Assembly: GCA_043228905.1 (NCBI GenBank)
Contig: JBHGNT010000001.1
Coordinates: 10,912,001 to 10,976,000, forward strand
Length of the DNA stretch: 64,000 nucleotides
DNA from: Azolla caroliniana
Taxonomy: Eukaryota; Plantae; Polypodiophyta
Direction: 5' to 3'
Part shown: piece after piece, positions 1-64,000 of the stretch
How the letters are laid out: each line of letters opens with the position of its first letter
Position numbering within the stretch: the first letter of the stretch is position 1
Position numbers and translations under genes: made by a program
The notes under the pieces: model-generated
Told to the model about the DNA's origin: nothing
The model's database searches: none
The model's input: only the letters and a program-made list of their open reading frames with translations

Positions 1-3000
1 TTATTTGACTCTCAAATACGGATATACACCAGACAGATTTTAAGTGGTTTAAAGTATCTGCATGATTGCAACGTCATACACAGGTAATATTCATTCTTTG
101 TTTGTGGTTTTTAAGGACCGCGATAATGGGGCTTACTTTAGCATTTTGCCATCCTAGGGATATCAGATGTGCAAATATATTAGTACACACTAATGGGAGG
201 ATCAAAATTGCAGAATTTGGACTAGCAAAACAGGTTTCTGCAAACTGTTTCATTAGTTTTATGCTTATCCATTCTTGTACTTCATTTTTTTGCTGCCTAT
301 GTAAAGCGTTCTCGGTGCAGTGTTGCTGAAAACTGTGTTGAAAATTATTGCAATATGTGTGCAGATTTCAAAATTAGATGAACTCAAGTCTTGCAAGGGA
401 AGTGCGTGTTGGATGGCTCCGGAGGTTAGTTTTATCTCATTTGATTCATGTTTCTTTCAAATTAGGATTATGTCTCTCCAATGGCATGGTAAACGAGTGT
501 TTCTCAAGAAGTTTCATACTTCAGAGGTGTAGCTAGCCACTATTAAAAAGGAAATCTGATACATCAAGTTTTATCCATATGGTCTTTAGTCCCATATATT
601 TGTTTATATACCAATGGCATGGTTTGTGTATTTGTTTATATACCAATGAACCTCTCTCAGCAGACTTTTTAACAATCTTTTCCCCCCCTCATAAGGGTAG
701 CTCATCAGGGTTCTATTCTTGTAGAAAGTTAGAAAAGGTAGTTATAGGTATTTGCCTGTTGAAGTGCCATTTGTGTTATAGTTGTATTTGGTACTTATAA
801 AAGCATGATTGGACATGCTAGTTGTTAGATATAATCAATGATCAGCCCCAAGTTGTAAATCTATCCCCATATGTGCTCTTAGAGTGCACATTTTGTGATA
901 GCGCCCCAAATGAGGAGCGGCTAGTGTGCAACTCTACCATATGGGTCGATAAGGTGTTAATCTAGGAAACCGTAGATGCGTAGGACACAATATATTTAGG
1001 AAAGAGAGAAATAGATAAAAGGATTGGCTAATCAAGTCAGCTAGAATATTTTGTGGGCAAGTTACGATGTACTTAGTCTTGAAGTATGCGTCATTGACTT
1101 CAAGATAAGTATTATCTAGCACTAGCCTGTACCTAGGGAGTTGGGTCATATTAAATGACAAGTCAGTTGACAGAAAAGGAATATCTCCACTACTGTCAAC
1201 TGACTTGCACATTTATACTAAGACCAAACATAGATTATAAGTCACTTTTCTCACACAGTGGTCAGATTGATCATTAGTCCCCACTAATTTTGTAGTGAGC
1301 CGGTCCATATCCTATCTAAGCTCTAAGGTGTGAGCGCATGGGAAAACTACCATTTTGAACTACTCTCATATGTAATAGAAATTCTGTTTTCATATATCCA
1401 TCTCTGCAGTTGTAACTCTATATACCTATCTACTCGATTCTCAATATTTCTAATATGGTATCAGAGCGAAGAGGTTGATCTAGATTAGGTATATACGGGT
1501 AGTTGCTGTCTAGCAACAGAGAGAAATAGAGAGAGAGAGAGAGACAGACAGAGTATCAATGGCCTTGTCCACGAATGTTGCAGCTGCTCCATTGCGCATT
1601 CGCCCACCTCCATTGTCTGATGGAAAGCTAGATGGAACCAACTACACTCTATGGAAGTTCAAAATGTCTGCCATTTTGGATTCCTACGAGTTGTTGGAAA
1701 CAATCATGGGACCCACAGGGGGAGACCCTGAGCCCATGGCAACCTTTGACCCTGCACACCCTACCACATCAATTCCTCCAAATGCTGATCTACTTCGAGC
1801 CTGGAAGAGAAGGAATGCTGATGCGCTATGTACCATAGTCACTGGTGTATGTGACTCCGTACTAACACTAGTGCAACATACAACTAGGGCACATGAAGCT
1901 TGGAGCATATTGGCTAGCCAGTATGAGACCAGAAACTATACAAGGATACAAAACCTCGAAAATCAGCTTGCTGCAGAGAAGCTCGCTGATGGAGAGAAAG
2001 TAGAATCCTTTGTAAAAAGGATTAAGGATCTTCAAGATCAGCTGGCGGCTGTTGGAGTAGTCGTCTCTCAAGAGGATATGGCTCGTCGGTGCATTCGAGT
2101 ACTTCCTTTCAAGTATGATGGCATTGTGACAGCGTTGAACACTCAGGTTCGACCCACTCCTTTAAAATTTGATGAACTAAGTGCAATGCTGCTTGAAGAG
2201 GAGCTTCGGCTGAAGACAAGAGAAGAAAGGGAAGATTCAGCATTTGTCTCTAGGACTAAGGGTGAAGGGGCATCCAATTCAAACAATGCGAATAGGATAC
2301 CAAAGAAGAAGAAGTTCAATGGATCGTGTTTCTACTGTGACAAGAAGGGTCACACAATCAAGGATTGTCGAAAGAAGATGGCGGATGAGAAGAATGGTTC
2401 TAATAAGACTTCTTGGAGAGAGCCCGAGTCCGCTAACAATGTCGTAGATGAACTAGAGTTATGGGTCGCAACTGAAGAAGTGTGTTCTTCAGTTGACACT
2501 CAAGTTGTTGATGAGTCTTGGATTCTCGATAGTGGAGCATCCCGACATATGACCAGTAATCGTGACTGGTACAGTTCTTGGACACCTCTACAATAGCCCA
2601 TCAATGTTGTGGTCGGGAACAATGCTCGATGTCCGGCCAAAGGAACCGGAACCGTCTCCCTCAAAGCAACGACCGGTGGGACAAAGCATCTCTCTCAAGT
2701 GTTGTACGTGCCAGATCTGAAGAAGAATCTACTGTCCATTTCTGCACTGACTGACAAGGGTCTTGATGTTCGATTCAAGAAGTCGGGTGCAGAAATAACA
2801 GATTCTGCTGGCAAGGTTGTAGGAATAGGGGTGAGGCGCAACAATCTCTATGAGCTGAGCGCGTTTACCATTTCTACTGACCACAGCACAAGTACCAACA
2901 CAAAGCAATGGCATGAGAGATTTGGGCATCTCAACGTTGCTGTGTTGAAGGAGATGAAGAAGTCGAATATGGTAGTTGGGTTGCCAACCCTATCTGACTT

Positions 3001-6000
3001 AAGTCATGTTTGTGATGCTTGTATGATGGGCAAGCATCAAAGATCAGCCATTCCAAAAGAGAGTCAAAATCGGGCAAAGACTCCTCTACAGCTAATACAC
3101 ATTGACCTCTCTGGAAAAATGGTGACTCCTGCAATGGGTGGATCTCTCTACTATATGCTAATAGTCGACGACTTCAGCAGAAAGATGTGGGTTTACTTCC
3201 TTCGGGAGAAGGCTGAAGCTTTTAAAATCTTCAAAAGATGGCATAAGTTTGTCGAGCGAGAGTCTGGAAAGTTAGTGAAGGAGCTACGCTCTGATCGAGG
3301 TGGAGAATTCTTATCAATAGAATTCTGTGAGTATTGCAAAGAGCATGGAATTAAGCGCCAACTTACAACTGCCTACACCCCACAACAAAATGGCGTTGTC
3401 GAACGTCGAAATCGAACAGTTGTCGAGATGGCTAGGTGTATGTTGAAGGCACAAGCGCTGCCCGACCCATTCTGGGCTGAAGCAGTGAACACAGCAGTTT
3501 ACATCCTCAATCGGAGCTACACGAAGGCACTTCAAGGGAAAACACCCCAAGAAGCTTATTCAGGCAAGAAACCTTCAGTGCTGCACTTCAGAACCTTTGG
3601 GTGTATGTGCTACGCACATATTCCAGATGTGAGCAGAAAGAAGTTGGATGCTAAAAGCAAAAAGTGTATCTTTCTCGGATATAGTGAAGAGTCAAAGGCC
3701 TATCGACTCTACGATCCAGAGGCAAGAAAGATATTGACAAGCCGCGATGTGGTGTTCGATGAGGAACAACCACAGCTAGCTGAGAACAACGATTCTCAAG
3801 TTATCTCATCAACTGAAGAAGTATTTTACCCAATCCCGACCCATTATCCAAAAAAGGAAGCTGAACCATCTGATGGTAATGGTTCACTAGTTCAGCCTAT
3901 GCCAGTCCCACATGTAAAGAAAATACCTAAGTGGGCTCAACAACTCTTCAATGATCATACTCCTAAAGTTGAGTTTCCTGAAACTTCAACTGATGGATTA
4001 CGAAGATCAAGAAGAATACAGGAGCAAGGAAGAACCTCTGACCACATTGTCAACATGGCTCTGATGGTGGACATCATAGGCTCAGTGAGTGAGCCGACCT
4101 CGGTGGAGGAAGCTATGGCCGACCCGAAGTGGAAAGAGGCGATGATATCAGAATATGATAGCATCATGAAAAATGACACATGGGAGTTGGTAGAGAGGCC
4201 AACAAAGAAGAAGGTGATAGGCACGAAGTGGGTATGGAAAGTAAAGTATAAAGCTGATGGCTCTTTGGAGAAATTCAAGGCCAGGCTAGTAGCGCAAGGA
4301 TACTCCCAAATTGAAGGGTTCGATGTACAAGAAACATTTGCCCCGACAGCTCGCATGACAACAATTCGAATGGTCATAGCGTTGGCTGCTTCAAGAGGAT
4401 GGCCGATTTATCAAATGGATGTCAAATCAGCATTTCTGAATGGGCATCTCAAGGAGGAGGTATATGTGACACAACCACCGGGGTTTGAGATACCGAATTC
4501 AGAAAACAAAGTTTGCAAGCTGAAGAAGGCACTATATGGTCTAAAGCAAGCACCAAGAGCTTGGAACAAGAGGATAGACAGCTTCTTACGATCAATCGAC
4601 TTTAAGCAATGTGCTTCGGATGCAAGTATGTATGTCAAAATGAAGGACGGGAAACAAGTCATCATTATCATTTACGTGGATGATCTAGTACTTACTGGTG
4701 ACCATGAAGAGTGCATTGGCCAAACACAAGAGTGTTTGAAAACTGAGTTTGAAATGACAGACTTGGGGATTCTACACTACTTCCTTGGAATTGAGGTTTG
4801 GCAAACCTCGGTCGGCATCTTCATGTCACAAAGAAAGTATGCAACAGAGATCTTGAAGACCTTCGGGATGATGGACAGCAAGTCGAAGTCGACTCCAATG
4901 GAGTCAAACTGCAAGCTATCCCAAGAAGACTCATCACCAATGGTTGACATAAGGAAGTATAGACAACTAGTAGGAAGTCTAATTTTCCTATGCAACACTA
5001 GGCCGGATATTTGTTTTGCAGTCAATGTGGTGAGTCGATTCAGCAACAAGCCGAAGGAGACTCATTGGAAAGCTGCTCTACGTGTATTAAAGTACATTGT
5101 GGGTACTTTAAATTATGGAATCTTCTACAAGCCAACAATTGACCAACTTAGTGGATATTGCGACTCCGATTGGGCTGGAGATAGTGATTCCAGAAAATCA
5201 GTTTCTGGATATTGTTTTTCAATAGGATCTGGAGCTGTTTCATGGAGTAGTAAAAAACAACCAACAGTGGCACTATCTTCAACGGAGGCAGAATACAAAG
5301 CAGCATGCATAGCGGCATGCGAGGTAGTTTGGCTAAGAAGAATCCTTATGGATGTGGCAGTCCCAATAAGGACGGCAACGGTATTGAGGTGTGACAATCA
5401 GAGTTGCATGGCCATTGCCAAGAACCCCGTATTTCATGCACGTACTAAACACATAGAGATTCAGTATCACTATGTGCGGGAGCTAATAAATGATGAGATT
5501 GTGGAGCTTGAGTACTGTCCAACATCAGAAAATGCTGTAGATATCTTCACAAAGGCGCTTGGAGCAGAACAGTTGCAACAACACCTTCGACGACTAGGTG
5601 TTGGCCCAATTCCAAGTGAACTCAATGGGTTGATCATTGAGGGGGCGTGTTAGATATAATCAATGATCAGCCCCAAGTTGTAAATCTATCCCCATATGTG
5701 CTCTTAGAGTGCACATTTTGTGATAGCGCCCCAAATGAGGAGCGGCTAGTGTGCAACTCTACCATATGGGTCGATAAGGTGTTAATCTAGGAAACCGTAG
5801 ATGCGTAGGACACAATATATTTAGGAAAGAGAGAAATAGATAAAAGGATTGGCTAATCAAGTCAGCTAGAATATTTTGTGGGCAAGTTACGATGTACTTA
5901 GTCTTGAAGTATGCGTCATTGACTTCAAGATAAGTATTATCTAGCACTAGCCTGTACCTAGGGAGTTGGGTCATATTAAATGACAAGTCAGTTGACAGAA

Positions 6001-7183
6001 AAGGAATATCTCCACTACTGTCAACTGACTTGCACATTTATACTAAGACCAAACATAGATTATAAGTCACTTTTCTCACACAGTGGTCAGATTGATCATT
6101 AGTCCCCACTAATTTTGTAGTGAGCCGGTCCATATCCTATCTAAGCTCTAAGGTGTGAGCGCATGGGAAAACTACCATTTTGAACTACTCTCATATGTAA
6201 TAGAAATTCTGTTTTCATATATCCATCTCTGCAGTTGTAACTCTATATACCTATCTACTCGATTCTCAATATTTCTAATACTAGTTGTAATCCAATTCTG
6301 ATCAACTAAAGATGAATCGATCATGCATGTAATAGTGGGTAAACTTGGTATAAGAAATTGGAAATACATCAAGTGATGGTTGTTGTGAAAGTGAAGTAAG
6401 TGGTACATTAATCGGCCATCGTAATACCTACTGTATATAATCGAACCTTCGATTGTCTTTTGGTTTAGTTTCTATTTCACTTCTTGAGTGTTATCTGTAT
6501 TTTCTCACTTATGAGCTCTAGATATTGCTCTTGTGGCATCAAACCATGTTGTTGTAATCATGTATCGGGGCTCTCCTAAACATGTTTTTACTAATGCTTC
6601 ATGTGCCAAAGTGCACTGCTGAAGTGGACAATAATGATTATGGTACATCAGTCTCTAGTCCCATTACCCATAAATGTTCGAGTTATTCCTTGGGACATTT
6701 AATGATGAAAAGTTCGCCTTTTTGTTTTTTCTTTCTCAGTTACATGTGGCTATATCTTCCTTTGTCAAATTTTCAGGTTATCGACCCAAGGAAGACATAT
6801 AGCTTTCCAGCTGACATTTGGAGTTTGGGTTGCACTGTCCTTGAGATGGCCACAAGGGCTCCTCCTTTTGGGGACTTAGAATGGGTATGTAGTTCTGTTA
6901 ATATCAAATTATTTATTAATCTCTGATTTTTGAAATACCAAGGGGTGCGCAGGAAATTTAGTGAAAATGAAGGGAATGTTTTTGGTAATAACATGTTTTT
7001 TCTTTGGTACCATTATAGCATCGTGTATTGTGGAAGGTCGGACATGGAGAGCCACCTCCGATTCCTCACTCATTACCAGAAGATGCAAAGAGTTTCATTA
7101 GAACCTGTTTGGAAATTGATCCTATGAAAAGGCCTTCTGCGAGTCAGCTTTTGGAGCACCCCTTTGTGCGATATACTGATTAG
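1..7183 (+). CDS. MEKK1-like MAPKKK paralog A, 3' part of kinase domain; probable pseudokinase. Exons <1-83, 158-233, 365-424, 6777-6884, 7019-7183
   Basis: GT-AG exons splice in frame: [28 protein letters not shown]|[25 protein letters not shown]|[20 protein letters not shown]|[36 protein letters not shown]|[16 protein letters not shown]...[17 protein letters not shown]. These are plant MEKK1-subfamily motifs. Confidence 0.9.
823..1455 (+). repeat. 5' LTR (TGTTAGA...TCTAATA)
   Basis: Direct repeat of 5648-6280 at offset 4825; the antisense ORFs 934..1212 and 5759..6037 translate identically. Confidence 0.95.
1456..1467 (+). promoter_or_regulatory. Primer-binding site, tRNA-iMet
   Basis: TGGTATCAGAGC immediately after the 5' LTR. 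Confidence 0.92.
1559..5653 (+). CDS. Copia gag-pol polyprotein interrupted by one in-frame TAG (2594-2596)
   Basis: ORFs 1559..2596 and 2609..5653 share a frame. Motifs: [14 protein letters not shown] knuckle, WILDSGAS protease, GAG-pre-integrase, IN ([22 protein letters not shown]), RT (YVDDL), RNase H (DSDWAG, TEAEY). Confidence 0.93.
5648..6280 (+). repeat. 3' LTR
   Basis: Direct repeat of 823-1455, followed by TSD CTAGT. Confidence 0.95.
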
Positions 7184-7701
7184 GAATCGGCAACAGGCAA
7201 CGGTTCGGTTTGAACCAAATTGCGAAACTGCGGCTTAACGGATTAACGTTTTAAACAGTTTGGTTCAGGTTCATTATTTTTTTAACGGTTTGGTTTCGCT
7301 GGGGGAATAGTTCGTTTCGGTTCAAACGGTTTGAAACTATGTTGTAAATGGTTTAAATAGTTTAAAAGGTTTAAGGTTGTCACTTGATTATTTTTTCTTA
7401 AATATTTTTTTGAACAACTTTTCCTTTTAAGGCTAATTATGATATTTTAGGGAAAAAGTAAAAAATGAAATATTGAAAGATTTAAAATTATAAAATTGAA
7501 AGTTGACCTAACTTGAAAAGCAAAATCAAACATCGAAACCGTGGTTTTAATGGTTTGAAAATCTCTAAAATCGTTTGGTTTGAGTGTGGATTTTCTTTAG
7601 TAAATGTTATCATGGTTCGGTTCAATTCAATGTAAATTTCAATTCTTTAAATGGTTTGACTTAGATAGCCTTGAATCGAACAAAACCGTTGCTGATTCCT
7701 A
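7181..7701. mobile_element. Non-autonomous hAT element (MITE-like), 521 bp
   Basis: TIRs TAGGAATCGGCAAC / GTTGCTGATTCCTA. 8-bp TSD ATACTGAT (7173-7180) / ATACTCAT (7702-7709). Subterminal AACGGTT/GGTTT repeats. Confidence 0.85.
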
Positions 7702-8801
7702 ATACTCATGGACATTACAAAAGATATCTATTTATTTGTCCCATCTCAATAGACCCTAAAGTTCTACTATGTATATTCTCCTAAATGCTTATGTGTTCTT
7801 GATAAACTTTTCATTTCCGTACCCACTTTCCCACATTCTTCTGAAACCTTGTGTTAAAATACTCTCCTACAAACCAAGATTTTTGAGAAAAATATACATA
7901 CAGAAATTCAAATACATTCTAACATGCATGTTTGTAATTGCATTCGAGTATCTAAACAAGGACAAACACATGACAAGATCCTCCTTTAGAGGCAAAAACA
8001 ATATATGAACTGATGTAGGTTTTATCTTTGTTAAATGTCTTAACGAGAAGGATCAAGTTCTAGTGGGAATCTCTCAATTGTCTATGATCTCATTCACTAC
8101 CTGGGACATCCACAAAATCAACGTCCATGTTGTGAAAGTTATGCACTATAAGCTCTCAGAAGCCATACTCTCTATTTTTTACGTGGATTGACTTTTGCCA
8201 TCATGTTGTTGCAAAATTCCATATGTATGTGTCGGAATGGTGCCAGGTAGTGAAGGAGTGGAGATTCCGGACAAGTTCTTACTCATCCTTGCTCGAACCG
8301 TCGCCGATCCAATCTTCATCTAGCTCCTCGTCCTCGTACGCGCTTTCAGCCTCTACCTCCAAATCCGGCTCCACCTCAAGTTGCTTCTTGAAGGCTTTTA
8401 TCCGCTTCCTTGCCATCAGCACCGCGATCCTCGCCCCTTTGAGCTCTGCAAGCTGGTACGTTGCATTGTTGTTGGCGCTCGTCACCACATACGAGTTGAT
8501 TTGTGCTGGTTGTCGAGGTTGCTGTCATAGACTAGCACCCAATCGCCTTCTTCGATCTTTCTCAGCCTCAATTGGTGTGTTTAGTCGAACCAATCTTTAT
8601 TCCTTTCCCGCATCACTTGTAGCTTTGCCTTAGCTCGTTCTACGTCCTCCGGCCTTCGCTCGAGTTGTCTGATTTGCGTCGCTAACAGCTTCTCCCGACT
8701 CATCTTGTCCGACTAGTCAACCAACATCCATGATGTTATCGTTTATTCTATCGGCATGATTGGCTTTTGTTTGAACATGAGGTCAGATGGCATGTATCCG
8801 G

Positions 8802-11800
8802 TGTTGGGTTCTTATTTTGAATCCCTAAAAAACTTAACAACTTTAGGGTTATGAGGGTTTTTATGGATAGGGGGAAAAACCTCCTAACGAGGGGAAAAAT
8901 GCCCATGTAGTCCTTAGTGTGTTCACACACATTACTGTCCTAAATGTGTTCACACACATCACTACCCTAATTCACACATCACTACCAAAATATGTCAACA
9001 AATCCCCCTTGGGAGTGATGCAGTGAACAAGGAGCTGTCACTCATGGTTAAACAAGTGCTAAGCTATGTGGATAGAGATGACTCCACAAATGGGATTAGG
9101 CCTAAAGCTTTGCGGAAAGCTTCAAACTTCTCCCTAGGCAGAGCCTTTGTGAAGAGGTCTACAATGTTCTCTTGTGTGGGCACATAAGCCAAACTGATCT
9201 CTCTAGTGGAGAACCTTTCCCTGACATAGTGATAATGCACCTCAATGTGCTTAGTGCGAGCATGGAACACAAGGTTCCTCGCAACTGCCATTGTGCTTTG
9301 ACTGTCAGTGAAGATGGTGGTGGCAGAAGATTGACCAACACCCAAATAAGCTAAAAGGCTTCTGAGCCACACACACTCAACTGTAGCTGTGAAAGCTACC
9401 CTATACTCAACCTCACAACTAGAAGTGGCCACAATTGCTCAACCAAGATATGCATGAGCTACCAAGCATGAAGCAAAAACCACTTGTGGACACACGAGTG
9501 TCATAACAACCAACCCAATCAGAGTAAGAAAAAGCATGCAGGTTTGGTGGTAGTGATCCCCCCTTGGGATAAAACAACCCAAGTGATCGGGTACCACTCA
9601 AGTAGCGAAAGATGCGCTTAACTGCCTGCCAATGCTTAACTCCGGGGCAATGCATAAACATGCTCATCTAAGAGACAACAAACTGCATGTTAGGTCGGGT
9701 TATGCATAAGTAAATCAAGCATCCAATTGCCTGCTGATAGAGAACAACATCAAATGCATCTCCAGCATCATGAAGGCGCAAACGTAAACTTGTCTCCATG
9801 GGAGTGGCAATAGGTTTATAGTCTTTAAGGCCAAAATGTTGTAATAATGTGTCAATGTATTTTGATTGACACAAAGCTATTCCACCATCAATTTGCATGA
9901 ATTGAATGCCCAAATAATGATGCAAATGCCCCAAATCTAACATCTCAAAAGAGGCATGCAAACAACCATAAAGTTAGCAATCTACTTCTCATTGGGACCA
10001 GTGAGCAACATATCATCGACATACACAACCATGATAATAAATACATCATCAACATGCTTAACATATAAGGTGCTTTTAGTTGGACTATTCTCAAACCCAA
10101 ATGCAATCAAATAGGCATGTATTTTTTCATACCAAGAACGTGGTGCTTGCTTCAAGCAATATAATGCCTTTCTCAACCTGCACACTTTGTGTTCATGCCC
10201 TTTCTGCACAAAACCACGGGGATGGGATACATACACTTCCTCATGAAGATCACCATTTAGAAATGTTGTTTTAATGTCCAACTGATGTACATTCCAACCA
10301 TGATGAGCTGCAATTGCACAGATGCTACGAACAGTAGTCATACGGCAGGTGGGAGCAAAGGTCTCATCAAAATCAATGCCTTTTTTTTGGGACATAACCT
10401 TTCACAACAAGCCTAGCCTTATACCTATCAATTGTTCCATCAGGTTTACACTTTAGCTTATATACCCACTTAGTGCTAATAGCCTTCTTGCCAGGAGGCA
10501 AGTCACATAAAGACCATGCACTAGTCTTCATAATAGCATCATATTTTGATTGCATAGCAACCATCCAATTTTTTGAATTTTGTGCTTCAGCAAAAGAAAC
10601 AAGCTCATTCTCATCGCAAAGACTAGAGGCAACCATAGCATAACAATCCGATGCAAAAGAAACACTATGCTAACCTGAACGAGTACGATATGATAAAGGA
10701 AAATCCAATTTACTGTCTTGCAAAGTCTGCAACAACCATTTAGGCACAATCTTTGCCTCCTCTATATCAACCCTCTCATTAATAAGTGCATCATGTAAGC
10801 TTGCATCAGAAATAGAATATTCTGCATCGGAAATGGAATGATTTGCATCATTATGAGTAGCTTCCAAAGGTTGAGAAGGTGCCTTAAGTGGGCCTCAAGT
10901 ACATGAAAGAATTGGTTGAATTGCATCCTCCACAAAAACACCATGGCTAAGCAAAATGCGTTTAGATTGTGGATGATATAGACAATAGCCTTTACTTTCA
11001 GAACTGTATCCTACAAAAATACATTTCACTGCTTTATCATCCAATTTTTGCGTTGTTTAGGCACTAATGCATATTCCAAACAACCAAATACACGCAGATG
11101 AGCAATAGATGGTTTTTGGCCATGCCAAGCTTCATATGGAGTGATAGAGTGCAGTGCTTTAGTGGGACACTTGTTGAGTACATATGTTGCACACATGACA
11201 ACGTCAAGTTAGAAACTATATGGTAAGGCCTGACTTTTGACCATACACCTCGCAATTTCCATGTGTGACCCGTTCTTTCTTTCAACAACTCCATTTTGTT
11301 GAGGTGTATATGACACTGTACATTGATGTTTTATCCCACGTTCAACGAAAATGCATTAAACTCAGAAGACATATACTCCCCCCCCCCTCCCGATCAGAAC
11401 GGAGGGTGCCCATTTTACATGCAGCCAAAGCTAGAAATTGTTTGAAGCACAGAAACACTTCGGACTTTGCCTTCAATGGATATACCCATGCATGCCTAGA
11501 AAAGTCATAAATGAAAGTCACGAAATAAAGATAGTTCCCAAGAGAATGCGTTTGCATAGGACCACAGACATCGCTATGAACAAGCTGCAATTTCTGCGTA
11601 GCTCTAATTGAACCATCTTTTGGAAAGGATGAACATTGCATTTTGCCCAAAATACAACCTTCACAAATATGCTTCCGAGGTGCCTCAAGTTTGGGCAAGG
11701 AGGACACCATTTCAAATTTCTGCAGGCGAAGCAAAGTTGCAAAATTCAGATGACCAAATCGTGCATGCCAAATCTTTGCATTTGAAATAGCCTGAGAATC

Positions 11801-13809
11801 TTGTATTGCACATGCGGAACAATTTATAGATCTTTCATAATCTACGAGCTTATATAGCCCACGACATAAAATGCTAGAAGCAATAATAACATCCCCATTG
11901 GACAGATCATGAACTGTACACCTATCATCAACAAATTTAACAACCAAGCCAACCTTGGCTAATGCTGAAACTGACAACAGAGTTTTCTTGATCCCTGGCA
12001 CAAACAAAGCATCTGACAAGGTGAAAGGACTACCATCAACAATAGTCAAAATGATCTTACCAACACCCATAACTGGATAAGATGAGTTGTTGGCGCATGT
12101 GACAGTATTCCCTATAGGGGCAAGCTCCAATGAAGTGAAGAAATTGCGTTGCGAGGTAATATGTTTGGTTGCCCCACTATCGAAGTACCAGACATCTGAT
12201 TGTACAATAGATATTCATTGTTCAAGTGAAGATGGGTCAAAATTGCAAATAGTAGTAAATGCCCATTCTTCATTTTGCACAAGATTTGCAGACTTTGTTT
12301 TTGGTGCAGAGACTTCTACAACAACGAGTCCTACCTCCTTTTTCTTTGCCTCTTTTGCAGCCAATTTTGGACAGTTCTTCATAATATGATTAATTCCTTT
12401 ACAATATTTGCAAAAACGTTTTTGTTTTTGCTCTTGTTTTCTTTCATTCACTTGTGAATTATTAGCAAATCATTGCTTGGTAGCAAAAGAGTTCCATTTA
12501 CCTTTGCCCTTCTGACTAGCTAGGAAATCTTGATCTACAAGACGCATAATAGACTTGTTTTGCCTAGACTAATATTCCTGTAACAAAACAAAGACTAGCT
12601 CCTCGAATGATAAGGCATTGGGATTACCTTTCATCATTAAACGAAGAGTAGAATCAAAACTCTGATATGAATAAGGAATATCATTTAGAACAGTTTGCAC
12701 AAGTGAACTATATGGTATTATTTCATTAGCAGAAATGAATTGTTCCTTTAAATCTTTGATTTTTGTAAGAAAATTGTCCATAGAATCACCTTCATTCATG
12801 TGCTCACTCTCCAATTGTTTTAAGAGATAAGCAACACGAGCCTCATTTCTTGCTTAGTACAAAGTGGTAAGAGTATCCCTAACATCCTTTGCTGTCTTGC
12901 AAGAGCGAATATGGGGAATAATGGCACGTTTCATAGACAAAGTTATGAAAGCATGTTCCTGAGCATCTCTGCCATCCCAACGAAGTTGCTTTGTAGTTGG
13001 CACAATAAAAACTGTAGCATGGGCATGAGCAGGATGATCAACATCCTCGTTAGAATAGTGCCATCAACATTTGTGTTCTCAACAACAAGACGTTTTTCAG
13101 CCCCTTGAACCATATTCCACAACCCCTTTGCTACTACTAATACATGGCGCATCATATAAGCCCAAGGAGGGTAATTTGTTCCATCTAGTTTATCCTCAAC
13201 AACAAGCATCTGAAATACATCATTGCTCTCAGCCATGGCCGTGAACTGAACATGTTTTGATGTAAAAAATGGACTGCTGAATGAATAAAAGGGAATAACG
13301 TACCTCTTTGACTTGAAAGATGAACAAGTGAAGAGAAAAGGGAAACAAATTTGATTTCTAAGGGTTATAGGATTTTCTTGGAGGACTCAAGGAGGCTTTT
13401 TTTAGGATTGAATCGACTTGGAAGCAGAAAAAAACACAACTAAAACTGCGCAGAGGAAGAAAACATGCAGAAATTTGTTTTTTCAACAGTAGAAAAATGT
13501 CACCACAGATGGCACAGACGGAGTGCGTATGAGAGCCGTTGCGTTGCTGCTGAAATGTCGCTTTGTAGCTCTGATACTAGTGTTGGGTTGTTATTTTGAA
13601 TCCCAAAAAAACATAACCACTTTAGGGTTATGAGGGTTTTTATGGACATAGGGAAAAACCTCCTAAAGAGGGAAAAAAGGCCCATGTAGTCCTAAGTGTG
13701 TTCACACACATCATTGTCCTAAGTGTGTTCACACATTACTGTCCTAAATGTGTTCACACACATCACTATCCTAAGTGTGTTCACACATCACTACCAAAAT
13801 ATGTCAATA
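8802..13809 (-). mobile_element. Degenerate full-length Ty1/copia nested in the gypsy integrase
   Basis: LTRs 8802-9000 and 13581-13809 differ in copy number of an internal GTGTTCACACACAT repeat. TSD TCCGG at 8797-8801 and 13810-13814. Minus-strand PBS (GCTCTGATACTA on +) near 13568. PPT at 9001. Broken gag/PR/IN/RT/RH ORFs. Confidence 0.92.
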
Positions 13810-15204
13810 TCCGGTTATCGAACTCTACGTAGTTCGGTTGGCCGAACAATTCCTTAGCTTCTTGCGTGTTCAACTCCCCTGGGTCTGTCACTATCTTCTC
13901 GACGCACCCATACCAGTAGACTACGTCTTCGATTAGGAACTGGCATACCTCCACGATTGTCTTGTTTGTTAAGGTCCGACCCTCCACCTGGTTCGTTAGG
14001 TCCTCTCTTGCAAGCACCAGGTACCGCATCTGCCCCACCCCCATCGGCATCGTCACTAAATCGACCATCTACTTGAAGTGAATGGTTGACGGGTAAGTTG
14101 GGTGTAGCTTGTCGCAGTGTTGGATCGTCGAATGCATTTGGCAGCTCTCGCATGTGGACACAAAGTGGTGCACATCTTTGTACATTCCGGGCCACCAGTA
14201 CCTCTCCTTCAACTTCTCGAACATGGCACATGTCCCTCTATGTCCGGACCAGGGACTCTCATGAAATTCCGACATCAGCACCGACTACTCATCCTTCGTC
14301 ACCACGTAGAGTGGTGTGCCGGTTTGCTTCTTTGGATGCCGCAAGATCTTCCAGTCTCGTAGGAAGAGCTTATATGCCTTCTTTCGGATCTGATTCGCTT
14401 CCTCCTTTGTCCACGATGTGTCCGACGCTATCGTGCTTAGGAACCTTCCGATTAGAAGCCTCTCCCTGTTGTCTTCGTCCTCGTCAAACTCGTTCTGGGT
14501 CGGAGTGCTTTGTTTGTTCGCCGACATTTGAGCCAACTCGAAGAAGTCCACGCCGACTTCTTCGTCTTCCGATACCGTGCCGTCCTCTCCTTTGAACCGT
14601 GCTCTTGACAAGATATCGGCCATGGTATTGTCTCTCTTGGAGATGTGTCGTATCTCCTGATGCAGGGACTTAATATATGCAACCCACCTGAGCATTGCAA
14701 GGTCTGGAGTTGCGCATCCAGAAACCATATCGAGAATGGGTAGGCAATCCGTCTCGATTATCACCTCCGTCCCGACTAGATAATCCTTGTTGGCCTTCAC
14801 CGCCGAAACGATACCCACAATTCGCGCTTAACTTGGGCGTATCCTTGTTGCCGCTCACTTAGGACCTTTGTGCTGAATCAGATGGTGAACCACGTTCCGG
14901 CTTTGTCTTCCTGGTTTATAACCCATCCGATTCTGGTCATATTTGTGTCCACCGTAACGAAAATCAGGGTGTCCTTCTTGTACACTGCTTTCCGAAGAGC
15001 CAACGCCACCGTTAGTCTCCAGACCTCCTCTGAGTGCTCTTCTCTCCAGTCGGACCTTCACCCTTTCTTCAGCAAGCCGTAGAGTGGCTCTACGATGTGT
15101 GCGTAGTGCAGGGTCCAAATATGATAAAAGGCACATGCCCCTAATAACCATCGAACCTCGGTGGTTGTCTGACATTCCTCCTTCATGGCCGCGATGGTCT
15201 CCAC

Positions 15205-15417
15205 TAGGGATCGGCAACGGCTCGGCTCGGCTTGAACCTTGCCAAACCGGCTCAAGCTGGCTAAGCCGTTTATAAACTTTAGAGAGAGGGGGAGAGAGAG
15301 AAAGAGAGAGAGAGAGAGAGTGAGGGAGACTAAACAGACGATGGGAGACAGAGAGAGTGAGTGAGGGAGAACTACACGAGGGGGGAGAGAGAGAGAGAGG
15401 GAGGGAGACAACAAATA

Positions 15418-15454
<37 letters not shown>

Positions 15455-15495
15455 TACACAGAGGGGGAAGAGAGAGAGAGACTACACAGAGGGGG

Positions 15496-15528
<33 letters not shown>

Positions 15529-15803
15529 TCGAGACCACAGACGTGAGAGAGAGTGTGGGAGGGAGAGCTTGTACAATGTATACTATAGTATATAGTGGAT
15601 CATCTAATATAATATAGTATATAATATAATTGTGTGCTTTTACCAAAAGAGAGAGAGAGAGAGAGAGAGGTTTCCAAACCGTTTACCAAGCCGGTTCACA
15701 ATCCGGTTTAGCCTTGAGATCCCGTAAATGGTTTAGGCTTAGCCGGTTTGGCTTGATCCAAGCCAAACCGGCTAAGCCTAAACTGAACCATTGCCGATCC
15801 CTA
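15205..15803. mobile_element. Non-autonomous hAT element, 599 bp, with GA-microsatellite-rich core
   Basis: TIRs TAGGGATCGGCAA / TTGCCGATCCCTA. Perfect 8-bp TSD GTCTCCAC at 15197-15204 and 15804-15811. Interrupts gypsy pol. Confidence 0.93.
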
Positions 15804-17274
15804 GTCTCCACCTTTGTTAGAGACGGTTTTCGGCCGTATGGCCGCACAAGTGACCGACCACTAGGATCTTGGACTGTTTGAATGCCGATTTCTCTCCAGA
15901 GAAGGTGAGTAGTGCAAGCCTCTGCAATATCTTCTCGCCGTCGGAGATGTGGTTCGACAGGAAGTTCCGGCTTCCATCCTGTCAGACTGACTTGTCCTTC
16001 ACATCCTCCGGACATCCCTTGATTGGGATGTCGTCTACAAACGGCATGGTGATGTCTGGGATGCAGTCCCTCTACACTTTGTTCATTGCATTCACCATGT
16101 GTGCCACAAAATTCGTCCCACCTTGTGGTAGGGTACACATCCGAACTAAGTCGAGAGGGGTCCGCATCATCGTGATGTCCCTGCTTTCAACGGCTAGTTG
16201 GAATTGGTTGTACCCAGAATATAAGTCGCTGACTGAGTAGGTAGAGCTTCTGGTGAAGGCTTCCACGAACTCATCGATTGTCAAACTGACTCCTACATTT
16301 CGAATGGTCACCTTGTTGACCGGCTGGAGATCCTGAATGAAGTGCAATGTGCCGTTCTTCTTTAGCACCGTGAACCACCGATTCGAATAAGGGGCACTCG
16401 ACGGTTTGAGAATCCCCATCTCTACCTTCTCCTTGAGCAACTCCATCAACTTCGGGATGTGAGCTCTCGATACCGGAATCGGTTTCAGACTCCACGGTAC
16501 ATGTGGTACGGTGAATATCACCATCTGTTCCACGATCGTCAGGTCGACGCACCCGATCTCCCCCGGTGAGAATGCAAAGGCTTTCTTGTTGTCGTGCCTT
16601 TCGGCGCTGGATCGTTGCGTGAATCGGGTGGGAACCGCTGGGGTTTTGGACTAGGAGGAGGAAGAATTTGAGATGATTCTAATTATAAATAGATTATTAG
16701 AAACTTGGGAATCCCACAAGTATAATGTATTTTATTAATTAATATTTAGATAAGAATATGTATTTAGATTGAAAGAGATAGATATGGAAATCTCGTGAAT
16801 CCCACGAGTATAGTTTATTTCGTGAATCCCACAAATATATTTTATTAATTGGTGTCTTTTAGAAATATATCCAATTTCCAAATATTTCACACACCTTATT
16901 ACATTGTGCTCCCCATCCTTATATAGTGATGAGAGAGTCTTAATAATCCATGCTTTTTCTCTAACAATAGACTATATGCTTTATCTAACATGCTTTTTCT
17001 AAAGTGATCTTGCTTTTTCTAACTTGATGCGTTTTTATCGATTATGGTGTTCATGCACGCTACATGTGCATACGTAGCTTTTTCTTTTATCATGTGTTTA
17101 TCCTATTGCCGGATATTGTTGAGCTCTTGCCGGAGCTCCAACTTCCGAGCCGTGGTACTTGCGACGGAAATCTTCTGGAGATTTTCTCGGGCCTCCTTCG
17201 GTGACTTTGTGTCTCTAATGTAGATGAGCATCTGGTCGTACACATAGGACCTGAGGCAGTACAACACTTTGCCC

Positions 17275-17425
17275 GCTAGTATGCACTTATGTTTCTAACG
17301 TTTACTTTTGTAACATTAATGATATGTTAGTATAATGGTAAGGCTTTGCATTATTAACATGGAGGTACAGGGTTCGAATCCTGCCTTATGCATGTAACAA
17401 TTTTTTCTTCTATTTACAAATTTGT
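17275..17425 (+). other. AT-rich ~150-bp insert with a tRNA-like Pol III promoter (SINE-like)
   Basis: A-box-like TAGTATAATGG (~17328) and B-box GGTTCGAATCC (17371-17381). Abrupt compositional break next to the PPT of the gag-only element. Confidence 0.5.
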
Positions 17426-19622
17426 CTCTTTATCCGGTGAGAGACTCTCACCGGCCTTCTTTATCCGGCTCTTTATTCTGCTTGATCCGGGCCTCCTTAC
17501 CGGTTCCTCCTTCATCCGGTTCTCACCGGTTCTTCTTACCGGTTCCTCCTTGCCGATTCTTCCTTCATTCGGTTCTCTTCGTCCGCTTCTCACTGACTGT
17601 CACCGACTTTCTTCATCCGATTCTTGCCGGGTCTCCATGTCCCATCCGAAGGGACCAAAAATGCAATTTTCTCATAGTGTGCGATTTACACTACGACACT
17701 CGCCCCCTCCAAACCCGCACATCCTCCGGTATGTGCCGAAGTTGTCGGTGATTGTTAGTCTCCTCCGTCCGGTCTCCACCCGATTGGTTTCGTTGCCAAT
17801 CCCGTTGCCGGTTTTGTTCGGTTGCAGGTTTCTCGTAATTCTCCTTTACTCGTAGTACACTCCATTTCTCTCGCTATGTCGACTTTGTCTCTCCATTTTG
17901 AGCATATCCATTCTTTCCACTCGAACCATTGTCGCCATCCGATCCACCATATTCTTTGTTCTCTCTCGTCATAGAATCTCACGTTAGTGTTTAAGTTCTT
18001 CCTGTTAGAGCCTTTCTTCTTTGTTGAGATCTCATCGTTAATAATACCCTTAAAATCCGCTTGGCCCTTGTTATCCATGGTAGTGTCTTTTCCGGATCGG
18101 TCTCGCCCGATCGACTTTCGGTTGAGTCGTATTAGCTTCTTTCTGATTCGGTCTCATTTGATCGGCTTTCGGTTGAGTCGTATTAGCTTCTTTCCGATTC
18201 GGTTTCGTTCGATCGGCTTCCGATCAAATTCGTATTCAGTCGAATTGGACTCGGTTGATCGGTTTTGACCGAGTCGGCCCCCTTCCGGGTCGTTTTTTGT
18301 TTAGATCGGAATTTCGTCCAGATCATCTTCCATTTGAACCGGCTTCTGACTTTACCTTTCTTGCTACCACCTCCCGTCTCTCCGGTCTCACGTTGGTTCT
18401 CAGACAAAACCGCCGAAGTCTCTAGAATTAGTGGGCAGGAATCCTCGGTATTACTGTCCTCCATCGTTTCACCCATGGCCACCTTCTCGGCTATCTCTCC
18501 GTCACATGCATCAATGTCCTTCGTTTTCTCTCCGCCATCTTCTGTCTCTTCGGTCTCACGTTGCTTTTCGAACGCAATTGCCGAAGTGTCTAGAACTAGT
18601 GGTGGGAAAGTTTTCATACGGCCATCCGCCATTGATTCATCCATAGCCACCTCCGATTCGATGTCATCTTTCGTGGTGACCTCCTCAATCAAGTCCGCCT
18701 CGCACTCTTTATCTCCCTCGATCATGCAAGCATCGATTATGCTTACCCCTTTTTCACCCGATGTTTCAGATAGTTGTATACTGAAACCTTCTTTCGTTCT
18801 TGAAGTGGTGTTCGCCACTCTCAAGTCATCGACCTTATCCTTGGCCGTCATTCTTTCGCAAGACAAGAGGATGTCTTGTTCTATACCCTCTCCCGTAGTA
18901 TTGACGTATCGTACTTCGGCCTTCTTATTAGCCACATCGTTCATCCTTAATCGATCATCCCTTATAGGCCATGTTGTTGCCGACAATATTCTCATCTTCC
19001 TCTTATCATGTCTTCGGCATACTCTTTCGACTTCAACCCAATCCTCGGTAATACCATTTGCACCGTCATCATCTTCGAGTTTGATCCCGATGTCCATCCT
19101 TTCTTTCCGATCGATCAATCTTACGAACATTAGGACTTTATCTTCTCCCAACAATCTTTGTTCCCGCTCCGAGAGTCGAGCAAAATGATACTCGAACTCT
19201 AGGAATGCTTGTGTCGCGCTTCGGTGGGTCTTCTCCGATGCCACCCATTCTTCGAACTCGCGTCGATCTCGTCCCTTCGATCTCTCGTAGTCATATGCCT
19301 CTCGTAAAGCTTCTTCAAAGGAACCCCATGTAGGGTTTTGTTGCCGTATCTTGTGGATTTTCTCTAGTAGCTCATCCATGGCCACCCGACTTAAGGATAT
19401 CACTTGCAATTCTTCCGGTATCCCATGTCACATCATCGCCGCCTTGTAGTCACATAGATAACGTGACACATCCTTTCCGTTGAATTGCCCGTTTCTTTGC
19501 ACAAGCCCTCTACTTCCGATTTGATCTCCGACATCAAGTGTTGTTCTTGGAGTATGCGGTTAAGCATCATCGTTATCATGCACATCACCTCTTGTTGATT
19601 CTCCATCTCCTTGCCACTCGCT

Positions 19623-19640
19623 TTCACGTCGGGTTCACCA
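19623..19640 (-). promoter_or_regulatory. Primer-binding site complementary to tRNA-Trp 3' end
   Basis: TTCACGTCGGGTTCACCA on + matches the 3' end of plant cytosolic tRNA-Trp plus CCA (from recall). It lies 4 nt from the LTR. Confidence 0.8.
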
Positions 19641-20939
19641 ACTGTGTCGTGCCTTTCGGCGTCGGATCGTTGCGTGAGTCGGGTGGGAACCGCCGAGGTT
19701 TTGGACTAGGAGGAGGAAGAATTTGAGACGATTCTAATTATAAATAGATTATTAGAAACTTGGGAATCCCACAAGTATAATGTATTTTATTAATTAATAT
19801 TTAGATAAGAATATGTATTTAGATTGAAAGAGATAGATATAGAAATCTCGTGAATCCCACGAGTATAGTTTATTTCGTGAATCCCACGAATATATTTTAT
19901 TAATTGGTGTCTTTTAGAAATATATCCAATTTCCAAATATTTCACACACCTTATTACATTGTGCTCCCCATCCTTATATAGTGATGAGAGAGTCTTAATA
20001 ATCCATGCTTTTTCTCTAACAATAGACTATATGCTTTATCTAACATGCTTTTTCTAAAGTGATCTTGCTTTTTCTAACTTGATGCGTTTTTATCGATTAT
20101 GGCGTTCATGCACGCTACATGTGCATGCGTAGCTTTTTCTTTTATCATGCATCTTGGGTCAATCGAGGGGCGTCTGTTGCACGATTGGCCGCCGCCTTCC
20201 CTTCAGGCTTGAGCAATGTAAAGATCGCGCACCATCTTTGTCAGCTCTTCTAGAGCCGCGCCCCCGGACGATCCCTCGACCACATTGGCTGGAACCGTGG
20301 CCGACTTGAGCCACCGTCTTGTCTCTTCCGACCGAGTCGGAATCTCCTCCGACCTCTTCCCGATAGTCGGGCCGGCTGTCCATGACCCCACGTCGTTCCA
20401 TTCTCGCAGTTTGTCAAAACGGCCACAAACTCTTTTGACCACGGCCCAATCAGTCATGAGCCCTTCATTCGTCTCCAAGAGGAGACCCACCTTCTCTCGG
20501 TCAAGTGTGTCGACGAACTTAAGGAATAGTAGGACCTTGTTCGTATTGAGCACGATCTAGTCTAACGCCAAGAGCTGAGCGAATAGTTTTTCAAACTCCT
20601 AGAGGAGCACCGATGTATTCTTGGGTGAAAGCATGCGAGTGGAAACAATTAGCTATGTCCTCGACATAGCTAATTAGCTATGCAAAAAGCTACCATTGAT
20701 AAATAGTCATTTTTGCAAAAAGTTACCATTTATAAATTAGCTATGCAAAAAGATACCATTGAAAATAGTAGAGAGTTTTAATTATGTAAATGAGCACCAT
20801 AAATGTGCAACATAAATTGATATGTGCACCATAAATTATATACTGAATTCCTAGGTCCATTATGCATGATCCTTTGCCACATCACTTGGGCCATCTCTAG
20901 TTGAGTATTCTGGCTTAGATTACTACCATTGTTGCTAAA

Positions 20940-21945
20940 CCCTATTGAGTCCACTCCTCCATTGCCGCCATTCTACACTCAGTTACTGGCACTGTGTGGT
21001 CCAAGTATCATCTGCCACTATTCAATCCGACGGAGTTCACTCCTCCATTGCCGCCATTCTACACTCAGTTGCCGACACTGTTTAGTCCAAACATCATCTA
21101 CCAAGTTCATTCCTCCATTGCCGCCACTCTACACTCAGTTGCCGCTACTGTGAAGGTCGTATATTACCGCCACATTTCAATCCGATGGATTTAACTCCTT
21201 CTCCACTGCCATCGTTCTACTCTCAGTTGCTGTCATTGTGCGTTCCAAGCATCATCTGCCACAATTCGATCTGACAGAGTTCACTCCGTCGCCATCATCC
21301 TACACTCAGTTGTCGCTACTATTCGGTCCTAGATTGCTGCCACTTTTCGATTTGACGGAGTTCACTCATCCATTGCCATCATTCTACACTTAGTTGCCGC
21401 TATTGTTCAGTCATGTATTGCTGCCACTTTTCGATCTGAGGGAGTTCACTCCTTCTCCACTGCCGCGATTCTACTCTCAGTTGCCGTCATTGTGCATTCC
21501 AAGCATCATCTGCCACTGTTCGATCTGACGGAGTTCACTCCATTGTCATCATTCTACACTCAATTGCCGCTATTGTTCAGTCCTGGATTGCTGCCACTTT
21601 TCAATTTGACGGAGTTCACTCATCCATTGCCATCATTCTACACTCAGTTGCCGTGACTGTTCAACCGTGTATTGCTACCACTTTTCGATCCGAGGTAGTT
21701 CACTCCTTCTCCACTGCCGCGATTCTACTCTCAGTTTTCGTCACTGTGTGTTCCAAGCATCATCTGCCACTGTTCCATCTAAAGGAATTCACTCCTACAT
21801 TGCCATCATTCTATACTCAGTTGCCGCTATTGTTGGGTCCTAGATTGCCAAAACTATTCAATCAAACGGAGTTCACTCCACTGTCGTCATTCTACAGTCA
21901 GTTGCCACCACTATTCGGCCCTGGATTATCGCCACTGTTCGGTCT
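20940..21945 (+). repeat. Minisatellite of 81-89-bp monomers organised as a 254-bp higher-order repeat
   Basis: GAGTTCACTC-type anchors at 21188, 21277, 21358, 21442, 21531, 21612, 21696, 21785, 21869 (spacings 89,81,84,89,81,84,89,84). Confidence 0.85.
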
Positions 21946-22102
21946 TGAATTTCAATAACTATTCCGTCTATTGATTATCTTGTGTATTGTTGTGTATAAT
22001 CTTGTGTATTGCAGAATATTTTTGTGTATTGTTGTTGCCCATAACCATCTTTAATACGTGTCTTTTTTTCGGCAAAATTAGGGTTTAAACCTATCAAGCT
22101 AA

Positions 22103-25100
22103 ATGGAAGGGGAAGGAGGGTGTTTAGAATTACCCCTCAATGATCATTAGGATAGGGATGACGCTATCAGGACACAACAAGCGATACGAAAGTATTGGGC
22201 AGGAAAAAAAAAGAAAACATCGTCAATTGTTGAATGATACGAAAGCCACACTCACTAAAGGTAAAGATAGTATTGGTTGCAATATAGGTTTAAATATCAT
22301 TGAGAATGGAAGTAATGAGACTACTATCATAGAGAGAAAGGTTGTAGACTATTTCAATGTTCAAACCAAGCACATCAACAATGAAGACAAGAAGGTAGTA
22401 CTTTATGGAATATTAAATGATCCATCGATAAAGGAGTTAGTTGATTCTGATGGTCTTAATGCAAACATAACATTTGTACTAGTAAATAATCTCCGTAATA
22501 GTTTCGTATTCATGAGGAGGTCAGAAGATGATCTTGTCTTAAAAAGGTCTAGTCTAATGATGTTACTTAATAGTGATGTCGACGATATTAACATGAGTGT
22601 GCTATCTGAGGTAATTGGTGTTAGTAGAAAAAGTGTGTACAATACATTGAACCAGATAGTTTCCTCGGGTGAAGGAACTAGTCTCCTAAAGCTAACAACA
22701 AGATCTAAGCCAATGCCACCCATAACATAAGAAATCAAGGATATAATCACAATATTTTGGACTAATGAGAGTAGGGTTTCACCCAGTAAGAAGGGTTTAT
22801 GCAGGAAACGTGTTGCAAGGAGTCAATACGAGGAGCATCCCATTCATCTTCTTGTTGTACCTCAGGTATTTACATTTATCTCAACATTTGTTTTGACTTT
22901 TGAGCTTAGTTAGTTAGCTTATTAGCTACCTCCGAATATGACCATACCAGAATAGCTAATTACCTACCTCAGAATATGACCATAGCTAAATAGCTACCAG
23001 TAATAGCTAATGAGCTACCAGAATAGCTAATTAGCTCCCTCAGAATATGACCATAGCTAACTAGCTACCAGTAATAGCTAATTAGCTACCTCAGAATATG
23101 ATCATAGCTAACTAGCTACTAGTAATAGCTTAATAGCGATTGCCAATAGCTAATTTAGCTATTACCAGTTAATTCGCTACTACAATAGTTAATTAGCTAC
23201 CTAAGAATATCAAACATAACTATTTAGCTACTAGAATAGCTAAATAGCTACCAGTCATAGCTATTTAGCTACCACAATAGCTAATTAGCTGCTTATGACT
23301 ATAGCTAATTGGCTACTAGAATAGCTAATCCCCTACTAGAATAGTTAATTAGCTACCTAAGAATATGAGCATAGTTAATTAGCTACTAGAATAGCTAATT
23401 AGTTGTGTATGACTAGCTAATTAGCTAACTAGCTATTCTCAATAGCTAATTTAGCTATTATCAGCTAATTAGTTGCTAGGATAGGTAATTAGCTACCAAT
23501 CATAGCTATTTAGCTACCAGAATAGTTGATTAACTACCTATAATTATAGCTAATTAGCTACTAGAATAGCTAACTAACTATTCCCAATAGCTAATTAGTT
23601 ATTACCAGCTATTTAACTGCCAAGATAACTAATTAGCATCAAGAATAGCTAATTGGCTACCAATCATAACTGTTTAGCTACCATAATAACTAATTAGCTG
23701 CCTATGACTATAACTAATTAGCTATCAGATTAGCTAACTAGCTATTCCCAATAGCTAATTTAGTTATTACCAGCTAATTAGCTACTAGAATAGCTAAATA
23801 GCTACTAGAATAGCTAAATAGCTACTAGAATAGCTTATTAGCTGCTATAACAGGTTTGGAGCATAGCTAATAAGCTAATCAATATGTCCATTTTATTACG
23901 CAGGTTCATTTATTTATTAGGTTCAGGCGAATGCATCCAAATATCAAAGTTCAACTACGAACATTCAAGTCTCTTAAGCTACACTTTGTGAGACGCTTGA
24001 AGGATCGATACACATGTTGTTGCATTTACCATGTACAAATGGGTTTTTTCTAGGACTTTGTTAATCTACTACGTCACCATAGCGCCTCCCTAACTAATGT
24101 AGTTTGCACTTGTGAGTGCCCAATTTGTCGATCGAGCCCACAAGAGCATTGTAAATCATCTGAGCATGTTATCTCTTCCATGAGTTGTCTTTTAGATTTA
24201 GTATTGTGTCCTAGAGAAACTGAGGCCATCTTCCACAGTCATAAATGTGTTATAGGTTTATGTCAAGATTGTGGGCCTAGTAGATTTAGGTGGTGTCCAA
24301 ATGAATTGAGTAGTGAAATATTAATCTCTCTCAAGTTATTTGAGTAAGTTGACACCAATTTCGAAGGAAAGGTGTGTAAAAGAAAGGATCTAGTTAGGAA
24401 GTCGCTTAAACCAATGGATTTGGTGTCTCCATTTGTAGTATCTCTAGGAAAGTTCATTAAACACAACTTCATTTATTCATGGCAAGCCCATCAGTTTAAG
24501 ACTTGTAGATCTGATTTTCCAAATGATGTAGTAGTCTCAGTAGTAGATTTTGTAGAGAATTATACTTTCAAGCAGCAGAATGAAATTCAATCTATGCATT
24601 GATGTTCAACGCAGGTAACCATTTTTGTGCACATAACATATTTTCGAGTTTCAAGTGATGTTAAAAAAGTAATTCATTTTTTTATTTCTGATGATAAGAA
24701 GCATGATACCTTGTTCTTCCAACATTGTTTCAACTTACATTGGCAATGGTTATTAGCTAAAATTTTGGAGCTTACTCGACATTGGGTCTGGTCTGATGGA
24801 GCTGCGTCACAAATCAAGGCTAGAAGTCCATTTTATTTTGTTGGGAGGTATCCTACTATAACAGGTCTGGAGATGAGATGAATTTTTTTTGGGTCTGGCC
24901 ATGGTAAAGGTGAACATAATGGTGCAAGGCTGTTATAAAGCGGGCACTTACCCATGAGCAACTAAAGGTAGATGGTGTGCAGATGAATTGTGCAGCACAT
25001 GTAGTTGAATTTTTAAGAGCTAATATGTCAACGAGTGCAACTGGTGTTTATTCCTCGCAGGTCCGAGATATCAAACGTAAATTTTGGGAAGTGAAGATAG

Positions 25101-25744
25101 ATGAAGTAAATAGGGAGAAGACCTAGGAGTGCCAAGGAATTCCCGAATTGCGATCTCTCCATTTTGTTCGCAGTTATTCTAGGTTGGATGGTCATTGTAT
25201 TACGGTTAGAGAATTAACTTGTTTTTGCTTCCATTGTGTGCAGGGAAATTGGAGGTATTGTTTAAACAAAGCATATATTCAGAATTGGGAGTATCATACA
25301 TTGAACGATAAGGAAGCAGTTGATGGGGAAACATAAAAGAATGCTGACTTCCCATATCAAGAACGTGGAGATACTCCGAGTGATGTCTTAAATGTTGGGG
25401 ACAATTTTGCTGTAAATGCAGAAGAAGGCAATTCAAAGGGTGTTGATTTCCATATATTGAAGTGCACGGTTAGTAAACAGTGTGCAACGCATAATATATT
25501 AGATGCTTGGGGAAATGTTGTATCTACCAGGACATTCTACATCGAAGGTATTTTTTATGCAAGACTAGATGATTACGATTATGTGTATAGGCTATTAGAA
25601 GACAAACCAGGGGTGTACATGTACTCTCATTTGGTCAGGTGCATCAATGTCCCAATGTCGCAATATAATAGCTGGTCAGGTTTATACACAGTTAGTGCTA
25701 ATGTGTATGAAAGTATTTACAACAATATGCCATGGAATTTGTAG
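22103..25744 (+). pseudogene. Sola2-like DDD transposase pseudogene; intron 22866-23903
   Basis: Spliced ...HLLVVPQ|VHLFIRFRRMHP..., Cys-rich region (CCCIYH, CECPIC, CQDCG), VVDFVENYTFKQQNEIQSMH, ISDDKKHD, WSDGAASQIK, FFGSGHGKGEHNGA...KR, CFCFHC. Several stops and frameshifts. Superfamily assignment is from recalled motifs. Confidence 0.75.
22905..23880. repeat. Intronic array of palindromic AGCTAATTAGCT motifs (transposase intron)
   Basis: Dozens of TAGCTAATTAGCTA variants between the donor at 22866 (GT) and the acceptor at 23903 (CAG). Confidence 0.9.
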
Positions 25745-26165
25745 CTACAAGTAGCAATTACCAATTTTCTTGTAAAACAAACAAAGCACATGTATTGCAA
25801 ATAAATAGTTTAATGGACCTGTTTGGGAGTTTTTTTTTATTTTATATACAGTCTACTTTTTGTGCTTCTTCTATCAGTCTTCTATCTGATATATAGTTTA
25901 ATGATATCATTTAGGGTTCTTCTTTTCTGAGATACAGATTTACTCAAGTGAACCATGTACAAGTTAAAATAGTTTGCATAATTTTAAGAAAAAACACCAT
26001 CATGAAATCAACAATCCTGAACATACTCTTAAAATTACACAGTAGATAAGTTACTCAAAACAAGCAATTTAATTCTTCATTGATTAAGTGGTAGCAAATT
26101 ACATATTTATAACATCCCATTGCCAATGTCTTGAAATCGTCTATAAACAGCTAAGCTCTTGCTGG

Positions 26166-28030
26166 TCAGTGGAACTTCTCTACATATAGTTTGCATGTAG
26201 CTAGTTTGCAGCTCAATGTTTTCACCAAATAGTGTTCAGGCATTCCATCGAGTAGAATGAGACAACATTTGCGAATGTTGAAGTAATGTCGAAAATGTTC
26301 TGTATCCAGAATCAACGTATTGTCAGCATTATAATCTGGCCAAGTGACCGAAAAATCAAAAAGTCTTTTGAATCTTGCAACATCATTCTGCTCACAATTC
26401 TCTCGTGTCCACTAACCCTTGAAATGTTGTCGCCACTTCGGGAAGAATTTTTCTACACACTTCCACACATTTGTACGTGGTTTTTCGCTCCAAATAAACA
26501 AATCAAAATATTGCACATCCCACTCCAGAAATTGATTTGCATCCCTCCTTGGTGTCATATATCGCACACTCATCAAGACTTTATCAAGCTCTAAGATCAA
26601 GGCTCTTCTTTCAACTTCTAATGGTTTAGGTTTCCATTCCTGTAACTGAGCCTCTGTTACACCAATTACTGGTAGCACACGATCAAGGTCAATCAACTTA
26701 GGTTCTGTCGGCACAATTGGTGTCCTTTTCCTCTTCAAACCCCTGGTCAACTGTGTTGGGCCTGGCTTCACATTCTAGTGCTCTTGTGTTGTCGACTTAG
26801 TCATTGGCTCAGTGCATGTAGATACTGATCTGGTCGATATCAGCCCACTGGTATCACATGCTGCATCTACCTACAAAATCAGATCATTTGTGTCAGTTGC
26901 TACATCTACTTTCAAGATGTGGCCCTCTAAACACGCAACAACATCAATAGTTTCCACATTGTCATCGGCCTTAGGAGCAATAGATTCAAACCCTTTAGAC
27001 TCTACAACATCAGAAAACACCAACATATTCACACTCACAAAGTAACTAACAATCTCACAAAACAACATAATGAACATGAAATATTTTCCATCATAGGAAC
27101 ATGAACATAATTATCTTGGAGAAACATCATAGAGTTCCATTACATAATGTTTCTCCATCTACTTTCAGGATGTGGCCCTCTAAACACGCAACAACATCAA
27201 TAGTTTCCACATTGTCATCGGCCTTAGGAGCAATAGATTCAAACCCTTTAGACTCTGCAACATCAGAAAACACCAACATATTCACACTCACAAAGTAACT
27301 AACAATCTCACAAAACAACATAATGAACATGAAATATTTTCCATCATAGGAACATGAACATAATTATCTTGGAGAAACATCATAGAGTTCCATTACATAA
27401 TGTGGATCAAGCAACAACCAATCTGAGGTTTTACTTGTCCAAATAGATCATATTAAAACATCATAAAACCCTAGGAAAATCGCTAACAATCATATCCCAC
27501 TAATAAGTATTTCGCTCCAATTCAAGAGCCCCTTGATGGAGTAACTGGTCTTGTCCCCGATTGTGGCCCCTTCTTCACCCTTTTTCTAGCCGGTTGCCAA
27601 TTTAGCCTTGCTTCTTTGACCCATTGCGCAAGTGTGTCCTCCGACAACCTTTCCATCACCTCAACAACGGCTTGCAGATCAGCCGCGTCTTACACTAGCT
27701 TTTCCAGTAGAGTGGGATCTGTTTGGACATTATTAGTAGTTGGGCTCAGTGGGGTGGAATCAAGGTTTTGGGATTCGAAAAAATGTTGCATCAAGTGTTC
27801 AAAAACACTATTGTTGTGAACCTCAGATTTACATGTTGTTCCGAATATTTCATGGCTTTTCACATCGTTGCCTAATTCATTACCATCTTCCAAAAGAATA
27901 GGGTGGAGCTGATTTGAAGGAGATGTGATAGCAGGACTCTTACTTTCAGCCACGTTGGCAACTATCTCCTCATTGGTTGCAACGTCATCAGCACCAGACA
28001 GGTCATGCGCCCTCCTTAATCCACAAGATT
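26166..28030 (-). pseudogene. Transposon ORF2 with C-terminal FCP1/SCP (NIF) HAD phosphatase-like domain; catalytic residues altered
   Basis: Reading through the stop at 26412 gives RALILELDKVL...PRRDANQFLEWDVQYFDLFIWS...F.P...F..*WTRENC...FKRL...WPDYNADNTLILDTEHFRHYFN. This follows the NIF layout LVLDLD.TL / RP..DEFL / F.V.IWS / RE.C / KDL / NTLLVDD. Upstream exon 28030-~27500 begins after a TTGTAG acceptor. Confidence 0.65.
26903..27403. repeat. 248-bp tandem duplication (26903-27150, 27156-27403)
   Basis: Near-identical copies, reflected in ORFs 26871..27077 and 27127..27330. Confidence 0.9.
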
Positions 28031-28046
28031 CTACAACAACATGGTT

Positions 28047-29115
28047 GCTAATTAGCTACATCTTAGCTAACTAGCTATTCTTCAAGACTATGACAATAAC
28101 TAATTAGCTACCACTGAGCTAATTAGCTACTTCGCTTAGGTATGGTACTAGCTAATTAGCTAATAAACTAAAGTAGGGTACTAGCTAGTTAGCCACTATA
28201 ACTAAAGTATGGTAGTAGCTAATTAGCTACTACTTAGCTAATTAGCTACTGTACTAAACGATGGTAGTAGCTAATTAGCTACCACTTTGCTAATTAGCTA
28301 CTCAGCTAAAGTATGGTAGTCGGAAATTAGCTACCACTTAGCTAATTAGCTATTGTACTAAACTATGGTAGTACCTAATTAGCTACCACTTAGCTGATTA
28401 GCTAATTAGCTACTCAACTAAATTATGGTACTAGCTAGTTAGCCACTATAACTAAAGTATGGTAGTAGCTAATTAGCTACTATACTAAACTATGGTAGTC
28501 GCTAATTAGCTACCTCTCAACTAATTAGCTATTGTACTAAACTATGGTAGTCACTAATTAGCTACCACTCAACTAATTAGCTATTGTACTAAACTATGGT
28601 AGTAGCTAATTAGCTACCACTCAACTAATTAGCTATTATACTAAACTATGGTAGTAGCTAATTAGCTACCACTCAGCTAATTAGCTACTGTACTAAACTA
28701 TGGTAGTAGCTAAATAGCTACCACTTACATAATTAGCTACTCTGCTAAAGTATGGTAGTAGCTACTGTACTAAACTATGGTAGTAGCTACTGTACTAAAC
28801 TATGGTAGTAGCTACTGTACTAAACTATGGTAGTAGCTAATTAGCTACCACTTAGCTAATTAGCTACTGTACTAAACTATGGTAGTAGCTAATTATCTAC
28901 CACTTAACTAATTAGCTATTGTACAAAACTATGGTAGTAGCTAATTAGCTACCATTTAGCTAATTAGCTATTGTATTAAACTATGGTAGTAGCTAATTAG
29001 CTAAGTGGTAGCTAATTAGCTAGTGCACTAAACTATGGTAGTAGCTAATTAGCTACTGTACTAAACTATGGTAGTAGCTAATTAGCTACTGTACTAAACT
29101 ATGGTAGTAGCTAAT
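28047..29115. repeat. Array of ~52-bp units built on AGCTAATTAGCT palindromes (putative ORF2 intron)
   Basis: Unit ACTATGGTAGTAGCTAATTAGCTACCACTTAGCTAATTAGCTACTGTACTAA. Lies directly upstream (minus strand) of the acceptor at 28031. Confidence 0.9.
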
Positions 29116-30851
29116 CATGCCGATTAGATAACTGATGTCGGGTCGGGTGATTGTCAAATATATAAGGCTTCCGACGATTTGTCGGAACCGCTTCTCATCG
29201 CAGGCCGGTCCGGAGTTGGACGGAGCTTCAAGTTCCGGTCCAGGGGGGTGGAGATTGGTCGGCATTCCGTCATGCCGAACTTGTACAACATATTCAACAC
29301 ATAGTGTCTTTGTGAGAGCAATATGCCGTCGGGTGAGCGGATCACCTCGATCCTAAGGAAGTAGTGAAGGTCCCCTAGGTCCTTCATCTCAAATGCGTCT
29401 AACAGCTAGGACTTGACTCGGCTTATTTCCTCGAGTCCGGGTCCGGTGATGACTAGATCATCAACATACAGCAAGATGCAAGCCGGACCGTCTGGACCTT
29501 GCCGGATGAACAACGAAGAGTCGGAATTGGAGGCCGCAAACCCCATCTTATGCAACCGGTGCGTGATCTTCGCATTCCAAGCTCGGTGGGCTTGCTTCAG
29601 GACATAAAGTGACTTCTTCAGCCGGCATACTGCTGACTTGTTCATCTCCAACTGGAAACCGGGGGGTTGGGTCATAAAGACCTCTTCTTCAAGATCGCCA
29701 TGAAGAAATGCATTCTTCATGTCCATCTGGTTAAGATGCCACCCCCTTGCGGCAGCAACCGCCAGCACCACACGAACCGTCGTCATCTTCGCTACCGGAG
29801 CAAAGGTCTCGTCGTAGTCGATTCCATGGGTCTACGCGTATCCCTTCGCCACTAACGGGCCTTGTACCAGTTAACCGAACCGTCAACATTGTACTTCACT
29901 TTGTACACCCACTTACATCGGATCGGTTTGCAGTGTCGGGGAGGGTCAACTAGGTCCCATGTGTCGTTCGCATCAAGTGCTCACATTTCTTCCTCCATAG
30001 CGGCACACCAATTTGCATTCTTTGCCATTTTTGCGTAGCTCTCCGGCTCACGCACTTCCACCACCTTGGTCATGTACGCATAGTGATGCGCCATGTACTC
30101 ATTGTACCCGTACCGCTTCACGGGGTTCTTCTGGCAGGAAGATTGGTGTAACTTATCGTTACCTGGTTTGAGGCCCTTCTTCGCCGGTTCGGTCTTCGTT
30201 GCTGAAGATCCGCCTTCTTCTTTTTTAGAGCCGGATCCGCTTCGATCCGACTCACCATTGCCAGTCTCGTGCTCTGGCATCTTCCTCTTCCTCTTTTCCT
30301 TGCGTGTGAACCGTCTCCTTGGTTCCTTGCGCGGGGGGAACACGACAGAGTCTCCACTACTCATCGGTTCATCTTCCGACTGGTCTGTCTGACCCAGTTG
30401 CTCGTTCAGCCCGCTCAACCGAAACAATTCCGAACTCACCCCTAGAGTCTTGAACCCTTCATCTTCTAACTGGACCGGTTCAGGCTCACTAGCCTCATCC
30501 TCTAGTATCGGGTCGGGGTTGGAAGTCAGAGCCGGTCAGTCATACCATGATCTCGTCTCATCAAAATCAACATCCTGGCTAACTCAGACCTGCTTCGTCC
30601 GGGGGTTATAACATTTATACCCCTTTTGCTCATGTGAGTAACCGACAAGGATGCATTTCTCCAACTTTGCATCCAACTTCCTCCGCTTCTCATCCAGCAC
30701 ATGCACATATGCAATGCTACTGAATATCCGAAGGTGTCACAAATTTGGCTTGCACCCTAAATATAGCTCATGCGCGAACATCTTGTCACCGATCCGGTTT
30801 TGGATATAAACGGTCGTCCGGACCGCCTCAGCCCAGTAGAATTTGGGCATA
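29116..30851 (-). mobile_element. Ty1/copia fragment (IN C-terminus, RT) of a GC-richer family
   Basis: MPKFYWAEAVRT, EPESY..A...W.AAMEEEM, QMDMKNAFLHGDL, LYVDDL, MKDLGDLHYFL. Confidence 0.85.
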
Positions 30852-32753
30852 CTATGATGTATGCCTTCATTTTGATATAAAATTTGAAATTCATGAGACA
30901 TACTCACCACCACCATCAATTTGAAGACTTTTAATCTTTGATGATGTTTGCACTTCGACTGGAGCCTTGTATTCTTTGAATGCTTGATAAGCTTGACTTT
31001 TGTACTTGAGAAAATGCAAGATTGTAAATCGACTAAAGTCATCTATAAAGCTAATGAAAGATTTGGCTCCACTAAGAGAAGGGGTTGGAAAAGCTCCACA
31101 TAGATCACTATGTACTAATGCAAGAGTGGTAGTGGCTCTAGATCTATGCTTTGGGAAGGGTTGTTGGGGCATTTTCCCAAGGATACAACTTTCACACAAA
31201 GAGATGGGCTTGAAAGGTTCTTTTGGCAAACTATGGACTAGATTATTATATTGTAATGTTTTTAGAGCATTGAAATGCATATGACCTAGACAAAAGTGCC
31301 AAAGAGAAGAAGGAGAATGAAGATTAGTTAGAGATATAGAAGATTGAATTGGGGTAGAATGATGTGCTCCTAAAATAAGAGATGTAGGAATGCATTTTAT
31401 GGGATATAAGCCTTCTTCTCGTTTACAACATGTTCTAATAAGTTCTCCAATAGAGGCTTTATGTTTAATAATAGCATGGTTAGGATGAAATTCAATGATA
31501 GTACCATTTGTCATTGCTTGACTAACCGATAGCAAATGTTTGGTGATGCAGCCCGGGACATAGAGAACTTCATTGATTGTGAAATGTCTTCCTCTTGTGA
31601 CTTCAAAAGTAATATCACCCTTGCCAATAGCTTGTTTAGTCCCATTATTTCCAAATCTTACAATGATAGGAGGTTCAACTTCCTTATAGTTACATAACCA
31701 ATCTTTTCTATTAGTTAAGTGGTTAGTAGCACCAGTGTCAAGATACCAAATGTCTTTTACATTACTTGGATTTGGAGTGGTAGCGGAATGTGATTCGGCA
31801 ATGAATGCTTGAAGGACATCGTCATACTTGTCACCATTTTGATATCCATCTCCTACGACTTTTTCATCATCCACCTCTTCTTCAACAAGATGGGCGGGCT
31901 TGTACACACCTCCACGGTTGATAATTCTTGAAATTTGACTTTGTGCGACAATCTTTGGTTGCATGATTTGTACGTTTGCATATTTTACAATAGGTGTTGT
32001 TGAACCGCATTGCTCGTTGTTTAATGTTCTGATCTTTCTTTATCCATGGTTTTGAGTTTTCTCCTCTTTGAGTGAATCTTGGGTTTTTGAGTAATTAAGA
32101 AGCGCTTGAAGTGTATGCGCTTGTTGGGCATCGTGTTTCGGCTCGTAGATAGTTTGTAAGTGCTTCCACATTTCATGAGTCGTGTCCATTTTTCGCAATG
32201 TTTTTCTGGTGCCATCACTTACGTGCATTAGAATTTCCATTCTTGCGCATAGGTCTTTTTCCTCATACTCTTCAAGTTATTCGCCTTTTTCAGGTTTTGT
32301 CAACGATCGTGAAATTATGTCCCATACTTTATTATATTTAAAAAGTAATTCTAATCTTGCCTTCCAAATTCAATAATTTGTGTCTGATAATTTCTCGATC
32401 ATGAATTTTTGCATGTTCAATTGCGACGATGACATAGATTGTGCCTTTTTTGCAGAGGGTTGTCCGGATCAGCGCACAACAGACACAAAATTGTTTTTCG
32501 TTACTTGACAATCTTGGACACTATGAATATGATTTTTTTTGTATGGGCATGAAAGTTAAATTATGAAAAGGGCATGTGTTTTGTGATTTAAGAAAGGCAT
32601 AGACTATAAGGTTATTAGGTCGTTTGGCTCTGATACCATGTAGCGAAAAGAAGAGAAAGAGAGAAGAAAGAGAGATAGAAAGAAGAGAGAGAGAGAGAGA
32701 GAGAGAGCCATTATATTATTGCGCTATTTCTATTACATCATTGGTGGTGGCTT
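30852..32753 (-). mobile_element. 5' part of a Ty1/copia (LTR remnant, PBS, deleted gag, PR, IN N-terminus), inverted relative to 32782-37505
   Basis: PBS GGCTCTGATACCA at 32626-32638. ORF 30891..31964 translates identically to 34527..35600 except at its end. Confidence 0.88.
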
Positions 32754-32781
32754 CCGTAACCATATCGGTGGTGGTCTTATA

Positions 32782-35700
32782 AAGCCACCACCAATGATGT
32801 AATAGATATAGCGCTATAATATAACGATTTCCTAGAATTGTGTGGGAAGTAAGCAAAAAGATCCAAAAGACGCATAAAAGCAAAATTTTGTGTTCCGGTT
32901 GGATACAAGATATAGAAAAATGCTTTGGTAGATGGGATGCAAGACACTTGCTTCATGATGCATCATTAGATTCCTCTGTAAATGAGGCTTTTTTGCAACG
33001 CCAATGTATCATGACATGGGACAAATGTGGAGGCTCATGCTTCACACATTATACTACACATGTTGCACCTAACTACAAAACCATATTCTTTGCGGAATGG
33101 GGAAATTGTACACATCGAAACATGTTAGAGCCCATACCGTTATCTGCCATTCGAACCATTGCTTCCATGCGACTTAACTCACATGCATTGCAATGTGAAA
33201 CAAGGTGTTGGGGCACAAGTGAAGAGAGTGGTCAGCTCTGCACACTTTGCCCTAAACAAGTTCGCGAGTCTAAGTATCACACTTTGATACAATGCTCTAC
33301 CTTCGATCATATTCGACCATGCTTTCCACATCTCTTCGACCAAGCCCAATCCTTGCATGAATCCTCTCACAACCACAATGTGCACTCTCGATTGCAACAT
33401 TCATTGGTAAAGTTCTTGAACATCAAGAGTCACTACTCACTTTCACATGTATCACGTGAAATGTAATATTTTTTGTCTCATTGGTCATATTTGACCTCCG
33501 AAGACGATAATATAATCTATCTATCTCTCTCTCTTTTCATTCTATATCTCTTTCTTCGCTCTTTCTCTTCTTTTCCCTACATGGTATTAAAGCCAAACAA
33601 CCTAATAGCCTTACAGTCTATGCCTTTCTTAAATCACATAACACATGCACTTATCATAATTTAACTTTCATGCCCATACAAAAATAATCATATTTATAGT
33701 GTCCAAGATCGTCAAATAACGAATGACAATTTTGTGTTTGTCGTGCGCAGATCCAGACAACCCTCTGCAATAATGGTACAATCTATGTCGTCATCGCAAC
33801 TCAACATATGAAAATTCACGATCGAGAAATTATAGGACACAAATTATCGAATCTGGAAGGCAAGGTTAGAATTACTTTTTAAATATAATAAAGTATGGGA
33901 CATAATTTCAGGATCATCAACAAAACCTGAAAAATGCGAAGAACTTGAAGAACTTGAAGAAAAAGAATTGTGTGCAAGAATGGAAAATCTAATGCACGTA
34001 AGTGATAGCAATGGAGAAACATTGTGAAAAATGGAGACAGCTCAAGAAATATGGAAACACTTACAAACTATCTACGAACCGAAAAATAACGCCCAACAAG
34101 CGCATACACTCCAAGCGCTTGTTAATTACAAAATGATTGACGAACAACCAATTGGTGAATTTCTATCAATATGGCAAAAGAAATTAGATGATGTGTTAAC
34201 TTCTAGATTAGAAATCCATGATAAATTACAAAAGATTCTCCTTCTTGGTGCTCTTCCTCACTGGTGGTTCACTTTTAAAACCACCCAAAACTCTAGAAAT
34301 TTTCCAACACTAATTGATCTTCTTGCAAACATTAGAGAGGAGGAAACAATGTGTTCACAAAGGTCTTCAAATTCAACTCCAAGTATGGCAATGGTAGCAT
34401 ACAAGAACAAAAGGTTCACCCAAAGAGGAGAAAGCTCGAAGCCGTGGATAAAGAAAGATCAAAACACAAAACAAGGAGGAATGCAGTTCAACAATACCTA
34501 TTGTAAAATATGCAAACGTACAAATCATGCAACCAAAGATTGTCGCACAAAGTCAAATTTCAAGAATTATCAACCGTGGAGGTGTGTACAAGCCCGCCCA
34601 TCTTGTTGAAGAAGAGGTGGATGATGAAAAAGTCGTAGGAGATGGATATCAAAATGGTGACAAGTATGACGATGTCCTTCAAGCATTCATTGCCGAATCA
34701 CATTCCGCTACCACTCCAAATCCAAGTAATGTAAAAGACATTTGGTATCTTGACACTGGTGCTACTAACCACTTAACTAATAGAAAAGATTGGTTATGTA
34801 ACTATAAGGAAGTTGAACCTCCTATCATTGTAAGATTTGGAAATAATGGGACTAAACAAGCTATTGGCAAGGGTGATATTACTTTTGAAGTCACAAGAGG
34901 AAGACATTTCACAATCAATGAAGTTCTCTATGTCCCGGGCTGCATCACCAAACATTTGCTATCGGTTAGTCAAGCAATGACAAATGGTACTATCATTGAA
35001 TTTCATCCTAACCATGCTATTATTAAACATAAAGCCTCTATTGGAGAACTTATTAGAACATGTTGTAAACGAGAAGAAGGCTTATATCCCATAAAATGCA
35101 TTCCTACATCTCTTATTTTAGGAGCACATCATTCTACCCCAATTCAATCTTCTATATCTCTAACTAATCTTCATTCTCCTTCTTCTCTTTGGCACTTTTG
35201 TCTAGGTCATATGCATTTCAATGCTCTAAAAACATTACAATATAATAATCTAGTCCATAGTTTGCCAAAAGAACCTTTCAAGCCCATCTCTTTGTGTGAA
35301 AGTTGTATCCTTGGGAAAATGCCCCAACAACCCTTCCCAAAGCATAGATCTAGAGCCACTACCACTCTTGCATTAGTACATAGTGATCTATGTGGAGCTT
35401 TTCCAACCCCTTCTCTTAGTGGAGCCAAATCTTTCATTAGCTTTATAGATGACTTTAGTCGATTTACAATCTTGCATTTTCTCAAGTACAAAAGTCAAGC
35501 TTATCAAGCATTCAAAGAATACAAGGCTCCAGTCGAAGTGCAAACATCATCAAAGATTAAAAGTCTTCAAATTGATGGTGGTGGTGAGTATATGTCTCAT
35601 GAATTTCAAATTTTATATCAAAATGAAGGCATACATCATAGAATATCAACACCACACACACCACAACAAAATGGTGTATCTAAAAGGAAGAATAGATCAC

Positions 35701-37505
35701 TTCTCAATATGGCTCGAAGTATGTTACAATTTGCTCACTTATCGCCTCAATTTTGGGAGGAATTGGTTGGCACCGCTTGCTATATTCAAAATCGAGGATT
35801 TCATAGGTTTGGGGCTCCAAACCCCTTATGAGCTATGGCATGGTCACAAACCTAACTTAAATAAGCTTCGTATTTTTGGTTGTGATGCTTATGCTTTTGT
35901 GCCAAATGTGCAAAGAAATAAGCTATATCCAAGGGCTACAAAATCAATTTTCATCAGATATGGAGAAGCTTCGGGATACAAGGCATATAAGTTCTACGAT
36001 CCACAAAAGTGAAGAATATTCTTTAGTCGCAATGTGATATTTCAAGAAAATGGGCTTTCTATAAAGGTTTCTTCTTCACTCTGTTCTAATCTACCTCCTT
36101 TATTACCTACCCCTACCCACTTACAACCACCTTCCTGAACCATCTCTAATATTAATAGCTCTCATATTGAAGGAACCAACATTGGGTCATCCTCTACTTC
36201 CACTATTTGTGTTGCTCTTCCATCTAATCACAAGGCAAAGATCAATCCTACTCAACCAACTCATTCTTCTTCTCATCTTCCCTCATTCCAATCTCTAGAT
36301 GATTCTCTTCCTCATACTCCTTTAAATACAAATTGTTTAACTCCCTCTAACAATACAAATAATGTTATCTTCTCCCCTCCCTCTCCTAATCCTTCATTCC
36401 AAGCTTCATCACCAACTTCTCCACCAACCTCTCCTCCAAAGTATAGATCTCTAAATAGTATTTATGAACAACTTGATCAAATGGAAGCACATTTTGTGGA
36501 CTTGAACCATGAAGGTTATATACAAGAAGAAGATATTCCAACCCTTAATGATGACACAAATCTATCGGCCAAAGATGCACTTTCCGGATCAGATTTTATC
36601 AAATGGAGAAACGCTATGGAAGAAGAAATGAAGGCTTTACTTAAAAATGGTATGTGGACCCTCGTTGATCCTCCAAAAGATCGTCAAATAATTGGTTCGA
36701 AATGGGTCTTACGCATAAAGCGAGATAGTAATGGTAATCCAATTCGTTTCAAGACTCGTGTTGTTGCTCGAGGATTTTCTCAAGTACCAGGCATTGATTT
36801 TCAAGATACATTTAGTCCAACGCTAAAAATATGTGGTTTTCGAATGCTCGTTGCTCTTGCCGCTCAACATGATCTAGAGTTGCATCACTTGGATGTACAA
36901 ACGACTTTTATTCATGGAGATTAAGATGTTGATGATTTGCCCTTGATCTTTAATTCTAAATATGATCTAGCTATTGCAAAGAAGGAACTCACATATGTCT
37001 TTCCTATCACCGATTAAGGCCCTATGACACATTTTCTAGGCATCAAAGTAACTCAAAATAGAACAAATCATATCATCTCATTATCACAATCAGACTATAT
37101 TAATTCTATTCTCCAAATATTTGATATGCTTCATAATAAACCTATTAGTACTCCTCTTACCTCTCCATGTAAACTTTCAAATGATGATTCTCCCAAAAAT
37201 AAACGAGAAATTTCTAAAATGAAGGATGTACCCTATAAACAAATCCTTGGGTGTATAAGATATCTAGTAAGTTGCACACGTCCCGATATTTGCTTTGCCG
37301 CCGGTTTTCTTTCTCGTTGCATGGCTAATCCAGGACCAAAGCATTGGATCGCGCTCAAAAGATTACTAAGATACTTGAAGCATACTCAAAATTATGCGTT
37401 TACTTACTCCGCCACACAATTTGAGTCAACCACACTTGTGCAAGGATGGACAAATCCCTCTAGCCAACTAATTGGTTGGTCAGACTCAGATTGGGGGGGA
37501 GATAG
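32782..37505 (+). mobile_element. Degenerate, 3'-truncated Ty1/copia
   Basis: LTR end CTACA at 33581, PBS TGGTATTAAAGCC at 33582. Gag (CKICKRTNHATKDC), WYLDTGA, IN, RT with internal deletion near 36924. Stops at RNase H WSDSDWGGD. Confidence 0.88.
32826..33525 (+). mobile_element. 5'-truncated RTE-type LINE fragment inserted in the copia LTR
   Basis: IASMRLNSHALQCET...LCTLCPKQVRESKYHTLIQC C-terminal domain and an (ATCT)n tail. Same family as 54931-56960. Confidence 0.8.
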
Positions 37506-38084
37506 ATTAAATTATTTTGGGCTTCCAAATTTAGTAAGCATATGACAATGTGTGTAAGAGATGATAAAATAAGTTGAGCGATACAATGCATGCCAAAGTA
37601 TCGAATGGGCTTTGTATCATCTGTAATCTGCCACACTTATGAGACAATTTGGGAAGGGAGAAAAAAGCCTTTCAGGTGAGCCCTTTATCGAGAACTTTGA
37701 ATGTCGTAATTGGCCTTATCTTTGTCCATTGTGAGGCATACCAAAATACAGAGGCTCAGGTGTTGGTACCTCCAGATGGATGAAGATACAAAATCTCCTT
37801 TCAAAGCTCGTGTGAGTAAACATGGCTGATTCAAGAATAATAAAAGGCCAAAAAAACATTAAAATATCTGTTTTCAACATAATATGGGATGTTAATTTGT
37901 TTTATTCCCTTGTCCTTCTGATCATAACATGGAATGGTCATTTTGGTTTTTCAAAGTTTATGAAGTGCATCCCACATAACCACATATATCTCAGTGAGTA
38001 TACCTTTGTTCACTAAGTTCATGCATAGCATGTACAAGATGTTGTAGTAAATGATCATCAAATAAAATGGATGAAATTCCCGGC

Positions 38085-38268
38085 TGGAATCTGGACCGAG
38101 GGACCTATATAGCATGCCCCCTGTCAATAATAACATAGTGATATCGGCTAATCTACATCATTGGCTATATCTATTAGTGGAATCTGGACTGAGGGACCTA
38201 TATAGCACGCCCCCTGTCAATAATAACGTAGTGATATCGGCTTATCTACATCATTGGCTATATCTATT
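38085..38268. repeat. 93-bp tandem duplication
   Basis: TGGAATCTGGAC...CTATATCTATT starts at 38085 and 38178. Confidence 0.85.
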
Positions 38269-39189
38269 GGTTATAGTCATGTTAACATGGCAAAGGTCAT
38301 CTATTAGTCATCAACAATGAACTGTATTGTTGAAATATATGACGTCCTAGTATCGACTCTCTCGTCACCAATTCCAAAGCATAGATGAAGATTTATTGTA
38401 TCTTCTACCGCTCATCCAAAATGAATTCTAAAGTCGCAACATTTAATGTTATGAGTACCTAAGTACTCTAAACCATTACTCTATTTCCAGCTATTCAACT
38501 CAAAAGTTGCAGAACCTCAGCTAAGTTTAGTTCATGAAACGAAACTTTCACAAATCAGAAGAAAAACAGTAAAAGAAGAAACAATCAATAAGATATGGCA
38601 TCCCCAGGATCAGCATCAAAAGAAAAGGAACGTAGTAAAATGGACACCGTACTAGAAAGAACAACGAATATAGTAATGCATACCTACAGCAAATGTGAGC
38701 AAAAATTGTACAAGAGATGGAGAAGAATATATTATATAGCGGGCTTCTTTTCCAAATGATCCTTTATTAGAGCTCGACCTCAAACGGAAAGAATGCAACA
38801 AAATAGAAACAAAAACGGGTACCTACAGGAGGAGGAGGAGGAGGAGGAGGAGGAGGGCAAGAACACACAGAGAAGGAGGCCAATCGCAAGAAGAACAAGA
38901 AGAACAACAACAAAAACAACACAAATTAAATTTGCAGAAAAGAAGATGTTGTTTCAGAAGAGAAGAAGAAGAGCATACCCGCAGCCACTTCTTCAAAGCC
39001 TTTCTCTGCCGCTTGCCAGATATGGCGAGGTTCGAGGGGGGGATTGACAGGGATCTTGAAGGAGGAGTTGTTACCGAATGCCTGAATTAGACTTTGAAAT
39101 CTGGCATGGAAATGGTTGATTCTTCTTCTATGTAAACTAATTCTTAATGAATTTGCAGTGCAGACTTCAAACCCCAAAAACCATTTGAC

Positions 39190-42100
39190 ATCACACATGG
39201 ATCCATATAAATATAAATAGCTTTAGAAATTGTATGCACCTTCCCTCGATCCAATATAAATATATATGTACCTTCCAACTCAACTTGCTCCTCTTGAGTA
39301 TGTATTGTAATTTGTAAAAGACCATAATCTCATCTAGATGAATGATGGTGAATACGTATGAGAAGTCCCATAAAAGTATAGCCGGCCATATGTTAAGCAA
39401 ATTTGTTTGTGCATTTGTGAGACCAACGGCCACGACCATATTGAGTGGGAAACGCAATCTTCCACTCATTGCCCAAACAAAATTGAATTAAGGTTATACC
39501 CACCTGAAAAGATTTAGCTTTGTAACACATTTGGCTCCCCCCACTCATACTTTGCAAAACATACATGTTTCAAGATGTGAGTTTCTTTAAGTGATACATC
39601 TTCTTTTTTACAAAGAAGATTGGTGATCCACCGATCCACTTGCCAAAAATTCAACAATATATTATTGAAGAACATTGAGCTATAATGGTGATAGGTTATA
39701 ATTTAGTCCCCACGGTGTGTCTTTCCTTGGTTGAAGATCGATAGGATAATCATAATGTAACTATTTGGGAGTGCAATGTTATGCCTATAACATTACAAAC
39801 AAATTCTATATCTTGTTTTGACTGTTTAAGGGTAGGAGTTTGGAAACTAGTTATCCTGGATTTGGGACAAACTTGTACAAACCAATTCGACACTTGGAAA
39901 CAAGTGGTTTTCTCGAAGCCTTATGTATTGAGCTATATAAAGGGACTAGTTATCCCCATCATTACGGTAAAAGTTGTCAAGACTCAATTGGTGAGAACTC
40001 TATAGCGACACATTTTTTAAGTGATGAAAATATCTATTAGAGTTTGTACGAAGTCAAATTAACGCCTCGTCTAGTTGACTAAGAACTTCTAACCTATGGA
40101 ATTTTAGGGCTATTGGGATTGATCGATGTAATTGGAGCATCAAGCCCACATTTACCATTAGCACACACTTTATTAACCTTACAGTTGGATTTGTTACAGC
40201 TATGTCCCCCCTATGGGAGGAGCCGACTGGTCGGGACAAGGAAGAGCCGACAGTCAAAGACAAAGAATAGTCGACTAGTCGGGTCAAGGAGGAGCCGACG
40301 GTCAAAGACAAAGAAGAGTCGATGTGGAGAGTCAATAACTTAGGGAAGTAGATGACCTAAGTCAAAGACAAGGCCGACTAGTCAAGCCGACTTGATAGTC
40401 GACAAAGGGGTCGGCTAGTCGATTTGTCGGCTGAGTAAAGACTATTATTAGTAGTAGTAATATTAATAAGAATAACTTCCTCCCTCCTATAAATATGAAA
40501 AGTTAGGGCAAAACTTATTTGAGTGGGTACAAAACATAATGAAGAGTTTTCTGTATAGAGTGTAGCAGCGAATGTGCACAGAAGACAATTGTGTGTATAG
40601 TGTAACAGAGAGTGTGACGCAAGAGCGCTTGAGTGTGCGGTGCCATAACTGTTGTGTGAGACTAGACGCCAAGAGCCCTGCATGACTGATACACTATGTA
40701 CCGACAAAGTGTTGTAACCTATTTTTTCCTTTGTATATCTCTGTCATAGTAGTCATTCTCTATTGCCCATGGTTTTCCCTTGTTTAGGGTTTCCACGCAA
40801 AATATTGTGTTATGTGTGTTTTGCATTTTGCGTTTTGCGTTTTTCGTTATTTTCTACTTTCGCATTGTCTATTTTTGTTCATCTTCCTCATAGATCTACG
40901 ATCCGATCTCAACAAGATTGATTATGAATATTTATCTCTATATGTACTAGGTTCCCATAGTATGCAATAGATGATTTGCTCGATGTCGTTGCTTTTCAAC
41001 TTTTGTCAAGGGCCTTTGACATGTTGCATCAAGATCCATTTGAATGGGGCCATCTATTGGAATAGGGATAGAGGCTTGGATAGTTCTAAATGATAATAAT
41101 GTTGTCATCAACGTATATATTTGCTCTAATATGGGATGAAACCATTGTTAACAATTAAAACTTTGATTGACTAGATTGTTGTCACATCTTACAACTCGAT
41201 TGATCACATTTGTAAATGATTTATACTATTCATAAAATGTGAGAAGCATATCCTCCACATCATTATGGAGGCTTTGTTGAAATTCATCCATTAATACATT
41301 TTTGTTCCGAGGGATGTCACATGTATAAAGGCAAAAATTACTTGCATAGCCCAAGTCTTCTGTTTAGGTGATATTATTGGAAATAAATAATAAATTAGTA
41401 CATCGTTCCTCCCGGCCACCCTCAAGCAAAGGACTTAAGATGATTCCCTAAACCCCAATGGCGTCTCATACCACTACATCTGGTCTAGAGATGCAACTTG
41501 GCTTAGGTCAGATGATAGGTGCCTTGATACACATGCTTTCCCAAGGAGACCATAAAATGAAGTAGTTAGTTCCATGTTTATCTCCTAAGCCAAAGGCCTC
41601 TTGACCACTATGTAGGCGCCTACACGTTGTTGACCATGCTAGGTTGCATCAAATCTTAGGTTAATGGTCATCCCTCGTCTATTTATTTATGATAAACTAG
41701 CCTTCCCATTTGGACCTAAAGTTGTGTTTATAACACCGAGGTTGGGAGATCACTTAGTTGTAACCATCAATCTTATTGATAATGTTTCTCATTTTATCCA
41801 TATCTTCAAAATAAGCTTTAAATTCCTTAGGAAACTCGCCAAATTTCTTTAGTCCAGGAGACCTTTTCTCTAGTAATGGCACCAACCAAGTTAGCGTTTA
41901 TCACATGTATAACCACAACATATCATGAGATAAGTTTTCCATAGTTTTCTCTAATGTATTTCTAATGAGTACATGTGGGTTAATTTGGAAAGGCACAAGG
42001 TTATGAATTGAATTACAATCCTACAATGTGATATAACCATTAAGTGTAGTATAACTTGACCACTTCATACTAGTAGTCAAGTCTTGTGTAAACATACCAA

Positions 42101-43250
42101 AGCCTTGGGTTTCTACCTACATAATAAAGATAGTTGCTTTCTTATTAGAGGAGGCTTTACTTATATTAAGACTAAGTTAGAGTGGCTATGGCTCTTAATA
42201 GCTAAGCATGTGAAACCTTTGCAGAACACAAGGTATGACTCACATCAACGCTCAATAGAATGGAACATCAAGGATGTTCAAATCTGTCTCAGACCATTGC
42301 TAGCAGTTGTTAGTGCAGTCTTGCACCCCTATTTCCTTTATTATGGTCTGGTTAAATGTTTAGTTAGACTCTAACATGGTTGTACCAATCATTACAGTCC
42401 TAATCAACCCTCCTTGTGTTGCATCCATTGAATTTTTGGTGCGATGTTTTCACAACATGAAACAATCCTACTTTAGGAATTCTCAAATTTGTGACCAAGT
42501 AGTATCAAACTTCATTGGAAGACTTATCTTGGGTTTGTTTGGGGAGCTTTACTCTCTCAAAGCTTGTTGTTGCAAAGCTACTAATGCCGCTTCACATTGG
42601 TGAACTCTCTAAGCTAATCGCTCATGTTGTTGAGCTTTCTCGATGTTCATTTGTTGTAAATCCTTGAGAAGCGTATGATTCTCTTGGAGCTCCATGATCA
42701 TGACCTAGTTATTAGGCATTCTAGATCTATACGAACACATATATACTCTTCGTCGGTATTGATGGTTATACTAACGAGATAGGGCGAGGAGTTCCTCGAG
42801 AGAAAAAAAACAAAATAAAGAATAGATTTTCCCTATTCCAATTGTTTAGTTATAGTCAAGAACAACATGTAATCAAACAAGAGAATAAGAAAGAAGAGAG
42901 AGAGAGAGAGAGAGTGTGTGTGTGTGTCAAAACCAAAAGTAAAAGATAGAGTGATGGAAGAAGGATGTGAAGAGAACACAAGAAGAAAGGAACGAAATGA
43001 TAAGTCTAGAAGAAAGGTTGTATTAAGATAGAATGAGAATAAGAGGAACTTGATACAAGATAGGTTATACGAGCTTAAGACTAGTGTTGATTCGAATTTA
43101 TTTGAGAAGACATGTACGTCTCTATTTATAGGCTCCTATAGAATAGCCTAGAGATTTCTAGAATGTTCTAAGACGTTCTAGGATATTCTAGAATGTTCCA
43201 GAGTTTTTACAATAATCAATATATTACAAAAAATAGTTTTTATTATATTA
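39190..43250 (-). mobile_element. Highly degenerate Ty3/gypsy relic
   Basis: RT remnant VVAVGLTNAQ...HLDEIMV (cf. MPFGLTNAP...YLDDILI). GA-rich LTR-like end with CTATTTATAGG at ~43121. Boundaries approximate. Confidence 0.45.
40035..40914 (+). mobile_element. Old solo LTR
   Basis: TATTAGAG...CTCAACA termini, internal GCCGAC/GTCGAC subrepeats, TATA box CCTATAAAT, U5-like CCCATGGTTTTCCC...GGGTTTCCACG. TSD is degenerate (ATATC/AGATT). Confidence 0.6.
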
Positions 43251-43427
43251 TATGAGATTAGGCTAGTTTAGTGGTTGGGTTTTCGAGTATGTATTACAAG
43301 GTCTTGGGTTCAAGTTCAAGTGACACCATGATGTTCATGGCAATGTGTATTATGAAGAATGAAAAGATTACGTTGGTTAGACAATTGCATGATTGCCACC
43401 TCATAGTCTTGTATGATCGCCACTTGG

Positions 43428-43651
43428 CATTTATGCTAAATAGCTTGATAGGTGACAATATCTCATAATAAAAAGAAAATTATTATTATTAGTTATGATA
43501 TCATTTATGCTAAATAGCTTGCTAGGTGATAATATCTCATAATAATAAGAAAATAATAATTATTAGTTATGATATCATTTATGCTAAATAGTTTGCTAGG
43601 TGACAATATCTCATAGTAATAAGAAAATAATAATGATTAGTTATGATATCA
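43428..43651. repeat. 74-bp tandem repeat x3
   Basis: CATTTATGCTAAATAG... starts at 43428, 43502 and 43576. Confidence 0.85.
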
Positions 43652-45481
43652 AGGTAATGGTGTCCTTTAAAGAAGTTATGAGTTCAAATCTTGAGGTCCG
43701 AGGACTATGTTATTTTGTATATATGTTTGGTTACAACTTACCACCCTTTTAAGAAGGCATTTGATAGAGTCAAATGACATCTTAAATTCTTTGAAGTGCA
43801 CATCCAATTAAGTAATATAATTTATGGCATAATTGGTAATGTATTTAAGGATAATGTAATGATTGTAATCTGCTACAGGCTACAGCCTACTATGAATTCC
43901 TAGCTACTAGCAATTCTCACTATTTAGAAATAAATAGCATATCATAAATACATGTAATATGTACCAAACTTTTTATTCTTTCTCGACTTTTAAGTTCTTG
44001 ATACTAAAAAACTCTATGATGTAAGTAATTAGAACAACATCGAATCAATATTGTCTCATTGTAAGGTGCACTTCTGTTTTGTTTTTGGGATGTTACTTTG
44101 AGAGTGTTGTAGATGTATTTCATATTAACTCTTTCATGACAAAGGTAATTAATGATAGTGAGTTCATGACACTTATCAACATTGAAGGCTTTCAATATCA
44201 ACATCAACTACATTTGGGTTCAACATATAAAGGTTACTGGGTGAATATGCATAAAATGTATGACATGGAAAATGCTCATATGATCAATTTATGTCAAAAT
44301 CGTATAAGATTTTGGATTCTACACTATGTGATTGTTTTAGGAATGACTTTAATATATCTGAAGCTGCAAAGTTCTTTGGTTCAGTGTGCTACTATAAATA
44401 TTTAGGCAAACAATGAATCATTCCCAAGATTATTGCATAATATTGGTGTGCAAGAAAAGAATACAAGTCTTATGCCATCGTATTGGGAAGGATTCATTGG
44501 TCGATCAAGAAGACCCTAAAGAAGAAAGATGAACTTTTATTAAGAGGGTAGAAGATTTATAGAGAAAAAAAATATGAGCGAGTCTTGGAAATTTTATCAC
44601 AAATGTGACAAATGGGAGCAATATATTTCTATGTATATTGAAGGTTTGAGGGATGCTTCTTGTTTAGCCACTATAATGTAGTTGCATGTGAAAGAGGGTT
44701 TTCCAAGATGAATAAGATCAAACCCAACTCTCTCTTCAATTTTATGTCTATTGATGTTTGTAGCCATTGATGCACCACATGAAACAAAAATTGATTAGTT
44801 TAGTTAGTGTGCATGCTTCAAAGGTTTGATCACAATGATAATTTGAAGACTTAGCAAGAACATAAATTTGATCAATGAATGTCTCATGGAATATGTGTAG
44901 AAGTATCATATTCCTAAAATATTGCATGGTTACCATGCGAGGGGGCAACCCAAATTGTCTCCCTCCCTCTAGTTGTTGGCTTGGTCGTTTGCGTCATAGC
45001 ATTAAAGTAATAATTTTAGTGAATACAAGTTTGATCCTTGCCATTGTTGGTTAGGCCTCTCTCATAGATCGCAATTAGTCTCCCATGAATGTTTTTTTTT
45101 TTTTCCCAAAAAAAATCTCCCATGAATGTTAAAAATATATTTTATCTATGCAATCGACAACAAGGTATGCAATGCAATCCTAGTCGAGGATAAATGGTAT
45201 GGAATAAAATCCTAGTATAAGTTATTTCACGAGAAGTACAATGACTCACTACATGGGCATGATTATTTATGTGACATGCTCAAATTTCCACATAAGAAGG
45301 GTGAACACATGTGTGTGCATTATTTTCACATGAGTTTTTATAGCAAAAGAGAATTTCTATTACAAAGTCATAACCCTTTCTTAGGAAGCAATTTACATTC
45401 AATACGCTTTCTTGATTTGGTCCCATAAGTCAAAATTGGCCTCCTCATGGACAATAAAAATATATTTTATTTTGTTCTATT

Positions 45482-45522
<41 letters not shown>

Positions 45523-46739
45523 ATCACAGCCAGGTGTGCACAATATATTGGTTTATTCATCACTTGTGACAACTTCACTTAGCATATAAACTTTTGTTGA
45601 TCAATTGGAAGGGTATGAAGGATAGATGAATTGGATTGTTGACAATAATATGAGGCATCATATTCGCCTTTTGTATTGGCTTTTTCGTCACATGTATTCT
45701 TAAAGTGTATTGGATCTTGATTGAGATTCCATGGTCGTCTATCTTTAGTTATTTGTAGTTGTTTTTTTAAATTTCATAATTAATAAAACTTTATTTACGA
45801 AAAACAAAAAAAGTAGAATCTTAACTAACTAATGAATAGGTCATGTCATACATGTAAAAATATCATTACAATTTACAACAGCTTGTGTAGTTACACTTTT
45901 TACATGTGGATAATATCATCTTTCATAGTTATGGGGTTTTTAATAAATAATTATGATATGTCTTATTTTTGCACTGTGAAAACTTAACATTAGAATTTAG
46001 TATTTCATGAAGCCTAAAATGTGGGGAAGCATAATTGAAATCGGAGCATGTGTTAGTAGATGGTACTTGGGCTGACAAAGTTGTTCAAGGCAATCAATTT
46101 AATCACATATGATGTGATACATTATCATATATTCTAGAGACTACAAGCATATAATGACTTGATACTTAACGCTAAATGGTGTCATTGGTCGTGAGATGAC
46201 GACCAAGACGAAGAGATGTCATCTAAAAGAAAACTTAAATTCATTAGCTGTAAGTGAGATGCAAATCCCATGGCACTGACAATTTATGAGATAGAGAGCC
46301 CTAACTTGGCCCAAAAGTATTATTTGCAAAGTCAATTTTAAGAGGAAAAGTTTGATTTGCAATTATCTTTTTATTTTGTTATAAAAGGGGGTTTAAATTT
46401 TTTGGTGATCATTGTGAACTAGTTTCGATCATGGGAAAAAGTAATTTCAGTTTATATGGTTACTATGACACTGAGAAAACTTTTGTGTAGAAATAAAACC
46501 ATTTTTCTCGGTGACATGTGTAAACTAGTTTTGATCATGGAAAAATTCACAAATCCTTATTTTCTAAGTTACTTTGAAAATTGATCAAAGTTGGCTACAA
46601 GGGAGGTTCCAAATACCATCTTCAACTTTTAGGGTTTGAATGGGTAAACAAAATTGGACAACCTTGGTACTAGGCATGCAAGCATAAAGGCTTGAGAGTG
46701 AAGACAATGTTGGGACTAGTGACTACCTTGAAAATTGAA

Positions 46740-48650
46740 TCTCTTAAGCCATGTTGGTTAGATCAAATTGGGCAACCTTTGTCATTGAGCATGCACGTGT
46801 TGAGGTCAAAGAGTCATGGCAACTTTGGGACATGTGACCTACTTGAAATTTGAATTTCTTAATCCACATTAGGGAGTTAAATGATAGTTTATAACATAAA
46901 ACATGGATGTTTTTCATAGTGAATGTAACCTCGGACACATATATTATAAAGGTCATTATAAATATAGAATCCATGCTTTACTACTACTTCTTGTTTTAAT
47001 ACATTTGATGTCTAATTAAAACGGTTATAAATGAGTTGAGCCATCCATCTCTCATTTGCAATAGGGCACAATGTCTTGCATTGACTCAAATAAGTAGTTA
47101 ATATGATATTGACATCCTAAAAAGTGATATCAACGAGTAAACATGTTTGAAATTGTCCATTTCCCATTTTATTAAAATTTTGATGCCAAATCCTTGTCGC
47201 ATCTTGTAAGCAACCACAAACAAATTTCAAGACTTGTAATCTCTTCTACTAGCCACACATTTCTCAATGTTACAAGAACTCTTGGACATATCCAAATCAT
47301 GTAATACGATGAAAAGTTCTATATGACCCACCATGATATACATTTACTTTAACCCTCATGACAATAGCAAAAATGTCACTATGTATAAACTTATACGAGT
47401 TTACTCACAATAATATGGAGAGAGATGAAAAGCATGCATCAATTTATCATGGAGATAGTGAGATATCTTTAGGTGAAAAGGAACCACAAGAACCTCGAGT
47501 GTTTGTAATATTCAAATAATTTCTTGGGAACACAGAAAAGGTTCTAGTTTATCTTACTTGACAATGGTACTAGGTAGTGCACACAAAATGTTATCAGGAA
47601 TTCATTAAGAATAGAATTCGTGGTGAGGTCTCGTAGTGAAATAATTATATTTAGAGAGTGAATGTTTATGCACAAAAAGATAAAAAAAATGTTTAAACAA
47701 GGTAACATGTGATTTCTTAGTTACTCAAAAATTTGCACATGTTGCTTGAGGTTGCTCTAAATCATTAGGAGCTTAGATTAATATAAATTTGGCTTTAAAA
47801 ATGAAGTTTGAATGCATGCATATTATTATTGGAACGTGTTACTCCCACAAAGAAACAAAAGAAACACAAGATTCATCACAATACTAGAGAAGAATTGCCA
47901 AATTTTGTCTCCTTGTATCCATGTATCATCCAGTGGTGGACAAGGATTTTGCTTACACATAATAATACTTCATAAATAGAGAAAAAGGTATTGAAATTCG
48001 TACATCTTATATTGGACCAAACAATCCATAATACAGTGCTCCATTTATTGACTATGACAAATATATTATCAATAGCACTATATTATTGAAGGTAAAGAGA
48101 TAAGTCGACTTAATCGAGAATTAAGTGAAGGAGATGTTAAAGAATGAGACGCGTGGCTCTCTTGAGATAATAGCTCCATCTTGCAAGAGGGGACGATAAA
48201 TGTGTGTACATCACGAAGTGGCCTATGCAAAGGAAGGGAGGATGATGGACTTTTTATAAAAGATGTATTAAGTCATGAAAGGTGGTCCCCCAATATTTGG
48301 CTACTAGCCCATACTTACCCACACATCACTTTTTGACATTGGCATTAAAGGATGGCTCTCGAATGACATGCAATACATACACGAAGAACGATCAAAGATA
48401 AAAAGGGTAGTGTAGGACATCCATCCACTTCATCATTGAGTTGTTCCTTCATAGCATTCCTCCGTATTGATGTAGATAACGGTGTGGTAATTCGATGAGA
48501 GTGTGGATCCACGGGAGGCATAAAAATGTATCTCGATCAAAAGGCACACAAGAAGACTACCTATCTATGGGGAGAGTTTGGTAAGCTGGTGGTGGTGGGG
48601 AAGAGGAAGGAAAAAGACAATGGATTGTTGGGAATGGTAAAAAAACTACA
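46740..48650 (-). mobile_element. Very degenerate LTR-retrotransposon pol relic (probably gypsy)
   Basis: Scattered minus-strand RT/IN-like remnants (e.g. KFVCGC); no intact ORF. Confidence 0.3.
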
Positions 48651-49218
48651 GAAGAAGATTGGTTGATTGTTTGGGATGCCCGGGGGGATGGTACAAAAAC
48701 TACAAGAAGAGGAGTCCAAAATGATAATGTTGTGTTTCTAGAGAAGGACGATGGATGGATGACTCTTGGTACATTGGAATGATGAATGGGCGATGATTAA
48801 GATGAGAAGGAGGAAGAGGATAGTGGCTGGTATTGAAAGGATGGATATTTAGTTTTAAGAGAATAAGGGGAAAGAATATAGCCACAAGAAAAGAAGAAGA
48901 AAGGGGAGGCCCACACGATGTATGTGAGAGGAAGAATGACTATGGAATGGAAGGGAAATGGATGCAACAAAAGAGTCCACCACCACCACCATTTCTTCTT
49001 CTTCTTCTTCCTTGCAAGTTTTCTTCCTTTTTCCTTCATAGGCCTCCTCCTCCTCCTTAGTATGAAGGTTTTCCATTACTTACTTTAGTTCCAAGGGGAG
49101 GGGGGGGGTTGTGTGTATTTTGTGTGGTTAAGAGTAGTGTAGTGGTGTAGTAGTAGATAGTAGGTAGTAGGTAGTGTAGTAGTAGTGCCTCCTCCTCCTC
49201 CTCCTCCTCCTCCTTACT

Positions 49219-50862
49219 ATGATCGCGGCGGAGGGCGAAGGCGAGCGGTTGGCGCGCTCAAAAGCCGCCGCGTGGGCGTGGTATCAGAGAAGCGCTGCCT
49301 CCCTGGCCCCCTCCATCGGGCGGTCGAGCGCGTTCCATGGCAATGGCAATAATATCTCCCCTGGTCTGAAATGTGGAGGACCCCGCCCGCCCTCCCGCTT
49401 CCTCCTGGAGGCCGCTATTGCTAAGCGGACCATCCCCCCGCCCCAAGATGAGCACTACTACGAGGAGGAGAAGGAGGAGTCGATGAAAGACGGCCTCCGC
49501 CCGAATTGGGATTGTGGGAGCTCTCTCTTCGACTCCTTCGAGCTGGTGGCCATGTCCAACACCATCGACCTCGGCTGCACAGCCGTCCCCCCCCCACCAC
49601 CATCACTATCCGATGAAGAAGAAGAAGATCGACGGCCTTCCGACTCCGCCCAACCCCATGAGCCATCCTGCTCGTCCATTTTACATCCCACCTCCCTACT
49701 ACCACCCATGCCACCACCACCTCCACTACTCGACATTCTCAACCCCAACCCTAAACCTAACCCTAACCCTAACCCTAACCCTCCGCCTGCAGCAGCAGCT
49801 GCTGCTACCACCACAGAAGCCTCTCATCGCACCCGCCATCGCCATCAACGGCCTCCTCGCCATCCCCAGCAGAGCAGCAGGTATGGCCACCTCGCCCATT
49901 TCACTAGTTGTAGCGCCGCCGCCGCCAATTTGGTGGCGAAACCTCGCCCCGCTAGCGGCGGCGGCGGCGGCGGCGGTTCTAACCTCAACGTGGTTTCGCT
50001 TCACAGCTTATCCAGAGCTTTCCATAACCACATCTCCCACTCCTTCCACAGCCTCTCCAATTCCTTCCACCACTCGTCGCGCCTCCATAACCACCATCAC
50101 CACTCTGAGCCGGACTACCACAGCTTCGAACGCCATAGCGAGCGCTACAGTAGCTACCAGCAGCAGCAGTCTGCTGACCCTCCCAAGCCCCGCCACTACT
50201 CTCAGAAAGAAGGACAGCACAGCAGTTATCGGCAAACATCAGATGATGAGGACGAGATTCGCCCTGAGGACGTCCATAGCAGCCGACGCCCCTCCCAATC
50301 GTCTGACGGAGATGACGGCGCTGACAACAGTCATACCCGACGGCGGAGGCGGAGGCGGCGGCGCCATGGTTTGTCGAAAGATGCGGATCACCATAGCAGA
50401 CCAAGACGGCATCATGGCCACCGTAATTCACAGGTGAGGCATGCCGGGGTGTTGTCGCTCCCTGATCAGGAGCCGATACCCGATGTCTTGCTTTACGAGA
50501 AGGTGGATGTGGAGCAACAGATCGTGGAGGAAGCAGATCATCTCCACATTCACCATCACCATCACCACCACTATCACTACGTCCTGCACACCAATGATGA
50601 TGGCAGGCGGCGGCCTGATCTGGACTATAAGCCATCAGACGTCGCCAAATTCCTGGCGGCGGCGGCGGCGGGGGCGCCTGCAGGATTTGTGAAGCCGCAA
50701 TTGACGTTGAAGCCTGCATCCCCGCGATCGGAAAAGGCGGCGTCCTCCGACTCCGACAAGAGTGGACGGAAGCTCGCCGATTTCTTGCCTTCGTTACACC
50801 AAACAACTCAAGACAGAGGCCAGAAGTTAGGGCCCAAGGTCCATTACTATTATTCCCAATGA
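49219..50862 (+). CDS. Intronless 547-aa plant protein of unknown function with Pro/His/Arg-rich low-complexity regions
   Basis: Long GC-rich ORF with motifs KAAAWAWYQ, PSRF..EA and WDCGSSLFDSFEL, recalled from uncharacterised land-plant proteins. CT-rich leader; (ACAT)n after the stop. Confidence 0.8.
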   Translation: MIAAEGEGERLARSKAAAWAWYQRSAASLAPSIGRSSAFHGNGNNISPGLKCGGPRPPSRFLLEAAIAKRTIPPPQDEHYYEEEKEESMKDGLRPNWDCGSSLFDSFELVAMSNTIDLGCTAVPPPPPSLSDEEEEDRRPSDSAQPHEPSCSSILHPTSLLPPMPPPPPLLDILNPNPKPNPNPNPNPPPAAAAAATTTEASHRTRHRHQRPPRHPQQSSRYGHLAHFTSCSAAAANLVAKPRPASGGGGGGGSNLNVVSLHSLSRAFHNHISHSFHSLSNSFHHSSRLHNHHHHSEPDYHSFERHSERYSSYQQQQSADPPKPRHYSQKEGQHSSYRQTSDDEDEIRPEDVHSSRRPSQSSDGDDGADNSHTRRRRRRRRRHGLSKDADHHSRPRRHHGHRNSQVRHAGVLSLPDQEPIPDVLLYEKVDVEQQIVEEADHLHIHHHHHHHYHYVLHTNDDGRRRPDLDYKPSDVAKFLAAAAAGAPAGFVKPQLTLKPASPRSEKAASSDSDKSGRKLADFLPSLHQTTQDRGQKLGPKVHYYYSQ

Positions 50863-53800
50863 CATACATACATACATACATACATACATACATTACTCTC
50901 ACTCCCCCCCATGCTTCTGTAAATGTTATATGTTGTAAAATGCTTCAATATTTCGAAGATCTTAAAACATACATGTCTCATTTCCTTTTTGTTGGATGCT
51001 CCCATCCATTATTCATCAATATAACTTATCCTCGTAGTTAATCAAGTCTGTTGATGGGAGTTTGTAAACATTAAGGTTGAGTTTGTAAACATTAAAGTTA
51101 TCCCAACATTCACCAACAAGTCACGGTGCTATAATTCATCATCGTAGTCGCACCCAAAGTCTCCTATGCTATATGTACATATTTATAGAGGGGGGATCTT
51201 TAAATGTTACAAGCCAATAGACATCATTTCCCTTGCAAAACGTGTTTTAAGTGATCTAATATCCACCATACAATTCATGCTAGTTTTCATCACCAGATAT
51301 TGGATATAAGAAAATTTAGTAAATGCCAAGACACAGTTGTCTCTATAAATTGTGACAAAAATTATATAATTGATGTTCTACCAATATTGTTTGTATTGGA
51401 TGGTTGGAGCCTTCTTGATGGCTTCTCATATCTGTATGGTTTTTTTTTTCTTCAAAGATTTTCCTCAGTAGTATTAAAAAAAGACATGTAAATGCTACAA
51501 CGTAAGCTTGTGTGCCCAAAAAGCTTACAATTTTCCATGTACAATGATATACTATAATCCTAAGACCGAAGATAGAACTTTGTAAAAGGTATTGAAATTT
51601 GTTGTTGCACTCTGCTGTGATTCACTGATATTCAAGAAAGGATCCATGGGACTTTATAGTTCCATCGAGGCCCTTGAGTTGACTTTGTAAGCTGGGGTAA
51701 CTTTTTCCCTAACTGAAGGAGCTTCTTCTTTCTCTTGTTCATAGTCTCTCTGGTGAACCCTTAAATTGTATGGGTTCTTAACATTTTTTCCATAACTTTT
51801 TCCATTTGTATGGGTTCTTAACATGTCCTTGATACATATTAAAGGGGAGAGGCGTTGCATTGTATGAATTACATGTCAGAAGTTCATATTGCCATTAGGC
51901 ATCATTAGTTTAGAGAAAAATGGCGTACAATAGAAAATAGAGACCTCATTAGCAAAATTGGGCGAAGTTTCAATTTCACCACTTTTTTTGTTCTTGTGTC
52001 TTCCTAATTTCTCTACTTTTCATTGCCTAGGCAACGTCAAGTGCATGCCATATAGTTTGACCACTTTTGGTTGTTGTGCCTTCCCAATTTCTCTCATTTT
52101 CATCACCTAGGCAATATCAAGTGCATGCCAGAGAAACACTAGGATATGAGAATTGGAAGCAATAAAGCACTCGTAAAGCATGACCAATGACATACGCTTC
52201 TTTGTGTGGATGGCATCGAATGAATGAGGCTTCCATAAATGTCAAATCATGCAAATGACCTAAGCTCTATTTAACATAAGTGGACAAGGAATGATGTGAA
52301 TCTAGAAGACATTTGAGCAAAGTCATCTATAAACGTTAGAAGAATATAACTTCTCCACACATAATTTGGAAATCCTGAGAGCTTGACATCAACTTTCAAG
52401 TTTATGTATTTGAAGGACGGTGTGAACTAAATTGCACTTTATTCATTGGGAAATGATTAAGTGCTTTAGCTTGGATCTAGAATTTCCCAAGCATTTTGCA
52501 CATTGTATGTTGCAAAAGGGCATCACACGATGTGTGATTCCAAAGAGGAGAAACATTTGCAAGATGTGGTAAAAGGTCATTTTTTGTCTCAATTCAAATT
52601 GTATCATAAATAGCACATGCAAGTGTAAATTCCAAGCACCAAATAATTCCATTTATTAACATATAAGTAATAGAGAATTCAATGGTATAGTAACAAAGAC
52701 TTCAATTGTATAACTACAACTATAAAGTATCAAGAAAATATTTAGATTTCCTTCATGCAAAAATATGTGGCACCTAACATGTTCTCAATTGATGAATAAT
52801 ATGCCAACATGTTTAATGTCATGGATTCATTATGTACACATGCTTTACATGTTCTTCTTTTGTGATATTCCTATAGTGTGGTGCACACTAGATGTCCAAC
52901 CATGACCCTAAGAGGAGGTCAAACTAGTGTTTACCCTAATATTGGCGACACTTGTAGGCACGTGTGCCATTTTTAAGCTTAATAACACTTAATGCTAACT
53001 ACTAAAGCAAACCTTAAATTAACCACACTTTATACTAATGAATAACCAAGACACGTTCATCTTGTTTAAAATGCTTAATCACATAAAAAAGTACAAGGAA
53101 AACACTTTATATGTGATACTTAAGTGTTGATGAGTTCATTAAGCAAGATTACAATGAGACAGAGAGTTGTGAAAACGAAAAGGTTTAACATAGACATGAG
53201 GAGATTGAGGACAGGGTAGAAAAAACTTCAAAGTTGCCTTTCATAATTCCCTTGTACATTAATATCCTTGGCCCTAGGTCCTTTCACTCGCGAGATCTAT
53301 GTCGGGAGGAGGGGCACACTAGGTGGGTGAGGTGTGGTTATGAAGATTTCCTTCCACTACGAATCATGCTTTTGTGGGTGGAATTGTCGACTCTCTAGAC
53401 CAAGAGGTGGATAATCAAGGAAAGTTACAAAGATGAACAAACAAAACAAAATAAAAACACTACACACATCAACATAAGGATGTGTGTTGTGTATGACATG
53501 ATAAGGATACATCAACATGGAAAACATGGTCTCTTGTGGTGTACCACTAAGAAACTTTAGAGCAAGCAGAACTACCATAACAATAATTGTTGTGGGAGTA
53601 GGGATGGACATTGGTGTAGACATAAAAATTTCTTGTAAAGGGTACATGCAAGCAAGGGATTTGGGGCATCAATTCACAAAAGAGACAAATCAGTTAGGGA
53701 CCGACAATATGAGAGGAAGAACTTGAATCTAAATGTATATAAGAAACATGGCATATTGTAAATTGTTGGGAACTACTATTTAATAGGTATAGTTAATGTC

Positions 53801-54930
53801 AATGGGATTGTAATGTGAAAAGGAACCCTTTAGGGTTTGCGCCGATATAAAAGGGCATGTAAAAAAAAGGCATTTGGTTGCTCTAACGTTGGAGTGACCT
53901 TTTGGTTCTCATTCTCCCATTTACATCTACTAATTGCCTCTGTTACGAGCATAACCATAACCCTAGTTGTGGGTTACTTTGTAAGGATGAAGGGTGAGGA
54001 TTTAGTTATCTCAATCCTATGGTGCCAGACAACTCACATGTGCCTCATTCTTCTTGAAACCCAATATATGATCCATGTCCATACACGGTGGTATGGGACA
54101 CAAGGGGGGGGACTTGGATCTTTCTCTTACCTTCACTAGGGGGTGGGCATGTGGATTAGCATCATTTTTTCCTTCTTTTCCTCTTTAATTTTGCTTAGCA
54201 TTAATTAAGATTCTGACTACCTGTTTCCTTTGAGGCTTCAATTTTATATCTACTTAAGAAGCATTTGAGGCTTCAATTGTTGCATGGAGTGGAGAGGTAA
54301 GTGCTTTTATGTGTTGATATATATGTGGTCTTTGCCATTGGGGAGTGACGTCCCCCCAATCCCTCAGTTATCCCATCAAGACGAAGGTGACCTTGTGAAA
54401 CTCGGTACTGACTCTTACAAGTGTACCTCTCCAAGGTAAGAGTTTCATCAGCCTTTGTGGGAAATCGTGATTTAGTTGTGTGATTCAAGCCAAGGCCGAT
54501 ATCCATTGGTTGAGGTGGAGGAATGGGATTCGAACTTGAGAATGAGGTAATGGTCAAGGGTGTTGATCATTTCAACAATGAACATGAGACTCATTGCTCT
54601 TGGTGGAACTTGAAGAGTGTCTCATGCTAGAATATCCAACCTCAAATTTCACTACTATTGAAGGTAGTAAATAGATACAATTTACTTATCAAGTCTCTTC
54701 ATCAATCTTATCGAAGAGGATAAAAATTTCGTATCCTCGATGTTGAGAACTTTGATGAATACACCCTATTTGAGATGAACGAATACTTACTTGCAAATAA
54801 AAGTTCTATTTCTTTGATGTGGGGAACCCGAATGAATTTTTGACAATGGGGGAGAGAGAGAGAGAGAGAGCCTCGATGGATGTAGTTTAGTTGGTAAGGT
54901 TGCTCAATGGAGATCAGGTGGACATGAGGG

Positions 54931-56960
54931 AGATAGATAGATAGATAGATAGATTGTATTATCGTATTCGGAGGTCAAATATGACCTATGAAACCAAAAA
55001 ATTTACATTTCACGTGATACGTGTGAAAGTGAGTAGCGACTCTCGATGTTCAAGAACTTTACCAATGAATGTTGTAATTGAGAGTGCATATTGTGGTTGT
55101 GAGACAAATTTGTGCAAGGATTGGGCTTGGTCGAAGATGTGTGGAAAGCATGGTTGAATATGATCAAAGGCAGGGCATTGTATCAAAGTGTGATACTCAG
55201 ACTCTCGAACTTGTTTAGGGAAAAGTGTACATAGTCGACCACTCTCATCACTTGTGCCCCAACGCCCCATCGCACATCACAATGCATGTGAGCTAAGTCT
55301 CATGGAAGAAATGGTTTGAATGGAAGCCAACAGAATGGGCTCTAACCTGTATCAATGTGTACAGTTTTCCTATTCCGCGAAGAATATGGTTTTGTAATGA
55401 CATGCAACATGTGTAGTATAATGTGTGAAGCATGACCGTCTACATTTTCCCCATGTCATGATACATTAGCATTACAAAAAGGCCTCATTTATAGAGGAAT
55501 CTAGTGATGCATCATGAAGCAAATGTGTTGCATCCCATCTACCAAACCACTTTTTCATATCTTGCATCCAACCGGAACAATTGTTTTTGCTTTTATGCGT
55601 CTTTTGAATCTTTTTGCTTGCTTCCCATGTGATTCTAGGAGATCGATGCGAGGGGCTTTTTTTAACCTTAAGCATGTACTCAACAACCCTTTCCATGGCC
55701 CTGATCTTAATGGGAAGTGATCCCGTCTCAAGGAGGAGGAGGATGTATGGCGTTTGTTTCTTAACTTGTAAAAACTTTGTAATAAAATGTTTTTGGATAT
55801 TTTCAAACTCTTTCCAAGTAGATTTAGGGATGCTACCACCCCATAGAGAAGTATCGGTGTCACCAAAGTGTCGAAAAGGCATTTCTTGAGGACCCAACAC
55901 TTAATATCTCCATGATTGCATGTGTTCTCAAATGCATAATATGCTCGCTTTCCTGCCTCTAAGTGATGTGTAGCACATTCATTCCATCTATGATTTGAAG
56001 GAACTTCAAGGTCAAGATATTTGAAGCATTCCACACATTCAATTGGCTCATTATTGTACATGATGCATAGCTTATCTTTTTTTTGGCTGTTCATAAGCAT
56101 AATCTTAGTTTTAGAGCTATTGACACTTAATTTAATATGCATGCAAAATTTTTCCAATGCCTTCATAAGCTTTTGCGCATCTCCTAAAGTATTTGCAAAA
56201 GGCACTACATCATCTACATATAACAAAAGCATAATGTAAACATTCCCAATTGCAACTTCTTCAACACCTTCCTTTTACAAACTTGGCAACCATGTCTTCC
56301 CATTCATCAATGCATAGACCAAATAGAGTTGGTGAGAGTGGGCATCCTTACTTAACAACAATAGTGTTATTGAAAAAATTTGAAAGTTTATTGCTCATAC
56401 ACACACAACATATAACATTCTCATATATTTGGGAGATTGCAAGCATATATTCACTTGGCACCTTGAGTTCTTCCATTCACCTCCAAAGATGCTCACGAGG
56501 TACCATATCAAAAGCTTTCTTAAAGTCTACGAAGCAACAATATAAATCTTTACCTCCAATGCAACTTTCTTCCATAAATACTGGAAGGATGACAAGGTGA
56601 TGAATGGTGCTATGATGTTTTCGAAAGCCAACTTGTACATAAGCTCTCTCACCATTTTTTTCAGCCCATGCAGTTATCTTTGATTCCATTATGCATCCTA
56701 ACAGTTTTGCCATTAGTGAGCCAACCATGATGGTTCGATAGTTGTTTACGTTATTTACATCTCCACCTTTATGTAAAGGTTTGATCCAATATGTAGTCCA
56801 ATTGTACGACATACCATGTTGCAATGCATGATTAAACATATCGTTTATCCATGTATGTGCTTCCTTTCCCATCCATTTGAGCATTTTAGCCTTTATACAT
56901 CGAAGATTGCTCGCCTTTCGAAAGGACAATTTCCTAAGTCCTATGCATATATCTTCAATT
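54931..56960 (-). mobile_element. Degenerate 5'-truncated RTE-type LINE
   Basis: KPLHKGGD..NYRTIMV, GFR..HST, FVDFKKAFDMVPR, LLYVDDVV, C-terminal RESEYHTLIQC, (ATCT)n 3' tail at ~54931-54953. Confidence 0.85.
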
Positions 56961-56961
56961 G

Positions 56962-56996
<35 letters not shown>

Positions 56997-57212
56997 CCCA
57001 AATGGATGTAGATCAATTGGTAAGGTTGCCCAATGGAGACCAGTTGGTCATGGGTTGAACCCCGACATTCCATAGTGGCATCTAGTGAAATAAGAGACAT
57101 TCCATAGTGGCATTTAGTGAAATAAGAGACATTTATGGAGTAGTAGAGAGGTGAGAAGATTGGGTTTTGAACCCAAGATATAGTGCTAGTAATGTAGGGT
57201 AAGCTAATTACG

Positions 57213-57215
<3 letters not shown>
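56997..57215 (+). mobile_element. tRNA-derived SINE-like element flanked by (GA)n; partial heads also at ~54875-54930 and ~57280-57325
   Basis: ATGGATGTAGNTNARTTGGTAAGGTTGCYCAAT head (A box) appears three times. B-box-like GGGTTGAACCCC at ~57052. Confidence 0.5.
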
Positions 57216-57272
<57 letters not shown>

Positions 57273-57651
57273 AGAGTGCCCATATGGATGTAGGTTAGTT
57301 GGTAAGGTTGCCCAATCGAGACTAGGAGCTTAAGAGAATAGAGAATTGCGAGGAAATTGGGTTTCAATAAAGTAAATCAAAGACATGAGATCAAATGAAA
57401 AAGAGAACCTGCTGACCAAAGAAGAAGTCAATATGTTTTGTATCTCATGTACTTGCGACGAAGTCTTAAGTTTGTAATGAAGAAGAAGAAGAAGGAGCAG
57501 TAGCAGAGAAATAAGAAAGAAGAAATAAGAAAGAAGAAAGTCGTCGACGACGAACGGAACTCTTCCCTTCCCTTCCGTTCCCCTTCCCGTTCCATGCTCA
57601 TCTCTTCAAGAAGCACACACATCACTGATCAGATTATTCTCTCTTTCCGCC

Positions 57652-60600
57652 ATGGATTCTGTCCACAGAACTTCTTATTCTTCCTCTGTTTCTGCAAAAC
57701 CTAGACTCGATCGCAGGAACGCACTCAAGCTTTCAGAATTCGAACCTTCGTCACCTCGCATTTCAGCATCAGCAGCATCATCATCATCGTCCTCGGGATC
57801 TTCTTCGTCTTCTTCTTCTTCACATCGCAGGCCTTTCTTCAAGAAAGACACTGAATCCACGAGCTTGACTCTGACAGGTGAAGATAGTGAGAGTCAAATC
57901 GACAGAATTTGTGAAGAACTTGGGCTCTCAGGAGGAATTGATGCGTTTTCTATACCACAAGATGTGTGGGAGGCAGGAAAATCAAGGACACATTCCATCG
58001 ATCGTATTACTTTGTCAGACTCAGGTTCAGGAAACAGTTTCTCATCTTCGACCACGTCTGGTTCGATGTCTGCTTCATCGAACGATTCTTTCTTCTCAGA
58101 ATCTGGTATTGTTTTTACCCCGTCTGGTTCTGTAGAGATCGCTGAAGGTCTTTTACCTGGGAGAAATCATGTTGTTTCTGGTGCTCTCCATCTTGCCAAA
58201 GATGAACAAAAGCATGTCAGTGAAAGGTAAGTTTTTCTGTCTGTCATTTTTCATTGTTAACTAAGTATATAAGAATATCTGAAGGAAGGTCATCAGAGGA
58301 GAGTTTTTTTTTTTTTTTGCTTTCATTTCCCTTTGATAATGAAACATGTAAACATCTCAGCTAGTATACAGTATATACAAGGTGTAGGTTTTTAAAGAAA
58401 TTCACATCTTTTGAATCAGATAGTCAACAATGTGCGGTATTTTAAAAGATAGGTCTTAAGAAGAGAGAAAAACTGTTTGATGAGAGATTGATAGCTTTCC
58501 AAAGGCTAGTTAGGACACCGATTTCAATAGTGTCCTATATGGCTGTTGGGGAGGGGAGCTTTATAGGAGAATGAACACCTACTTTGAGAAGTTGATAGCT
58601 GTCAGAAAAGCTAGTAAAGATGAGTAGAGGATGCATCCACCTATTTTCTTACTTGATTCCAGCATTTTCACAGGATAACTAGGGAAATTGAGCATTCGAT
58701 GCAACATGAAACTTCACTTCCTGCACCTCCAGTCCTACGTAAACCACTTCCTGATGCTACCTCTGCTGAATATGAAATGGAGGAATTGATAATAGCTGAT
58801 CTCAACCATCAACCTATTTCATCAGAGTACTCAACCCAACAAGGAGAAGCCTCACTTATTCCACCTCCAAACCAGAGCAAACCACTTCATGATGTTCCCT
58901 CTGCCCAGGATCTAGAGAAGGAATCCAGAATGATTGATGTCAGTGAGCAACCTGCAACTGTTTCAGAAGATCTAGAGAATTCTAGTGTTTCAGAGAGCAA
59001 TCTTGTTCGACAGTCTGAGGAAGAATTTGTGTTCGCATCTCAAGTTGTACAGCAAAATAAAATTTCCGCTGATAGAGATATCCCCTCTTTGGTGATCGAT
59101 CCAGTACCTCAAATTTCCCTTTCGCGTGTAAACATCACATCATGGAGAAAACTGGATATGCTAGGCAGTGGCTCATTTGGAACAGTATACGAGGGGCTTT
59201 CTGAGTAAGTTTTCAACTAGATTGGAACACTTTTGAGTATTCTTTCCATTTAATCTGTAGTCAGAAATTTTCATCCTATAATATTGCAGAATTACATTTT
59301 GAAATGCTATGAAGTGTTTCTTGTATTTAACCCTTTATACTATTGGATAATTACATTAAACATTAACCGTCAAAATCAACTTATTAGATGAGATGAATGC
59401 CATTTAGTGTTCAATTTCACTTTTCTTTTCCATTTGTTTTGGCTGATATATATCTCTAATAACGAGAATCCACCGACTCTTGTAGTACACCATTGGTAGT
59501 AATCACTTTCAGATTAGATCAAGGTAACAATGCTGGATGAATTCATTCTTCTTGCCCACTCCATAGTTTCTCAAGAATTTGTACTAGAAAAAGGATTCTA
59601 AATGTATCTCCATTTCACTACGAAAATGTACTATGAAAAGACTTCCTGATGTGTCTCCATTTGACTGCAATTAAATGGGATAGGATTCCTATTATTCACA
59701 AGAACTTTCATTCTAATGGTCGTGGATGCTGCTGGATTTTGGTATGATCCAAGATCTGAGCTCAGGGTATGTATTTGATCGAAATGGAAAATTGATTATT
59801 TTAAGCATGTAAAACTTAGTGCGTCTTCTCATTCAATTGCAGCTTGCTCAACTTCCATTTATCATTGCAGGGATGGAATATATTTTGCAGTAAAAGAAGT
59901 TTCCTTGTCAGAGAATGATAGTAAAGCGCAGCAATGTGTTTCACAATTGGAACAGGTACATGAAATAGCTTATACATTTGTCTTTTTTTTATGTCATCAC
60001 ACATCTAGAGATTTATGAATTAAGTTGTCATACCGATGTTTCATTTGTTTTTCCATATTCTCTCTCTTCTCTCTTCTCTATTTTCTATTTTCTATCCTCT
60101 GTCTTCTATTGTTACCCTGATGCCCATTTAGCATTCTGTGTAGCATTCTCTTTTCTTCTCTCATCACATTGCTATCATACTTTGTTTTTGATCCTTTCAA
60201 ATCTGCAAAGATCTCTTCATTGATGTTAGAAGATCTTAAACATCTGGGGCAATATAACATCATTCATCAACCAGAAAAGTTTATCACCCTGAATGATCGG
60301 AGAAGTGGCTATGCCAAACCAAATACAAAACCTGGCTCAATTTTGAAATCTTGATGTCTAGTATTTCTTGATTCCTCATAGCCGTCAACCACTGGAATGA
60401 TTCTCGCTAGGAAGAGTGCCCAGGTTGGCGTGATTCCACTTGCCATATTCTTTAGCTTGCATACATTTTCTTGGTGTTTAAATGTCCTGGGATATGCATT
60501 CCATACATTGTATTTAAGGAGAACATCAAAAATAGAATTTTGTGTATCCCAATCTAAAACCATTTTAATTGTGGATGGATCCGTTGGATACCCTAAGGAG

Positions 60601-63600
60601 ACTACATATCCCAGAAACTCCATTTGAGTGGGGTTGAAATTGCACTTCTCTAGTTTTTGCCATAGAAGCTTTACTCTCTCAATAGTTGTAGAACTTGACA
60701 AATGTGGAAATCCTCCTCCCCTTCAGTCTTTGAGCAGATTGAGATGTCATTCAGATAAACTATGGTGACAATGTTGAGGAAATCCAAAGTCATTTACCAT
60801 ATGTTGGAAAACTATTGGCGCAACCTTATTCAATCCTGAATAATCTTTTTTCTTAACAAAAATGTTGGTGCACTAGCAAGGAACCTAGAATTTCAATTAA
60901 ATCCACCAGCCAAATTCTCATTGGTATATCCTTAAAGAACATTGAGGTTCAAAAGCAAGATATTATGAATTGCCCCCCATGCAGGCTCCTTCCTTGAATA
61001 TAGATCAATAGGGCAATTATATGGTCAATGTTTTGGGGCCATGTTGGCCATCCCCTTGTCGAAGGCATATGCAGAGTCTTGATGATTAGTAGCTGAACCT
61101 TGGAATCGTGGGAGATGAGTGACAAAATACATAAAGTGATCATTGTCCTCATAGGTGATGAAGTTATTTAACCACAATGACCTCAACATTGGGAACTTTC
61201 GATCCTCTTGATATTGTACATATCTTCAAAATGATGAATGGAACTGAGTATTGCTGCAAGGTTTATGGCAGCTCTATACCAAAAGACTTGGATCATACCA
61301 AGGCAGCCTCTTCACCCAAAGATGGCCTACTACAAAGATTATTTCATGAACTTGTCAGAGATCATACAGAGGCTGAGGTACATGGCTGTCAGCCTCATAC
61401 GAGGGAGCCTCTTCCCCTAAAGATGGCCTACTACAGATTATTTCGTGAGCATGACAGAGCTCACACAGAGGCTGCGGTGTATCCCCCATAGTGCTCACAA
61501 AGCAATAGGACAGCTTAGAGTTTCATCTCACCAACTAGGGATTGAAGCAGGTTAAGCAATTGGCATACCTAAAACCGAAAGAGTTTTCAAATTATCTGAA
61601 GGGATCGGAAGTGAGGAATATTTTGTGTAGGTGCCCAATTATTAAGCACATCAGAGAGACATATGTCACCTGTTACATGAGTACCAATACCATTCGGCAA
61701 ATGAAGGAGAAGGCTGACCCAGAACTCTTTGGCCAAATCTTTCTTGAGCTTCAAAAGCATAGACAATCAACCCTTGAAGCAGCATGTGGGATGCAACGCC
61801 AATTGCACATCCCTGCTTTCTTCTGATGATCCACACCTCCACTTACAACGTGCCAAGGATTCACATAGCAAGAGAGGAATGATAACTACAATGAGCGAGT
61901 ACATGATATAAACCATTATTAGATCAGGGAGATAATTGCTCCATGTCTGATCTGCACAAGTATACCCAAATACACATGTTGAACTTTGTCAAAGCCTCAT
62001 TCCACTACACCGACCTTCAATATGATGTCCAATCACCAAATACTCCTTCCGTACATTTTATTATGCACTTAATGCTTATAAAACATCTCCAAAATCATTC
62101 CACCACAGGCATTAAGATCATGTTCATGGATGTTTAGGAAACCTAGAGCTTTTGTTTTTGCATGAATTCATCCATATTCATAATCATGATTTGTCTCAGA
62201 GACTGATTTTGGCCTCTAGTAGACATAAAATTTCTTTCTTTCTTTTTTTAATTATATTTCTAATTATTATTATTATTTAGTTACATTCATTCTGGTTTGC
62301 TGTTCTCAAAGATAAGACAACATTTTAAGATGTAATCTCTTGTTTGGTGTTATAGAACATTTCGGCCTCTCAAAAGGCATTAATATATCGTTCTTTCTTT
62401 CTTTCTTTATCTCTCTCTCTCTGTGTATACAAGTATGTCTTTCAGTGTTTTTTTATTACTTGGCTTATGGAGTATTTGGTTGTGACTGCAGGAAATTGAT
62501 GTACTTAGCAAATTCCAACATGAGAATATTGTTAGATATTATGGTACTCAAAAGGTTAGTAATATCTAACTAAGATTTCTAATATTCGTTTCAAAAATCT
62601 AGAATTGGCTTTATTTTTTTTCTAGAATAGCGTTCTTGGTAAAATTATGTTCCCTATATCAAAGGAGAAAGAAAGAAAGAAAGAAAGAAGGAAATATATA
62701 TTAACGTCTTTTAAGAGGCCAAAATGGCCTATAAGACCAAACAAGAGATTACATCTTAAGTGTCTCAAAAGAGAAAGAAATGAGTAGATATTAAATAATG
62801 GTATTGTCTCAGTTTCTCTTATGAGTTACGTAAGAAAATCCACTAAGGCTAATATTGTCTGGGCAAAACACTATAAGAATTAACTAGAAAGACAAGAATA
62901 ATGCTGGGAAGAGAAAATGACATAAAAGATGCAGTAATCAATACAAACCTGTATCAGACAAAGCAGACCAATGCCACAAATGGGTAGCAATCTCTTCAAC
63001 ATATGATACTCTTAGTTAATATGCTATGCCTTGTTGAACATTCAGGATTAAAGTAGAGTGACAATGTTTTTACTTATCATAGCTAAGAAAGTGTTTTATG
63101 AATATGCTTAAAGAGTGTATAGGGTTGGAGCTGTTGACTGATCACATTTTTTCATTTATGTTATCTCTATCATTGTGATGCAAGACAATCTAATAATGGC
63201 CTTTTTTGTAACTCTATATTTAGTTCTCATGCACAAATCATTATTTGTCCAGAAAAAGTGTGAGCTTAATTTTGGTAAAAAGTTTGTAACTGATTATATC
63301 TGAAAATTTCACGCACGATGTAAATTTGTGGTACTAGAAAATTGTATCTATCAAGTAATGAAACACTATTTTTGCTTGTTGACAGGAACCAGACAAATTG
63401 TACATATTTTTGGAATTGGTCACCAAGGGGTCCCTTGCCTCTTTGTATCAGAAGTATCCATTATTTGACTCTCAAATACGGATATATACCCGACAGATTT
63501 TAAGTGGTTTAAAGTATCTGCATGATCGCAACATCATGCACAGGTAATATTCATTCTTTATTTGTGGTTCTCCTTATAGCAAACTAGGTTTTTAAGGACC

Positions 63601-63903
63601 TCGATAATGGGGCTTACTTCAGCATTTTGCCATCCTAGGGATATCAAATGTGCAAATATATTAGTAGACACTAATGGGAGGATCAAAGTTGCAGACTTTG
63701 GACTAGCAAAACAGGTTTCTGCAAACTGTTTCATTAGTTTTATGCTTATCCATTCTTGTACTTCATTTTTTTGCTGCCTATGTAAAGCATTCTAGGTGCA
63801 GTGTTGCTGAAAACTGAGTTGAAAATTATTGCAATGTGTGCAGATTTCAAAATTAGATGAGCTCAAATCTTGTAAGGGAAGTGCGTATTGGATGGCTCCA
63901 GAG
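57652..63903 (+). CDS. MEKK1-like MAPKKK paralog B (continues past window end). Exons 57652-58226, 58674-59204, 59871-59955, 62492-62554, 63386-63543, 63639-63714, 63844-63903
   Basis: N-terminal PRLDRRNA.K and IDRICEELGLSG.DAFSIP...WEA motifs of MEKK1. Kinase LGSGSFGTVYEG, FAVKEV, HENIVRYYG, LYIFLELV, HRDIKCANIL, VADFG, WMAPE. All junctions GT-AG and in phase. Confidence 0.93.
60300..60830 (-). mobile_element. Gypsy RT/RNase H fragment in intron 3 of MEKK paralog B
   Basis: KLEKCNF...EFLGYVVS...DPS.I..VLDW remnant. Confidence 0.6.
60950..61830 (+). mobile_element. RTE-like LINE 3' fragment of a second family in the same intron, with ~100-bp internal duplication
   Basis: SPKMAYY repeated at ~61316 and ~61416. 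AIGQLRVSSHQLGIEAG...ER...SEE.F.CRCP...IRE C-terminal LINE motif across frameshifts. Confidence 0.6.
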
Positions 63904-64000
63904 GTTAGTTTTATCTCATTTTATTCATGTTTCTTTCTAATTAGGATTGTGTCTCTCCAATGGCATGGTAAACGAGCGTTTCTCAAGAAGTTTCATACTT

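What the first reader, a model, noticed from the sequence alone, without database searches (positions are those of the whole stretch)
20623..29115. DNA transposon pairing a Sola2-like transposase with a CTD-phosphatase-like (FCP1/SCP/NIF) second gene
Seen: a spliced DDD transposase on + and a convergent spliced ORF2 on -. The ORF2 C-terminus follows the NIF/HAD phosphatase layout motif by motif (LILELDKVL, PRRDANQFL, YFDLFIWS, WTRENC, FKRL, WPDYNADNTLILDT). Motif I reads ELDKV instead of DxDx(T/V) and motif III reads DT instead of DD, suggesting a pseudophosphatase. Both genes carry the same intronic palindrome, so ORF2 looks like a resident part of the element rather than a neighbouring host gene. 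Known: FCP1/SCP/CPL enzymes dephosphorylate the RNA Pol II CTD, and some plant DNA transposons carry accessory anti-silencing genes (VANC of VANDAL). I know of no described Sola-type element with an NIF gene. Inference: ORF2 may be a TE-encoded phospho-CTD reader or decoy that modulates transcription or silencing. This copy has stops in both genes.
Basis: partly seen in the sequence, partly recalled or inferred. Interest (0 to 1): 0.85.

Follow-up and report, generated by a model that had tools for sequence, protein, structure and literature searches.

The report
Fern transposon carries dead phosphatase domain
This is a broken copy of an abundant jumping-gene family, likely from a fern, whose second gene ends in a domain shaped like the enzymes that remove phosphate from proteins but is predicted to be catalytically dead, so it would likely act as a phosphate-mark reader that serves the element, a cargo I did not find described for such elements.

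Summary
Confirmed. 20623-29115 is a dead, right-truncated copy of a high-copy Sola2-type DNA transposon, likely of a fern. A spliced DDD transposase (+) faces a spliced ORF2 (-) that ends in a NIF domain: Pfam 29.7 bits against a cut-off of 21.8, and an intact homolog folds like SCP1/UBLCP1/Tim50 (Z 14-17). ORF2 belongs to the element. The tail-to-tail pairing recurs in four other records, two of them distant, and ORF2 variants favour third codon positions (10 of 13). The NIF domain is optional: three elements of the same transposase clade and 35 informative loci outside it lack it, though many keep a facing ORF2 with a shared N-terminal domain and a RING finger. No clade member has a canonical DxD (0 of 39), and the phosphate-binding Lys is invariant (51 of 51), so a non-catalytic phospho-binding module is likely. 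Nothing points to the Pol II CTD in particular: the nearest solved relative by sequence is UBLCP1, and other NIF relatives already read DxN. A TSD cannot be tested in this copy. It is a new variant of a known kind, and its function is untested.

The parts
20623..20647 (+). Left terminal inverted repeat, begins GGGTGAAAGCATG
   Evidence: The exact 13-mer also opens L009 and L014 and lies upstream of the transposase in L087, each with other flanks, and it closes L049. It matches the right end of close relative L046 at 22 of 25 bases.
20650..20790 (.). Subterminal repeats, one exact TAGCTAATTAGCTA at 20667
20948..21945 (.). 84-bp-unit tandem array upstream of the transposase, role unknown
22103..22865 (+). 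Transposase exon 1; stops at 22148 and 22728, frameshift near 22210; weak HTH-type matches below Pfam cut-offs
   Evidence: (open frame in L010)
22866..23903 (+). Transposase intron (GT-AG) filled with TAGCTAATTAGCTA-type repeats
   Evidence: same repeat in the L010 intron
23904..25744 (+). Transposase exon 2: Cys-rich region, D1 24546 (VVDF), D2 24795 (WSDG), D3 site 24918 (reads Asn in this copy), six stops, frameshift at 24927
   Evidence: 60% and 48% identity to intact P0098
26107..27001 (-). ORF2 last exon: linker, basic NLS-like patch (RGLKRKR), NIF domain (Pfam match 26579-26271; motif I E 26591, S 26489, K 26369, DT 26306-26301); stops 26873, 26777, 26414; about 30 bp missing at 26188-26194 with frameshift
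   Evidence: (table 5c); 70% identity to intact P0007 over 325 columns
26896..27403 (.). 253-bp tandem duplication (98%) of an ORF2 intron-exon junction
27525..28052 (-). Probable internal ORF2 exon, acidic/low complexity, stop at 27692; donor not placed
   Evidence: no Pfam match
28056..29115 (.). Array of the element's palindrome (52-bp unit), probable ORF2 intron, cut off at 29115
20203..20622 (-). Flank: Gypsy-type gag fragment into which the element inserted (family assignment from recall of the translation); 4 bases before the TIR are TCTT
29116..29831 (-). Flank: Copia-type RT fragment cut mid-domain at the junction that removed the element's right end (assignment from recall of RT motifs)

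Best explanation
This is a dead, right-truncated copy of a high-copy Sola2-type cut-and-paste transposon, likely of a fern, whose resident second gene ends in an FCP/SCP-fold domain that is predicted to be catalytically dead and likely binds phosphorylated host proteins for the element's benefit. Shown: the two-gene layout, its recurrence in other records, the fold, the altered catalytic motifs and coding constraint on ORF2. Inferred steps: (1) seed-free-plant Sola2 elements carry an old, convergent, modular ORF2 (N-terminal domain, acidic linker, coiled coil, often a RING). (2) One transposase clade added a DxN-type NIF domain once at the C-terminus. (3) The nucleophile Asp was then lost repeatedly while the phosphate-holding Lys and Ser/Thr were kept, leaving a phospho-Ser/Thr reader or trap. 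(4) ORF2 would be brought to the element's family-specific motif arrays and help keep it expressed or mobile, working like VANC or Ulp1-type cargo. The host target is unknown, and the Pol II CTD is only one candidate. The module is helpful, not essential, since sister families lack it.
For: NIF fold: Pfam 29.7 bits > 21.8. The AF2 model of intact homolog P0007 has block pLDDT 83-97 over residues 171-340; Foldseek top hits are UBLCP1, Tim50, CTDNEP1 and SCPs; VIA Z is 16.6 SCP1 (1t9z), 15.9 UBLCP1, 15.6 Tim50. Linkage in four other records: L011 and L014, with transposases 50% and 46% identical to P0098 and NIF 27-30% identical to this ORF2, in the same orientation; P0112, whose NIF frame runs on into the antisense of the transposase's last codons; and contig 19 of run X13, which bridges 25615-25805 and 25943-26114, reaching only the ORF2 stop region. 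Summed depth over both genes is about 10^3 times that of the contig spanning this insertion's junction in runs X1 and X5 (order of magnitude only). 10 of 13 listed variant sites in the NIF frame are third-position, p=0.0016, and 7 are synonymous. The three transposase-adjacent NIFs sit in three subclades of one 29-row clade (100/99) that holds all 7 fern-annotated rows. All three elements sit in one 9-row transposase clade (SH-aLRT 99). Motif census on 51 clade rows: DxD 0 of 39 with motif I present; first position D 20, N 11, E 8; Lys 51 of 51; Ser/Thr 46 of 51. In Fcp1, Asp170 is the nucleophile, Asp170 and Asp298 bind Mg directly, and Lys280 and Thr243 hold the phosphate (PMC4436666, passages); this family has E and T at the two Mg positions. 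Family-specific motifs fill the transposase intron in 4 of 4 families and the ORF2 side in 2 of 4.
Against: NIF is absent in L008, L009 and L012 of the same transposase clade, and L008 has an open transposase frame. It is absent in 35 of 35 informative loci outside the clade. 20 of 39 clade rows keep the nucleophile Asp and 37 of 51 keep the second Asp of motif IV, so many could retain some activity. The invariant Lys may be structural. Only 3 of the 29 tree rows are shown next to a transposase. In L008 and L014 the top intron 9-mer was not found downstream. NIF is not a known DNA binder (recalled), and the N-terminal ORF2 domain has no Pfam or PDB match. The profile used to cut the NIF domains for the tree was built from clade members, which favours that clade.
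Confidence: 0.5

Rival explanations
1. ORF2 is specifically a Pol II CTD reader or decoy that shields phospho-CTD marks at the element.
For: FCP/SCP fold with SCP1 tied for best Z; basic NLS-like patch before the domain; phosphate-binding residues kept.
Against: The nearest solved relative by profile is UBLCP1, E 4.4e-6, and SCP1 and Fcp1 were not listed at E up to 1. UBLCP1 acts on Rpt1 (PMC5451543). Fungal Tim50 has the same fold, lacks phosphatase activity and binds presequences (PMC8346121, passages). No BRCT or dsRNA-binding domain was found in P0007, P0042, P0056 or P0089.
Confidence: 0.15
2. The domain is an atypical but active phosphatase in the DxN/DD lineages and has decayed catalytically only in some families, including this one.
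For: 20 of 39 clade rows keep the nucleophile Asp and 37 of 51 keep the second motif IV Asp. 13 of 14 outside rows have Asn at the third motif I position, so DxN may be a working variant.
Against: The general acid/base Asp is missing in all rows that keep the nucleophile. The nucleophile is N or E in 19 of 39 rows, in separate subclades, and the ELDK family still shows coding constraint.
Confidence: 0.15
3. ORF2 is a transposase cofactor, as the second protein of Harbinger elements is (recalled), and the NIF domain is a protein-contact module within the transpososome.
For: A convergent ORF2 with a shared N-terminal domain was detected in 13 of 80 loci, inside element ends in L046, L049 and L058.
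Against: NIF is optional within the clade. The animal Sola2 entries in the published alignment are listed only as transposases, and single-gene Sola2 elements are recalled as the norm.
Confidence: 0.12
4. The NIF segment is a neutral passenger captured Pack-MULE-style and now decaying.
For: The catalytic residues are altered, the domain is missing in sister families, and this copy has stops.
Against: Open frames persist at about 30% identity in the same position in distant elements. Third positions are in excess. The intact P0007 cluster has 25 members.
Confidence: 0.06
5. ORF2 is a host gene lying next to the transposon.
For: Relatives are annotated as ordinary 'FCP1 homology domain' genes in Ceratopteris and Adiantum.
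Against: High depth; linkage in four other records; shared element-specific motif; five Ceratopteris loci with locus tags on four chromosomes.
Confidence: 0.02

Closest known systems
Sola2 group of the Sola superfamily (Bao et al. 2009, not held, recalled; alignment in PMC3627910 Additional file 10 read in full; PMC10741241 passages)
   Same: Same motif order by eye: FY/FW..SR..P.KK, LRP/LK..CCxxH, Cys cluster, DFAENY..Q.EIQS.HW..Q.T, ISDD..HD, SDG.A.Q.K, FF..GHGK..DG.G..KR. Short TIRs. A 4-bp duplication (ATAA) flanks relative L058.
   Different: Plant lineage with a spliced transposase, motif arrays in introns and a convergent modular ORF2. No Sola element with a NIF gene was found in my searches.
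Sola2-Fanzor1 chimeras of Dictyostelium and Polysphondylium (PMC3627910, passages)
   Same: Sola2 elements carrying a second protein gene at the 3' side.
   Different: The cargo there is a TnpB-like nuclease; here it is a HAD/NIF module within a longer ORF2.
VANC and Ulp1-bearing KIU genes of VANDAL MULEs (PMC5735166 and PMC13317346, passages)
   Same: Accessory gene; family-specific short motifs in tandem arrays in introns and ends; a captured host enzyme domain kept over long times with unknown role.
   Different: Different superfamily and domain. DNA binding and anti-silencing are shown for VANC and untested here, and no homology to VANC was tested.
FCP/SCP (NIF, PF03031) HAD phosphatases: UBLCP1, SCP1, CTDNEP1, Fcp1, Tim50
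   Same: Fold (Z 14.2-16.6, rmsd 2.4-3.3 A over 146-158 residues); motif II Ser and motif III Lys.
   Different: ExD instead of DxD and DT instead of DD/DN; no UBL or BRCT match; 15-19% identity; closer to an uncharacterised DxN group of other eukaryotes and viral contigs.

Membership tests
Sola2 DNA transposons | DDD transposase with the Sola2 motif layout | tested here: met
   By-eye comparison of alignment A3 with the published Sola2 alignment; no profile score. The third Asp reads Asn in this copy only.
Sola2 DNA transposons | Short TIRs, beginning G-R-G (consensus recalled from Bao 2009) | tested here: met
   The left end GGGTGAAAGCATG is shared with L009, L014 and L087 and matches the right ends of L046 and L049. 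The right TIR is lost in this copy.
Sola2 DNA transposons | 4-bp, AT-rich target-site duplication | tested here: inconclusive
   Not testable in this copy. ATAA flanks both ends of distant relative L058, the only locus of 80 passing the strict TIR+TSD search. Single-side flanks are TCTT, TTAT, TTTT, ATGT, TACT, CGTT, TAAT.
Sola2 DNA transposons | Closer to Sola2 than to Sola1, Sola3 or Zator by profile or tree | not testable with these tools
   No Repbase/Dfam profiles held. Pfam gave no significant match for intact P0098 or P0212.
FCP/SCP (NIF) phosphatases | NIF profile and HAD fold of the FCP/SCP subtype | tested here: met
FCP/SCP (NIF) phosphatases | DxDx(T/V) catalytic motif | tested here: not met
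   ELDKV here; DxD in 0 of 39 clade rows
FCP/SCP (NIF) phosphatases | Motif IV acidic pair with the direct Mg ligand (Fcp1 Asp298) | tested here: not met
   DT in this family; second position D in 37 of 51 clade rows overall (PMC4436666)
FCP/SCP (NIF) phosphatases | Motif II Ser/Thr and motif III Lys | tested here: met
   46 of 51 and 51 of 51
Pol II CTD phosphatases (FCP1/SCP/CPL) specifically | CTD-binding pocket, BRCT or dsRBD, activity on phospho-CTD | tested here: inconclusive
   No BRCT/dsRBD Pfam match in the proteins scanned, which may be incomplete. Pocket residues were not compared and activity is not testable.
VANC-type anti-silencing systems | Family-specific motif arrays in non-coding parts of the element | tested here: met
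   The top intron 9-mer is private to each of 4 families; it is also downstream in 2 of 4 and at the left end in 2 of 4.
VANC-type anti-silencing systems | Accessory protein binds the motif and lowers DNA methylation in trans | not testable with these tools
   No assay possible; the N-terminal domain model was unusable (pLDDT 47.5).

The most novel reading that the evidence does not exclude
Fern Sola2 elements built a modular anti-silencing protein: an uncharacterised N-terminal domain that binds the element's own motif arrays, a RING in some families, and a catalytically dead FCP/SCP domain that grips phosphorylated Pol II CTD or another phospho-marked chromatin factor. That would be a transposon-encoded phospho-code reader that keeps its own element transcribed, and many 'FCP1 homology domain' genes in fern annotations would be these transposon ORFs.
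Probability: 0.15. Interest if true: 0.85.

Novelty: new variant of a known kind. Interest (0 to 1): 0.55.

Why it matters
Captured enzyme domains are known on DNA transposons (Ulp1 on VANDAL/KIU, Fanzor on Sola2), but my searches found no NIF/FCP1-fold cargo. The domain has been kept at the same place in elements whose NIF proteins are only about 30% identical, with repeated loss of catalysis, which suggests selection for binding. It offers a defined protein with which to test how transposons in huge fern genomes deal with host silencing. It also warns that some 'FCP1 homology domain' genes in Ceratopteris and Adiantum annotations are likely transposon ORFs. Interest is limited because no target or activity is shown and the module is optional.

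Tried and rejected
No whole genome is held for this window, so genomic copies could not be collected and a true dN/dS was not computed. The search for a right TIR in the window found none. phmmer of the window's ORF2 alone against PDB found no NIF match; the clade profile did. Transposase scans of viral contigs and genome contigs found nothing. The NIF scan of viral contigs gave 7 distant loci outside the clade. No RNA holder was listed; run X19, only guessed to be RNA, had a few contigs about 81-91% alike at low depth over the element and was not used. The complex prediction for the L011 transposase (without exon 1) and the L011 NIF domain gave no verdict: score 0.04 against a mark of 0.34, with the alignments not used. 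The ORF2 N-terminal domain gave no Pfam match, no credible PDB match, only a weak ESM Atlas lead and a low-confidence model, and no fold search was run on it. The relaxed TIR-pair search gave mostly chance pairs. Equal contig lengths for P0113 and P0147 (8892) were a false lead, since L008 has no NIF. L015 could not be scored because it diverges after the intergenic start. Summed contig depth was not taken as a copy number.
Full report
Observation. Read with X at its stop, 26169-26771(-) matches Pfam NIF at 29.7 bits, E 6.3e-7, above the cut-off of 21.8; the four other segments scanned had no significant match. The transposase starts at 22103, has a GT-AG intron at 22866-23903 and ends at 25744. 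It is 60% and 48% identical over two blocks to the intact protein P0098. This copy is dead. The transposase has eight stops, two frameshifts (near 22210 and at 24927) and Asn at the third catalytic site, where all aligned homologs have Asp. ORF2 has four stops, about 30 bp missing at 26188-26194 and a 253-bp internal duplication. The palindrome TAGCTAATTAGCTA has 58 matches with up to 1 mismatch in the window, all within 20623-29115.

Ends. The 13-mer at 20623 also opens L009 and L014 and lies upstream of the transposase in L087, each with different flanks, and it closes L049. The right end of L046, whose transposase fragment is 85% identical in DNA, matches the window's left end at 22 of 25 bases. 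So 20623 is the true left end. There is no right TIR in the window. At 29115 the motif array abuts a Copia-type RT fragment cut in mid-domain, while the left flank is a Gypsy-type gag fragment (family labels from recall), so a deletion or rearrangement removed the right end and no TSD can be read. One distant relative, L058, has TIRs and an ATAA duplication; it was the only locus of 80 to pass the strict search.

Superfamily. The motif order of alignment A3 follows the Sola2 alignment in PMC3627910 Additional file 10 (read in full). This is a by-eye comparison. No Sola1/Sola3/Zator profile was available, and Pfam gave no significant match for two intact transposases. Named homologs are from the liverwort Calypogeia. 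Named NIF relatives are from Ceratopteris richardii (five proteins) and Adiantum, so the host is likely a fern; this was not established further.

Is ORF2 resident? A NIF profile found the domain in 2 of the 80, L011 and L014, both on the opposite strand and just downstream of the transposase, as in the window. Their transposases are 50% and 46% identical to P0098 and their NIF domains 27-30% identical to this ORF2, and L014 begins with the same TIR. P0112, a member of a subfamily about 64% identical to this ORF2 region, reads on into IATCSYKFHGILL, the antisense of the transposase's last codons; it was the only one of 213 stored proteins to hit both genes. One contig of run X13 bridges the transposase end and the ORF2 stop region. 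Summed depth over ORF2 and over the transposase was about 1000 and 1670 times that of the contig spanning the left junction in X1, and about 930 and 1430 times in X5. The tool warns that this is no copy number, so I take only the order of magnitude. Of the 40 variant rows shown (of 160), 13 fall in the NIF frame upstream of the frameshift: 10 are third-position (p=0.0016 against one third) and 7 synonymous, and the three second-position rows are changes private to this copy. I left out the three rows downstream of the frameshift. The six transposase rows (3 third-position) are too few to serve as a control.

NIF is optional. Forty of the 80 loci have a near-complete transposase end and at least 1150 bp downstream. 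All NIF-bearing elements fall in one 9-row transposase clade (SH-aLRT 99; 23 near-duplicate rows dropped). Within it, the window, L011 and L014 have NIF; L008, L009 and L012 do not (L009 and L012 have only about 1.2 kb to read); L010, L013 and L015 are too short or interrupted. L008 and L009 instead end a facing frame on a basic patch like the one that precedes NIF here. Outside the clade, 35 of 35 informative loci lack NIF, near-duplicates included. Many still carry a facing ORF2. A RING segment was found in 9 loci within 5.6 kb of the transposase end, with a tenth hit about 9 kb away not counted. A shared N-terminal domain was found in 13 loci, five of which seeded the profile. Adiantum P0056 joins that N-terminal domain (35% to the L046 frame, E 7e-22), a RING-like segment and NIF in one predicted protein, and P0089 has a RING-like segment (by eye) and NIF. 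So NIF is likely a C-terminal addition to an older modular ORF2. The window copy has lost the N-terminal part, and no RING was seen in what remains.

What kind of NIF? The model of intact P0007 is confident over the domain and matches UBLCP1, Tim50, CTDNEP1 and SCPs. VIA Z is 16.6 for SCP1, 15.9 for UBLCP1, 15.6 for Tim50, 14.7 for CTDNEP1 and 14.2 for Fcp1, against 13.0 or less for other HADs. By profile only UBLCP1 is significant. In a 50-row tree, 29 rows form one side of a 100/99 branch. That side holds the three transposase-adjacent domains in three different subclades and all seven fern-annotated rows, while other eukaryotic and viral NIFs lie on the other side (midpoint root, domains cut with a clade-built profile). 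In Fcp1, Asp170 is the nucleophile, Asp172 the general base, Asp170 and Asp298 bind Mg directly, and Lys280 and Thr243 hold the phosphate (PMC4436666, passages). Among 51 clade rows, DxD occurs in 0 of the 39 with motif I. The first position is D 20, N 11, E 8; Lys is 51 of 51; Ser/Thr is 46 of 51; the second motif IV position is D 37, T 10, N 3, S 1. The 14 outside rows are mostly DxN, with DxD in 1 of 13. So the source group already lacked the canonical base, and this family changed both direct Mg ligands. A pseudophosphatase is likely for this family, while DxN/DD members might keep some activity.

Mechanism. Shown: anatomy, linkage, fold, motif loss and coding constraint. Inferred: a non-catalytic phospho-Ser/Thr-binding module on an accessory protein that serves the element. 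The parallel to VANC rests on family-specific motifs in non-coding arrays. The top intron 9-mer is private to each of four families (one stray match), is also downstream in the window and L009, and is at the left end in the window and L014, but it was not found downstream in L008 or L014. VANC binds such arrays (PMC5735166, passages), and Ulp1 is a captured enzyme domain of unknown role on some of those elements (PMC13317346, passages). Transposases can themselves be the motif-binding activators (bioRxiv 10.64898/2026.08.24.746577, abstract only), so the arrays need not belong to ORF2. The CTD target is not favoured by any test: UBLCP1 acts on proteasome Rpt1 (PMC5451543, passages) and fungal Tim50 uses the same fold without catalysis (PMC8346121, passages). 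I put a general phospho-reader at 0.5, a CTD-specific one at 0.15, an active atypical enzyme at 0.15, a transposase cofactor at 0.12, a passenger at 0.06 and a host gene at 0.02.

Prior description. Ten full-text searches turned up no Sola element with a NIF/FCP1 gene; eight were aimed at that question and two at background, and I judged most results from listings and abstract starts. Passages were read in PMC10741241 (Sola has 4-bp TSDs and occurs in moss), PMC3627910 (Sola2-Fanzor chimeras), PMC6890710 (Sola listed in Ceratopteris), PMC12477816 (giant Sola-1 in Ectocarpus; no 'phosphatase' in the main text), PMC5751038 and bioRxiv 10.1101/2021.09.26.461848. Bao et al. 2009, Repbase and Dfam were not available, and bioRxiv supplements are closed, so an existing library entry cannot be excluded. 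Earlier notes of this scan report a complete 9.9-kb element with a RING/pseudophosphatase gene in the same genome (e1-10618503) and a facing second gene in moss Sola2 (e1-9882303). They agree with my reading but are unreviewed and not independent support.

Verdict. It is a new variant of a known kind: a Sola2 element with a modular accessory gene that gained a likely dead FCP/SCP-fold domain. The CTD-decoy idea remains an untested guess. Interest 0.55.

Noticed in passing
L020:7026-8732(-), L030, L045, L046:1371-1817(-), L049, L058, L065, L066, L069, L081, L082, L084, L085: An uncharacterised domain of about 110 aa begins the facing ORF2 across plant Sola2 elements and Adiantum P0056; no Pfam or PDB match, low-confidence model. 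Candidate DNA-binding domain.
   Followed up: partly
L058:5122-17642: Complete 12.5-kb Sola2-type element with TIRs and an ATAA duplication, carrying RING and N-domain segments of ORF2 but no NIF.
   Followed up: partly
L009:1460-2140 and 4600-5148; L008:3480-4640; L014:1341-2890: Each related family fills its transposase intron with its own short repeated motif (TACCATTAA, TAATTAGTA, AGGTGAAAA).
   Followed up: partly
window 20948-21945: An 84-bp-unit tandem array (higher-order 254 bp) lies between the left end and the transposase start; unrelated to the palindrome.
   Followed up: no
L001-L007: Viral contigs encode DxN-type NIF proteins that form their own branch (five rows placed) outside the transposon clade.
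   Followed up: partly
window 823-6280, 8801-13807, 14285-20600, 29116-37545: Dense nest of LTR retrotransposons: a Copia-type element with identical 633-bp LTRs (823-1455, 5648-6280), 98% identical 505-bp LTRs at 16590-17094 and 19645-20149 within Gypsy-type sequence, and a 1.2-kb inverted duplication (30849-32089 / 34402-35644).
   Followed up: no
window 49186-50862(+), 57529-59208(+), 6558-6926(+): Probable host gene exons: a low-complexity ORF, and kinase-like segments (GSGSFGTVYEG at about 59170; [12 protein letters not shown] at about 6800), MAP3K-like from recall.
   Followed up: no
P0020, P0021, P0023, P0127, P0128 (Ceratopteris); P0053, P0056, P0087, P0089, P0189 (Adiantum): Annotated fern proteins, several labelled 'FCP1 homology domain', fall in or next to the transposon NIF clade and may be transposon ORFs.
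   Followed up: partly
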